IMG/VR virus record: IMGVR_UViG_3300048560_000012
Location: 1-41,151 of that record
Length of the DNA: 41,151 nt
Direction: 5' to 3' (one strand)
Source: a virus
Lineage: Duplodnaviria > Caudoviricetes
Made by a program: the position numbers and the translations under genes
Shown here: positions 1-41,151 of the stretch, piece by piece
Position numbering within the stretch: position 1 is the first letter of the stretch
How the letters are laid out: every line of letters starts with the position of its first letter
The notes under the pieces: model-generated
What the model saw: only the letters and a program-made list of their open reading frames with translations
What the model was told of the DNA's origin: nothing
Databases searched by the model: none

Positions 1-69
1 GTTAGGAAGTCATGAACTTGTCGGGGCAGCGTTCCGAATCCCCCCGTTCGAACTAGGAAAGGAAATCAG

Positions 70-543
70 ATGACCACAAGAAAAACGCAGCGCCTCGGAA
101 ACAACTCCGGTCTCGCTCAAACGAAATCAGCCGCAGGAGCCGTCACGGACAAGGTACCTGTTCCGAAGGGGGTAAAGTTCCAATCCAATGCGGACATCGT
201 GCTCTGGGAGCAGATCATCTCCACTCGCATTGCTGCGGACTGGCGGGACATTGACTTGTTGCTCGCCGCCAAGATGGTCGGCATCGAGCGGGACATCCGG
301 CGGTACCAGGAAACGCTGGACAACGAAGGCCCGGTCGTCTTCACGCTGAAGGGCACTCCGGTTCCAAACCCGTTGTTCAGCATCGTGAATACCTTGCAGT
401 CTCAACTCCTGAACATCGTTCGCGCTTTGAACCTGACCCGCACCGGCACCGACCCTCGCACCATGAACGCGGGGGGCAAGAAGCAGCAACAGTTTTCCAA
501 GCTCTTGGAAGACGCTGACGAGCTCATAGTGCGACCAAACTGA
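70..543 (+). CDS. terS: Terminase small subunit (P27 family-like)
   Basis: EGPVV..KGTPVPNPLFSIVNTLQSQLLNIVRALNLT motif; abuts terL. Confidence 0.85.
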   Translation: MTTRKTQRLGNNSGLAQTKSAAGAVTDKVPVPKGVKFQSNADIVLWEQIISTRIAADWRDIDLLLAAKMVGIERDIRRYQETLDNEGPVVFTLKGTPVPNPLFSIVNTLQSQLLNIVRALNLTRTGTDPRTMNAGGKKQQQFSKLLEDADELIVRPN

Positions 544-2132
544 TGGTGGCATCCCCGTTCAAATGCGGTCCCCGCATCAAGCGACGTGACTGGCGCAAGC
601 TACCTATTGCCAAGCTGACCCGCGCCGAACGGGCGATGCGGTTCATCGAGACGTACTGTCGCGTCCCAGAAGGGGCGCTGGTCGGGCAACCCATACGCCT
701 AGCCATTTTCCAAGAGGACTTCTTCTACGCGGTTCTGGACAACCCCAGCATCACTCGCAGGGCGTACCTCAGCATTGCGCGGAAGAACGCCAAGACGGCG
801 ATCATTGCATGTCTGCTGATTGTGTTTCTGGTCGGCCCCGAAGCGCGACAGAACTCTCAGATCTGCAGCGGCGCACGCAGCCGCGATCAAGCTGCGCAGG
901 TTTTCAACTACGCTCTGAAGATCATCATGTTCTCGCCGAAGCTGGCAGAGCTTTGTCGCATTGTGCCGTCGCGGAAAAAGATAGTAGGCCTCCCCATGAA
1001 TGTGGAGTACGCTGCGTCCAGCGCAGATGCGCATACGTCCATGGGCGGATCACCGATACTAGCGATCCTGGACGAGGTCGGGCAGGTGAAAGGGCCACAA
1101 GACGATTTCATCGATGCGATCACCACGTCACAGGGAGCGCATGAAAACCCATTGCTGGTCGCCATCTCCACGCAAGCGGCAGAGGACAACGACCTGCTCA
1201 GCGTCTGGCTGGATGACGCCGAGTCTTCGCAAGACCCGCACATCGTTTCGCATGTCTATACGGCCAAGCCGGGATGTGACGTATTGGACGAGAAGCAATG
1301 GGCAGCGGCGAATCCGGCGCTGGGACTGTTCCGCAACCGGAAGGATCTGGAAGAGCAAGCAAAGCAAGCGCATCGCATGCCAAGCGCGGAGAACACGTTT
1401 CGCAATCTATGCTTGAACCAGAGGGTCTCCACCACGTCTCCGTTCATCTCAACAGACGCTTGGAAATCTTGCGCTGGCGTGGTGCTCGATTTCGGAAGCT
1501 CGCCGGTATTCTGCGGACTGGATTTATCTGGTAGAACTGACTTGACTGCCCTTATCATGGTGGGCAGGGTGATGGGGGTATGGCAGGTGAGGGCGCACTT
1601 CTGGACTCCGGAGAAGGGGTTGAGGGAACGCTCCAAGCGTGACAGAGCACCCTATGACCTCTGGCACAAGCAAGGCTACCTGCATACGACCCCCGGCGCG
1701 ACGGTCGATTATGAATACGTTGCGCAGGATATCGGTGCCATCCTCACCGACCTCAACGTGCGGGGGATCGCGTATGACCGCTGGCGAATCGACATACTGC
1801 GCAAGGAGTTTGAGAACATCGGCCTTGACCTGCCGCTTGTGGAGTACGGGCAAGGGTTCAAGGACATGAGTCCCGCACTGGACGCCGTGGAGAGCGAACT
1901 GCTCAATGGTCGTATCGCGCATGGAGGGCATCCCGTTCTGACAATGTGCGCGGCGAATGCCGTGGTCTGCAAGGATCCCGCAGGTAACCGCAAGCTGGAC
2001 AAATCCAAGGGCACCGGTCGGATCGATGGTATGGTAGCTCTTGCGCAAGCAATGGGCATCGCGATCCGGGAGGAGGACCAAGATATCGACGCTTTTATTT
2101 CCGCTCCTTTGAGCTTATCACGGACGAACTGA
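543..2132 (+). CDS. terL: Terminase large subunit
   Basis: Walker A-like IARKNAKT, Walker B ILDEVG, nuclease motifs GLDLS and RIDGMVA. Confidence 0.95.
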   Translation: MVASPFKCGPRIKRRDWRKLPIAKLTRAERAMRFIETYCRVPEGALVGQPIRLAIFQEDFFYAVLDNPSITRRAYLSIARKNAKTAIIACLLIVFLVGPEARQNSQICSGARSRDQAAQVFNYALKIIMFSPKLAELCRIVPSRKKIVGLPMNVEYAASSADAHTSMGGSPILAILDEVGQVKGPQDDFIDAITTSQGAHENPLLVAISTQAAEDNDLLSVWLDDAESSQDPHIVSHVYTAKPGCDVLDEKQWAAANPALGLFRNRKDLEEQAKQAHRMPSAENTFRNLCLNQRVSTTSPFISTDAWKSCAGVVLDFGSSPVFCGLDLSGRTDLTALIMVGRVMGVWQVRAHFWTPEKGLRERSKRDRAPYDLWHKQGYLHTTPGATVDYEYVAQDIGAILTDLNVRGIAYDRWRIDILRKEFENIGLDLPLVEYGQGFKDMSPALDAVESELLNGRIAHGGHPVLTMCAANAVVCKDPAGNRKLDKSKGTGRIDGMVALAQAMGIAIREEDQDIDAFISAPLSLSRTN

Positions 2133-2133
2133 C

Positions 2134-3333
2134 ATGGCGCTCTTCAGCAAGATCCTCAGGTATTTTTCGGGCGGGGGGAGGACTCCCGGGTATCAATCGT
2201 CAGAGCCGAGCGGTGGCAGGCTCACAAAGCGGACAGTCACGGCGGACACGGCAATGCAACTGTCCGCCGTTTTCGCGTGCGTGCGACTGATCGCGGAAAC
2301 CATTGCGGGTCTTCCGCTGCGGTTTTACGAGCGGTCATCGGACGGGTCTCGCGTGCGAAACGAAAAGCATCCCCTGTATCGGCTCTTGAGCTACAAGCCG
2401 AACAGGTACCAGACGCGGGTCGAGTTCTTCGAAACGATCGTCATGCAATTAGCGCTCCATGGCAATGCGTATATCCATATCACTCGCAACGGCGGGGTCA
2501 TCATTTCATTGTTGCCTTTGATGTCCGTTCAGATGGCAGTCAAGTTGGATCTGCAGGGGAATGTGACGTATGAGTACAACGACGGCAGAAACTTGATGGT
2601 CTATGCGCAAGAATCCATCTGGCATATCAAATTGATGGGTAACGGACTGATCGGCATGTCGCCGTTGGACTACGCGCGGAATTCTATCGGGGTCGCCATC
2701 AGCGCGGAGGATCGGGTCAGCAAGATGTCGAATAACGGTTTCAAGCCGTCTGGTGTCTTGATGATCGACAAGGTGCTGAAGCCCGAACAGCGTGCGGCAG
2801 TCCGTGCATCGTTTGCCGATCTAGCCGAGGGGGGCGACGATGCGCTGAAAGTGCTGGAAGCCGGAATGACCTACCAGCAGGTCAGCATGAACCCGAAGGA
2901 TGTGCAGCTTCTGGAGACGAGGCGGTTTCAACTGGAAGATATCGCACGGTTCTTCGGCGTGCCCTCCGTGCTGATCAACGACACGTCGACTTCCACGGTC
3001 TGGGGGTCTGGCGTGGCGCAGATCGTGCAGGGATTCTACAAGCTGGGACTGCGCCCATATCTGGAACGGATTGAGTCGTCCCTGGAAATTTGGCTTCTTC
3101 CCATTATTGAACGCGGAGTGACAGAAGTAGAATTCGACTTCACGGCACTGCTTCGGGGAGACACTGCCGCAAGGTATGAAGCCTATGCCAAGGCGACGCT
3201 GAACGGGTTGAAGACGATCAACGAGTGTCGCTTGGAGGAAGGCGATCCGCCCGTACCGGGGGGTGAGGTAGCACGGACGCAACAGCAGATGATCCCCTTG
3301 ACCGCGTCCAACAGTTCGATCCCTGAGGGATGA
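2134..3333 (+). CDS. Portal protein, HK97 family
   Basis: SAVFACVRLIAETIAGLP, LALHGNAY, GMSPL, EDIARFFGVP. Confidence 0.95.
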   Translation: MALFSKILRYFSGGGRTPGYQSSEPSGGRLTKRTVTADTAMQLSAVFACVRLIAETIAGLPLRFYERSSDGSRVRNEKHPLYRLLSYKPNRYQTRVEFFETIVMQLALHGNAYIHITRNGGVIISLLPLMSVQMAVKLDLQGNVTYEYNDGRNLMVYAQESIWHIKLMGNGLIGMSPLDYARNSIGVAISAEDRVSKMSNNGFKPSGVLMIDKVLKPEQRAAVRASFADLAEGGDDALKVLEAGMTYQQVSMNPKDVQLLETRRFQLEDIARFFGVPSVLINDTSTSTVWGSGVAQIVQGFYKLGLRPYLERIESSLEIWLLPIIERGVTEVEFDFTALLRGDTAARYEAYAKATLNGLKTINECRLEEGDPPVPGGEVARTQQQMIPLTASNSSIPEG

Positions 3334-3359
3334 TACACTTTTCACTAGGAGTAAAGGCC

Positions 3360-4172
3360 ATGAGTCTTCGCAAATTACCCGAGATCAAAGCTCTTCAAGC
3401 GCCGAAGGGTGCGCAGTGGGATATTCCCTCCTCGGCGCTGGAGCGCTGGCGTCCTCTTGCTGAAGACCGCGAGGCGACGCTCAGCATCTACGAGGGTATC
3501 GGCGAACAGTGGGACGGTTCCGGCATGACGGCGAAGCGGGTCGGCGGCATCCTTCGCGCCAATGCCGGGAAGGACATCACGGTTTCGATCAACTCGCCCG
3601 GAGGCGATTTCTTTGACGGGATCGCCATCTATAACTTGTTGCGAGAGCATGATGGTGCGGTGAATGTCCGCGTCATGGCGCTGGCAGCGTCCGCAGCATC
3701 CATCATCGCGATGGCAGGAGACACGATCCAGATCGCGAAGGCCGGGTTCCTGATGATTCACAATGCGTGGTCTTTCGTTATCGGGAACCGTCACGACCTC
3801 AAGGAAGCAATCGGCGTGCTGGAACCGTTCGACACGGCAATGGCCGAAGTGTATGCCGACCGTTCCGGGATGGACGTTCGCGCCATTGCCAAGATGATGG
3901 ATGCAGACACATGGATCAATGGATCCGAAGCGCTGAAGCTGGGATTCGCGGATTCGTTATTGGACAAGGACACCGAGGAAGACCCGCAGGACAAGAGGAG
4001 CGCGTTGCTGCGGACGACCGACATCGCATTAGCAAAACAAGGCATCCCCCGTTCGCAGCGGCGGGAGATGCTGAACGAGTTGACTGGCACGCCGAGCGCT
4101 ACCAGTCGCATCACGCCGAGCGCTGATTTGGAAGTGCTGCAATCCCTATCTCAACTTTTCAAGAAGGAGTAA
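3360..4172 (+). CDS. ClpP-like (S14) head maturation protease
   Basis: INSPGGD, AASAASIIAMAG, LMIHNAW; ATG 3360 has an AGGAG SD, so preferred over track start 3330. Confidence 0.92.
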   Translation: MSLRKLPEIKALQAPKGAQWDIPSSALERWRPLAEDREATLSIYEGIGEQWDGSGMTAKRVGGILRANAGKDITVSINSPGGDFFDGIAIYNLLREHDGAVNVRVMALAASAASIIAMAGDTIQIAKAGFLMIHNAWSFVIGNRHDLKEAIGVLEPFDTAMAEVYADRSGMDVRAIAKMMDADTWINGSEALKLGFADSLLDKDTEEDPQDKRSALLRTTDIALAKQGIPRSQRREMLNELTGTPSATSRITPSADLEVLQSLSQLFKKE

Positions 4173-4176
4173 TACC

Positions 4177-5412
4177 ATGCAACAGTCTCACAAGAATGTC
4201 CGCGGTATTTTCGCGGTTCGTGCGGATGCGTCTCCGGCAGAACTGGTCGCCCAGATCAAGGCCGGATTCGAAACGTTCAAGGCAGCGCAAGCCGACACCG
4301 ACAAGCGCATCGAAGCCTATGCCAAGGCGCAAGCCGAGGGCGCCGCAACCGAAGCCAAGGCGGCTCTGCAAGCGGCCGAGGCGAGTGCCAAGCAAGTCCA
4401 GGCACTGGCCGATCGGCTGGTCGAGGCAGAGCAGAAGCTCATTGCCGGGGTGATGAAAGGCATTCAGGCGCCGCAGTCTTTGGGGGCGCTGGTCGTCGCG
4501 TCGGACGCATTCAAGCAGTTCCAGTCCGGCTCGACGAACAAGATGCGCATCGAAGCCAATACGATTACCGGTCAATCGGGTTCTCCGGTGGAGAACAACG
4601 ATACGCTGACGCAAACGCAGCGTCTCCCCGGTATCGTTGGCGGAGCGTTCCGTGCGCTGCGGATCCGTGACGTTCTGCCTTCGGGGAATACCGCGAGCAA
4701 CATCGTGGAGTTCACCCGGGAACTGGCCTTCACGAACAACGCGGCAGAAACGGCGGAAGGCGCGACCAAGCCGGAAACGTCCATCACCTTCGAGCTGGCG
4801 AATGCTCCGGTGCGCACCATTGCGCATTGGATCAAGCTGTCCCGTCAGGTGATGGACGATGCCCCGGCGGTTGCCAGCTATGTCGATACGCGTCTCCGTT
4901 ATGGCGTGGAACGTCGTATCGATGCGCAACTGATCGCCGGCAACGGCGTCGGCCAGAACCTTTCGGGTCTGACCAATTCGGGCAACTTCACAGCCTTTAC
5001 CCCGGTAACGGGAGACACGGCTCTGGACAGTCTGAACAAGGCCAAATATCTGATCGAAGCGTCCGACTACTCGGCGACCGCCATCGTCATGAATCCGGCG
5101 GACTGGGGTGCGATCGAACGCAACAAGACCAGCTACGGCGAATACGTGATCGGTGATCCGCGTTCGGCCATCGGTCCCGTTCTCTGGGGTCTGCCGGTGG
5201 TCGTGTCCAATTCCATGGTTTCGGGCAAACTGCTTGTCGGTGCCTTCGACATCGCCGCGCAGGTTTGGAACCGGGAAGGCGTTGCGGTCGAAATGACCGA
5301 AAGCAACGACACGGACTTCGTGAAGAACCTTGTCACTGTCCGTGCCGAAGCGCGTTTGGCGCTCGCTGTCTATCGCCCCGCGTCGGTCTACTACGGCAAT
5401 CTCACCCTGTAA
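4177..5412 (+). CDS. Major capsid protein, HK97 fold
   Basis: Coiled-coil delta domain, AEGATKPE, VRTIAHW, MNPADW, LWGLPVV, DFVKNLVTVRAEAR. Confidence 0.95.
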   Translation: MQQSHKNVRGIFAVRADASPAELVAQIKAGFETFKAAQADTDKRIEAYAKAQAEGAATEAKAALQAAEASAKQVQALADRLVEAEQKLIAGVMKGIQAPQSLGALVVASDAFKQFQSGSTNKMRIEANTITGQSGSPVENNDTLTQTQRLPGIVGGAFRALRIRDVLPSGNTASNIVEFTRELAFTNNAAETAEGATKPETSITFELANAPVRTIAHWIKLSRQVMDDAPAVASYVDTRLRYGVERRIDAQLIAGNGVGQNLSGLTNSGNFTAFTPVTGDTALDSLNKAKYLIEASDYSATAIVMNPADWGAIERNKTSYGEYVIGDPRSAIGPVLWGLPVVVSNSMVSGKLLVGAFDIAAQVWNREGVAVEMTESNDTDFVKNLVTVRAEARLALAVYRPASVYYGNLTL

Positions 5413-5436
5413 CGGGGGGTTTCACTTACCATGGAG

Positions 5437-5463
5437 CGGGAGAGGGAAACCTCTCCCGTTTTT
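5437..5463 (+). terminator. Intrinsic terminator after the MCP
   Basis: CGGGAGAGG-GAAA-CCTCTCCCG followed by TTTTT. Confidence 0.75.
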
Positions 5464-5466
5464 ACG

Positions 5467-5754
5467 ATGAAAGAATGTATCGCTTTAAAGGATTTCATCT
5501 CCCCCGTCTTCGGCAACGTGGATGAAGGGCGTCGTCTTCCATTGGAGGACAGAGCCGCTGCGCAATGGGAAGAAGCCGGTCTGGTGCGTATTGCTGTAGA
5601 TGTCTCGGTCGCTCCTGTGATTCCGTCGGTGGGAAACGCCGAGACCCTTGCGTCTTCGTCTGCATCGCAAGCGGTCCCAGCCTCACCGAAGCAGACTGCG
5701 AGCGCGTCCGCCTCTGGCGCGAAGAAGATCAGCAGGATGAAGTCCGGCGCGTAA
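5467..5754 (+). CDS. Small post-capsid protein, possibly head-associated, with Ser/Ala-rich C-tail (alternative start 5431)
   Basis: ALKDF..G.V..G...L.D..A..W...GLV resembles small domains encoded after MCP genes; low-complexity tail. Confidence 0.65.
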   Translation: MKECIALKDFISPVFGNVDEGRRLPLEDRAAAQWEEAGLVRIAVDVSVAPVIPSVGNAETLASSSASQAVPASPKQTASASASGAKKISRMKSGA

Positions 5755-7100
5755 TCGTAATCAATACGACGTTCAAGCTCGCTCCGTGGGCAGACTATCT
5801 TTATGCCTGTGACGCCGAATGGTGGAAGCGGTACCACCAGGAAGCCATGTCCGAATTTCGGGGAGAGCTCTGGACCCAGGACGAGCACGCGAGGGGGTAT
5901 GGCCAGATGCACCATGTACATGGAGAGCGCAAGTCTGGTCTCTGTACAGAACCCGGAAAAATCTATTTCGGTGGGAACAGCGGGTATCAGGCCATGAATC
6001 TCGCGTTCCATTTTGGTGCATTCCGAATGATTCTCCTCGGCTATGACATGCAGCAGACAGGGGGGAAATCTCATTGGCATGGGGATCACCCACAAGGATT
6101 GAGCCGGAGTTCTCCTTTGGGGGAATGGGTCAAGCAGTTTCGTTCTCTGGCAACTGACTTGAAGGCACAAGGAGTCAAGGTATTGAACGCGTCTCGTCAG
6201 ACTGCGTTGGACTGTTTCGACAGGTCGCCTCTGGAAGACGCGTTGAAGGTCACCGTCGTTGAAGGAATGCGTGGTCTCGGGGACAACATCTATCAACGCG
6301 CCTTTGTCAAAGCGATACCGGGGTCGGTCTATTTATCGACTCCGTGGCCGGAGCTCTACGCAGACCTGCCCAATGTTCGGTTCATGCTGGCCAGGACAAC
6401 GCTCCGTACTCAAGCAGAGAATATCTCACACCAGTCGCCGAAGACATGGCAGCTTCGGCCGCGCAATGCCGCAGAAGTGCAAGTGCAGTACGGGACGAAC
6501 AGTTTCAGGCGGGGGTCTTTGCTGGACGGAATGTCGCAATGTTTCGGTTTCCGTCCGCAGGAATTTGACTTGCCGTATTTCGGGGAGTGCCCGGTACAGA
6601 CAGACAAGCCGATCGCTCTGGTGCGTCCGGTGACAGTGCGCAGCGAGTGGCGTGCGGACGCCCGTAACCCCCTGCCAGAGTACGTTTCGATGGCCGCAGA
6701 GCGGCTTCGCGCGGTCGGGTACCACGTGGTCAGCGTTGCGCATTTGCGCCCCCCAGAGGAGGTTCTGGTAGGTTCTGCGCCTCCTGCGGATACGACACTG
6801 CATGCGGGGGAATTGGATGTACGGCAGTTGATGGCGCTTGTGCAGCATGCGCAAGTTCTTGTCGGCGGGGTCGGTTGGATAGTCCCCGCCGCTCTAGCTG
6901 CAAAGAAGCCGTGTCTTGTTATCGCTGGCGGACTAGGGGCGCACAATGCTCCGGAGAAGGTACTTCCGTCCGAGGGGGCGGAGCATGTGACATTTCTCCT
7001 TCCGGACAGATATTGTCGTTGTGACCAGATGCGGCATTCTTGCCAGAAGACAATTAGCGACATTGAGAAAAAGGTGGATACGTGGATAACGTCTCTCTGA
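5565..7100 (+). CDS. Two-domain glycosyltransferase: DUF115/Maf/sialyltransferase-like N-domain plus GT9-like GT-B domain (true N-terminus probably made by frameshift)
   Basis: CIASGPSL, VIVIN, NSGYQAMNLA..LLGYDM, VLNAS; then GMRGLGDNIY, TPWPELY, LVGGVGWIVPAALAA. Confidence 0.75.
   Translation: MGRSRSGAYCCRCLGRSCDSVGGKRRDPCVFVCIASGPSLTEADCERVRLWREEDQQDEVRRVIVINTTFKLAPWADYLYACDAEWWKRYHQEAMSEFRGELWTQDEHARGYGQMHHVHGERKSGLCTEPGKIYFGGNSGYQAMNLAFHFGAFRMILLGYDMQQTGGKSHWHGDHPQGLSRSSPLGEWVKQFRSLATDLKAQGVKVLNASRQTALDCFDRSPLEDALKVTVVEGMRGLGDNIYQRAFVKAIPGSVYLSTPWPELYADLPNVRFMLARTTLRTQAENISHQSPKTWQLRPRNAAEVQVQYGTNSFRRGSLLDGMSQCFGFRPQEFDLPYFGECPVQTDKPIALVRPVTVRSEWRADARNPLPEYVSMAAERLRAVGYHVVSVAHLRPPEEVLVGSAPPADTTLHAGELDVRQLMALVQHAQVLVGGVGWIVPAALAAKKPCLVIAGGLGAHNAPEKVLPSEGAEHVTFLLPDRYCRCDQMRHSCQKTISDIEKKVDTWITSL
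5631..5696 (+). promoter_or_regulatory. Putative -1 frameshift signal: G_GGA_AAC plus downstream hairpin/pseudoknot
   Basis: Heptamer in phase with the 5467 ORF; -1 frame is the GT ORF; stem 5643-5652/5666-5676 begins 5 nt downstream. Confidence 0.6.
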
Positions 7101-7702
7101 AAATGCAAGGTCTTTTATGGTGTGAAGCAGTTGGGATCGGGTACTATCCGGTCGACCCGAAAAGCACTCCGTACGACGAGGACTATTTCGCCAAGTATCA
7201 AGTCATGGAAGTGACTCCGCTGGGGGACGCTCTGGTAGCATCGCGTTTGGCATTGGTGCGGGGGCGGATGTCTCCCGCTGATGTGATCGACATCGGAATT
7301 GGAAGCGGTGCTTTTGTTCGTGCGGCAGACTGCGAAGGATACGACATCAATCCGTGTGCTGTTTCGTGGTTACGGGAGAACGCGAAGTGGCATGATCCGT
7401 ATGACGGGGATAAGGTAAGAGCGGTTTGTTGTTGGGATTCTCTGGAGCACATTCAGATTCCATCTGTTTTGCTGAATCAGGTATCTGAGTACGTCTTCTT
7501 ATCTATTCCGATTTTTCGGGACGCAGATCATGTTCTGCGGTCAAAGCATTTTCGGAAAGACGAACATTACTGGTACTTCACGGATTTGGGGTTGAAGCGG
7601 TTCATGAAGTACCATGGATTTGACTGTGTCGAGCAGAATGCGATGGAGACCGTTTTAGGTCGGGAAGACATAGGGTCTTACGTTTTCAGGAGAAAAGCAT
7701 GA
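7082..7702 (+). CDS. Class I SAM-dependent methyltransferase
   Basis: VIDIGIGSGAF, GYDINP, WDSLEHI, EHYWYFT. Confidence 0.8.
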   Translation: MDNVSLKMQGLLWCEAVGIGYYPVDPKSTPYDEDYFAKYQVMEVTPLGDALVASRLALVRGRMSPADVIDIGIGSGAFVRAADCEGYDINPCAVSWLRENAKWHDPYDGDKVRAVCCWDSLEHIQIPSVLLNQVSEYVFLSIPIFRDADHVLRSKHFRKDEHYWYFTDLGLKRFMKYHGFDCVEQNAMETVLGREDIGSYVFRRKA

Positions 7703-8262
7703 AGATCATTTCCCCGCCGTCTGAAGTGCTGACTGTTGCAGAGGTTGCGGATCATTTGCGTATCGGAGACAGTCCATATCCTGATGAGACCTTGCTTGAA
7801 GACCTTATCATTGCAGCGCGTCAGTGGGCGGAGGACTACCTCCGTCGTGCCATCGGAGAGCAAACGCTGGAAGACGCGTTCGCTTCTTTCGCGGCCATCA
7901 GGCTACGCCCTCCGGTCGCTTCCATCGACAGCATCTACTACAAAATCAGTGGCGTTTCTACGCTGCTCGCTGCGAGCACGTACGACCTCATGGACGACCC
8001 CGACAAGGGCGGAGTACGCCTTGCGTATGGGCAGTCGTGGCCGTCTGTCGACCCCGTCGAGGATGCCGTAGTCGTGCGTTACACGGCGGGATACGTGACA
8101 GGGAGCCCGAACACGCTACCCGGCCCGATCCGTTCTGCGATGCTGCTCGTTATCGGTGACCTGTACGAGAACCGAGAAGCTCAGATTCTCGGTACCATAG
8201 TCACGGAGAACAAAACCGTGGAGCGTTTGGTTTCGACGTACCGTCTGGAGATGGGGATATGA
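7699..8262 (+). CDS. Head-tail connector (gp6-like)
   Basis: EVADHLRI, IIAARQWAEDY, YTAGY, IRSAMLLVIGDLYENRE. Confidence 0.88.
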   Translation: MKIISPPSEVLTVAEVADHLRIGDSPYPDETLLEDLIIAARQWAEDYLRRAIGEQTLEDAFASFAAIRLRPPVASIDSIYYKISGVSTLLAASTYDLMDDPDKGGVRLAYGQSWPSVDPVEDAVVVRYTAGYVTGSPNTLPGPIRSAMLLVIGDLYENREAQILGTIVTENKTVERLVSTYRLEMGI

Positions 8263-8570
8263 GATCCGGTAAGCTAGACCGTCGGATCACGCTGCAGACG
8301 CTGACCATTTCGCGAGACGGTTATGGCGCAACGATCGAAACATGGACAGACTTGGACACGGTCTGGGCGGAAGTAGTCCCGCTGAAGGGAACAGAGTATT
8401 TTGCAGCAGCGCAGATCGTGGTGGAGGAACAACTGAAGTTTCGTATCCGTTATCGCAGTGACCTTACCGAGAAGGTTCGGATTACTTATAACGGTCAGAC
8501 ATACGATGTTCAGAATATCACGGAGATCGGCCGTCGGCAAGGTCTGGAGCTATTGGGCAAGCGACCATGA
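8259..8570 (+). CDS. Head closure protein (SPP1 gp16-like)
   Basis: GKLDRRITLQ, VWAEV, FRIRYR. Confidence 0.9.
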   Translation: MRSGKLDRRITLQTLTISRDGYGATIETWTDLDTVWAEVVPLKGTEYFAAAQIVVEEQLKFRIRYRSDLTEKVRITYNGQTYDVQNITEIGRRQGLELLGKRP

Positions 8571-8983
8571 TAGAGGTTAAAGTAGAAGGCATGGAAGCTC
8601 TTAAAAGAGAATTCGCCAAGCTACCGCAAGAGCTACACGCAAAGGCGCTTAGACTGGCTGTCAATGCTGCGGCGGGAGTGGTGCGGAAACAGGCGATGAC
8701 GACTGCCCCGGTGGATACGAGGGTATTGCGCAAAGCCATATACCAGACTCGCAGTCGCAGTGAGTCGAGTGCTTCCCAGGAAACCGCGATTGTCGGAATA
8801 CGCTTCGGCAAGAAGTATCGGCGTCGCGGGATGGACGCATGGTATTGGAAGTTCATCGAGTTCGGAACGTCCAAGTTATCCGCGCGTCCTTTTCTGCGCC
8901 CCGCTTTTGAGAGCACAAAATCGAAGCAGGTCGATGCCATCGTGGCGCGACTGCGCAAATTCTTTTTGAGGTATCGCGGGTGA
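8567..8983 (+). CDS. HK97 gp10-family tail component
   Basis: APVDT, YWKFIEFGTSK..ARPFLRPAF. Confidence 0.9.
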   Translation: MIEVKVEGMEALKREFAKLPQELHAKALRLAVNAAAGVVRKQAMTTAPVDTRVLRKAIYQTRSRSESSASQETAIVGIRFGKKYRRRGMDAWYWKFIEFGTSKLSARPFLRPAFESTKSKQVDAIVARLRKFFLRYRG

Positions 8984-9333
8984 AAGAGAACGATATCTAC
9001 ACTGCCTTGGCTTCAGGGTCTCCCTTGCCGACATCGGCGGGGGTACGCGTCTATCCCGTACTGATGCCGCAGGGCGTGACGATGCCAGCGATTCGGTATC
9101 AGCGCGTTGGCGTGGTGCCGACATCGTCGCTGGATGGGGACAGCGGCAAGGATCTTGTTCGGTTTCAGATCGACTGTTTTGCAGGGACGTACGCAGCGGT
9201 GAAGGCTCTTGCCGTTGAAGTCCGTGCAGCGCTGACGGCGATCGGAGCGCTATTCGTCAGTGACATTGACGGGTATGAGGACGATACGAAACTGTATCGG
9301 GAGACGTTGGACTATTCTATCTGGACTGACTAG
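8980..9333 (+). CDS. Tail terminator (DUF3168-like)
   Basis: RVYP..MPQ...PAIRY, RFQIDCFA; gene position. Confidence 0.8.
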   Translation: MKENDIYTALASGSPLPTSAGVRVYPVLMPQGVTMPAIRYQRVGVVPTSSLDGDSGKDLVRFQIDCFAGTYAAVKALAVEVRAALTAIGALFVSDIDGYEDDTKLYRETLDYSIWTD

Positions 9334-9344
9334 GAGGTACTGCA

Positions 9345-9764
9345 ATGAGCGAAGCAATCGAAGCACAAGGATGTGAAATCAAGCGGGGTGGCGGCGGGTC
9401 TCCCGAGACCTTTACTACCATTCCGGAAATCAAGTCGTTTTCCGGCCCCGGCGGTTCGGCGTCCATTTTGGACGTTACGAGCCTTCAATCCACGGCGAAG
9501 GAGAAGCGCGTCGGCCTGAAGGACGAAGGGCAGCTTTCGCTGACGATCAACTACAACCCGGACAATACTGTCCATGCGGGTTTGCGTACCGACCGCTCGA
9601 ACCGCACGCTGCGCAACTTCCAGATCGTCTTCACTGACGGGTCTCCTGCCACGACATGGAGCTTCTCCGCATATGTCTCCGGCTTCTCGGTACAAGGTGC
9701 GGTCGACGCAATCGTGGAAGCGACTGTGACGCTGGAAATCTCTGGCGATATCACCGAGTCATGA
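9345..9764 (+). CDS. Major tail tube protein
   Basis: DVTSLQS.AKE..VGLKDEG, FSAYV, LEISG. Confidence 0.88.
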   Translation: MSEAIEAQGCEIKRGGGGSPETFTTIPEIKSFSGPGGSASILDVTSLQSTAKEKRVGLKDEGQLSLTINYNPDNTVHAGLRTDRSNRTLRNFQIVFTDGSPATTWSFSAYVSGFSVQGAVDAIVEATVTLEISGDITES

Positions 9765-10114
9765 ACACTCCTCTGACACGTGATGCCATTCTGGCCGTCC
9801 CTGACCTCCAGACGGAAGTCGTGGACGTGCTGGAATGGGGCGGCAGCGTTATCGTCGGCACCATGACCGGGGCAGTGCGCGACGCGTGGGAGCGGTCTCT
9901 CGTTGATGCGAAGGGCAAGGTGAATATGGAGAACATCCGTGCTCGTCTTGTCGCTTGTACCGTCCTTGACGAGAACGGGGTGCGCATGTTCTCCGATACA
10001 GACATTGCGGCGCTCGGCAACAAGTCTGCCGCCGCGCTGGATCGGTGCGCGAAAGTGGCGCAGCGCCTCAATGGTTTGACCGCAGACGATCTGGAGACGG
10101 CAAAGGGAAACTGA
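9761..10114 (+). CDS. Tail assembly chaperone (lambda G-like)
   Basis: Lies between tube and TMP genes; EWGG.V; ends AKGN* at a slippery site; ATG overlaps the upstream stop. Confidence 0.85.
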   Translation: MNTPLTRDAILAVPDLQTEVVDVLEWGGSVIVGTMTGAVRDAWERSLVDAKGKVNMENIRARLVACTVLDENGVRMFSDTDIAALGNKSAAALDRCAKVAQRLNGLTADDLETAKGN

Positions 10115-10314
10115 GAGCGCGCCCCGAGAGGCGGTTTTACTTTCGGCTGGCGCGCGAACTCAGGATGACAGTGGCTCAGCTACTCCACGGCATCAGCAGT
10201 ACGGAGCTCACGGAATGGCAAGCGTTCTTCTTACTGGAAAGCGAACCGCCAAAGCAAACCGCTGCAGACCTCCGTGCGTCCTTCGGGCATCTGGTGAAGA
10301 GGAAAGCTAAATGA
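10105..10314 (+). CDS. -1 frameshift extension of the tail chaperone (G-T-like)
   Basis: G_GGA_AAC at 10105-10111, hairpin 10117-10155; -1 frame reads RRFYFRLARELRMTV..ELTEWQAF. Confidence 0.85.
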   Translation, partial: GKLRARPERRFYFRLARELRMTVAQLLHGISSTELTEWQAFFLLESEPPKQTAADLRASFGHLVKRKAK

Positions 10315-12290
10315 GTTCCCTCGGCAGTCTTGTCGTATCCATCACAGCGAACACTGCGCGGTTCGCTTCCGACATGGGCAAGGCCGCGCATATCGCGGCG
10401 CAGAACATGGAGAAGATGCGCAAGGATGCAGAGCAGGTCGGCAAGGCGATCGGAGCAATGTTCGCTGTCGGTGCATCCGCATCGGTCTATCTAGTCAAGC
10501 AATCGTTGGACTCCGCCGACGCAATGCTCAAGATGTCTCAGTCTGCCGGCATTGGGATAGAGAAGCTCACCGGCTTTGCGTATGCCGCACGTCTCTCGGG
10601 GTTAGAGGCGGACACTTTCGGAACGTCGGCAGTACGCTTGACCAAGGGCATCAGTGATGCTGCGATGGGCACCGGCGAAGCGCTTCGTGCATTCAGTGCT
10701 CTCGGGATGAACGTCAAAGACGCTTCAGGTAAGTTGAAGTCCGCAGATACGGTGATGACCGAGGTCGCCGCCAAGTTCTCCAAGATGGAGGATGGCGCGG
10801 AAAAGACTGCGCTCGCTATTGCGCTGTTCGGGAGAGCAGGAGCGCAGATGATTCCGTTCTTGAATCTCGGCGCGGATGGTCTTGCCAAGATGCACGCCGA
10901 AGCCAAAGCACTTGGTCTTGTTTTGGACAAGGATACAGGGGAAGCGGCAGAGCGCTTTAACGACAACCTGACGCGGCTCAATGCCGTGAAGGAAGGGTTC
11001 GCTAATCAGATCATGCGAGCCATGCTTCCGTCGCTTGAAGGTCTCAGTCGTTGGCTCTTTGAGTCCACAAAGAATTCGGACGGCCTCAGCAAAGCGGCAA
11101 CCATCGTAGCGGGGTCACTGAAGACGCTGATGTCTGCGGGGGTTATAGTCGCAGGGGTGTTCAAGACCCTCGGCGAATCCCTCGGCGGCATCGCGGCAAC
11201 ATTGGTCGCGTTGTTCTCTGGCCGCTTCAAGGAAGCGTTCAACATCTACATGGACAGCACTGCGGATTTCGCCACGAACATACGCGGAACCGTCGGTGCG
11301 GTCACGGCTATCTGGGATGAAGCCGCGACACAGACCGCTGCGAACGCTCCCGCGAATGGAGACAAGCTGGCAGCACCAGTGATGCACGCGACAAAGAAAG
11401 TGAAGAAGGGGGTAGACGACCAGATCACGCAGATGCGCAAGCTCGGCGCGGCATACGCCAGTGTCTTTACCGCATCGTCAAAGCGGGTCAGCACTCTAGA
11501 GGAGCAGATTGCCAAAGGGCGAGAACTTACTCAGTCCGAGCAAACGTTGCTTGAGATCGAGAAGCAGTTCCCGGCTGAGTGGATTGCATCTCTTCGTCTG
11601 TTGCTCGAACGTGCCGATGCGCTGGAAAAGCAACGGGCGACACAGCAACGGATAAACGAACTGATCGCAGCGACTCCGACCGCGCAGCTCGAAAAGCAGC
11701 GGGAGGAGATGATCATGTTGGCGGAGGTCTATGAGAAAACCGGCATGAGCGCTGAGAAGTATTACGAGATTGTAACGGAGGCGCTTCCGAAGCTCAAGAA
11801 ACCGCTTGACGAAATGACGGAATTCGCCAAACAAGCCGCACGCAACATGCAGGATGCGATGGGGGATTTCTTCTTCGACGCCATGGAGGGCAAGCTCAGT
11901 GATCTTGCCGGGAACTTCACGAAGACGATCAACCGTATGGTGGCGAATCTGCTCGCCAGTCAGCTCATGAACTACCTTACGGGTGACTTCGGCAGTACGG
12001 GTCAAATGGGTGGAGCGATCGGAAGCATTTTCGGCAGCTTGTTCGGTGGGTCTCGCGCTATCGGCGGCCCTGTCAGTGCGGGATCTGCGTATCGTGTCGG
12101 CGAGTTCGGGGAGGAGGTCTTTATTCCGCAGACCAGCGGAACGGTTGTTCCCACAGACCGTGCGTCATCGCGCAGCGTGATCATCACAAATAACTTCACG
12201 ATCAGTCAGCCGACAGACCGGCGGACGCAGGAACAGATCGCATCACTGGCAGGGGCGTCTATCCAGACGGCAATGTCAAGGGGGTCGTAA
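10311..12290 (+). CDS. Tape measure protein
   Basis: Ala-rich helical 659 aa; LGSLVVSI N-term; RAIGGPV..Y.VGE.GEEVFIP C-term. Confidence 0.92.
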   Translation: MSSLGSLVVSITANTARFASDMGKAAHIAAQNMEKMRKDAEQVGKAIGAMFAVGASASVYLVKQSLDSADAMLKMSQSAGIGIEKLTGFAYAARLSGLEADTFGTSAVRLTKGISDAAMGTGEALRAFSALGMNVKDASGKLKSADTVMTEVAAKFSKMEDGAEKTALAIALFGRAGAQMIPFLNLGADGLAKMHAEAKALGLVLDKDTGEAAERFNDNLTRLNAVKEGFANQIMRAMLPSLEGLSRWLFESTKNSDGLSKAATIVAGSLKTLMSAGVIVAGVFKTLGESLGGIAATLVALFSGRFKEAFNIYMDSTADFATNIRGTVGAVTAIWDEAATQTAANAPANGDKLAAPVMHATKKVKKGVDDQITQMRKLGAAYASVFTASSKRVSTLEEQIAKGRELTQSEQTLLEIEKQFPAEWIASLRLLLERADALEKQRATQQRINELIAATPTAQLEKQREEMIMLAEVYEKTGMSAEKYYEIVTEALPKLKKPLDEMTEFAKQAARNMQDAMGDFFFDAMEGKLSDLAGNFTKTINRMVANLLASQLMNYLTGDFGSTGQMGGAIGSIFGSLFGGSRAIGGPVSAGSAYRVGEFGEEVFIPQTSGTVVPTDRASSRSVIITNNFTISQPTDRRTQEQIASLAGASIQTAMSRGS

Positions 12291-12862
12291 TGCCATTCAT
12301 AGAAACGCGGTTCCCGGTAGATATCAGCTACGGCGTGGTCGGTGGCCCCGGTTTCAAGACAGATGTCGTCGTGGTCAATTCCGGGTTCGAGCAGCGGAAC
12401 GCAGTGTGGGAAGACTCCCGTTGTATGTGGGATGCAGCGCATGGGCTAAAGACACAAGATCAGCTCGACACGTTGATCGCCTTCTTCCGCGTGATGAAAG
12501 GCCGCGCCAATGGATTTCGCTTCAAAGACTGGACAGACTTCTCGGTCGGCTCGGGGGAGGGGATCTTCCGTCCTCTTTCGGGTACTACGTTTCAGATGGT
12601 GAGACGCTATACCACGGCAGGGAACAACCAAGATCGTGATATTTCCAAGCCGGTCAGCGGTACTATCGTCGTGACGGGGGGCACCGGTGTTTCAGTCAAT
12701 TACACTACGGGTGTCGTCACTGTTACCAGCGGCACGCCGACCGCTTGGACAGGGGAATTTGATGTTCCCGCACGTTTTGACACAGACCAGATGAAGGTGA
12801 GTATCGAAGACTATAACGCTTATACGTGGGGGCAGATTCCCGTTTTGGAGATTCGGGTATGA
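12290..12862 (+). CDS. DUF2460 GTA-like distal tail protein
   Basis: RFPVDISYG..GGP, SGFEQRN..W, GFRFKDWTD, FDVPARFDTD. Confidence 0.9.
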   Translation: MPFIETRFPVDISYGVVGGPGFKTDVVVVNSGFEQRNAVWEDSRCMWDAAHGLKTQDQLDTLIAFFRVMKGRANGFRFKDWTDFSVGSGEGIFRPLSGTTFQMVRRYTTAGNNQDRDISKPVSGTIVVTGGTGVSVNYTTGVVTVTSGTPTAWTGEFDVPARFDTDQMKVSIEDYNAYTWGQIPVLEIRV

Positions 12863-13695
12863 GGACGGTCAGCGCAAACCTGAAAGCACATCTACAGGGG
12901 GAGCATCTCACCATCTGTACGTTCTGGAAGATTACCCGTACAGATTCGCAAGTATTCGGCTTCACCGATAACTCGCGGGATGTGACGTACGACAGCGTTC
13001 TCTACGAGGCCGCAACAGGGCACGCCCCGAGCAGCATCAAGACCACATCTGATCTCGGCGTCGACAATCTGGAAGTTGAGTCTATCCTGGATTCCAGTAC
13101 GATCACAGAAGCAGATCTTCAGGCTGGACTATGGGATTACGCTACCGTGGAAATCATGGTGGTTAATTACAAATCCCTCGCTGACGGCCATATGATGCTG
13201 CGCAAAGGGTGGGTCGGCAACGTCAAAACGGGACGGTCTAATTTCGTTGCCGAGCTTCGCGGCATGATGCAACCGTTACAGCAAACCATCGGCAGGGTAT
13301 ATACCCCGGCATGCGATGCGGCTCTCGGAGATGCTCGCTGCGGGGTCAACATCGGCAGCTATACCGTAACGGGCAGCGTAACTACGCCGACCAGCGGTCG
13401 CGTCTTTACGGACTCCGCACGTACCGAGGCGAACGACTACTTTGCCGGGGGACTGATTACTTGGACGTCTGGGGATAATGACACGTACCAGATGGAGGTC
13501 AAAAGCTCTACATCTGTCGGGGTGATCACGTTGCAACAGGCGATGCCGAGCGGCACCACGATCGGTGACACGTACAGCTTGTCAGCGGGGTGCAACAAGC
13601 TACTGACAACCTGCCGAGACAAGTTCAACAATGTCGTCAACTTCCGGGGATTCCCTCATGTTCCCGGCTCAGACAAAGTGATTGCAGGAAGATGA
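12859..13695 (+). CDS. DUF2163 GTA-like baseplate hub protein
   Basis: FGFTD, FVAELRG, CDAALGDARC, GCNK...CRDKFNNVVNFRGFPHVPG. Confidence 0.9.
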   Translation: MRTVSANLKAHLQGEHLTICTFWKITRTDSQVFGFTDNSRDVTYDSVLYEAATGHAPSSIKTTSDLGVDNLEVESILDSSTITEADLQAGLWDYATVEIMVVNYKSLADGHMMLRKGWVGNVKTGRSNFVAELRGMMQPLQQTIGRVYTPACDAALGDARCGVNIGSYTVTGSVTTPTSGRVFTDSARTEANDYFAGGLITWTSGDNDTYQMEVKSSTSVGVITLQQAMPSGTTIGDTYSLSAGCNKLLTTCRDKFNNVVNFRGFPHVPGSDKVIAGR

Positions 13696-14096
13696 AAGAC
13701 TACGTCATCGTCGCACGTGGATATCTCGGCACTCCTTTCCGTCATCAGGCGCGACTGCCCGGTATTGGTTTGGACTGTGCCGGATTGATCGTCTGCGCAT
13801 TGCAGGAAATTGATTACCCTGTCGAGGACGTCCGTGCGTACGGCCGCATTCCCGCCAATGGGCTTTTTGTCAGGATGGTCGAGCGGCACTGTGACCATAT
13901 CGCCATTGCTGATTTGCGGCACGGCGACTTAATGATGTTCGCCTTCCGCGGCGAGCCGCAGCACTTGGCGATCTATACCGCCGAGGGCACGATCATCCAC
14001 GCATATCAAGAAGTCCGGAAGGTCGTCGAACATGACTTTGACGGCATCTGGCGCGAACGCTTGCGCGGTTGTTTCCGTCTCAGGGAGATCGGGTAA
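13692..14096 (+). CDS. NlpC/P60 tail peptidase
   Basis: GTPFRHQ, GLDCAGL, QHLAI, IIHAY. Confidence 0.9.
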   Translation: MKDYVIVARGYLGTPFRHQARLPGIGLDCAGLIVCALQEIDYPVEDVRAYGRIPANGLFVRMVERHCDHIAIADLRHGDLMMFAFRGEPQHLAIYTAEGTIIHAYQEVRKVVEHDFDGIWRERLRGCFRLREIG

Positions 14097-17000
14097 ATGG
14101 CTTCCCTCGTTCTTGGTGCGGTCGGCGCGGCTGTCGGTGCGGGGATCGGTGGTACCTTCCTTGGCATGTCCGCGGTCTCGCTTGGATGGAGCATCGGCTC
14201 CACCCTTGGCAGCATGCTCTTCAGCAACAAGGCAAAAGGCCAGGACATCTTGCAGGAAGGGTCGCGCCTCGGCGACCTCAAGGTGCAGACCTCCACTTAT
14301 GGCAATCCCCTTCCAATTTTCTACGGCAGCATGCGCGCGGCTGGAAACGTTATTTGGTCGACCGACATCGTCGAGACCCGGCATACCAGCACGCAATCCT
14401 CCGGCGGCGGCGGCAAGGGTGGCGGCGGTGGGGGCGGCGGCAGTACAGTTACGACGATCACCTACACCTATTCACAATCCTTCGCGGTGGCGATCGGCGA
14501 AGGCCCGATCACAGGCATCCGCAAAATCTGGGCGAACGGGAAGCTGATCTACAACCTGTCGGATTCCGCATCGCTTGCCACCATCGCCGCGAGCACGGCG
14601 GCAGTCAGCGGCATCCGCGTCTATACCGGCTCGGAATCGCAGACCGCCGACAGCCTGATCCAGGCCAACGTCGGCGCGGCGAATGCCCCGGCCTATCGCG
14701 GCACGGCCTACGTCGTGTTCAGCAGCCTGCAACTCGCCGACTACGGCAACCGGATGCCGAACGTCGAGTTCGAGGTCGTGGTGGCTGGGAATGTAGCGGA
14801 ATTGGCAACGTCCGATTTGACGCTTCCGTCTTCCAGTGATTGGGTGGCGTCGGCGTTTGGGAATGGGATGTTTCTTGTATTGAACAAGGGCCTTGCCGGT
14901 TTTCCGACGCCGGTTATCTCTCTGCGTTCTTATGACGCAGGTGCTAACTGGTCGTCATCACTGACGAACATGTCTTATTCTGTCTATCACTGCATTTTCG
15001 TATCGGGATTATTTTACGCAGGTACATCGACGGGGGTCTGGCGTAGTGCGGACGGGATCACATGGGCACAAGTCAAGTCCGGGATTACAGCAACAGCGCT
15101 AGCCTATGGTGATGGAATCATTTATGCGACCGCAAACGGATCAAGCGTTGTTTGGGCTTCCGGCGATGGATTGAACTGGGTTGCTTTCTCAATCAGCGGC
15201 ACCAACGCTTCATGGTTTGGCGTTGCCGCTGGGAATGGGATCGTTGTCGTAACTGCCAATGGCTCTAGCGCGGTTGCGCGCATTGCCTCTAACTGGCAGC
15301 CAATCACCATCGCATCATTGACAGGATACTTGCGGGTAGCTTACGGCAACGGCTTGTTTGTCGCAGCCGGTGGGAACGGCATGGCATATTCGACGGATGG
15401 AATTAATTGGACTGCCGGCGCTTCAGTCCCTGCTTCCGATCCGCAAAATGCTGTTTTTGGTGGAGGCAGCTTTGCCATCGTTGCCGGGGACAAAGTGTAC
15501 GTCACGTCTGACGGCATTACGGTTGTCTCGCATATAGAGACTGGACGGGTGTTTACTGGCCTATCCTATGGTGGCGGCATTTTCATTTCTCCAGCAGACA
15601 GTAGCACTTACGCTATAGGGTTCCTCCCCGCCCCCGTCATCAGCAGCGTCGCTGCGCCGCAATGCTCCACCATCGTTTCGGATATTTGCGAACGCACAGG
15701 GCTGACTACCAGTCAGATCAATGTCGCCGCATTGACTGACGAGGTGCATGGCTACGTCGTGCAGCGCTCGTCCGCGCGCTCGCAGATCGAGCAGTTGATG
15801 CGCGCCTTCTATTTTGATGCTGTCGAATCCAGTGGCAAGGTGAAGTTTGTCAAGCGTGGATCATCCTCGGCGCTCACAATTCCAGAAGACGATCTTGCGG
15901 CGCACGAGTACGGCTCCTCCCTGCCTGACACGGCGGTGATAGACCGCAAGCAAGAGATGGAACTCCCGCTGGAAACAGACATCCAATACCTTGACACTGG
16001 TGCGGCTTACCAAGTCGGTGCGCAGTACTCGCAGCGCCTCACCACTGAGAGCGAAAACAAGATCTCGTTGAACTTCGCCATTGCCATGAGCGCGATCAAG
16101 GCGAAGGAGATCGCTGACGTATTGATGTACGACGCATGGACAGGGCGGACACAGTTCAGTTTTCAGACAGGGTGGAAATATTCCTACCTCGAACCGACCG
16201 ATGTGTTCAGCATCGTTAAGGATGGACGCACATACGTCATTCGCCTCCAAGATGAAAACGTCAGCGTCATCAGCGCACGTCGCGCCGTGCTGGAAGACCC
16301 TTCTGTCTATACACAGTCAGGTGCAGCGGCGGAGATCATCGCGCCCGACGAGGATGTTGCGCTGACGCCGCTGACCAAGCTGATGTTGATGGACATCCCG
16401 CTCTTGCGCGATCAGGACGATGGCGTCGGCTTCTATGCCGCTGCATGCGGCTATGGTGCGGGGTGGTACGGAGCGCAAGCATACAAGTCCTCTGACGCTG
16501 GAGCAACGTGGGGCAGCTTTGGTCAGGGTTTCTTGAACGACGTAACGATGGGTTCAGCGACGAACGCCCTTGGCGATTTCACACGAAACGAGTTTGACGA
16601 AAAGAACAGTGTCACCGTTGTTCTCGTCAATGGCGAGCTCTCCAGCGATACCGAACTGAACGTGCTCAATGGGGCGAACGCCGCGTTGCTCGGCAGTGAG
16701 ATCATCCAGTTCAAAACGGCGACACTTATCGCGGCTGACACATACACCCTCACAGGTCTTCTCCGGGGTCGTAGGGGCACGGAATGGGCAACGGCAACCC
16801 ATGCGGCGGGGGATCGCTTTGTGCTGCTCGACGCCCTCTCTACGTATATTCTGGAAGGGTCTAGCACGGAATACGACCTAGAGCGGCATTACCGGGGGGC
16901 GTCATTCGGCGGCTTCCTCGACGAGGCAGAGACTGTTGCTTTTACCAATACCGCCGTTGCGCAGATGCCTTTTTCTCCTGTCTTGCTTGGCGGTGGGCGC

Positions 17001-17300
17001 AACGCGGCGGGAGATATCATCCTTAATTGGACGCGACGGACTCGCATCAGCGGGGGGTGGAACAGCTACGCGGACGTCCCGCTTGGCGAGGCAAGTGAGA
17101 TCTACACGGTAGAGATCTACAGCAATTCGGGATACGGAACCGTTTTGCGCACGATCACGGGTCTCACGTCTCCGACCACGGCCTACACTGCCGCGCAGCA
17201 GACAACTGACTTCGGCTCGCCACAATCGACTATATACTGGAAGGCATATCAAGTATCGTCAGTGGTGGGGACTGGATATGAAGCGAGAGGAGTAACCTAA
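14097..17300 (+). CDS. GTA-like central tail tip / host specificity protein with internal beta-propeller-like insert
   Basis: YG.PLP..YG.MR..GNVIW, PAYRGTAYVVF, LLRGRRGTE, WTRRTR, VPLGE. Confidence 0.88.
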   Translation: MASLVLGAVGAAVGAGIGGTFLGMSAVSLGWSIGSTLGSMLFSNKAKGQDILQEGSRLGDLKVQTSTYGNPLPIFYGSMRAAGNVIWSTDIVETRHTSTQSSGGGGKGGGGGGGGSTVTTITYTYSQSFAVAIGEGPITGIRKIWANGKLIYNLSDSASLATIAASTAAVSGIRVYTGSESQTADSLIQANVGAANAPAYRGTAYVVFSSLQLADYGNRMPNVEFEVVVAGNVAELATSDLTLPSSSDWVASAFGNGMFLVLNKGLAGFPTPVISLRSYDAGANWSSSLTNMSYSVYHCIFVSGLFYAGTSTGVWRSADGITWAQVKSGITATALAYGDGIIYATANGSSVVWASGDGLNWVAFSISGTNASWFGVAAGNGIVVVTANGSSAVARIASNWQPITIASLTGYLRVAYGNGLFVAAGGNGMAYSTDGINWTAGASVPASDPQNAVFGGGSFAIVAGDKVYVTSDGITVVSHIETGRVFTGLSYGGGIFISPADSSTYAIGFLPAPVISSVAAPQCSTIVSDICERTGLTTSQINVAALTDEVHGYVVQRSSARSQIEQLMRAFYFDAVESSGKVKFVKRGSSSALTIPEDDLAAHEYGSSLPDTAVIDRKQEMELPLETDIQYLDTGAAYQVGAQYSQRLTTESENKISLNFAIAMSAIKAKEIADVLMYDAWTGRTQFSFQTGWKYSYLEPTDVFSIVKDGRTYVIRLQDENVSVISARRAVLEDPSVYTQSGAAAEIIAPDEDVALTPLTKLMLMDIPLLRDQDDGVGFYAAACGYGAGWYGAQAYKSSDAGATWGSFGQGFLNDVTMGSATNALGDFTRNEFDEKNSVTVVLVNGELSSDTELNVLNGANAALLGSEIIQFKTATLIAADTYTLTGLLRGRRGTEWATATHAAGDRFVLLDALSTYILEGSSTEYDLERHYRGASFGGFLDEAETVAFTNTAVAQMPFSPVLLGGGRNAAGDIILNWTRRTRISGGWNSYADVPLGEASEIYTVEIYSNSGYGTVLRTITGLTSPTTAYTAAQQTTDFGSPQSTIYWKAYQVSSVVGTGYEARGVT

Positions 17301-19654
17301 TGGCGGATAGTACGACCAATCTGGACACGATCAGTAGCAGTCAGGCGCAGAAGGAGGTCACCGCCAACGCGATGTTTGACGCGGCGTCTCCCGCCATGCT
17401 CTACGGTCGTCGCGCCAGTACCACCAGCGCGCTGACGTGGGGGTACTACGGCGGCAGAGTCCTCATCTCCAACGTTCCTACGGCCATCGTCAACGGCACG
17501 GTCGCCCTGACTGCCAGTCAGACAAACTACGTTATCGCTGCGAGAGCTACCGGAGCAGTGTCTGTCTCAACCGTCACGACTAATTGGAACGACAGCACAA
17601 ACTACATTCGCCTCTACCAGATCGTCGCAGGGGCATCCAGCATTACCAGCTACACCGATCATCGCGCATGGGTCAATGTGACTCTAGGCGGGGGCAGTGG
17701 GGATGTCGCTACCGATGCGATCTGGGATGCCAAGGGCGATCTCGCAGTCGGCACTGGCGCGAACACTGCCGCTCGCCTTGCCGTTGGAACAAACGGTCAA
17801 GCGCTCGTCGCGGATAGCGCCGAAGCGACTGGCGTGAAATGGGCAACGCCAGCGGGAGGCGGCGATGTGGTCGGCCCGGCATCGGCTACGAACAACAGTC
17901 TTGCGCGGTTCGACGGTACGACCGGCAAACTACTGAAGGACGGTGCCGTAATCGGAACGGATGTCCAAGCCTATGACGCTACACTCCTGAACGCTGCGGA
18001 TATTGGCGTTAGCGTTCAAGCCTACGACGCAGACCTATCAACCCTAGCAGGGCTGACCACAACTACGGATAACTTCATTCAATCGAAGGCTAGTGCATGG
18101 GCGTCGCGCACTCCGACACAGGTCACGGCTGATTTGATCCCCTTTGTGGGGGACTCTGGTTCGGGTGGGTCTAAAGGTCTCGTTCCTACCCCGGCTATAG
18201 GCGACGCCACGAAAGTCTTAAAGGGAGATGGGACATGGGGGAGCGTATCGGGCGATGTCGCTACCGATGCGATCTGGGATGCCAAGGGCGATCTCGCAGT
18301 CGGCACTGGCGCAAACACTGCCGCTCGCCTTGCCGTTGGAACAAACGGTCAAGCGCTCGTCGCGGATAGCGCCGAAGCGACTGGCGTGAAATGGGCAACG
18401 CCAGCGGGAGGCGGCGACTTCATGGCGGATGGCAGCGTGCCGATGACAGGGCCGCTTGTAGCTACTACCATCGAACTCGGCCATGCCTCTGATACCACGC
18501 TTGCTCGCGTATCTGCCGGTGTCGTCTCGGTTGAGGGATCGAACGTCATCTTGGCGTCCGGCGGCAACCTAACAGGCGGGATCAACTCCGCCCGTGGAAA
18601 CATCACGCAACACGCGACGACGATGGACTTCTTCGCGGTCACGTCGCCGGATATTCTGGATGGGACGGGTTCTGCTGTGACGATCACTGCTTGCGTGAAT
18701 GCACCGCAGGCCGGAGCAACGCGGAAGTTCTACCCCATTGTCGCAACAGTTCTGACTCATGGCGCGACGTTCGATATTGCAGGTAACGCAAACCTCACGG
18801 CTGCCGCTGGCGATTGCTGGATCATCGAGGCAAAGACGGTATCGACGTATCGCGTTACTGCGGTGAAGGAGGATGGGACGGCGGTTGTGGGCGGCTCTGT
18901 ACAAATCCAGCCAATCAGCGCATCGGTCGGAGCAAGCGCTCTGACCATCAGCGCATCGGCCTTGTCGCTCGATTTCCGTTCGGCTACGCTGACCAGTGGA
19001 GCGGTGACAACGGTTAGCGGTACTCCGGCGAATCTTGTCATCAGTAGCGGCTCGACACTCGGCACGGTCAATGCGGTTCAGTCTCGCATTGCTGTCCTTG
19101 CATTGAACAACGCCGGCACGATCGAACTGGCTGCGGTGAATATCGCAGGCGGTAACGACCTGTCGGAAACAGGGCTTATCAGCACCACGGCAGAAGGCGG
19201 CACAGGCGCGGCGGATACCGCGAATGTCATCTACTCGACCACTGCGCGGACGAACGTCGCCTACCGCGTCATTGGCTACATCGAATCCACGCAGGCAACG
19301 GCAGGAACGTGGGCCACTACGCCAAGCACGATTCAGGGTGCGGGCGGGAACGCAGTCACGGCAATGTCGTCGCTCGGGTATGGACAGACATGGCAGAACA
19401 TGACAGGAAGTAGGTCGAAGTCGACAACATACTACAACACAACCGGAAAGCCGATTTGCGTCAGCATTAAGGTGTCACAGGCCGGCCCGGGCGAGGAATG
19501 CTATCTCACGATAAATGGCCAGGAGATGTGCAGAAACGCTGCCGTAGGAGCGGGATCAAAGCTTACCGTGTCGGGCATAGTCCCCCCCTTTGCATCATAC
19601 AGGATCGATCAAAACGGGACTACAACCCTCAGCCTGTGGGCTGAACTTCGCTGA
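17300..19654 (+). CDS. Tail fibre / receptor-binding protein
   Basis: QAQKEVTAN N-term, G/T/A-rich, C-term YGQTWQ..YYNTTGKPI..WAELR. Confidence 0.85.
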   Translation: MADSTTNLDTISSSQAQKEVTANAMFDAASPAMLYGRRASTTSALTWGYYGGRVLISNVPTAIVNGTVALTASQTNYVIAARATGAVSVSTVTTNWNDSTNYIRLYQIVAGASSITSYTDHRAWVNVTLGGGSGDVATDAIWDAKGDLAVGTGANTAARLAVGTNGQALVADSAEATGVKWATPAGGGDVVGPASATNNSLARFDGTTGKLLKDGAVIGTDVQAYDATLLNAADIGVSVQAYDADLSTLAGLTTTTDNFIQSKASAWASRTPTQVTADLIPFVGDSGSGGSKGLVPTPAIGDATKVLKGDGTWGSVSGDVATDAIWDAKGDLAVGTGANTAARLAVGTNGQALVADSAEATGVKWATPAGGGDFMADGSVPMTGPLVATTIELGHASDTTLARVSAGVVSVEGSNVILASGGNLTGGINSARGNITQHATTMDFFAVTSPDILDGTGSAVTITACVNAPQAGATRKFYPIVATVLTHGATFDIAGNANLTAAAGDCWIIEAKTVSTYRVTAVKEDGTAVVGGSVQIQPISASVGASALTISASALSLDFRSATLTSGAVTTVSGTPANLVISSGSTLGTVNAVQSRIAVLALNNAGTIELAAVNIAGGNDLSETGLISTTAEGGTGAADTANVIYSTTARTNVAYRVIGYIESTQATAGTWATTPSTIQGAGGNAVTAMSSLGYGQTWQNMTGSRSKSTTYYNTTGKPICVSIKVSQAGPGEECYLTINGQEMCRNAAVGAGSKLTVSGIVPPFASYRIDQNGTTTLSLWAELR
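17702..18417 (+). repeat. 164-bp direct repeat within the fibre gene (17702-17865 and 18254-18417)
   Basis: Read directly; one synonymous mismatch (GCG/GCA). Confidence 0.95.
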
Positions 19655-19666
19655 AAGGGGAAAACC

Positions 19667-19966
19667 ATGCCGTACTACGTCGACGCCGAAAACAAGCTGC
19701 ATTGGATCGAAGGAGAGGCTTTTGAGCATCTGCTTCCTGTCGGGAGCGCCAAGATAACAGATGAAGAAGCATCTTCCGTTCTGACGACTATGGAAGTGTT
19801 AGCGCATGAATCCCGCAGATCAGTGGACGCTATCGCAAAACTCCGCGAAATTGACATAGATAGTATCCGGTTGCTGCGCGAGTACGTTGCCGCACAAACC
19901 GATGCGCCGCAGGCTATAAAAGACAAGGAAGCCGAGGCAGTGGCGGAGAGGAGCAAATTAAAATGA
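19667..19966 (+). CDS. Probable tail fibre assembly chaperone
   Basis: Follows fibre gene; LLP.G..KITDEEA, LREID..SIR.LRE. Confidence 0.6.
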   Translation: MPYYVDAENKLHWIEGEAFEHLLPVGSAKITDEEASSVLTTMEVLAHESRRSVDAIAKLREIDIDSIRLLREYVAAQTDAPQAIKDKEAEAVAERSKLK

Positions 19967-20127
19967 ACGACCGCGAAAAAGCAATAGCGGCTGGCGGCAT
20001 CGTACTGGTATGGGGAGCGATGGCGGCAATGGGCCTTACGCCTGTCGAACAGTTCGTGCAGGTCATGCGCGATCTGCTGATCGGCCTCGGGGTATTCTCT
20101 GCCGCGCTGGCGAATCCGAAGGAATGA
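19963..20127 (+). CDS. 54-aa two-TM membrane protein, holin candidate (absent from ORF track)
   Basis: MNDREKAIAAGGIVLVWGAMAAMGLTPVEQFVQVMRDLLIGLGVFSAALANPKE; GAGGAG SD; ATGA overlap. Confidence 0.65.
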   Translation: MNDREKAIAAGGIVLVWGAMAAMGLTPVEQFVQVMRDLLIGLGVFSAALANPKE

Positions 20128-20128
20128 T

Positions 20129-20539
20129 GTGACTATCTACTACCGCGCCGGTTACAAATACCAGCTTGCCGAAAGCTACTCGGTACAAACGCCCATCAAG
20201 CCATCAGCGCCGGTCAAGCATGAATTCTTCACGCTAACCAAAACCGGCAAGTTGTGGATCAAGCGAGGCTACGCGTGGGATGGTGCTTCCGGCCCGACGT
20301 TCGATACCAAATCCTCCATGCGCCCTTCACTGGTGCATGACGTGTTCTGCCAGATTATGCAAACCGGCAAGCTCGACTACGATCTGTGGCAAGACAAGGT
20401 GAATGAACTGTTCAAACAACAGTGCATCGAGGACGGAATGTGGCCGCCAAGGGCTTGGATTTGGTATCAGGCAGTCGAATTCGCCAATGCCGGACACCCG
20501 GATCAGCCGGATTCAAACCCAATACAGGAGGCACCGTAA
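20129..20539 (+). CDS. DUF1353-like protein
   Basis: YKYQL, GYAWDGASGP, SLVHD. Confidence 0.7.
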   Translation: MTIYYRAGYKYQLAESYSVQTPIKPSAPVKHEFFTLTKTGKLWIKRGYAWDGASGPTFDTKSSMRPSLVHDVFCQIMQTGKLDYDLWQDKVNELFKQQCIEDGMWPPRAWIWYQAVEFANAGHPDQPDSNPIQEAP

Positions 20540-20805
20540 TGCCTGAAGTCGAACGCAGAATGAAAGATCACGAAGCTCACGCGCGTATCGACCGCATCGA
20601 GTCTGTTGTTGAAAAGCATTTTGAGGATCATGCCAGATTCGAAACAGCGCTAGAAGCAAACACTGCGCTGACCCAAACTATCGCCGACAACACCAGCGAG
20701 CTTGTCATGCTCGTCAAGGGCGCGAAGATCGGTAGACGGTTTCTGGTCTGGATCACACCTATCATCGTTGCGGCGATCGCAATGTGGGAATGGATGCGCA
20801 AATGA
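20539..20805 (+). CDS. Coiled-coil protein with C-terminal TM, holin/lysis accessory candidate
   Basis: AGGAGG SD; C-terminal hydrophobic helix; precedes the endolysin. Confidence 0.6.
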   Translation: MPEVERRMKDHEAHARIDRIESVVEKHFEDHARFETALEANTALTQTIADNTSELVMLVKGAKIGRRFLVWITPIIVAAIAMWEWMRK

Positions 20806-21173
20806 CCCCACACTTTCAAGCCGCTGAACTTGAGTGCAAGTGTGGGTGTGGCATGCTCCTCGCGCAAGACTTCATGGACAAGGTAGAGGGTCTACGGGTC
20901 GCCTACGGTCGGCCGCTGCGGATCAGTAGCGCCGCGCGTTGCCCCGAACACAATGCCAAGGTCAGCGGGACAGGACGTACAGGGCCGCATACGACCGGCA
21001 GAGCGATAGACTTGGCAGTGTCGCATGCCGAAGCATGGCACGTGCTGTCGCTGGTGATGCGTTATGGCTTCACGGGAATAGGAGTACAGCAGAAAGGCTC
21101 GGGCAGGTTCATCCATCTGGACGACTTGCCGAACGCGGAGGGGCAACCGAGACCAACAGTATGGAGCTACTAG
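20802..21173 (+). CDS. Endolysin, peptidase M15 family
   Basis: CKCGCG, SSAARC..HN..VSG, HTTGRAID, FIHLD. Confidence 0.88.
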   Translation: MTPHFQAAELECKCGCGMLLAQDFMDKVEGLRVAYGRPLRISSAARCPEHNAKVSGTGRTGPHTTGRAIDLAVSHAEAWHVLSLVMRYGFTGIGVQQKGSGRFIHLDDLPNAEGQPRPTVWSY

Positions 21174-21202
21174 CGCCGCAGAACACGGCAAGGTGGGACA
21201 AC

Positions 21203-21230
21203 CGGGGGCGCAATGCCCCCGACCGTTTTT
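21203..21230 (+). terminator. Hairpin terminator at the convergence of the two arms
   Basis: CGGGGGC-GCAAT-GCCCCCG then ACCGTTTTT. Confidence 0.55.
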
Positions 21231-21612
21231 AGGACAACAGACTTTCGACTTCCTTGGCTTCTATCCGCAAAAGCCGAGCGGCTTCCGGGAAATAGTCACC
21301 GTACTTCATGATCCAACAGCGCCGTGCTTCGGTAACGCCGCCTTGTTCCACGCAGTACCAAACGTCGTCACCGTCGTAGCTGACAAGCCGCTTACCTGAG
21401 AGCTCTCCCACCTTTACCCGCAGGGCAGGGGCGTACAGGGGTGGGAATGCCCCCACTGGCAGGTCTTGCCCCCCGGTAGTACGGCGGGGGCGGGGCGGCG
21501 GGGCATCTAACAGGCTATAGTCCCGCCCCTCGACGGCCTTCTCGACAGCCGGGGCGGGGGTACCCCGCTTTGCCGCTAAGGGGAATGCCCACGGTAGGAC
21601 AGGCTTTTTCAT
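21229..21612 (-). CDS. Hypothetical protein, Pro-rich N-terminus
   Basis: ATGA-coupled to the upstream gene. Confidence 0.55.
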   Translation of the reverse strand: MKKPVLPWAFPLAAKRGTPAPAVEKAVEGRDYSLLDAPPPRPRRTTGGQDLPVGAFPPLYAPALRVKVGELSGKRLVSYDGDDVWYCVEQGGVTEARRCWIMKYGDYFPEAARLLRIEAKEVESLLS

Positions 21613-22367
21613 TCGGCAGGAAGGACCCCGGCGCTGAGCGTGGCCGCGAGAGCAAGGATCGTGAGCTTATGGGTACGCCAGAATGAGAGCGCATTCCGGT
21701 CCATGCGCGAGATGGTCTCGTCCGAAAACTTTTCCCAGAAGGAAAATTTATGATTCTGGCAACCGATTTGAAGATGGGTCTCCGAGAAAGCGATCGACCA
21801 GCTTAAACCGTTCAGTGCGATCAGAGAAGAACTTTCTGGTCCAGACCATTGAAGGACACCTCTGCAGTCCGTGCAGTCCGTGCAGCGCATGCAGTCCGTG
21901 CAGCCCGTGCAGCCCGTGCAGCGCGCGCAGCCCGTGCAGTCCGTGCAGCGCATGCAGTCCGTGCAGCGCATGCAGCCCGTGCAGTCCGTGCAGTCCGTGC
22001 AGCGCATGCAGTCCGTGCAGCGCATGCAGCCCGTGCAGCGCATGCAGCGCATGCAGTCCGTGCAGCGCACGCAGTCCGTGCAGTCCGTGCAGTCCGTGCA
22101 GCGCATGCAGCCCGTGCAGCGCATGCAGCCCGTGCAGTCCGTGCAGTCCGTGCAGCGCGTGCAGTCCGTGCAGCGCACGCAGTCCGTGCAGTCCGTGCAG
22201 TCCGTGCAGCGCATGCAGTCCGTGCAGCGCACGCAGTCCGTGCAGTCCGTGCAGTCCGTGCAATACGCGGCATCCATCGCAGCGGCTTGCGCGTCTGCGA
22301 GTTCTTGGGAAAGGTAAGAAACGCCGATGTTTCCCTTAGAAGTCTTGACAGATTCGTATCTTTTCAT
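21609..22367 (-). CDS. CxxCxx-repeat protein (45 Cys in array) with C-terminal domain like that of phage pentapeptide-repeat proteins
   Basis: AGGAG SD; C-term LQIGCQNH...W..F.D..I..MD..AL.FW...K. Confidence 0.75.
21864..22260. repeat. 9-bp minisatellite, about 44 units (GCAGTCCGT/GCAGCCCGT/GCAGCGCAT variants)
   Basis: Read directly. Confidence 0.95.
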
Positions 22368-22561
22368 TTGGGATCTCCTTGGCAAAGGCGACGCAAGTCG
22401 CGGTGGATGTTGTCTAGCGCACGGCGGTCGGACGGAGTATCGCTGACCGTAGTACAGCGGCCGGAAGGATGCTTCACCTTCCAGTGTCGCTTGCCCCGAA
22501 CCATGACCAGACCGTGCTCCAGAATGAACGGAGCCAGCAAATCGCGTAGGGTTTTGTTCAT
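22364..22561 (-). CDS. HicA-like small protein
   Basis: RGKRHWKVKHPSG..T.S.TPSDRRA..NI..DLRR. Confidence 0.6.
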   Translation of the reverse strand: MNKTLRDLLAPFILEHGLVMVRGKRHWKVKHPSGRCTTVSDTPSDRRALDNIHRDLRRLCQGDPK

Positions 22562-23094
22562 ATTAGACCCCATGCGTGAGGCGCGATTTGCCGGTATAGT
22601 TCAAACGGTGGATAGCGATGCGTCCAGGTAGCATCCCCCCGAAGGTGAAAGGCATACGCTGAAAGAAACATGAACTCAGCGCTCGAGAAATGGCTGAACT
22701 CACGAACGAGATTGACCGGCGGTTCAACGGGAATAGCGTTCGTCAGTGCCGGAGGTAATACAGAGATCAAGCCAGTATGGAACGCTTGCTCCAGCGGATG
22801 TCGCTCGCGCAGCGGGTAGCGGAAAGCGTACTCGTTGCAGAGCTCCTTGCCCGTGCGCTGCATCCATGAGTAGGACGAACGAGAGGATCCTGCGTACAGG
22901 CACCACGCAGTCAGCGCAGAACTGCCGTCACCGTGGAGGCCGCGTTGCTGGATATGCTTGCTGCGGTACGCGGCATGGACAGCGGTCAAGACCTCGTATG
23001 CCGTGCGGATCAGTCGGCTCAGGTCTTGGTCGCAGGGAACCTGCGCCGCGATGATCGGCACTGGATGGAAGTAGTAGAAGAGCGGGTCAGTCAT
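22558..23094 (-). CDS. Divergent pyrimidine-dimer DNA glycosylase (DenV-like) family protein
   Basis: PIIAAQ..CD, W....R..Y.W....G.ELCNEY.FRY...H, W..R.PP; AGGAG SD at 23101-23105. Confidence 0.6.
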   Translation of the reverse strand: MTDPLFYYFHPVPIIAAQVPCDQDLSRLIRTAYEVLTAVHAAYRSKHIQQRGLHGDGSSALTAWCLYAGSSRSSYSWMQRTGKELCNEYAFRYPLRERHPLEQAFHTGLISVLPPALTNAIPVEPPVNLVREFSHFSSAEFMFLSAYAFHLRGDATWTHRYPPFELYRQIAPHAWGLI

Positions 23095-23422
23095 GGCGTA
23101 CTCCTTTGAGGTTATTACGGTGACTGAGATGGCTACAGTCCGTGCAGTCCGTGCAGTCCATGCAGCGCACGCAGTCCGTGCAGTCCGTGCAGTCCGTGCA
23201 GCGCATGCAGCGCATGCAGTCCGTGCAGTCCATGCAGCGCACGCAGTCCGTGCAGTCCGTGCAGTCCGTGCAGCGCATGCAGCCCGTGCAGCGCATGCAG
23301 CCCGTGCAGTCCGTGCAATACGCGGCATCCATCGCAGCGGCTTGCGCGTCTGCGAGTTCTTGGGAAAGGTAAGAAACGCCGATGTTTCCCTTAGAAGTCT
23401 TGACAGATTCGTATCTTTTCAT
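23087..23422 (-). CDS. Short CxxCxx-repeat paralog (21 Cys), no C-terminal domain
   Basis: N-terminus identical to 21609..22367; AGGAG SD. Confidence 0.65.
23135..23317. repeat. Second 9-bp minisatellite array, about 20 units
   Basis: Same unit family as 21864-22260. Confidence 0.95.
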
Positions 23423-23423
23423 G

Positions 23424-23675
23424 TTATTCTCCTTCACGGCCGAGATAGTCGAGGTTGAACCACGTCCCCCGGTCAGTCAGGGTCATGCAACCCATGTCAC
23501 CGCCGAAGCAGTATTGGTGCTCATGATCGTTCCAGAAAAACTCACGCTGGACGGGCAGGTCTTTCGGCTTGCCCAGACGCGTCAGCATTCGGTTCGCTTT
23601 CGCGCAGATCTCATCAGCGTGCGTTTTGTCGCGAGCTACGGGCAGTTCAATCCAGATCTGGTCTTTCGTTTCCAT
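23424..23675 (-). CDS. Hypothetical protein
   Basis: AGGAG SD; operon context. Confidence 0.7.
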   Translation of the reverse strand: METKDQIWIELPVARDKTHADEICAKANRMLTRLGKPKDLPVQREFFWNDHEHQYCFGGDMGCMTLTDRGTWFNLDYLGREGE

Positions 23676-23679
23676 GTTA

Positions 23680-23752
23680 TTCTCCTAGTGGTTACAGGGT
23701 CGAGGCAGAATGCCTCCCGCTACCCCCGCAGTAGCGCAGGGGTAACAGGCGG
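23680..23752 (-). repeat. 73-bp intergenic hairpin+RBS element, copy 1
   Basis: Near-identical to 24907-24979. Confidence 0.85.
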
Positions 23753-23755
23753 AAC

Positions 23756-24739
23756 TCAGGTGAGCAGCGCTTCCTCGTATCGCTTGCGGAACCCCTTGTC
23801 CAGTTTCGTGGCAACCTGTTCAGCCAAGTCCCACAATTCCAGATTCAGTTCCACGTCGCGCTTGACGCGGGTGATCCCTTTCGTATGAACAGCACGACCG
23901 TTCGCGCTCTGGTATGCCATGCCCCCGCGCATGATGTTCTCCTGTACGCGGTTGAAGACGTTCCAGATATTGTCGGCTTCGTCCGCCGCACGACGGGGCA
24001 CCAGCAACGGGAGCGGCTCCTTGGCGAGTTGATGGTCTTCGCCATAGGCCAGTGCAGCGGCATTCCCGGCGAAGGGCGCGAGCCATGCTTGCGGAACCTT
24101 GATGCCCTGCATCGCCTTCACCTTGTCGGCGAGCAGTGCTGTCTCCTTGATAATGGTGTAGCTCCCCTCAATGACGCTGCTCACGTCACCGAGGTGACGG
24201 GTTTGCACCATGTTTTGACGACCCGCGCCGGTGACCAGTCCGTTGGAGCAGACCAGACGATACAGACCACCGAACATCTCGAACCGGACAGCGCCATTGT
24301 GGCCGTTGACGATGCCAACTTCAGGGAACACTTCGCCGAGAAGGGCTTTGGCGCCGTTACGACGGAAACGGATCATGTGACGCGTGGCCAGCACGTCCTC
24401 TTCGGTGCGAGCGCGATTCTGCATGGCGCGCACCGGGACAAACCCTTCCTTCAGCATGCGTTGCACGATCTCGGCAGTGTCGATGAACTCGTATTTGTCC
24501 GACACTCGCTCACTCGGCTCATTAGCGAAAGCGGCCGGAACCAGCTTACGCAGTTGCGCCATGGACAGGGACGCGCCGGTTTCTTTCGGCACGATAACGG
24601 CAGGAGCCGCGATCGCCTTGTTGAGGGCAGGTATCTTCTTGGCCAGAACGGTAGATGCTTTCTTGGCAGCGCGAGCAGCTTGCATCTTGGCGGCGAAATC
24701 GGCTTTTTGCTTGGCAGTCATTTGCTTTTTGGCAGTCAT
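23756..24739 (-). CDS. DUF932/DUF945-family protein with Lys/Ala-rich N-extension
   Basis: SDKYEFIDT, HMIRFR, NGHNG, GLYRLVCSNGL, WNVFNRVQEN..RGG, N.ELW. Confidence 0.85.
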   Translation of the reverse strand: MTAKKQMTAKQKADFAAKMQAARAAKKASTVLAKKIPALNKAIAAPAVIVPKETGASLSMAQLRKLVPAAFANEPSERVSDKYEFIDTAEIVQRMLKEGFVPVRAMQNRARTEEDVLATRHMIRFRRNGAKALLGEVFPEVGIVNGHNGAVRFEMFGGLYRLVCSNGLVTGAGRQNMVQTRHLGDVSSVIEGSYTIIKETALLADKVKAMQGIKVPQAWLAPFAGNAAALAYGEDHQLAKEPLPLLVPRRAADEADNIWNVFNRVQENIMRGGMAYQSANGRAVHTKGITRVKRDVELNLELWDLAEQVATKLDKGFRKRYEEALLT

Positions 24740-24740
24740 G

Positions 24741-24902
24741 TCAGATCTCCTTTTTCAGTTCACGATTTGCAACGGTAAGCTGGATGCCGTTCGGCAAGCG
24801 AACAAGGCTCCACTTGCCGATCTTGCGGACGACGATGACGACGTTGCCTTCCCAGCGCACGATAGGCTCGGTCGGCTTCTTGGTTCGTTCTGCCAGAGTC
24901 AT
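24741..24902 (-). CDS. 53-aa hypothetical protein (absent from ORF track)
   Basis: MTLAERTKKPTEPIVRWEGNVVIVVRKIGKWSLVRLPNGIQLTVANRELKKEI; AGGAG SD. Confidence 0.65.
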   Translation of the reverse strand: MTLAERTKKPTEPIVRWEGNVVIVVRKIGKWSLVRLPNGIQLTVANRELKKEI

Positions 24903-24906
24903 ATGG

Positions 24907-24979
24907 TTCTCCTAGTGGTTACGGGTTATCGGCGGAATGCCTCCCGCTACCCCCGCAGTGACGCAGGGGCAACAGGCGG
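24907..24979 (-). repeat. 73-bp intergenic hairpin+RBS element, copy 2
   Basis: Near-identical to 23680-23752. Confidence 0.85.
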
Positions 24980-24984
24980 GATTC

Positions 24985-25203
24985 TTACCAGTATTGGTTT
25001 GTTGCGTTGCAGTTCGTGGCGCGAGCGAGCATGTTGCGTCCCGTGCTCTTCGCGTCTTCCTTGTCGTCGGTACAATAGTCCGCGACAATCCTGTTATTGA
25101 ATTTGCATCGAATGACAGCGACGTATTCTTGCCACTCGCTGTCGCGATACACTTTTAGTTCGTGAGTGTTTGTGAAATCACTGTCAATGATTTTGCGTGC
25201 CAT
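24985..25203 (-). CDS. Hypothetical protein
   Basis: AGGAG SD; first gene after the putative early promoter. Confidence 0.7.
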   Translation of the reverse strand: MARKIIDSDFTNTHELKVYRDSEWQEYVAVIRCKFNNRIVADYCTDDKEDAKSTGRNMLARATNCNATNQYW

Positions 25204-25470
25204 GATGTTCTCCTATGTTGTCGTTGTCGGCGGGGGTCGCCGTTGCTGCATCCCGCATTGCACGAGACGCAGTCGTTGCGATCCTTCATCCTGTTGTTTG
25301 TTCCCGAGACAGTGTCATACTCGGGGCACCGTTCCTGCTCGCCGCTTGCTTGTTCCACGTTGCTGGCTCCCGCCATGACGTGCGCTGCTAGTCGGCTTGC
25401 TCTGGTGCGGGGCATTTTTATCGGCCTGTCCGTGGTGCTGGGAGTCCCTTGCGGCCTTGCTATATGAGTC

Positions 25471-25498
25471 ACTATACACTTTTAAGCGTATAAGGCAA
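25471..25498 (-). promoter_or_regulatory. Sigma70-like promoter (TTGCCT-16-TATAGT)
   Basis: Lies in an AT-rich intergenic patch. Confidence 0.55.
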
Positions 25499-25524
25499 GA
25501 ACCTTCTTTTAATGCAAAGCGCAT

Positions 25525-25548
25525 AAAAAAGCTGGGACGCATCCCGGC
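25525..25548 (-). terminator. Probable terminator of the modification operon
   Basis: GCCGGGA-TGCG-TCCCAGC (one mismatch) followed by T6 on the minus strand. Confidence 0.5.
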
Positions 25549-25572
25549 CAAAATTGCTTCATTATTCAGCGG

Positions 25573-26193
25573 TTAGTCGCCGCTGTCGCTGCTACTGTCG
25601 CTGCTACTGTCGCTGCTACTGTCGCTGCTACCGCCGCTGTCCCACCCCCCGGATGCACCTGCTCCGCTCATTTCGCCGCCTTTGCCGCTGAAGGATTCAC
25701 TTTCTTGCACGGGCAATAGAACTGGGATATCGACGGCGATCGCTGAAGGCTGATTCAGGATTGGAGAAGTAGTACCCGAAGACTGATCTTGATCGACGTA
25801 CCCCTTCGCGGTCGGTTCGCCTTCGGCTTCCGCTTCCATGAGCAATGCTGTCAATTCCTTTTCAGCATAGTCATACTGCCCTACAGTTATTGCGGCGATG
25901 ATATTGCATTCGCGATAACCGAGCAGGTTCCCCCGACAGAAGCCACCGGACGGCGGAGTATGACTGGTCGTTGTCCAACCAAGTGCTAACCAGTCTATTT
26001 CCTGGAACTTCTGCATGAAGTGCATCGCCTTGCGCAGATCGGTGATGCCACCCTTCTTACGCCAGCGCGAGACGTACTTGGTGATGCACCCTTTGAAGTA
26101 CCCCGGCCCGTAGCACGCGGCAGCGAAATCCCAATGTTGCATCTTGTCTGAACGGTAGTGATCTCCACCGATTTGAATGTCATTAGCGGCCAT
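25573..26193 (-). CDS. DUF3310 / T7 gp1.7-like putative nucleotide kinase with Gly/Ser tail
   Basis: QIGGDHY, QHWDF, GCITKYVSRW.KKGG..DL.KA.HF. Confidence 0.75.
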   Translation of the reverse strand: MAANDIQIGGDHYRSDKMQHWDFAAACYGPGYFKGCITKYVSRWRKKGGITDLRKAMHFMQKFQEIDWLALGWTTTSHTPPSGGFCRGNLLGYRECNIIAAITVGQYDYAEKELTALLMEAEAEGEPTAKGYVDQDQSSGTTSPILNQPSAIAVDIPVLLPVQESESFSGKGGEMSGAGASGGWDSGGSSDSSSDSSSDSSSDSGD

Positions 26194-26686
26194 GTTTCTC
26201 TCCTGTCAGTACAGCGTTGAAAAATGCAGCGGCACGATCATTGGGGTGACGCACTCGCTGCATGACGTGATCCATCCCGCGTCTCATGATCTCTCTGGCG
26301 TATGCGTTGCCCATGCACCATTCTTCCCGACACCAGAGCACGAGCTCCATCGCGTCACACCATTTGAGGACGTGCTTCTGGTACGGAGTGAGGTCGATCG
26401 CAGTGCCAAAGCGTGCGTCATACTCGGCTTCCACTTCAGTCAGTACGGCGGCAAGCTGAGGATTGTCCCACTTGGCCGGGGCGGGGATGTCGCCAGTGGC
26501 GGCTTCGCTCAGGTCGTGGTAAAGCGCAGCACGCACCAGCAGGAAGTCTGTCGGCTCTACTTCCAGCACGAGCATGGCGACCCCGTAGCTATGTTCGGCG
26601 ACGGTCTGTTGCCGGGTCATTCGCGCAGTGTGAAAGCGCACCACGGCAGAGGCATCGCGCAAAGCTTGGATGCGATAGTAGCTCAT
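26183..26686 (-). CDS. HD-domain 5'-deoxynucleotidase (YfbR-like)
   Basis: V.RFHT, QTVAEHSY, ALYHDLSE..TGDIP.PAK, KWCD. Confidence 0.88.
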   Translation of the reverse strand: MSYYRIQALRDASAVVRFHTARMTRQQTVAEHSYGVAMLVLEVEPTDFLLVRAALYHDLSEAATGDIPAPAKWDNPQLAAVLTEVEAEYDARFGTAIDLTPYQKHVLKWCDAMELVLWCREEWCMGNAYAREIMRRGMDHVMQRVRHPNDRAAAFFNAVLTGEKHGR

Positions 26687-27687
26687 GCTACGATCTCCGG
26701 TTGTCTGCGATCAATGCGCCGCTGGATCCAGTCGACGCATGCTTTGCGCCAATCTGGAACGGGGATTTCTGTAGCATACCGCCGAGCCGTGCGAAGCATT
26801 CCTGCCCGATAGCAAGCATGAGCTTGCTTCATGCAGAGTGCTGTCCGAAAAAATTCAGAATTGTAAAATACTCTTTGATAAGGAAGGTGGAACACTCTGA
26901 TGTCTTCGTCCAGATCTTCGGGATACACTGCCCGATTCCAAAGTGATGGCGAATCTATGCAAAGCATATCTGACGCATACGGATCATAGACGGTAACGCC
27001 GTGGTCTGCCTTGTGTGCTTGCCAGTACGGATTGTCCTCGTAGACATGCAAGCTGTCACTGACTTGGGTGTAGCGACCGACCGCTACCCCGACCCGCATG
27101 GCAACGTATTGCAGTAGGAAGCTGAACTGAACCGCGTTCGCGCCGTATGCTCCCCAGATGGCGTCGTTGCTGCGGTTGCAGACGGTCATATGCAGCTTGC
27201 CGTCACGGATCTTGAACATCACCATGTCGTTGCAGGGGATGTCCTTGCTGTCCGTGCCGAGGTCCAGCCGGGGGTCGTAGATGGAGATCACGGCGCGACG
27301 CGTGTCCGGCTGAATTTTCAAAAGATCCACGACCCTATCCAGTTGATCCATGCCGAACGCTGACCGAAGGCGATATCCATATGCGCCATGGAACGTCGTG
27401 CCGTTGTCACTGTATTCAGCAATCCGTGGCAGGTAACGCGCCGGAGTGGCGACGTCCTGTCCGCCGTTGAGGATCCACAGCGCCTCGAAGAAATGGAAGA
27501 ACGGGTTAGCGTCCCGTTCGGCGTCAAACAGGACGCATTCTTGCGGACAGTAGTAGACCGTGGCAACCGGCTCCGGGTACTCTATTACCTTCATCCCACG
27601 AGACACTCTCGGCACTCCACGTTCGCGCAGATGCAGCAATGCGAGCGGAAGCGCTTCATTGACGTTGCGTACATTCAAGACCAACAT
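26683..27687 (-). CDS. Thymidylate synthase-family dUMP hydroxymethylase
   Basis: RDANPFF, GAYGYRL, DIPCND, NRSND.IWG..GAN (Asn at the dUMP-specificity position), SLHVY. Confidence 0.85.
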   Translation of the reverse strand: MLVLNVRNVNEALPLALLHLRERGVPRVSRGMKVIEYPEPVATVYYCPQECVLFDAERDANPFFHFFEALWILNGGQDVATPARYLPRIAEYSDNGTTFHGAYGYRLRSAFGMDQLDRVVDLLKIQPDTRRAVISIYDPRLDLGTDSKDIPCNDMVMFKIRDGKLHMTVCNRSNDAIWGAYGANAVQFSFLLQYVAMRVGVAVGRYTQVSDSLHVYEDNPYWQAHKADHGVTVYDPYASDMLCIDSPSLWNRAVYPEDLDEDIRVFHLPYQRVFYNSEFFRTALCMKQAHACYRAGMLRTARRYATEIPVPDWRKACVDWIQRRIDRRQPEIVA

Positions 27688-28535
27688 GATTTCTCCTTGT
27701 CGGCGAGGCCGGGGTACGTCGCACGCGGACGGCCCTCGCCGTTCAGTGTCCGCATGTACTTATCGAATTCGCACAGACAGTTCTGCAAGTCTTGCGCATG
27801 GATGCCGCGGATACCTTCTTTCTCCAACAACGGAAGGATTTGTCTGTGAAGATCTTGTAATGCGTTGAGCCAGTCGGCTTCCCTCCATGGATCTTTCACC
27901 GGACGACCCAGAACGCGGTTGAGGCCGCGACGACTCCCCGGCCCTGACGCCGCCCATGTATCCCAGTCCGGTGCTCCTGCGAGTGGCGAGACGTACTTGA
28001 GGTCAGCGACTACTTGCGCCGACATGAAACTGCCCATGCCGTTAAAGCGTGACAGCCGCGCATGGTACGACGCTAGGGGTTCCCCGAAGTATGGCCGCAG
28101 GGACGCACGAGAAGCCCAGAGAGGGGTCAATACGTGCTTGGCAAGGTAGTCGGCCTTGTCCATGGCGTGGCCGTTTGTGCTGACGATGTACGCCCCGCTG
28201 AACGCTTTCTTCCCTTGTGTTTGACGGTCATGCATCGCCTTGAGAAACCGCTTTGGGTTCCACGGCACCGGGTAGCCGATTTCACGCAGCGTCTCCGGCC
28301 AATTGATCAAGCGCGCGACTACCATTGCAAACCATTCGTCTTCCAATATTCCTTCAAGTGGGTCACGCCAGTTCTGCGCGATCCACTTTGTCACCGTGTC
28401 ATGCTCGCGACGGACATTGCAGAAACGGTACGACTGCAGGATCAGGTCTTTCGTCCAAGGTTTCGGCTCGCCGCGTTGCCGCTTCAAGCGAATAGATTCC
28501 CGCTCCTTGATCCAGTAGATGAGTTTCTTGATCAT
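27675..28535 (-). CDS. 5-hydroxymethyluracil DNA kinase-like (aGPT-Pplase1 family)
   Basis: WIKERESI...PWT.D.IL..YRFCNVRREHD, F...QVVADL, GPGS.RGL, QNCLCEFDKY. Confidence 0.85.
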   Translation of the reverse strand: MIKKLIYWIKERESIRLKRQRGEPKPWTKDLILQSYRFCNVRREHDTVTKWIAQNWRDPLEGILEDEWFAMVVARLINWPETLREIGYPVPWNPKRFLKAMHDRQTQGKKAFSGAYIVSTNGHAMDKADYLAKHVLTPLWASRASLRPYFGEPLASYHARLSRFNGMGSFMSAQVVADLKYVSPLAGAPDWDTWAASGPGSRRGLNRVLGRPVKDPWREADWLNALQDLHRQILPLLEKEGIRGIHAQDLQNCLCEFDKYMRTLNGEGRPRATYPGLADKEKSCWS

Positions 28536-28771
28536 GACAGTAGCTCCTCTCCTTCAGTCCATTTGATCATTTTGTCGACACCCTTGAACACTACCGCCGC
28601 ACGCTCTGGCGAGATCATGCCGACGTGGATGCGGTCGCCGAACACTTGCGCGACGACACAGGTGGTCTGTCCCTTGGCACTGAGACGTTTGACTTCTCGC
28701 TGAAATCCGGCTTTCTCAATCGCGCGTTGCTGTCGCGCTGTTAGCTTGAGTACGAGAAACGGGTAAGACAT
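28532..28771 (-). CDS. Hypothetical protein
   Basis: AGGAG SD; ATGA-coupled to the kinase gene. Confidence 0.65.
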   Translation of the reverse strand: MSYPFLVLKLTARQQRAIEKAGFQREVKRLSAKGQTTCVVAQVFGDRIHVGMISPERAAVVFKGVDKMIKWTEGEELLS

Positions 28772-28807
28772 CGTTTGCTCCTAGTGTAACGGGATGTTCA
28801 GAATAAC

Positions 28808-28836
28808 AAGATAGTCCAGTCAAGTAAATGTGTCAA
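28808..28836 (-). promoter_or_regulatory. Sigma70-like promoter (TTGACA-17-TATCTT)
   Basis: Consensus -35, optimal spacing, intergenic. Confidence 0.7.
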
Positions 28837-28846
28837 TGGAGTGCAG

Positions 28847-29638
28847 TCAGTCCTGCGAAAACACTGCCGGGAAGACTTCTGTCTTCGGCTTGATCACCAG
28901 ATCCAGAACGCCCTTGTACTCCCGGATAGCAGTGATCTCGGGATACTTGGCATGCAGGTATTCTGTTGCTTCCTTCTCGCCCTCCGCAGTGCGCGACACT
29001 TGATGCCCCCCGGGGACACTCCAGTACTTGCTATCGACGCCGAAGCTGCGGAACTTGCACACTCCACCGAAGCGCTCGTACATCAGCAACGCACGCTCGT
29101 GACTCTCCTTCCCGGCTTTGTAGTCCAGCCGCGTCTTGATGTACTGCCCCTCGTCCACCAGCAAATCGTGCAGGTTGATCAACCCGTAGAAATTGCCGAC
29201 TAGGTAGATGCGACCGACAGACACTTTGTGCTTCATCTCCAGATTGGAATCCGTGGAGTTGATACCGAACATCCGCATGCCCCGAACATCCGTTGCGGCA
29301 AAGGCGGCTTCTATGAAGTCATGCATCTTGGTCGCTTTGAGCCGTTTGCCTTGCCTGTTCAGCCCTACAATCTTCTTGATGTCGTCGTCTATGAATAGTA
29401 GATGTTCTCCTTCTGGGAAATACCGCTGGATGAAGTTCCGCTGATTGGGGATACCGCGTTTTCCAACAACGACCTTGATGTCCTTCGGCAATGCAGCGCG
29501 ATACGCTTTGGCCTCTGCGTTGTCGGCAACAAAAACATAGATGTCTTGTACTACGTCTGTCCGTAGCAGACATGCCAGCGTATGCGACTGGAGGATGTCC
29601 GCTCTTTTGTAAGACGGGATGATGATCTTGTAGGTCAC
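28847..29638 (-). CDS. TAGT/GREB1-like GT-A DNA glycosyltransferase
   Basis: IIIPSYKRA, GI..QRNFI, LFIDDDI (DxD), KE..ER.L, PGG. Confidence 0.75.
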   Translation of the reverse strand: MTYKIIIPSYKRADILQSHTLACLLRTDVVQDIYVFVADNAEAKAYRAALPKDIKVVVGKRGIPNQRNFIQRYFPEGEHLLFIDDDIKKIVGLNRQGKRLKATKMHDFIEAAFAATDVRGMRMFGINSTDSNLEMKHKVSVGRIYLVGNFYGLINLHDLLVDEGQYIKTRLDYKAGKESHERALLMYERFGGVCKFRSFGVDSKYWSVPGGHQVSRTAEGEKEATEYLHAKYPEITAIREYKGVLDLVIKPKTEVFPAVFSQD

Positions 29639-31023
29639 AGCAGCAAATCCTCCGGATGGTGGTAGCGCAAGAGCGCGTTGAGCAATTGACGTTGAGTTCT
29701 TGACTTGGTCGCAATGGCGTCACGGATGGCTTCGTCCACGGTGAAGCGCATCATCAGGTAGTGAACGATCACCGGCTTTGTCTGCCCTTGTCTGTCCAGT
29801 CGTGCCACAAGCTGATCGTGCATCTCCAGAGACCACGTCTGACTATAGAAGACGAGAATGTGACCACCGTATTGCAGACCGTCGATGCCGTGGCCCCCAC
29901 TCTGCGGATGGATGGCAAGACGCTTGATCTTACCCTCGCGCCACTGGCGGATCAACTCCTCCGGGTTCTTTGAATCTGCAAACACTATCACGTCCTTGAA
30001 GCGCGTGCGCAGTCGCGCCAGATCGCTCTTGAACCAGTAGGCTATCAGCACATTCTGCCCCTCAGCCTCGTCGAGAACGTCCTCGAGGGCGTCCAGCTTT
30101 GCCTCATGGACAGCGTGCCAGTTTTTGTCCGTGTCGTAGAGTGCGCCGTTAGCGAATTGCCAAAGCTTTGTCGTCATTGCAGCGGCATTGAACGCTTCTA
30201 CGGCTTCACCACTTTCAAGCTCTAGAAAGAACTGCCGCTCTAACCGATCGTATTGTTCTCGCGCTCTAGCGGGAAGTTCAAGATAGATATCGTTATAGAC
30301 AACAGGCGGGATCTCCCTGTAGTCTGCAGCATCCAGTCGTAATACCAGCGGCCCGATCGCGCGTTCAATGCGTTGCTGCGCTCCCCGACGGATAGAGTAG
30401 TGGTACCCCATATAGTCCAACTTCTTGAAGAACTCTTCACGGAATAGATCAAACCGATTGCCGAAGCGTTGCCCTTTGTCCAGCAAATAGATCTGCGAAA
30501 AGATGTCCATGTAGCTGTTCGGCGCGGGGGTGCCCGTCAGTTCCCAGACAAACTCAAACGAGTCGCGCACTTTCTTCAGGGATTTGAACCGCTTTGTCCG
30601 ATGGGACTTGACCTTGCTGGCCTCATCCAGCACAAGACCCTTCTTGCCTGGAGGGAAGCCGCGCATCTTGCGCATCGCCGTGACGAGCCATTGAAGGTTC
30701 TCGTAATTGATCAAATAGATTTGCGCCTTGCGACGGAGTGCGTCAAAGCGTTGCTGCTCGGTGCCCCGCACCAGACTAAAGGTAAGATGCCGCGTATGCT
30801 CCCATTCCTTCGCTTGCTGACGCCAGACGGACTGAATGACCCGGATGGGCGCAACGACAAAGATGCAATCCACCGTACTCAACATCAACACACTGTCCGC
30901 AGCGGTCAGCGTACAGACGGTCTTGCCGAGACCCATGTCCAGCCATAGAGCGGCAGCGGGACGGTCGGTCAGGAACTTGGTCGCACGATTCTGGTATCCG
31001 TGCATCTCGCTACGCTTGCGCAT
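29635..31023 (-). CDS. SNF2-family helicase
   Basis: DMGLGKT, LDEAS, LTGTP, GHGIDGLQ, ARLDRQGQ. Confidence 0.93.
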   Translation of the reverse strand: MRKRSEMHGYQNRATKFLTDRPAAALWLDMGLGKTVCTLTAADSVLMLSTVDCIFVVAPIRVIQSVWRQQAKEWEHTRHLTFSLVRGTEQQRFDALRRKAQIYLINYENLQWLVTAMRKMRGFPPGKKGLVLDEASKVKSHRTKRFKSLKKVRDSFEFVWELTGTPAPNSYMDIFSQIYLLDKGQRFGNRFDLFREEFFKKLDYMGYHYSIRRGAQQRIERAIGPLVLRLDAADYREIPPVVYNDIYLELPARAREQYDRLERQFFLELESGEAVEAFNAAAMTTKLWQFANGALYDTDKNWHAVHEAKLDALEDVLDEAEGQNVLIAYWFKSDLARLRTRFKDVIVFADSKNPEELIRQWREGKIKRLAIHPQSGGHGIDGLQYGGHILVFYSQTWSLEMHDQLVARLDRQGQTKPVIVHYLMMRFTVDEAIRDAIATKSRTQRQLLNALLRYHHPEDLLL

Positions 31024-31339
31024 CGTGCTCCTCGAAGACTTGATCCACTCCGCCTAATGTATGCGCCCGATAAACCTTGAAACCGAGACCCGCGAACTTC
31101 TTATGGACATACCCTTGCAACGCATGCAGCCTACCCCCGCGTGGCCGTTTAAGCTCGCAGAGCAAGAGTCGTCCTTTTGGCATGAAGCAGATCCGATCAG
31201 GCAAGCCGCGTACCCCGGGGATGGATAGTTTCATTGGCCAGCCGCCTCGCGCTTTCACCTGAGATACGAAATACCGCTCAACTTCGCTCTCAAGAATCTC
31301 GGCTTCACTACGCAAGCGACCGCCCTTTTCCGGCAACAT
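31010..31339 (-). CDS. VRR-NUC nuclease
   Basis: ESEVE, GLPDRI, ELKRP. Confidence 0.88.
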   Translation of the reverse strand: MLPEKGGRLRSEAEILESEVERYFVSQVKARGGWPMKLSIPGVRGLPDRICFMPKGRLLLCELKRPRGGRLHALQGYVHKKFAGLGFKVYRAHTLGGVDQVFEEHDAQA

Positions 31340-31583
31340 GCTGCGCTATCTCGCGATGGAACGCCAACGAGCGCGCATGGTTGAACCGCGCCGTCAGCCG
31401 ATAGAGCAAGAATGTGCGCCGCCGCGTGGCGAGTTCCAGCACGATCATCTTGCCGATCTCGTCGTGATCTTCTGCCGCGAGTGTCATCAGGTACTGATGG
31501 CACTGCACCCAATTTTTCAGATGCGGCGAGAGCCGATCCTTGTCGGTGCTGCGGACAACGTGTTTCTTCAAAGTAGGGATCAT
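31308..31583 (-). CDS. Hypothetical protein
   Basis: GGAGG SD; follows PolA. Confidence 0.55.
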   Translation of the reverse strand: MIPTLKKHVVRSTDKDRLSPHLKNWVQCHQYLMTLAAEDHDEIGKMIVLELATRRRTFLLYRLTARFNHARSLAFHREIAQHVAGKGRSLA

Positions 31584-31584
31584 C

Positions 31585-33540
31585 TTATTTCCTCCAGCGT
31601 TTAGCAAAAAATCCCTCTGCCGCGATCGGACACGATCCCCCCCATTGCGGCATTTCACAGAGGAGCTTTTCGTACCCTTCCACAGACCCGAACCCTTCAT
31701 CTGTTTCGGAAATGATTTCATCATGTACCGTGCCGACTACGTCATACCCTGCGGCTTCTACATTGTGCATCCCTTGCACCATGATGTCGCGTGCGATAGC
31801 CTGTACGATGTTCTCGACCAGCTTGCCCCCGTAAGTGCTGAGGCGCATCCATTGCTTATTCTTGCCCTCACCCATGAAGGTCAGTTCCGCTTTGAAGTCA
31901 CCGAACTTCTTGACCGTGCGCACTTCGGGGTCGGGATACGCCAGACGGCGACCGCTCGGCAACTGGACGAACAAGAACCTGTCTTGAACATAGAACCGAA
32001 TGTCGCGCGCCTTGTAGATCTTGCCGGGGTTGCTGACCGCTGCAATGGCCGCGTTCTCTACAAGACGCCAGAATTTCGGCACCATTGGATGAGTGTCGCG
32101 GTATCCGTAGACCCCGCGCTCAGCGATATTCCGTTCGACTGGTGCGCCTCGCTGCTCACAGGTGAGTATGAACTTATCCACGCCCATGCCGAAGCCGCAT
32201 CCGAGGATGACGTCCTTGCCGACCTTGCGTTGCGCACTGTCGATCAGTCCGACCGGAATGCCGAAGATATGTGACGCCATGATCTTGTATTGGTCGATGT
32301 TCTGGCGGTACCGTTCTATCGCGTCTTGCTGTCCCGCTGTCCAGACTAAATCTCGCGCCTCAATGGCGGCATAGTCGGCAACGTTCAGCACGCGTCCGTC
32401 AGGAGCGCAGAGCACGCCCCGCATGGCAGATCCTAGCAGGGTCATGAGTGGTTCTGGGTAGAGCAGTATCGCCCCTTCTACGTTGCCAGCGTGAAGCAGG
32501 TCTACGATCCGCGCCTGATCCGCCTTGCCGTGTAAAGGGCGAACGAAATTATGCGGTTGAAGCAGCTTGCCCGACCAGCGACCGGTCGTCGCGCCGTGGT
32601 AGAGCAACGTTCCGCGAACGCGATTGTCTGCGCTGATGAACTCTTTTATCTTAGTCAGTTTCTTCGTGCTGACCTTCCCCGCTTCCAGCCGGATTTCCAA
32701 GAGCCGTGCTACGTTCTCTGGGATCTCGGATAGGATGTCCGCCGCCAGTGTGTCCGTCAGTTCCTTGGCTTGCAACGTGTCAACGCCACCACCTTCAGCG
32801 CTCAGCCATTCCAGTACTTTGTCACGCTGCGTTACCCGTAGTCCGCCGGTCAGCTTGAGTGCTTCTTGTTCCAGATCATAAAGCCGACTGGAAGCGATTT
32901 CGATCATGGAGTCGACCAGATCCATATCTATCGGCAATCCACGTTCATTGATGCGCGTGTCCATGCGCCAGACTTTTTCCTCTGCATCTGGCAGTTTTGG
33001 CAATGCGTCGTAGAGCGCACGCTCCACCCGAACGTCTTGTGCGCAGTATTCTACGAGCTCCTCAAACCCAGACGGGTCTTCCCACGTATAGATGCGGATG
33101 CCGGGGTCAGCCTTGGTCGGCTTGCGCGGCAGACAGAACCGCTTGATGAGCTGAGCGCCTCGCTTGTCCTTGCGCACGGTCATGCCGATGGCGGCAGCGG
33201 CTTTGTCTAGCGCCCTTGGCAAGGCGAGTGCAGCGGCTTGCGCGGCAGTGCAGCGCCACTGATCTTCCTTTGGCATGGGGAAACCTAGATGCGGAACGAG
33301 ATCGTGCAAGAACGCGAGTCGCTCAAACTGCGCATTGTGCGCACCGATTGGTTCGCCAGCATGGATGCGTTGCGCAAGGACTGCGGGGACTGGATCACCC
33401 CGTCGCCATTTCTGCACTTCGCCATTGTCGATCGACCAGCAGAAGCAGAGCGTTTCCGTGCTCTCGTCTTCCCAGTATCTCCACGCGCCGACATTGCGGA
33501 CGCTGAGAAGGCTGAACGATTCTACGTCTAGATGTAGCAT
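31585..33540 (-). CDS. Family A DNA polymerase with 3'-5' exonuclease
   Basis: LDVES, AHNAQFE, YCAQDV, TGRWSG, ADYAAIEAR, RKVGK..ILGCGFG, TVHDEII. Confidence 0.95.
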   Translation of the reverse strand: MLHLDVESFSLLSVRNVGAWRYWEDESTETLCFCWSIDNGEVQKWRRGDPVPAVLAQRIHAGEPIGAHNAQFERLAFLHDLVPHLGFPMPKEDQWRCTAAQAAALALPRALDKAAAAIGMTVRKDKRGAQLIKRFCLPRKPTKADPGIRIYTWEDPSGFEELVEYCAQDVRVERALYDALPKLPDAEEKVWRMDTRINERGLPIDMDLVDSMIEIASSRLYDLEQEALKLTGGLRVTQRDKVLEWLSAEGGGVDTLQAKELTDTLAADILSEIPENVARLLEIRLEAGKVSTKKLTKIKEFISADNRVRGTLLYHGATTGRWSGKLLQPHNFVRPLHGKADQARIVDLLHAGNVEGAILLYPEPLMTLLGSAMRGVLCAPDGRVLNVADYAAIEARDLVWTAGQQDAIERYRQNIDQYKIMASHIFGIPVGLIDSAQRKVGKDVILGCGFGMGVDKFILTCEQRGAPVERNIAERGVYGYRDTHPMVPKFWRLVENAAIAAVSNPGKIYKARDIRFYVQDRFLFVQLPSGRRLAYPDPEVRTVKKFGDFKAELTFMGEGKNKQWMRLSTYGGKLVENIVQAIARDIMVQGMHNVEAAGYDVVGTVHDEIISETDEGFGSVEGYEKLLCEMPQWGGSCPIAAEGFFAKRWRK

Positions 33541-33546
33541 GGCAGC

Positions 33547-34011
33547 TTAAGATGCAGAAGAAATGCCACCTTTGAACCGCAATCCTCCGTCAAGGAGGAG
33601 GACCTTCTGCTCTGGAAAACTCTTTTTGAAAGATGCCATTAGGTTATCTCGCTGTTCGGCAGACAGGCACTTCTCAGTTTCTATGAACCATACGTCCCCC
33701 GGCTTTGACGGTATGCGGGATGTCACGAGAAATCCCAATGCTTCCATGGTCACGGTTTCCCCCGAGCGAGTCACGCGATAGATCTCACCTTGGGCTTCTG
33801 CCAGCCCGCGAAGACCCGCTGCGGAGTACTGCACCCCGTCGATACGCCATGTATCTGTCCGCCACTGGTATCCTTCTTTCTGTTCTACGCGCCAATGCAT
33901 GAACTTCAGCGGAAATAGGAGAGCGTAGATCACTTGCATCCACCACGGCAAGATTATCCCTTCAGGCACGTTCAAGCATTCACGCAGCCAATACCAAAAT
34001 CTTTGTTTCAT
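33547..34011 (-). CDS. Hypothetical protein
   Basis: Fills the operon; SD present. Confidence 0.6.
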   Translation of the reverse strand: MKQRFWYWLRECLNVPEGIILPWWMQVIYALLFPLKFMHWRVEQKEGYQWRTDTWRIDGVQYSAAGLRGLAEAQGEIYRVTRSGETVTMEALGFLVTSRIPSKPGDVWFIETEKCLSAEQRDNLMASFKKSFPEQKVLLLDGGLRFKGGISSAS

Positions 34012-34020
34012 TTTCGTCTC

Positions 34021-34212
34021 CTATTCCTTGGTCAGTGTTTCAGCTTCCACTTCAGTCACGACCAGCTTTGGCATGGATATCGTAGAAACTTCAAGCCATG
34101 TAAAGCGCACGTTCTTGATGCAGATACCGTACTCGTCCCAGACGCTCTGCGCGATATTGCGAAGTCCGTCATGGACAATGCTCTCAACGGGGATTGATTT
34201 TAGCTCGGCCAT
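34021..34212 (-). CDS. Hypothetical protein
   Basis: Fills the operon. Confidence 0.55.
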   Translation of the reverse strand: MAELKSIPVESIVHDGLRNIAQSVWDEYGICIKNVRFTWLEVSTISMPKLVVTEVEAETLTKE

Positions 34213-34226
34213 GTTGTTCCCTTTCT

Positions 34227-34262
34227 GGCGTACCCGCTAGACCGCAGTCCAGCGGGTACGCC
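34227..34262 (-). other. Intergenic 16-bp hairpin
   Basis: GGCGTACCCGCTGGAC-TGCG-GTCTAGCGGGTACGCC, G-U compatible on the minus strand. Confidence 0.7.
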
Positions 34263-34270
34263 GAAATAGG

Positions 34271-34828
34271 TTAAATGAGGTCTTCCGCAGCGTCCTCGAC
34301 GGGGTCGACTCCGGCTCTCGGCCTTGCGGGGGTGCTACCTCCCTTGCTGGTAGCCTTGGAAGGCGTCGACGGCTTGCTCGACGGCCCGACAACCTTCACA
34401 GCGACCCCCGTTGCGACGCCAGCATAGAGCCGCTTGTCGTCCCCCTTGTAGAGCCGCAGTTTGCCGAGACGGAAGCCATGCTTTGCACTGACCCGTGCCA
34501 TCTTGTTCGTCAGATTGAGATCGCTGAGTGCGATCGGTTTTCCGGCCTCCTTGACGGCGACGAGAATGGATTCCACCGCCATGTCCAGAACTAGCAAGGT
34601 GCTTTCCCGCCGTTCACGCTTGGACGGGTAGGCTGTCTTTGCAACCAGGGTCAGCTTGACCTCGCTGCTTGACGACACGGCCTTCTTCGGCGCGGCCTTC
34701 TTCGGCGCGGCCTTCTTCGGCGCGGCCTTCTTCGGCGCGGCCTTCTTCGGCGCGGCCTTCTTCGGCGCGGCCTTCTTCGGCGCGGCCTTCTTCGGCGCGG
34801 CCTTCTTCGGTACAGGTTTTGTAGCCAT
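34271..34828 (-). CDS. Histone H1-like (PKKAA)x9 DNA-binding protein
   Basis: Basic repeats; possible winged-helix core. Confidence 0.75.
   Translation of the reverse strand: MATKPVPKKAAPKKAAPKKAAPKKAAPKKAAPKKAAPKKAAPKKAAPKKAVSSSSEVKLTLVAKTAYPSKRERRESTLLVLDMAVESILVAVKEAGKPIALSDLNLTNKMARVSAKHGFRLGKLRLYKGDDKRLYAGVATGVAVKVVGPSSKPSTPSKATSKGGSTPARPRAGVDPVEDAAEDLI
34678..34810. repeat. 15-bp perfect tandem repeat, about 9 units (CCTTCTTCGGCGCGG)
   Basis: Read directly. Confidence 0.95.
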
Positions 34829-34858
34829 GATGCGTTTTCTCCTTCGGTTAAAAAGTGG

Positions 34859-35422
34859 TTACAACAGATCTTCGTCGTCGTCGTCGCTATCGCCCGAGAC
34901 GCTCTGACCGCCGAAATCTTCTTCGGCGCTGCTACCGCCAGACAGCGGCTCGTCGTCCCGCAATTTCTGCAGATTGTTCAGGCCGATGGCGACACCCTTG
35001 TTCCCGGAATTGTCGTAGAAAAAAGGGTTGACGGTCGCACGTGCCCAGCATCCGGAATAGAAATCTTCCTCGTCCAGAATCGGGTTCGTGTCCTTGTCAA
35101 CAACTCCGGGACGGCGATACGAGCTCGCATTGATGAAGTACATGCCTTTGAACTCGTCTCCCTCGCGTTCCGTGTCACCGTCACGCAACGGCCACCAGCG
35201 CAGATTCTTCGGCAGACCTTGCGGATACTTTTCGTCGGCGATCTTCTTGCACTGCGCCTTCAGCTTGATAAGGAATTCCTTGACCTTGGGGTCTTTCTTC
35301 GGGAACAGCATGCAGACCCCGTATTTCGGCTTCTTGCCTTCCTCGGCTTCGCGAGGGCGAAACACGAAAGCGTAGCTCGCGCGGAACGGCGGGGTAAATG
35401 TCTTCTGCGGTTTTTCACTCAT
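34859..35422 (-). CDS. ssDNA-binding protein (DUF2815 / T7 gp2.5-like)
   Basis: RASYA, PLRDGD, FYSGCW.RA, GNKGVAIGLNNLQK, acidic tail. Confidence 0.9.
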   Translation of the reverse strand: MSEKPQKTFTPPFRASYAFVFRPREAEEGKKPKYGVCMLFPKKDPKVKEFLIKLKAQCKKIADEKYPQGLPKNLRWWPLRDGDTEREGDEFKGMYFINASSYRRPGVVDKDTNPILDEEDFYSGCWARATVNPFFYDNSGNKGVAIGLNNLQKLRDDEPLSGGSSAEEDFGGQSVSGDSDDDDEDLL

Positions 35423-35424
35423 CT

Positions 35425-36630
35425 CTACTTCTCCTTGAATAAGCCGTAGTCTTCAGGCGAAACCGGCTTGCGGCTGTCGCTGACCGGAGCTACGGCGATC
35501 TCCGGTTTGGGGGGAATGACCAAGCGGTTGAAAGCTTTCAACTGTGGCTCAGTCAGTTCGTATTTGTTTGTAAAGCGCAACATCTTTGACCGGGGTAATG
35601 GGTTTCGTGGAGCGACGCTTTCCAGCGGCAGACCGACCTTTTGCACCCATGTCACGACCTTTTCCTTGTCCGTGTAGGACGAACGGTTCCGGCGATAGAC
35701 CAGCTTGTACCCCGAAATCTCTTGTCCGTCCAGCATCAAATTCTGCGCGGCAGATTTCAGTCCATTCAGGAATCCTTCAATCATGCCGACATATGACATG
35801 GCATAAGTGATCTCCTCCGAGTCTAACTCGCTCACCAGTGGAGGGTCTTGCGGCATGACTTCGTCTGTTTGAAACTCCAGCGCCGCTACGCGGAACACCT
35901 TCATGGTCAGTTCGCGACAAGTGCCAGCAGCAGCGCACCAGTGGCAATGATCGCCCGAGCTACGTGCGGCGGACAGGTCATCACTCGCTATGGCGGCAGT
36001 TTGCACTGTCGTGGACATCCACTTCATAAGTGCAAAACTGTCCGTGTCCCACTCAGTCGGGAAGTCCACGACTCTCGGCTGGACGACCACCAGCTTGACG
36101 GGGACTTTCTTGGATTTCCGTACCTCGGAATGAAAGAATTCCAGCAACGCTCCGACTCCGTACGACATCAACTGCGTATTGTTTTCCGCCGCAACCGGCT
36201 TGCGTCCATGCTTGTAGTCCACGACTTCCAGCGACATCGTCTTCGGTGATAGATCCACCAGAACGAGATCGCTCGTACCGTACATGTCCTCACGCTGGAG
36301 CGCAGCACCGGGGTTGAGTTCTTTCTCTAACCAGATTTCGCCTGACGGATGCGCCGCTTGCCAGCGATGGACATAGTTGACCGCATGGGCGACGCAACGT
36401 TGCATGTCTTCCGGGACATCCTGCCCCTCGTACCGGTCGACGTCCAGCGGGTCTAGGCCGAGCATCAATGCGGCTTCCAATACAGCGTGCGCCAGTGTGC
36501 CCTCCTGAGCCGCTGCGCCGCTCTTCTCCCGAGGGAGCTTTGCCGCTGCATTGACAGACGGTGGACAGGCTATCCAGCGCGACGAGGAGCTTGGGGACAG
36601 TCTGGCGTGCTTCGGTTTTTTCTTGGTCAT
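35425..36630 (-). CDS. DUF2800 Cas4-like exonuclease
   Basis: HARLSPSS..RW..CP, GT.AH, GTSD, DYKHG, QLMSY, HCHWC....C. Confidence 0.9.
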   Translation of the reverse strand: MTKKKPKHARLSPSSSSRWIACPPSVNAAAKLPREKSGAAAQEGTLAHAVLEAALMLGLDPLDVDRYEGQDVPEDMQRCVAHAVNYVHRWQAAHPSGEIWLEKELNPGAALQREDMYGTSDLVLVDLSPKTMSLEVVDYKHGRKPVAAENNTQLMSYGVGALLEFFHSEVRKSKKVPVKLVVVQPRVVDFPTEWDTDSFALMKWMSTTVQTAAIASDDLSAARSSGDHCHWCAAAGTCRELTMKVFRVAALEFQTDEVMPQDPPLVSELDSEEITYAMSYVGMIEGFLNGLKSAAQNLMLDGQEISGYKLVYRRNRSSYTDKEKVVTWVQKVGLPLESVAPRNPLPRSKMLRFTNKYELTEPQLKAFNRLVIPPKPEIAVAPVSDSRKPVSPEDYGLFKEK

Positions 36631-36636
36631 AGTGGC

Positions 36637-36819
36637 CTATCCTTTTTCAGTCACGCGTTCCCAAATCCTGTCTAGCGTAGCTACTTGTTTTTCGCTTAAG
36701 GACAAGTCTTTTTCTAACTGACTACGAACGGAATCCAGAAATCCTCTTTCCCAGTCTGTTAGCCAAGACTCTCGTTTTTCACAGTCTTCAATCACTATCA
36801 AATGGTGGCCCGGATCCAT
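36637..36819 (-). CDS. Hypothetical protein
   Basis: LTDWE.GF..S.......LSEKQ...L..IW; GGAGGA SD. Confidence 0.7.
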   Translation of the reverse strand: MDPGHHLIVIEDCEKRESWLTDWERGFLDSVRSQLEKDLSLSEKQVATLDRIWERVTEKG

Positions 36820-36830
36820 TTCAGTCCTCC

Positions 36831-37109
36831 TCAGTCAAGTAGGTCGTAAGTGCTCTGCTTCTTTTTCGGCAGTGGCAGCGGCTCGGGGTACGGAATTACC
36901 CCCTGAACGGTCAGGTCGGCGACAGTGAATTGATCTATCGGGAGGAGCCTGCCGTCAACCTGCAATTGCTCGAACCCGTTGCGCGTGTAAATGGCCGACC
37001 AGACTTCTGCGTGGTACTTGTTGTCTCCACCACGAAAGCAAACGGAAATCAAGTAATGCCGGAGTAGCTTCAACTCGGCTTTGCATTTCGGGTAAGGAAG
37101 CCAGTTCAT
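36831..37109 (-). CDS. Hypothetical protein
   Basis: ATGA-coupled start at 37109. Confidence 0.6.
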   Translation of the reverse strand: MNWLPYPKCKAELKLLRHYLISVCFRGGDNKYHAEVWSAIYTRNGFEQLQVDGRLLPIDQFTVADLTVQGVIPYPEPLPLPKKKQSTYDLLD

Positions 37110-37357
37110 TGCCGCTGTCCTATGAGCCAAACAAGAATCGCCCATACAGCGTAGACGACCAGAGCCAGCACAAAGTCTTTTGCTTGTGGATTCCCTTCAA
37201 AATTTCTCATGTCTTCATCCATTTGCAAAATGGCAAGTTGGGTCGCTCCGTCTGCTCCGTATGCCTCGTAGAGTGTTGCCAAAGCACAAGCGTACTGTTC
37301 CTGTCGTAGAAACTGTCTCGCCTTACGACGTGCCTTCCACCGTTTCCAGATTTTCAT
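37106..37357 (-). CDS. Membrane protein (C-terminal TM)
   Basis: Hydrophobic FVLALVVYAVWAILVWLI. Confidence 0.6.
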   Translation of the reverse strand: MKIWKRWKARRKARQFLRQEQYACALATLYEAYGADGATQLAILQMDEDMRNFEGNPQAKDFVLALVVYAVWAILVWLIGQRQ

Positions 37358-37641
37358 AACAGTCCTTTCACGCTATCGGCAGTTAGATTTTCTGACTGTC
37401 GAGTATCAGGGACATACACAATTTCGCCGAGAACGAACGGGCGGTTTTCAATGCAAGACACGAATTTGCTTTCCGCTTGGTATAGGTTCTGCGCCTGAAT
37501 GCGTTTGACCCGCTTGATGTAGAGCTCGTGATGCTTGATGTAATTTTGTTCGCGGACAGCCGCACGTTGTTCGGCGTAATGCCACTCCACGAACAGACCA
37601 AAGATGACCCAAAGCAAGACAGCAGGAACGGTGAATCGCAT
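37354..37641 (-). CDS. Membrane-anchored hypothetical protein
   Basis: N-terminal TM; operon context. Confidence 0.55.
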   Translation of the reverse strand: MRFTVPAVLLWVIFGLFVEWHYAEQRAAVREQNYIKHHELYIKRVKRIQAQNLYQAESKFVSCIENRPFVLGEIVYVPDTRQSENLTADSVKGLL

Positions 37642-37745
37642 GGCTTCATCCTTCTCAAGTGTATGGGCAGGGCTTCCACCTGCGCCCTCATCTCTTTAAC
37701 GTCTGCGAGTCCTAGACGCTCGGGGCATGACCCCGAGAACACTCG

Positions 37746-38102
37746 TTACAGCAGGTCGTCTTCACCGCCGCCGGTGGTTTCGGCGTCAGCCTTGAGCGCA
37801 GCGTACTTGGACGCGTCGATGTCGCCGAGCTTTGCGCCGCCGTGCTTCTTGAGTAGCTTTTTGACGGTCTCGTTGTCACCGGCGTCGATCAGCGCCTTGA
37901 GCGCGGCACGGACATCGTCCAGGGAAACTTCGTCTTCTTCCGTTTTGCCCTTGCGCGTACGACGCGTTTTCTTTTCGGGGGCAGCGGGGGCAGCGGCTTC
38001 TTCCTCTTCGCCGCTTTCGCCGCTTTCGCCGCGAGCGATGGTGATGGTTTCCTGCAAAGTGGCGGTCAGTTCCTTGATGGCTTCGAGCAGTTGTTCCAGC
38101 AT
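37746..38102 (-). CDS. Conserved replication-module protein typically upstream of DUF2800/DUF2815
   Basis: VSLDDVRAAL..VKKLLKKHGGAKLGDI...Y; AGGAG SD. Confidence 0.75.
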   Translation of the reverse strand: MLEQLLEAIKELTATLQETITIARGESGESGEEEEAAAPAAPEKKTRRTRKGKTEEDEVSLDDVRAALKALIDAGDNETVKKLLKKHGGAKLGDIDASKYAALKADAETTGGGEDDLL

Positions 38103-38156
38103 TTTGCTTCTCCTTGAAAGTTATACAGTAAAAAACTTTGCGCATTGCGCCAGATC

Positions 38157-38184
38157 ATTATCCCCATCCGGGAACCGAATGCAA
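38157..38184 (-). promoter_or_regulatory. Possible sigma70 promoter (TTGCAT-16-GATAAT) for the replication arm
   Basis: Lies in the divergent intergenic region. Confidence 0.45.
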
Positions 38185-38366
38185 GTGTCAAACGATTTGT
38201 TTTCGACCGACTTGGGACAGTAAGGTAAAAAGGTGCCGAGGGCACCACGCCCCCGGCAAAACCCCGTTACCACTGCCACAAGGAGACGCCGATTGGCGTA
38301 ATGGCAGGGATCATTATGGGGTCTAACTTTTCCCAGTGCAACGAATTATAAGAGAGGAGTCGTCCC

Positions 38367-40535
38367 GTGACCGCTGCAAAGACACAGAGCGTTCGTTCTG
38401 TATTCGAAACGCTATTGCTCAATGGATTCACGCAAGAAGTCATTTCAGTTATCCCGCCTAACGCTCCCCTCACTTCCAGCAGCAAAGTTCCCGTAGAAGC
38501 GCTCGGCAAAGTACCCGGACGCAAGATGGTGACAGGGCAATGGTGCGGCGGATGGATCCACGCCAATAATAGCGGCGAAGCGCAACGCTTCGCTCGTTGG
38601 GGCGGCAACGCCGGTATAGAAACAACCCGACTTTTGCCAATAGACATTGACGTCAACGATCCTTCGCTCCATAAACCGCTAATACTTCTGGCGCGTCGCT
38701 TCTTTGGCGTCCTGCCGCTGCGCATGGGCAAACGTCCGCTCCTGTTCGGCAGACTGCGCGGCAAGTGCAGCTATGGGCGGATCGCCATGACGTTTGAGAA
38801 CGAAACGGGCAAGCATAAGATAGAATCCTTTCACGGCGAGAAAAAACATTTCGTCATTGCTGGAGTGCATCCCGCTGGCATGCTCTATCGCTGCTCGCCA
38901 CCGTTGGAAGAACTTCGCTACGACGACATCCCCGAAATCACGGAGCAGCAAGTACTGGACTTTTTCACTGCCGCCAAAGAAGCGCTCGCAAAGCGGTACA
39001 AGTGCAAGATACTGGACAGCGTGCGCGACACTGCCAAGCAAGAGCGCTCGTACGAGAAGCCAGACGTTGAAAAGGTTATCGCGCCATTGCCGTTTGTCAA
39101 GCGTGCGCTGGAAAAGATCCCGAATACGAAAGATCGGGGTCGGTGGGTGGATATCTGTCATGCCGTAAAAGGCGCAACGCAGAAGACCCCCGCCGAAGGC
39201 TTGCAACTTTGGTTGGACTGGTGCGCAACCCGCGAAGACGGTGATCCGCACCTGAAAGAAGCCAGACGTGTCTGGGACAGCGCCGGTCGGCAAGACGGTG
39301 GACTCTATACCGGTTACGAGGCCTTGTTGGCGATCGGCGGATTGCGCAACGAGCTCGCGCAGCACGAGTTCAAGGACGCAGAAACGGTCGAGGACGGCCT
39401 TTTGGCCGACGGGGTACCCCTACCCCTGTTTAGCGTGCAGCCGGTGCAAGCGCGGCCTCTACGGCGTCCAGAGTGGGTGATTCGCAACATGGTGCCGAAG
39501 GGCGCATGCCTCGGGGTGATGTACGGCCCCCCCGGCATGAACAAGAGCACGATGGCGACGGCGATGGCCGTGCATATTGCGGTAGGTCTGCCGTTTGCCG
39601 ATCAGCCGGTAAAGCCGGGGCATGTTCTGCTCATCAGCGAGGAAGACGCAGTGGTCAATCGTCGGCGGCTGGAAGCATGGCGTCATTGGTTGAGGACAAA
39701 GAAGGCAGACGGCGCAACGCTCCCCGAAGACTGGGAACGGTCGTTGCAGCAACGCATCCTGGAAACTTTTCCGGGATTTGGGCATATCAGCAAGAAGAAA
39801 GTCGCTCATCTGGCGAAGGAAGTACTCAAGGCAACCTCTGGCGCGGGAATCCAAATTGCCTTTATTGACACCCTCGCGAGGACGTTCGTAGAAGGCGGCG
39901 AGGAGAACGAAGCCAAGGACATGAATAAGTACATCGACCTTGCCGAAGGTCTGTCCGAGGAACTGGACTGCCCCGTGATTGTGCTGCATCATCCGCCGAA
40001 GAATGCGGACACTCTGCGGGGCCACGGCAGCTTGCTCGGGGCGGTCAGCATGGTGCTCAAGGTGGAGCGCACCGAGGACGGTCTGGTGCGGCTCTACTGC
40101 CAGAAGATGCGTGAGGCGGCGGAGTTTGCGCCATTGGCGTTTGAGCGCCGCGCGGTCGACATATCGTTTGCCGTGGAACGAAAGGACGAAGAGGACACAG
40201 ACGTGGAAACCGCACTGGTGCTGGAGCATACCCCCTGGACAGAGGTAGCGGGTAACAAGAGGCAAGGCAGCGCAGCGGCCGACCCGGCCAACTTGGCAGG
40301 GAGTCCGCAACGCGTGACGGACATGGACATACTGCGGCATCTATGTCTGCACCCCGGCGACAGCGTGCGCACCATAGCGGCAGCGCTCGGGTTCGGTGGG
40401 CATCCGCCCCTGCTAAAACGGCTCCACAGATTGCATGAGTTTGGGCTCGTGGAGCAGGTAGATAAACGCTGGAAAGCTACTGAAGCAGGGAGCGAAACGT
40501 TCTCAAAAGAACACCCCGATGGTCTGTTAATGTAG
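38367..40535 (+). CDS. Primase-polymerase + PriCT-2 + AAA_25 helicase + C-terminal HTH
   Basis: GNAG..IDID, HP; W.DI.HA.K..W.DWC; YGPPGMNKST, IDTLAR, LHHP.K, RG.GSL. Confidence 0.88.
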   Translation: MTAAKTQSVRSVFETLLLNGFTQEVISVIPPNAPLTSSSKVPVEALGKVPGRKMVTGQWCGGWIHANNSGEAQRFARWGGNAGIETTRLLPIDIDVNDPSLHKPLILLARRFFGVLPLRMGKRPLLFGRLRGKCSYGRIAMTFENETGKHKIESFHGEKKHFVIAGVHPAGMLYRCSPPLEELRYDDIPEITEQQVLDFFTAAKEALAKRYKCKILDSVRDTAKQERSYEKPDVEKVIAPLPFVKRALEKIPNTKDRGRWVDICHAVKGATQKTPAEGLQLWLDWCATREDGDPHLKEARRVWDSAGRQDGGLYTGYEALLAIGGLRNELAQHEFKDAETVEDGLLADGVPLPLFSVQPVQARPLRRPEWVIRNMVPKGACLGVMYGPPGMNKSTMATAMAVHIAVGLPFADQPVKPGHVLLISEEDAVVNRRRLEAWRHWLRTKKADGATLPEDWERSLQQRILETFPGFGHISKKKVAHLAKEVLKATSGAGIQIAFIDTLARTFVEGGEENEAKDMNKYIDLAEGLSEELDCPVIVLHHPPKNADTLRGHGSLLGAVSMVLKVERTEDGLVRLYCQKMREAAEFAPLAFERRAVDISFAVERKDEEDTDVETALVLEHTPWTEVAGNKRQGSAAADPANLAGSPQRVTDMDILRHLCLHPGDSVRTIAAALGFGGHPPLLKRLHRLHEFGLVEQVDKRWKATEAGSETFSKEHPDGLLM

Positions 40536-40570
40536 TCCCTATATAAGTGTGATCCTTATATTCCAGATGC

Positions 40571-40699
40571 GTGGTATCTAATTAGTGGTACCCCAGATAC
40601 CACCTATTAGATACCACTTTTAAGGTCTTAGGGCGTGGTAGTGGTATCTAATTAATTGGTATCCCCCCCTAAAGGGGGGGTACCATAATTAGGTACCAC
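40571..40699. other. Putative replication origin: two nested palindromes with GTGGTA/TACCAC iterons
   Basis: AT-rich inverted repeats immediately after the primase gene. Confidence 0.65.
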
Positions 40700-40830
40700 C
40701 CACTGACCGGCGGGGTACCAGAGCCAAGATGTTCAGACTCTAAGATCGGAAGTGGTACCTAATCCGGCAACGTGGAGGGCAGTGGCGACGATACCCCTGC
40801 CAGTGTATCGGAGCCTATAGTGAGGGCACC

Positions 40831-41130
40831 ATGAGCAAGAAGCACGGTTCGCACGGCAAGAGGACGACAGGACGCAAGTGGCAGAAGCGACGAGAGTCGG
40901 TGCTCGCTGCTAACCCGATCTGTGTCGCGTGTAGCGCAGCGGGTCGCGTGGCCTCGGCAACGGAGGTCGATCATATCGTTCCGTTGCAGCATGGCGGCGA
41001 CGACTCATGGGATAATCTGCAATCGCTCTGTCACGATTGTCATGTGGATAAAACGAATGCAGAGATGGGACGAAAGCCGAAAGCGTGGATCGGACTTGAC
41101 GGTTGGCCGGTGGGGGTAGACGAAAAGTGA
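40831..41130 (+). CDS. HNH endonuclease (HK97 gp74-like packaging cofactor)
   Basis: CxxC, VDHIVP..HGG, NLQSLC..CH..KT; precedes terS if the genome is circularised. Confidence 0.9.
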   Translation: MSKKHGSHGKRTTGRKWQKRRESVLAANPICVACSAAGRVASATEVDHIVPLQHGGDDSWDNLQSLCHDCHVDKTNAEMGRKPKAWIGLDGWPVGVDEK

Positions 41131-41151
41131 TGATACCCTGAGCTGTAATCT

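Follow-up and report, generated by a model that had tools for sequence, protein, structure and literature searches.

A predicted −1 frameshift joining a gpFI-like domain to sugar-transferase-like domains in the head module of tailed phages

Introduction

Extension of the capsid protein by −1 frameshifting is known from phages T7/T3 (gp10B), Lactobacillus phage A2 and Listeria phages A118/A500 (PMC5009743). The locus described here is similar in that −1 frameshifting of a head-module gene would add a C-terminal domain to a minority of the protein made. In those systems, however, the capsid protein itself is lengthened, mostly by an Ig-like domain, whereas here a separate small protein would acquire one or two enzyme domains; the shift analysed here also differs in lying mid-gene, with a 38-codon 0-frame tail retained (PMC5009743).

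In phage TP901-1, a frameshift from the capsid protein into a gpFI-like protein was proposed, and was not seen on blots (PMC4493119). A small post-capsid gene, the fold of the gpFI C-terminal domain and a frameshift proposed in the same neighbourhood are shared with TP901-1 and lambda gpFI. The shift proposed for TP901-1, however, runs from the capsid protein into the gpFI-like protein, whereas here it would run from the gpFI-like domain into a transferase (PMC4493119), and the gpFI-like domain is N-terminal here and C-terminal in lambda gpFI. The gpFI protein bridges the capsid and the terminase-DNA complex (PMC13595911, PMC4493119).

In E. coli, shifting with the IS3 pseudoknot was observed for the tetramers A_AAG, U_UUY, C_CCY and A_AAA (Sharma 2014, PMC4066793), and stimulators start 5-8 nt downstream of the slip site. 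In the same study, G_GGA_AAC was classed as a low-efficiency heptamer that is nevertheless likely used, a class that fits a minority fusion. The motifs at the present loci (C_CCY, U_UUY, A_AAG, G_GGA_AAC) are those that are shift-prone or used by IS elements in E. coli, and, as in the IS3 family, Z_ZZN tetramers or heptamers lie 5 nt before a pseudoknot. Unlike IS3, the context is the phage head and the structure lies in doubly coding sequence; furthermore, C_CCU dominates here, and is absent from the tetramers that PMC4066793 names as common in IS elements. The tail assembly chaperone pair G/GT is also comparable, since the same heptamer is used in the genome studied here and the ratio of two products is set; however, its 0-frame stop follows the site immediately and both of its products are chaperones.

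Glycosylated capsids are known in mycobacteriophages (PMC11256854), and phage-encoded glycosyltransferases were proposed to modify the capsid in the glycosylated Che8 virion (Freeman 2023, via PMC11256854). In the related mycobacteriophage of PMC11256854, the glycosyltransferase genes lie near the 3′ end of the genome and the hosts are different; neither a frameshift nor a docking domain is mentioned there. No report of a frameshift from a gpFI-like domain into a transferase was found in the literature searched, coverage of which was incomplete; the prophage-candidate tables of Sharma 2014 could bear on this point. Frameshifts in phage head genes are already known; the arrangement described here, in which the predicted shift runs from a gpFI-like domain to a transferase, is real and widespread.

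Results

The locus and its junction

The DNA analysed (the window) is a 41-kb (41,151-nt) IMG/VR virus record. Its head module is of the HK97 type, its tail includes GTA-like genes, and base-modification genes are found in its replication arm. Bioreactor metagenome runs contain sequence near-identical to the window. The capsid protein gene is followed by a small ORF, a glycosyltransferase (GT) ORF, a methyltransferase gene and a head-tail connector gene. The features of the locus are as follows.

4177..5412, plus strand: HK97-type major capsid protein (Pfam PF05065, E 6.5e-49)
5438..5465, plus strand: intrinsic-terminator-like hairpin and T run, directly 5′ of the small ORF
5467..5754, plus strand: small ORF, 0-frame product of 95 aa, a folded N-domain followed by a Ser/Ala/Pro-rich, Lys/Arg-ended tail
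5467..5604, plus strand: N-domain (about aa 1-46), predicted L9-N/GINS-B/gpFI-C fold, DUF7210-related (model pLDDT 83.6)
5565..7100, plus strand: GT ORF, 511 aa, in the −1 frame relative to the small ORF
5565..5567, plus strand: ATG in frame with the GT ORF, probably incidental
5637..6251, plus strand: GT1, transferase of predicted Maf/CstI-like fold, −1 frame (phrog_4603, E 2.6e-53)
6255..7100, plus strand: GT2, GT9/heptosyltransferase-like domain fused to GT1 (phrog_6804, E 9.7e-99)
7082..7702, plus strand: SAM methyltransferase (PF13489, phrog_6564), a frequent companion of GT2 by co-occurrence

The coordinates and lengths of the two overlapping ORFs in a preliminary description of this DNA were verified, and the length of the −1 fusion was recomputed as 544 aa. 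The ATG at 5565 is the sole ATG/GTG/TTG ahead of the first GT motif, with a GGAGG 16 nt from it. The suspicion that this ATG is spurious is backed by L130, the closest relative fetched, which lacks it and in which TGGGAAA persists in a diverged linker.

No indel was present at the junction in two IMG/VR copies, in contigs of three DNA runs (one of which may be the source of the window) or in contigs of five RNA-library runs, bearing in mind that contigs drop rare variants. The junction is therefore not an assembly slip.

The small protein had been described as abundant. This description fared less well, as the terminator-like hairpin separates the small ORF from the capsid gene, and both products may be made well below the capsid level. 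L130 retains the hairpin with compensatory changes, and terminator-like hairpins precede the small ORF in 20 of 55 loci with the same overlap (dual-coded loci, defined below). RNA-library contigs ended at 5406-5413 in four of five runs and at 5450 in the fifth, which is a weak hint; RNA contig depths cannot rank genes and were not used as evidence of expression.

Slip site and predicted RNA structure in the window

5631..5637, plus strand: slippery heptamer G_GGA_AAC, in phase (G_GGA_AAA at the equivalent place in L130)
5643..5676, plus strand: stem 1 of the predicted pseudoknot (5643-5652 with 5666-5676), 5 nt past the heptamer
5658..5696, plus strand: stem 2 of the predicted pseudoknot (5658-5663 with 5691-5696)
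10105..10111, plus strand: slip site of the tail assembly chaperone, the same heptamer, before the tail-chaperone stop (internal comparison)

GGGAAAC is read in phase (G GGA AAC) and, as had been noted, matches the in-phase tail-chaperone site exactly. The spacer (GCCGA) is 5 nt, stem 1 has 10 bp with one bulge (−13.1 kcal/mol), and its loop GTCTGC is complementary to GCAGAC, which would complete a pseudoknot. The spacing of this predicted 3′ stimulatory structure falls within the 5-8 nt range.

Taken singly, these features of the window do not exceed chance. GGGAAAC occurs eight times in the window, compared with 4.45 expected; folding downstream of the heptamer was not unusually stable relative to shuffles when the window sequence was considered alone (z −0.8 to −1.1); and the minimum free energy fold of the single sequence was a hairpin other than stem 1. 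No Rfam family was found for the element, and the two weak sub-threshold matches were both on the terminator. The significance of the signal thus comes from the homologues and not from the window sequence alone. The tail chaperone gene G, for its part, has its probable start at ATG 9761 rather than 9656, with a −1 extension to 10314 and a hairpin following the slip site.

Homologous loci

Relatives of GT1 were collected from IMG/VR, GenBank phages and genomes. Of 127 loci, the GT1 profile matched 115. Anchoring on the motif was possible for 108, sufficient sequence upstream was available for 105, and dereplication at 85% left 74; a scan of genome contigs with one protein gave one useful locus of 13. 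Seven loci without the anchor motif were left out (L020, L024, L029, L054, L056, L094 and L103), of which L029 (TvS20) has the same overlap and C_CCT_TTG. Loci were termed dual-coded if a 0-frame ORF beginning with ATG read through the GT start without a stop. In 55 of the 74 loci, including the window copy, D3 and Psp6, the small post-capsid ORF overlapped the transferase in the same 0/−1 phase, and in 19 it did not. The same phase offset was present in 59 loci, in which the core GT1 proteins are 37-88% identical. The N-domain profile, which was built largely from these loci, matched 54 of the 55.

A capsid gene was present in 53/55 dual-coded loci and in 4/19 others. Those four (L009, L017, L052 and L055) have the N-domain fused in frame (three by HMM and one by eye), and the protein database held two further in-frame fusions of the N-domain and GT1 (P0127 and P0137). 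A capsid-adjacent GT1 is therefore always joined to the N-domain in the sampled loci, either in frame or through the −1 overlap. In a quick tree of GT1 with weak deep support, seven putative in-frame fusions were scattered (seven changes); four of these had been called by eye (L052, L096, L116 and L121), L096 with a probability of only 8%, and no well-supported branch contradicts a single origin. In a few dual-coded loci (L016 at 2444-3519, L060 and L122) a non-capsid gene precedes the small ORF, a head completion protein in the case of L016, so that the position of the pair in the head module is not fixed.

An in-frame ATG, GTG or TTG upstream was found in 10/55 dual-coded loci compared with 19/19 of the others. 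The remaining 45 dual-coded loci had no such codon, and some have just 4-10 open codons. In stand-alone GT1 genes (P1 pmgO, PAJU2, Colossus and Eowyn), the gene's own ATG lies 8-16 codons ahead of the motif.

Conservation of the heptamer in homologues, which the preliminary description had named as a check, was found: an in-phase XXXYYYZ lay within 120 nt in 38/55 dual-coded loci, counted irrespective of where the last −1-frame stop lay, against 10/55 and 13/55 in the two other phases and 2/19 among the other loci. In a held-out metagenome set of 46 loci, 19 of them usable after filtering, the in-phase heptamer was present in 4/4 capsid-adjacent loci and 1/15 others. Dual-coded loci without a heptamer mostly carry a tetramer, usually C_CCT. 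L064 had no candidate slip site, and about a dozen loci had a site without a predicted adjacent hairpin. A −1-frame stop lies 12-30 nt before the motif in L021, L063, L069, L073 and L074, which would limit the shift to the slip codon and a few more. G_GGA_AAA is found 81-90 nt before the motif, together with a proline-rich linker, in L061, L076, L087, L089, L117 and L126.

The spacing to stem 1 was similarly restricted to the dual-coded loci. A Z_ZZN in phase and separated from stem 1 by exactly 5 nt was present in 21/55 of them and 0/19 others, that is, in 21 of the 31 loci where a 5-nt spacer falls in phase (background 9.9%), in a narrow search that was set after the pattern had been noticed and in which the 3′ arm was fixed on the A-S-G-P codons. 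A wider first duplex search, with over-extended stems, placed only 10/55 at spacers of 4-7 nt, and the spacer count is thus method-dependent. In four of the 21 (D3, L048, L049 and L105), the site is either a weak tetramer or the initial half of a heptamer.

Covariation of the predicted structures

Stem 2 formed a duplex of −10 kcal/mol or stronger in 17 of the 21 spacer-5 loci, which had been picked without regard to stem 2, in 8/34 other dual-coded loci and in 0/34 non-frameshift loci. As it is scarcer in the other dual-coded loci, a strong stem 2 is not produced by double coding alone. In a hand-picked alignment of 22 loci, 83.9% of cells were paired in the pseudoknot, compared with 29-55% in slid controls, and 7 of 19 pairs were altered on both sides, a result reached by 1 of 500 shuffles. 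The difference in the energy of stem 1 was modest (median −13.8 vs. −11.1, p 0.028), and p-values overstate, since the loci are related by descent.

A clade of six loci has its AAC_CCY site 40 nt further upstream, and a different long hairpin, with 9 of 19 pairs compensatory, starts 5 nt after it. The earlier proposal of a −1 frameshift, with its site and pseudoknot, is thus backed by the homologues through their lack of starts, in-phase motifs, 5-nt spacing and covariation. We infer that a −1 frameshift very probably yields a fusion of the N-domain and the transferase.

Phage D3 and relatives

The same signal is carried by the cultured phage D3, with its heptamer at 5837 of AF165214.2 and a predicted fusion of orf6.5 and orf7 of 239 aa. 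C_CCA_AAG precedes the GT motif in L026 (D3, AF165214.2 5691-6409) and in L176 and L177 (the group comprising D3, PP9W2 and phage 5399). The GT gene of PP9W2 and D3 orf7 are annotated from internal starts, the latter beginning 29 codons past the G-x-S motif, and the small ORF is unannotated in phage 5399; the GT gene of the window itself had been called at 368 aa. The frameshift would account for D3 orf7 and its relatives having been annotated as truncated or missed.

The small ORF and its N-domain

The N-domain model matched the C-terminal domain of lambda gpFI (2lsm; Z 5.3, rmsd 1.3, 43 residues aligned), within a group of matches to the GINS B-domain, primase, gpFI, L9 and YqbF that lie about 1 Z unit apart (Z 5-6.4). 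The sequence match to 2lsm had an E of 0.26, and Pfam Packaging_FI matched none of 48 N-domain members. DUF7210 matched 9 of the 48 aligned members, and the window's own copy had no match. Foldseek against the PDB gave nothing at E ≤ 0.001 for the N-domain or GT1; the fold matches came from VIA searches. The lambda gpFI gene is positioned after the capsid gene, and its C-terminal domain was reportedly found by Popovic in 2012 to be the head-binding part. PF05065 was present upstream of the small ORF in 46 of the 52 loci scanned, and gpFI is favoured over folds of the GINS and L9 type because the small ORF sits after the capsid gene. The 95-aa product is likely a gpFI-like packaging helper, and the N-domain probably binds phage heads. 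The idea of capsid targeting gains support from the gpFI-like fold match together with the natural in-frame fusions. The gpFI-like character of the domain suggests a role at proheads within the cell more than as a decoration of finished virions.

The 0 frame remained open for 43 nt or more beyond the motif in 55/55 dual-coded loci. The definition requires 40 nt of this, but none of the loci in which the N-domain matched in the 0 frame had an earlier stop. In 20/34 other loci a stop occurs by +28. The 0-frame tail is Ser/Thr-rich and is net positive in 52/55 loci (median +5, compared with +2.5 for the same frame of other loci). As the 0 frame stays open and the tail is basic, the short product looks to be under selection too.

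The transferase domains and the methyltransferase

The GT1 model (pLDDT 90.8) shares its fold with Maf (5mu5; Z 15.4, rmsd 2.4, 170 residues aligned) and the Campylobacter enzymes CstI/CstII (CstI 2p56, Z 9.7). Their sequences differ, however, with 12-14% identity and no sequence-profile match. The PHROG label of GT1 is 'alpha-2,3-sialyltransferase'; no match was found for GT1 in Pfam, NCBIfam or PDB sequences, and its profile against PDB sequences returned only noise. GT2 had no direct Pfam match, and its NCBIfam matches were weak (E 0.02-0.03); its Atlas cluster was PF01075 (87%, score 0.97) and its homologues are annotated as GT9. The 'two-domain glycosyltransferase' described earlier therefore stands as two transferase-like domains, but these appear to be two different enzymes, a Maf/CstI-like GT1 and a GT9-like GT2. 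In D3, PAJU2 and Psp6, each is encoded by a gene of its own. Among 49 dual-coded loci with 2 kb of downstream sequence, GT2 was present in 17 and the methyltransferase in 8. Many phages (P1, PAJU2 and Colossus) have a GT1 with no N-domain, and tethering is thus not required for the GT1 family. Maf and CstI use CMP-sugars, and Maf glycosylates flagellin. Judged by fold, the donors are likely a CMP-sugar for GT1 and a heptose-type donor for GT2.

A base-modification cluster lies at 26183-29638 on the minus strand, with an HD nucleotidase, a thymidylate-synthase-like gene, PF18723 (5-hmdU DNA kinase helical domain) and PF20691 (TET-associated glycosyltransferase). It suggests a hypermodified, possibly glycosylated pyrimidine.

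Discussion

Proposed mechanism and alternatives

On reaching G_GGA_AAC, ribosomes held by the predicted pseudoknot 5 nt downstream probably slip back by one base. The majority would keep the frame and make the 95-aa protein, with its folded domain and basic tail, and a minority would make the 544-aa fusion, whose gpFI-like domain would dock two sugar-transferase-like domains on the head. The fusion would likely modify head proteins with host nucleotide sugars, and the adjacent methyltransferase may finish the glycan. We consider a −1 frameshift fusion that docks sugar-transferase-like domains on the phage head to be the best explanation of the whole, with a probability of roughly 0.8. For head proteins as the acceptor of the glycan, the odds appear about even. 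A more detailed proposal can be put forward tentatively, namely that in a widespread set of HK97-type phages of Gram-negative hosts, D3 included, a pseudoknot frameshift makes a fraction of the chaperone into a prohead-docked glycosyltransferase that, with the GT9-like enzyme and the methyltransferase, builds a host-envelope-like glycan (e.g., Kdo/nonulosonate-heptose) on the phage's own capsid. Recoding would then act like an address label that directs glycosylation to the virion; the Kdo/heptose part is speculation from fold labels.

The same fusion could instead act on another target, such as DNA at the packaging site, the Ser/Thr-rich tail of the small protein or the host surface (receptor masking). 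Since gpFI bridges the capsid and the terminase-DNA complex (PMC13595911), DNA would be within reach of the enzyme. The genome also has a separate base-modification cluster, the 0-frame tail is rich in Ser/Thr, and GT2 is similar to LPS heptosyltransferases. However, a dedicated DNA glycosyltransferase (PF20691) is already present among the replication genes, the GT1 fold is like that of Maf, a protein-glycosylating enzyme, and the GT1 homologues of PAJU2 and Eowyn carry the annotation 'structural protein', albeit as a label only. Together with the known glycosylation of mycobacteriophage capsids (PMC11256854), these points make another target the less likely reading.

Independent initiation of the transferase, at ATG 5565, a non-standard codon or an internal Met, with the overlap as ordinary gene compaction, is improbable. 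The window does have an in-frame ATG, ten dual-coded loci have some upstream start, and annotators picked internal starts for D3 orf7 and PP9W2. Nevertheless, 45/55 loci lack any ATG/GTG/TTG, ATG 5565 is missing in L130, internal starts would remove the conserved first strand and the G-x-S motif, and the fixed 5-nt spacing would be left unexplained.

Transcriptional slippage, RNA editing or a ribosomal hop might also make the fusion in place of −1 tRNA slippage, as long runs occur in some homologues (T9 in L004; A8-A9 in L016 and L021) and a few have no clear site. Most sites, however, are mixed motifs without a long run, in phase and 5 nt from an RNA structure, and the RNA-library contigs, which miss rare forms, are free of indels across the site; this origin is very improbable. 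The relatives with in-frame fusions might suggest that an in-frame fusion gene has been broken or that the assembly is wrong; this reading is largely refuted by the recurrence of the phase offset in 59 loci, cultured phages included, in which both frames stay open, and by the indel-free junction in several runs.

If the frameshift reading is correct, phages would have a further conserved and common recoding event in addition to the frameshifts of the tail chaperone and of capsid extension, and the part appended would be an enzyme and not a structural domain. The loci also form a naturally occurring set of slip sites in bacteria, with C_CCU tetramers as the prevailing motif, in which two unlike stimulators both begin after a 5-nt spacer. 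The finding would also suggest that capsids are glycosylated in phages of Proteobacteria, and could help to identify the binding partners of gpFI-like domains.

Additional observations

In Citrobacter phage phiNP (L030, locus 2450-3050), a stand-alone GT1 ORF that lacks annotation lies just upstream of a gene annotated as 'alpha-2,3-sialyltransferase'. In the window, gene-transfer-agent-type tail tip genes (DUF2460, phiJL001 gp84/BR0599, NlpC/P60 and Rcc01698-like) are present at 12290-17300 alongside the HK97-type head, and an ORF at 34271-34828 on the minus strand has a histone-H1-like, low-complexity N-terminus (weak PF07382 match).

What the first reader, a model, noticed from the sequence alone, without database searches (positions are those of the whole stretch)
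25573..29638. Thymidine hypermodification block with a TAGT-like sugar transferase instead of an amino acid:DNA transferase
Seen: DUF3310, HD nucleotidase, TS-family enzyme with dUMP-type Asn, 5hmU-DNA-kinase-like protein, a 79-aa unknown and a TAGT/GREB1-like GT-A. Known: in M6/YuA/ViI/PhiW-14-type pathways 5hmU is phosphorylated on DNA and then substituted by an aGPT-Pplase2 transferase; TAGT-like enzymes glycosylate hydroxymethylpyrimidines (base J, TET phages). I find no Pplase2, radical SAM, PLP or TET gene here. Inference: the DNA may carry glycosyl-hmU (base J-like), phospho-hmU, or an undescribed sugar-phospho-T.
Basis: partly seen in the sequence, partly recalled or inferred. Interest (0 to 1): 0.8.

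Follow-up and report, generated by a model that had tools for sequence, protein, structure and literature searches.

The report
Kinase-free phage thymine sugar-coating cassette
An uncultured phage carries a gene block that likely replaces thymine in its DNA with hydroxymethyluracil and likely caps it with a sugar, using a sugar-adding enzyme whose closest relatives sit beside predicted thymine-oxidising enzymes; this would be a base-J-like DNA disguise.

Summary
The genes are real, but the 286-aa 'kinase' is the helical aGPT-Pplase1 (M6 gp55 homolog), not the P-loop 5-hmdU kinase (M6 gp54). No kinase, amino acid:DNA transferase, PLP, radical SAM or TET gene was found in the probably complete 41-kb genome, so phospho-hmU and sugar-phospho-T are unsupported. 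The TS has dUMP-hydroxymethylase residues. Among 114 dereplicated loci with this TS, 46 carry a TAGT glycosyltransferase, 44 a kinase and 1 both, often in the same slot. The window's TS nests among kinase-bearing loci, while its GT nests in a clade mostly found in ParB–TET/JBP–GT cassettes without a cytosine methyltransferase. Two routes to 5hmU therefore share one GT clade. Best reading (0.65): 5hmU is incorporated, then O-glycosylated on DNA (base-J-like; sugar unknown). Pplase1 keeps the catalytic Cys and is a candidate for the unassigned hmU-to-T step. The TS+Pplase1+GT co-occurrence is in print, occurs in cultured phages PhiJL001 and LuckyBarnes, and this scan noted it before on other DNA; I found no chemical proof. 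New variant of a known kind.

The parts
28847..29638 (-). TAGT-family GT-A glycosyltransferase, 263 aa, of the 'ESH' subclade; predicted DNA 5hmU O-glycosyltransferase
   Evidence: PF20691 43.2 bits; R12 and D84-D85-D86 invariant in 41 sequences, ESH in place of ED[F/Y]; AF2 pLDDT 96, GT-A fold, best viral match TM 0.84 to the S-CBWM1 GT; pI 9.2; nests among TET-context GTs; GTG start overlaps the helicase stop
28808..28836 (-). sigma70-like promoter (TTGACA, 17 nt, TATCTT) in the 75-bp gap between the GT and the 79-aa gene
   Evidence: best site of the region, 10 of 12 matches; the region has 6 sites against 4.8 +/- 2.3 in shuffles, so only a lead
28532..28771 (-). 79-aa basic protein of unknown function, lineage-restricted
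   Evidence: 5 homologs at 70-76% identity; no family or usable atlas hit; found in none of the fetched loci
27675..28535 (-). aGPT-Pplase1 (PF18723), 286 aa; not a kinase; keeps Cys255 in the register of the transferase's catalytic Cys
   Evidence: 33% identity to M6 gp55; Z 10.1 (rmsd 4.2, 215 aligned) to PaMx11 gp46 8z2m, tied with an HhH glycosylase; C255 invariant in 47 of 47; register from a non-significant hhalign
26683..27687 (-). thymidylate-synthase-fold enzyme, predicted dUMP hydroxymethylase, 334 aa
   Evidence: 45% identity to M6 gp58; Asp at the L143 position, catalytic Cys, Asp169, Asn177 (meaning of the positions from PMC13326640)
26183..26686 (-). HD-domain (YfbR-like) nucleotidase, predicted to deplete thymidine nucleotides
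   Evidence: PF12917 E 5e-16; 42% identity to M6 gp59; substrate inferred
25573..26193 (-). DUF3310 protein, predicted hmdUMP kinase, with a Ser/Gly/Asp-rich tail
   Evidence: PF11753; 36% identity to M6 gp61; DUF3310 linked to T7 gp1.7 nucleotide kinase (PMC10700055)
29635..31023 (-). SNF2-type helicase; upstream border of the modification slot
   Evidence: the same position in related loci
31585..33540 (-). family A DNA polymerase, 651 aa; would incorporate hmdUTP
   Evidence: role inferred

Best explanation
The block likely makes 5-hydroxymethyl-dUMP with its thymidylate-synthase-fold enzyme, would put hydroxymethyluracil into phage DNA in place of thymine, and its TAGT glycosyltransferase likely hangs one sugar on that hydroxyl in the finished DNA, giving a base-J-like nucleotide without any phosphorylation step. 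Shown: gene identities, active-site residues, folds, no kinase, amino acid transferase or TET in the record, and the neighbourhoods of relatives. Inferred: (1) dUMP to hmdUMP; (2) DUF3310 plus host kinases make hmdUTP while the HD enzyme removes competing thymidine nucleotides; (3) the polymerase incorporates it; (4) the GT transfers a sugar from a host nucleotide-sugar (identity unknown; the block has no sugar-synthesis genes) to the 5-hydroxymethyl oxygen; (5) least certain: Pplase1 uses Cys255 on the remaining hmU, possibly converting it to thymine. The likely purpose is shielding DNA from host nucleases. The GT was probably taken from a ParB-TET/JBP-GT cassette and replaced the kinase of a kinase-type block.
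For: TS signature equals that of M6 gp58. No kinase, ADDT or TET in the record. The record looks complete: terL starts at 543 against 542 in HK022, and contigs of 4 of 4 runs end at 41150 without loose ends. GT and kinase exclude each other: 33 GT, 21 kinase, 0 both in 73 Pplase1 loci; 46 GT-only, 44 kinase-only, 1 both, 23 neither in 114 TS clusters; whole-record kinase search positive in 1 of 44 GT records (1 of 20 at >=90% complete) and 6 of 6 controls. The states alternate on the TS tree (18 changes among 88 rows). Independent pairs differing in kinase: GT goes the expected way in 5.8 of 10, the other way in 0, median p 0.03. The window's TS lies in a starred clade with 11 kinase rows. Of 47 loci fetched for the window's GT subclade (duplicates included), 45 have a TET/JBP gene, mostly with ParB (Pfam check), and 0 of 22 such records have a C5 methyltransferase; ParB-linked phage dioxygenases oxidise thymine in DNA (PMC13229309). 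Phage GT-A enzymes of this kind glycosylate hydroxymethyl bases in DNA and resemble the base J glucosyltransferase (bioRxiv 10.1101/2023.12.21.572611).
Against: No chemistry for any TS+TAGT phage was found. The window's GT subclade has E178-S179-H180 where the family motif is ED[F/Y], so the usual catalytic Asp is replaced; activity or linkage could differ. With GT as the tested trait the independent-pairs test was not significant (4.5 vs 0, median p 0.125). The one characterised ParB-dependent dioxygenase processed T and 5mC comparably in vitro. None of 5 contig names searched was in that paper's supplements, so the dioxygenases beside the GT's relatives are untested. L174 carries GT, kinase and transferase together. 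CheckV rates the record 88% complete, and the left end was not tested by read-laying. No dCMP deaminase was found, so dUMP supply depends on the host. A promoter-like site lies between the GT and the TS block. Pplase1 is absent from some complete TS+GT and TS+kinase genomes, so step 5 is not obligatory.
Confidence: 0.65

Rival explanations
1. The DNA carries only plain 5hmU and/or T. The GT is inactive on DNA or glycosylates something else, such as a virion or host-surface component.
For: ESH in place of ED[F/Y]; promoter-like site between GT and TS block; top solved-structure matches are cell-wall and polysaccharide GTs such as TarS; about 65% of GT-containing viral contigs lack a base-modification neighbour.
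Against: S179, H180 and E181 are invariant across 26 sequences at 38-90% identity; the subclade is tied to TET/JBP genes; the GT sits in the kinase slot; a separate GT-like gene lies in the head module.
Confidence: 0.13
2. Pplase1 is a cryptic transferase. It attacks C6 with Cys255 and swaps the hydroxyl, or the GT-added sugar used as a leaving group, for an amine or other nucleophile, so the final base is not a simple O-glycoside.
For: Fold and Cys shared with the amino acid:DNA transferase; SP10, which makes glutamyl-T, has Pplase1 fused to its kinase and no detectable PF18724 gene; 43 of 46 GT-only TS clusters have Pplase1 nearby.
Against: M6 gp55 was dispensable for glycine transfer; known transferases need the phosphate leaving group, and there is no kinase; the metal ligands Glu-Thr of gp46 are Gln-Asn here; 0 of 21 TET-GT records have Pplase1 and some complete TS+GT genomes lack it.
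Confidence: 0.1
3. One reading: an unrecognised kinase (79-aa protein, DUF3310, a host enzyme or missing sequence) phosphorylates hmU in DNA.
For: The TS lineage is otherwise kinase-bearing; CheckV 88%; sugar-phosphate thymidines exist in SP-15 and Carin-5 (PMC12686479).
Against: No kinase by three searches; GT and kinase exclude each other; SP-15-type phages have sugar-enzyme clusters and >900-aa UDG-fused polymerases, against 651 aa here.
Confidence: 0.05
4. The GT glycosylates hmdUMP or hmdUTP before replication, and the polymerase incorporates the sugar-bearing nucleotide.
For: Adjacency to nucleotide-pool enzymes; inference only.
Against: The subclade's usual partners act on the DNA polymer and not on nucleotides; the GT is basic, pI 9.2, like the DNA-acting Pplase1 and unlike the TS, HD and DUF3310 proteins.
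Confidence: 0.05

Closest known systems
Thymidine hypermodification of phages M6, PaMx11, ViI, PhiW-14, SP10 (PMC5889632, PMC8989533, PMC13458397)
   Same: dUMP hydroxymethylase, HD protein, DUF3310 and aGPT-Pplase1 are homologous to M6 gp58, gp59, gp61 and gp55.
   Different: No P-loop 5-hmdU kinase, no amino acid:DNA transferase, no PLP or radical SAM tailoring enzyme; a TAGT glycosyltransferase instead.
Trypanosome base J pathway (JBP1/2 plus J-glucosyltransferase)
   Same: Predicted product type (sugar on 5-hydroxymethyluracil) and a GT-A enzyme of the class that resembles JGT.
   Different: 5hmU would come from the nucleotide pool, not from a dioxygenase (no TET); sugar and anomer unknown; ESH motif.
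ParB-dependent phage T-dioxygenase cassettes (PMC13229309) and 5mYOX-linked GT-A enzymes (PMC8256090; bioRxiv 10.1101/2023.12.21.572611)
   Same: The window's GT belongs to a clade found in ParB-TET/JBP-GT cassettes.
   Different: Here the GT is paired with a TS. In the passages I read, the GT chemistry shown is on 5hmC; I saw none on 5hmU.
TS + aG/PT-PPlase1 + 5'-deoxynucleotidase + glucosyltransferase region of HTVC023P-type pelagiphages (PMC9599517); phage PhiJL001 gp19-gp26; Brevibacterium phage LuckyBarnes gp38-gp41
   Same: The same core of TS, Pplase1 and TAGT GT; PhiJL001 and LuckyBarnes have no kinase and no PF18724 match over the cut-off.
   Different: PhiJL001, LuckyBarnes and the other TS-linked GTs I fetched form the separate ED-type clade (53 rows); the pelagiphage GTs were not examined. 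The paper notes co-location only in the passages read.
SP-15 / YerA41 / Carin-5 oligosaccharide-phospho-thymidines (PMC12686479)
   Same: Sugar-bearing thymidine in phage DNA.
   Different: Alkyl linker, phosphate, several sugar enzymes and a UDG-fused polymerase; none is indicated here.

Membership tests
5-HMUDK/AADT thymidine hypermodification (M6 type) | dUMP hydroxymethylase homolog | tested here: met
   45% identity to M6 gp58; D143/Cys/D169/N177
5-HMUDK/AADT thymidine hypermodification (M6 type) | P-loop 5-hmdU DNA kinase | tested here: not met
   no hit; the same profile found M6, P26218 and 6 of 6 controls
5-HMUDK/AADT thymidine hypermodification (M6 type) | amino acid:DNA transferase (aGPT-Pplase2, PF18724) | tested here: not met
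   positive controls
5-HMUDK/AADT thymidine hypermodification (M6 type) | aGPT-Pplase1 paralog | tested here: met
   PF18723 153.9 bits; 33% identity to M6 gp55
dUMP hydroxymethylase | Asn177 (dUMP), acidic residue at 143 (hydroxymethyl product), Asp169 (not a 5hoC synthase), catalytic Cys | tested here: met
   criteria from PMC13326640
dUMP hydroxymethylase | forms hmdUMP | not testable with these tools
   needs an assay
TAGT / JGT-like DNA glycosyltransferases | PF20691 above cut-off and GT-A fold | tested here: met
   43.2 bits vs 27.5
TAGT / JGT-like DNA glycosyltransferases | R...DDD motifs | tested here: met
   R12 and D84-86 invariant; motif
TAGT / JGT-like DNA glycosyltransferases | ED[Y/F] motif | tested here: not met
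   E178-S179-H180-E181 instead, conserved in the subclade; basal members of the same clade keep EDY or DDF
TAGT / JGT-like DNA glycosyltransferases | sugar transfer to a hydroxymethylpyrimidine in DNA | not testable with these tools
   needs an assay
Base J pathway | TET/JBP thymine dioxygenase | tested here: not met
   PF12851: 0 matches in the record
Base J pathway | beta-D-glucose on hmU | not testable with these tools
   sugar and anomer cannot be read from sequence
Amino acid:DNA transferase (for the 286-aa protein) | catalytic Cys in the C-terminal helix | tested here: inconclusive
   C255 invariant; register with gp46 Cys247 rests on a non-significant hhalign and a weak PF18724 match to the PhiJL001 homolog (E 8e-4)
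Amino acid:DNA transferase (for the 286-aa protein) | Glu-Thr metal ligands before the Cys | tested here: not met
   Gln-Asn here; QN or EH in most homologs
SP-15/Carin-5 sugar-phospho-thymidine | sugar-synthesis gene block and >900-aa UDG-fused PolA | tested here: not met
   651-aa PolA; no such genes in the block; criteria

The most novel reading that the evidence does not exclude
This phage family makes base J or a new sugar analogue from a pre-replicative 5hmU pool, using a glycosyltransferase subclade with a rewired active site (ESH) that moves as a module between dioxygenase-based and hydroxymethylase-based phages. aGPT-Pplase1 is the long-missing enzyme that turns leftover 5hmU in DNA into thymine through a Cys adduct, here without any kinase.
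Probability: 0.18. Interest if true: 0.85.

Novelty: new variant of a known kind. Interest (0 to 1): 0.58.

Why it matters
The characterised 5hmU hypermodification routes in the papers I read all pass through the kinase. Here a kinase-free glycosyl branch is as common as the kinase branch among relatives (46 vs 44 of 114 clusters), yet ten literature searches found no chemistry for it. The window is a natural swap experiment: one GT clade serves both the dioxygenase route and the hydroxymethylase route, whose only shared product is 5hmU in DNA. Two cultured phages (PhiJL001, LuckyBarnes) make the question testable now. A phage 5hmU glycosyltransferase would bear on the origin of base J and could label 5hmU. 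Virions of M6, ViI, SP10 and PhiW-14 contain T but no 5hmU (PMC8989533), and I found no assigned enzyme for that step; Pplase1 is a concrete candidate.

Tried and rejected
Rejected 'HMUDK_hel = kinase': the label fits SP10 gp186, a kinase-Pplase1 fusion (that this is the label's origin is my inference). A Walker-A scan of six frames found only 5 hits, in frames of 30-78 aa; the primase-helicase P-loop did not match the patterns, so this scan is weak alone. hhalign of Pplase1 against M6 gp51 was not significant (probability 0.5%), and the Pplase1 profile found no solved structure by sequence. Foldseek gave no E<=0.001 match for Pplase1; its best was gp46 at E 0.03. The 79-aa protein gave no family or atlas lead. 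Five contig names searched in the PNAS 2026 supplements gave no hit. Four-base palindrome counts were uninformative. RNA-library contigs cover the block but cannot show transcription. Iyer et al. 2013 (PMC3763556) is not held; it may already predict glycosylated T for such loci. Supplements of the Pyle bioRxiv preprint (for example its list of genomes with GT-A) are closed and could bear on novelty. The Fisher p of 2e-13 ignores relatedness and is not relied on. In some searches I read window 40759-40992 on the wrong strand; there is one HNH gene (40831-41130), not two. No complex prediction was sent.


Full report
Setting. The window is the whole record G000, a 41,151-bp linear virus contig that CheckV rates 88% complete. 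It is an HK97/HK022-type siphophage: terminase, portal, capsid and tail genes on the plus strand, replication genes on the minus strand. It is probably complete. Its terL starts at base 543, against 542 in HK022, an HNH gene lies at the right end, and contigs of 4 of 4 runs stop at 41150 with no loose ends (these runs may include the source). One 9.1-kb contig spans 25602-34000 in one piece (same caveat).

Observation. On the minus strand the order is helicase, GT (28847-29638), 79-aa ORF, 286-aa protein, TS, HD, DUF3310, with overlapping or abutting starts and stops except for a 75-bp gap after the GT that holds a promoter-like site. Pfam confirms TAGT, HMUDK_hel, thymidylate synthase, YfbR-like HD and DUF3310. 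The TS is 45% identical to M6 gp58 and has Asp at the E. coli L143 position, the catalytic Cys, Asp169 and Asn177. By the criteria in PMC13326640 (passages) this indicates a dUMP hydroxymethylase, not a dTMP, hmdCMP or 5-hydroxy-dCMP synthase.

The correction. The 286-aa protein is not the kinase. It matches M6 gp55 (33%, E 4e-42) and not gp54. In PMC8989533 (passages and sections 21 and 23) gp54 is the P-loop 5-hmdU kinase, gp51 the transferase, and gp55 was dispensable. The model (pLDDT 94) is all-helical and matches PaMx11 gp46 and HhH glycosylases at Z about 10. No kinase was found by tblastn/phmmer, PF18748 or a 17-sequence profile that detects M6, P26218 and 6 of 6 control records. ADDT, TET, dCMP deaminase and M6-type PLP and radical SAM enzymes were also not found.

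GT and kinase are alternatives. In 73 viral loci fetched with Pplase1, 33 carry a TAGT-type GT, 21 a kinase and none both; often the order is helicase, GT or kinase, Pplase1, TS, HD, DUF3310 (20 of 21 sampled GTs matched PF20691, one of them below the cut-off). Adding 80 TS-fetched loci (the best 80 of 114 found), 148 TS loci gave 114 clusters at 90%: 46 GT only (the window included), 44 kinase only, 1 both, 23 neither; 15 of the 23 carry members of three other recurring families, one with weak GT-B matches. Flanks can be cut short, so I searched whole records: 1 of 44 GT records has a kinase (1 of 20 at >=90% complete, which took 44 of 60 GT loci because of the 50-locus limit). On a FastTree TS tree (112 rows) the two states change 18 times among 88 rows. 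Independent pairs gave 4.5 vs 0 (median p 0.125) with GT as the trait and 5.8 vs 0 (median p 0.03) with kinase as the trait. Exclusion in one slot is what two enzymes competing for the same hydroxyl would give; that is inference.

The window is a chimera. Its TS sits in a starred clade with 11 kinase-bearing rows. Its GT is only 14-19% identical to 8 of 8 sampled TS-linked GTs and nests in another clade (quick IQ-TREE). Of 47 loci fetched for that subclade (duplicates included, 14 distinct at 92%), 45 have a TET/JBP gene next to the GT, mostly with ParB; one is too short and one (L108) has a helicase upstream as here. None of 22 such viral records (3 at >=90% complete) has a C5 methyltransferase. 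PMC13229309 (passages, section 5, a term search of supplements) shows that ParB-linked phage dioxygenases make 5hmU in DNA, though the purified example processed 5mC comparably. Cultured outgroups (Acadian, Lilmac1015, S-CBWM1) are TET-linked too. Four contig lengths recur in both the GT and Pplase1 hit lists (19468, 43402, 17586, 6202), suggesting that the ESH-GT plus Pplase1 pairing occurs in other assemblies; this is inferred from lengths only. The direction TET cassette to TS block follows from parsimony on a midpoint-rooted tree and was not tested further.

The GT. It has a confident GT-A model, best viral match TM 0.84 to the S-CBWM1 GT, R12 and D84-86, and a basic pI of 9.2. The family motif is R...DDD...ED[Y/F] (bioRxiv 10.1101/2023.12.21.572611, passages). 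Here the last element is E178-S179-H180-E181, with S179, H180 and E181 invariant in 26 subclade members. Conservation argues for function, but the catalytic base and sugar are open. No sugar-synthesis gene is in the block, so a host donor is likely.

Pplase1. C255 is invariant in 47 of 47. A non-significant hhalign places it on the transferase motif whose Cys247 attacks C6 in gp46 (PMC11472151 passages); the metal ligands Glu-Thr are Gln-Asn here. It tracks the TS route: present in 43 of 46 GT-only and 36 of 44 kinase-only clusters, absent from 21 of 21 TET-GT records, but also absent from some complete TS genomes. Virions of M6, ViI, SP10 and PhiW-14 hold T and no 5hmU, and gp51 yields T with borohydride. 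A role in turning hmU into T is my hypothesis (about 0.25); one search found no paper assigning it. SP10 has only a kinase-fused Pplase1 and no PF18724 match, which keeps a transferase role open.

What is known. PMC9599517 (passages) notes TS, aG/PT-PPlase1, 5'-deoxynucleotidase and a putative glucosyltransferase together in pelagiphages. The Pyle preprint reports GT-A genes spread between 5mYOX and ThyS contexts. Cultured PhiJL001 and LuckyBarnes have TS, Pplase1 and TAGT with no kinase. Ten searches (search listings only, apart from the papers named) found no chemical demonstration of O-glycosylated 5hmU in phage DNA; subscription journals are mostly not covered and Iyer et al. 2013 was not available. 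Also read as passages: PMC5889632, PMC13458397, PMC12686479 (first part and passages; 11, 126), PMC8256090, PMC10700055, PMC11946847, PMC10201439. This scan has noted the kinase-less GT cassette on other DNA; those notes are not independent evidence.

Verdict. The block is real, and the likely product is a base-J-like glycosyl-5hmU made without a kinase (0.65). It works like base J synthesis joined to an M6-type nucleotide pool, but is a member of neither pathway. The gene set is widespread and noted in print; what this window adds is the GT swap that links two routes to 5hmU, plus cultured test cases. New variant of a known kind; interest 0.58.

Noticed in passing
window 5565-7100 (+) and 7082-7702 (+): Between major capsid and head-tail adaptor genes: a GT-like protein (PHROG 'alpha-2,3-sialyltransferase' plus an unknown domain; weak atlas leads to MptE-like and GT9 clusters) and a methyltransferase (PF13489). 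Possibly virion glycosylation.
   Followed up: partly
L208 (AY576273.1) 6635-11477 and L209 (NC_047851.1) 4601-8616: Cultured phages PhiJL001 and Brevibacterium phage LuckyBarnes carry TS, Pplase1 and one or two TAGT GTs without a kinase; ready material for nucleoside analysis.
   Followed up: yes
L203 1987-5331, L204 1-3025: Arthrobacter phage Lilmac1015 and mycobacteriophage Acadian carry ParB, TET/JBP, GT and a PIG-L deacetylase, suggesting an amino-sugar on 5hmU.
   Followed up: partly
L012, L015, L016, L019, L039, L123, L125, L160 and others: 19 of 44 kinase-only TS clusters show no amino acid:DNA transferase in the fetched flank (some flanks are cut short); these may stop at 5-phosphomethyl-U or rely on Pplase1.
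   Followed up: no
L004, L005, L006, L023, L049, L051, L054, L061, L075 and others: TS+Pplase1 loci with neither kinase nor TAGT carry recurring unannotated families (clusters c19, c21, c22, c25; one with weak GT-B matches) and sometimes radical SAM/SPASM genes.
   Followed up: no
L174 1486-9538: The one locus with a full M6-type set (transferase, PLP, radical SAM, kinase) and a TAGT GT as well.
   Followed up: partly
L211 (SP10) 17383-19296 and 14652-17342: SP10 gp186 is a kinase-Pplase1 fusion; no PF18724 match in the genome; gp185 has no Pfam match.
   Followed up: partly
window 21609-22385 (-) and 23087-23437 (-): Two ORFs matching phrog_15341; the second is built of Cys-rich CxxCxx repeats.
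   Followed up: no
window 23756-24739 (-): DUF932 protein among the early genes.
   Followed up: no
window 25573-25790 (-): The DUF3310 protein has a low-complexity Ser/Gly/Asp tail; one low-depth contig in run X10 replaces 25549-25786 by other letters.
   Followed up: no
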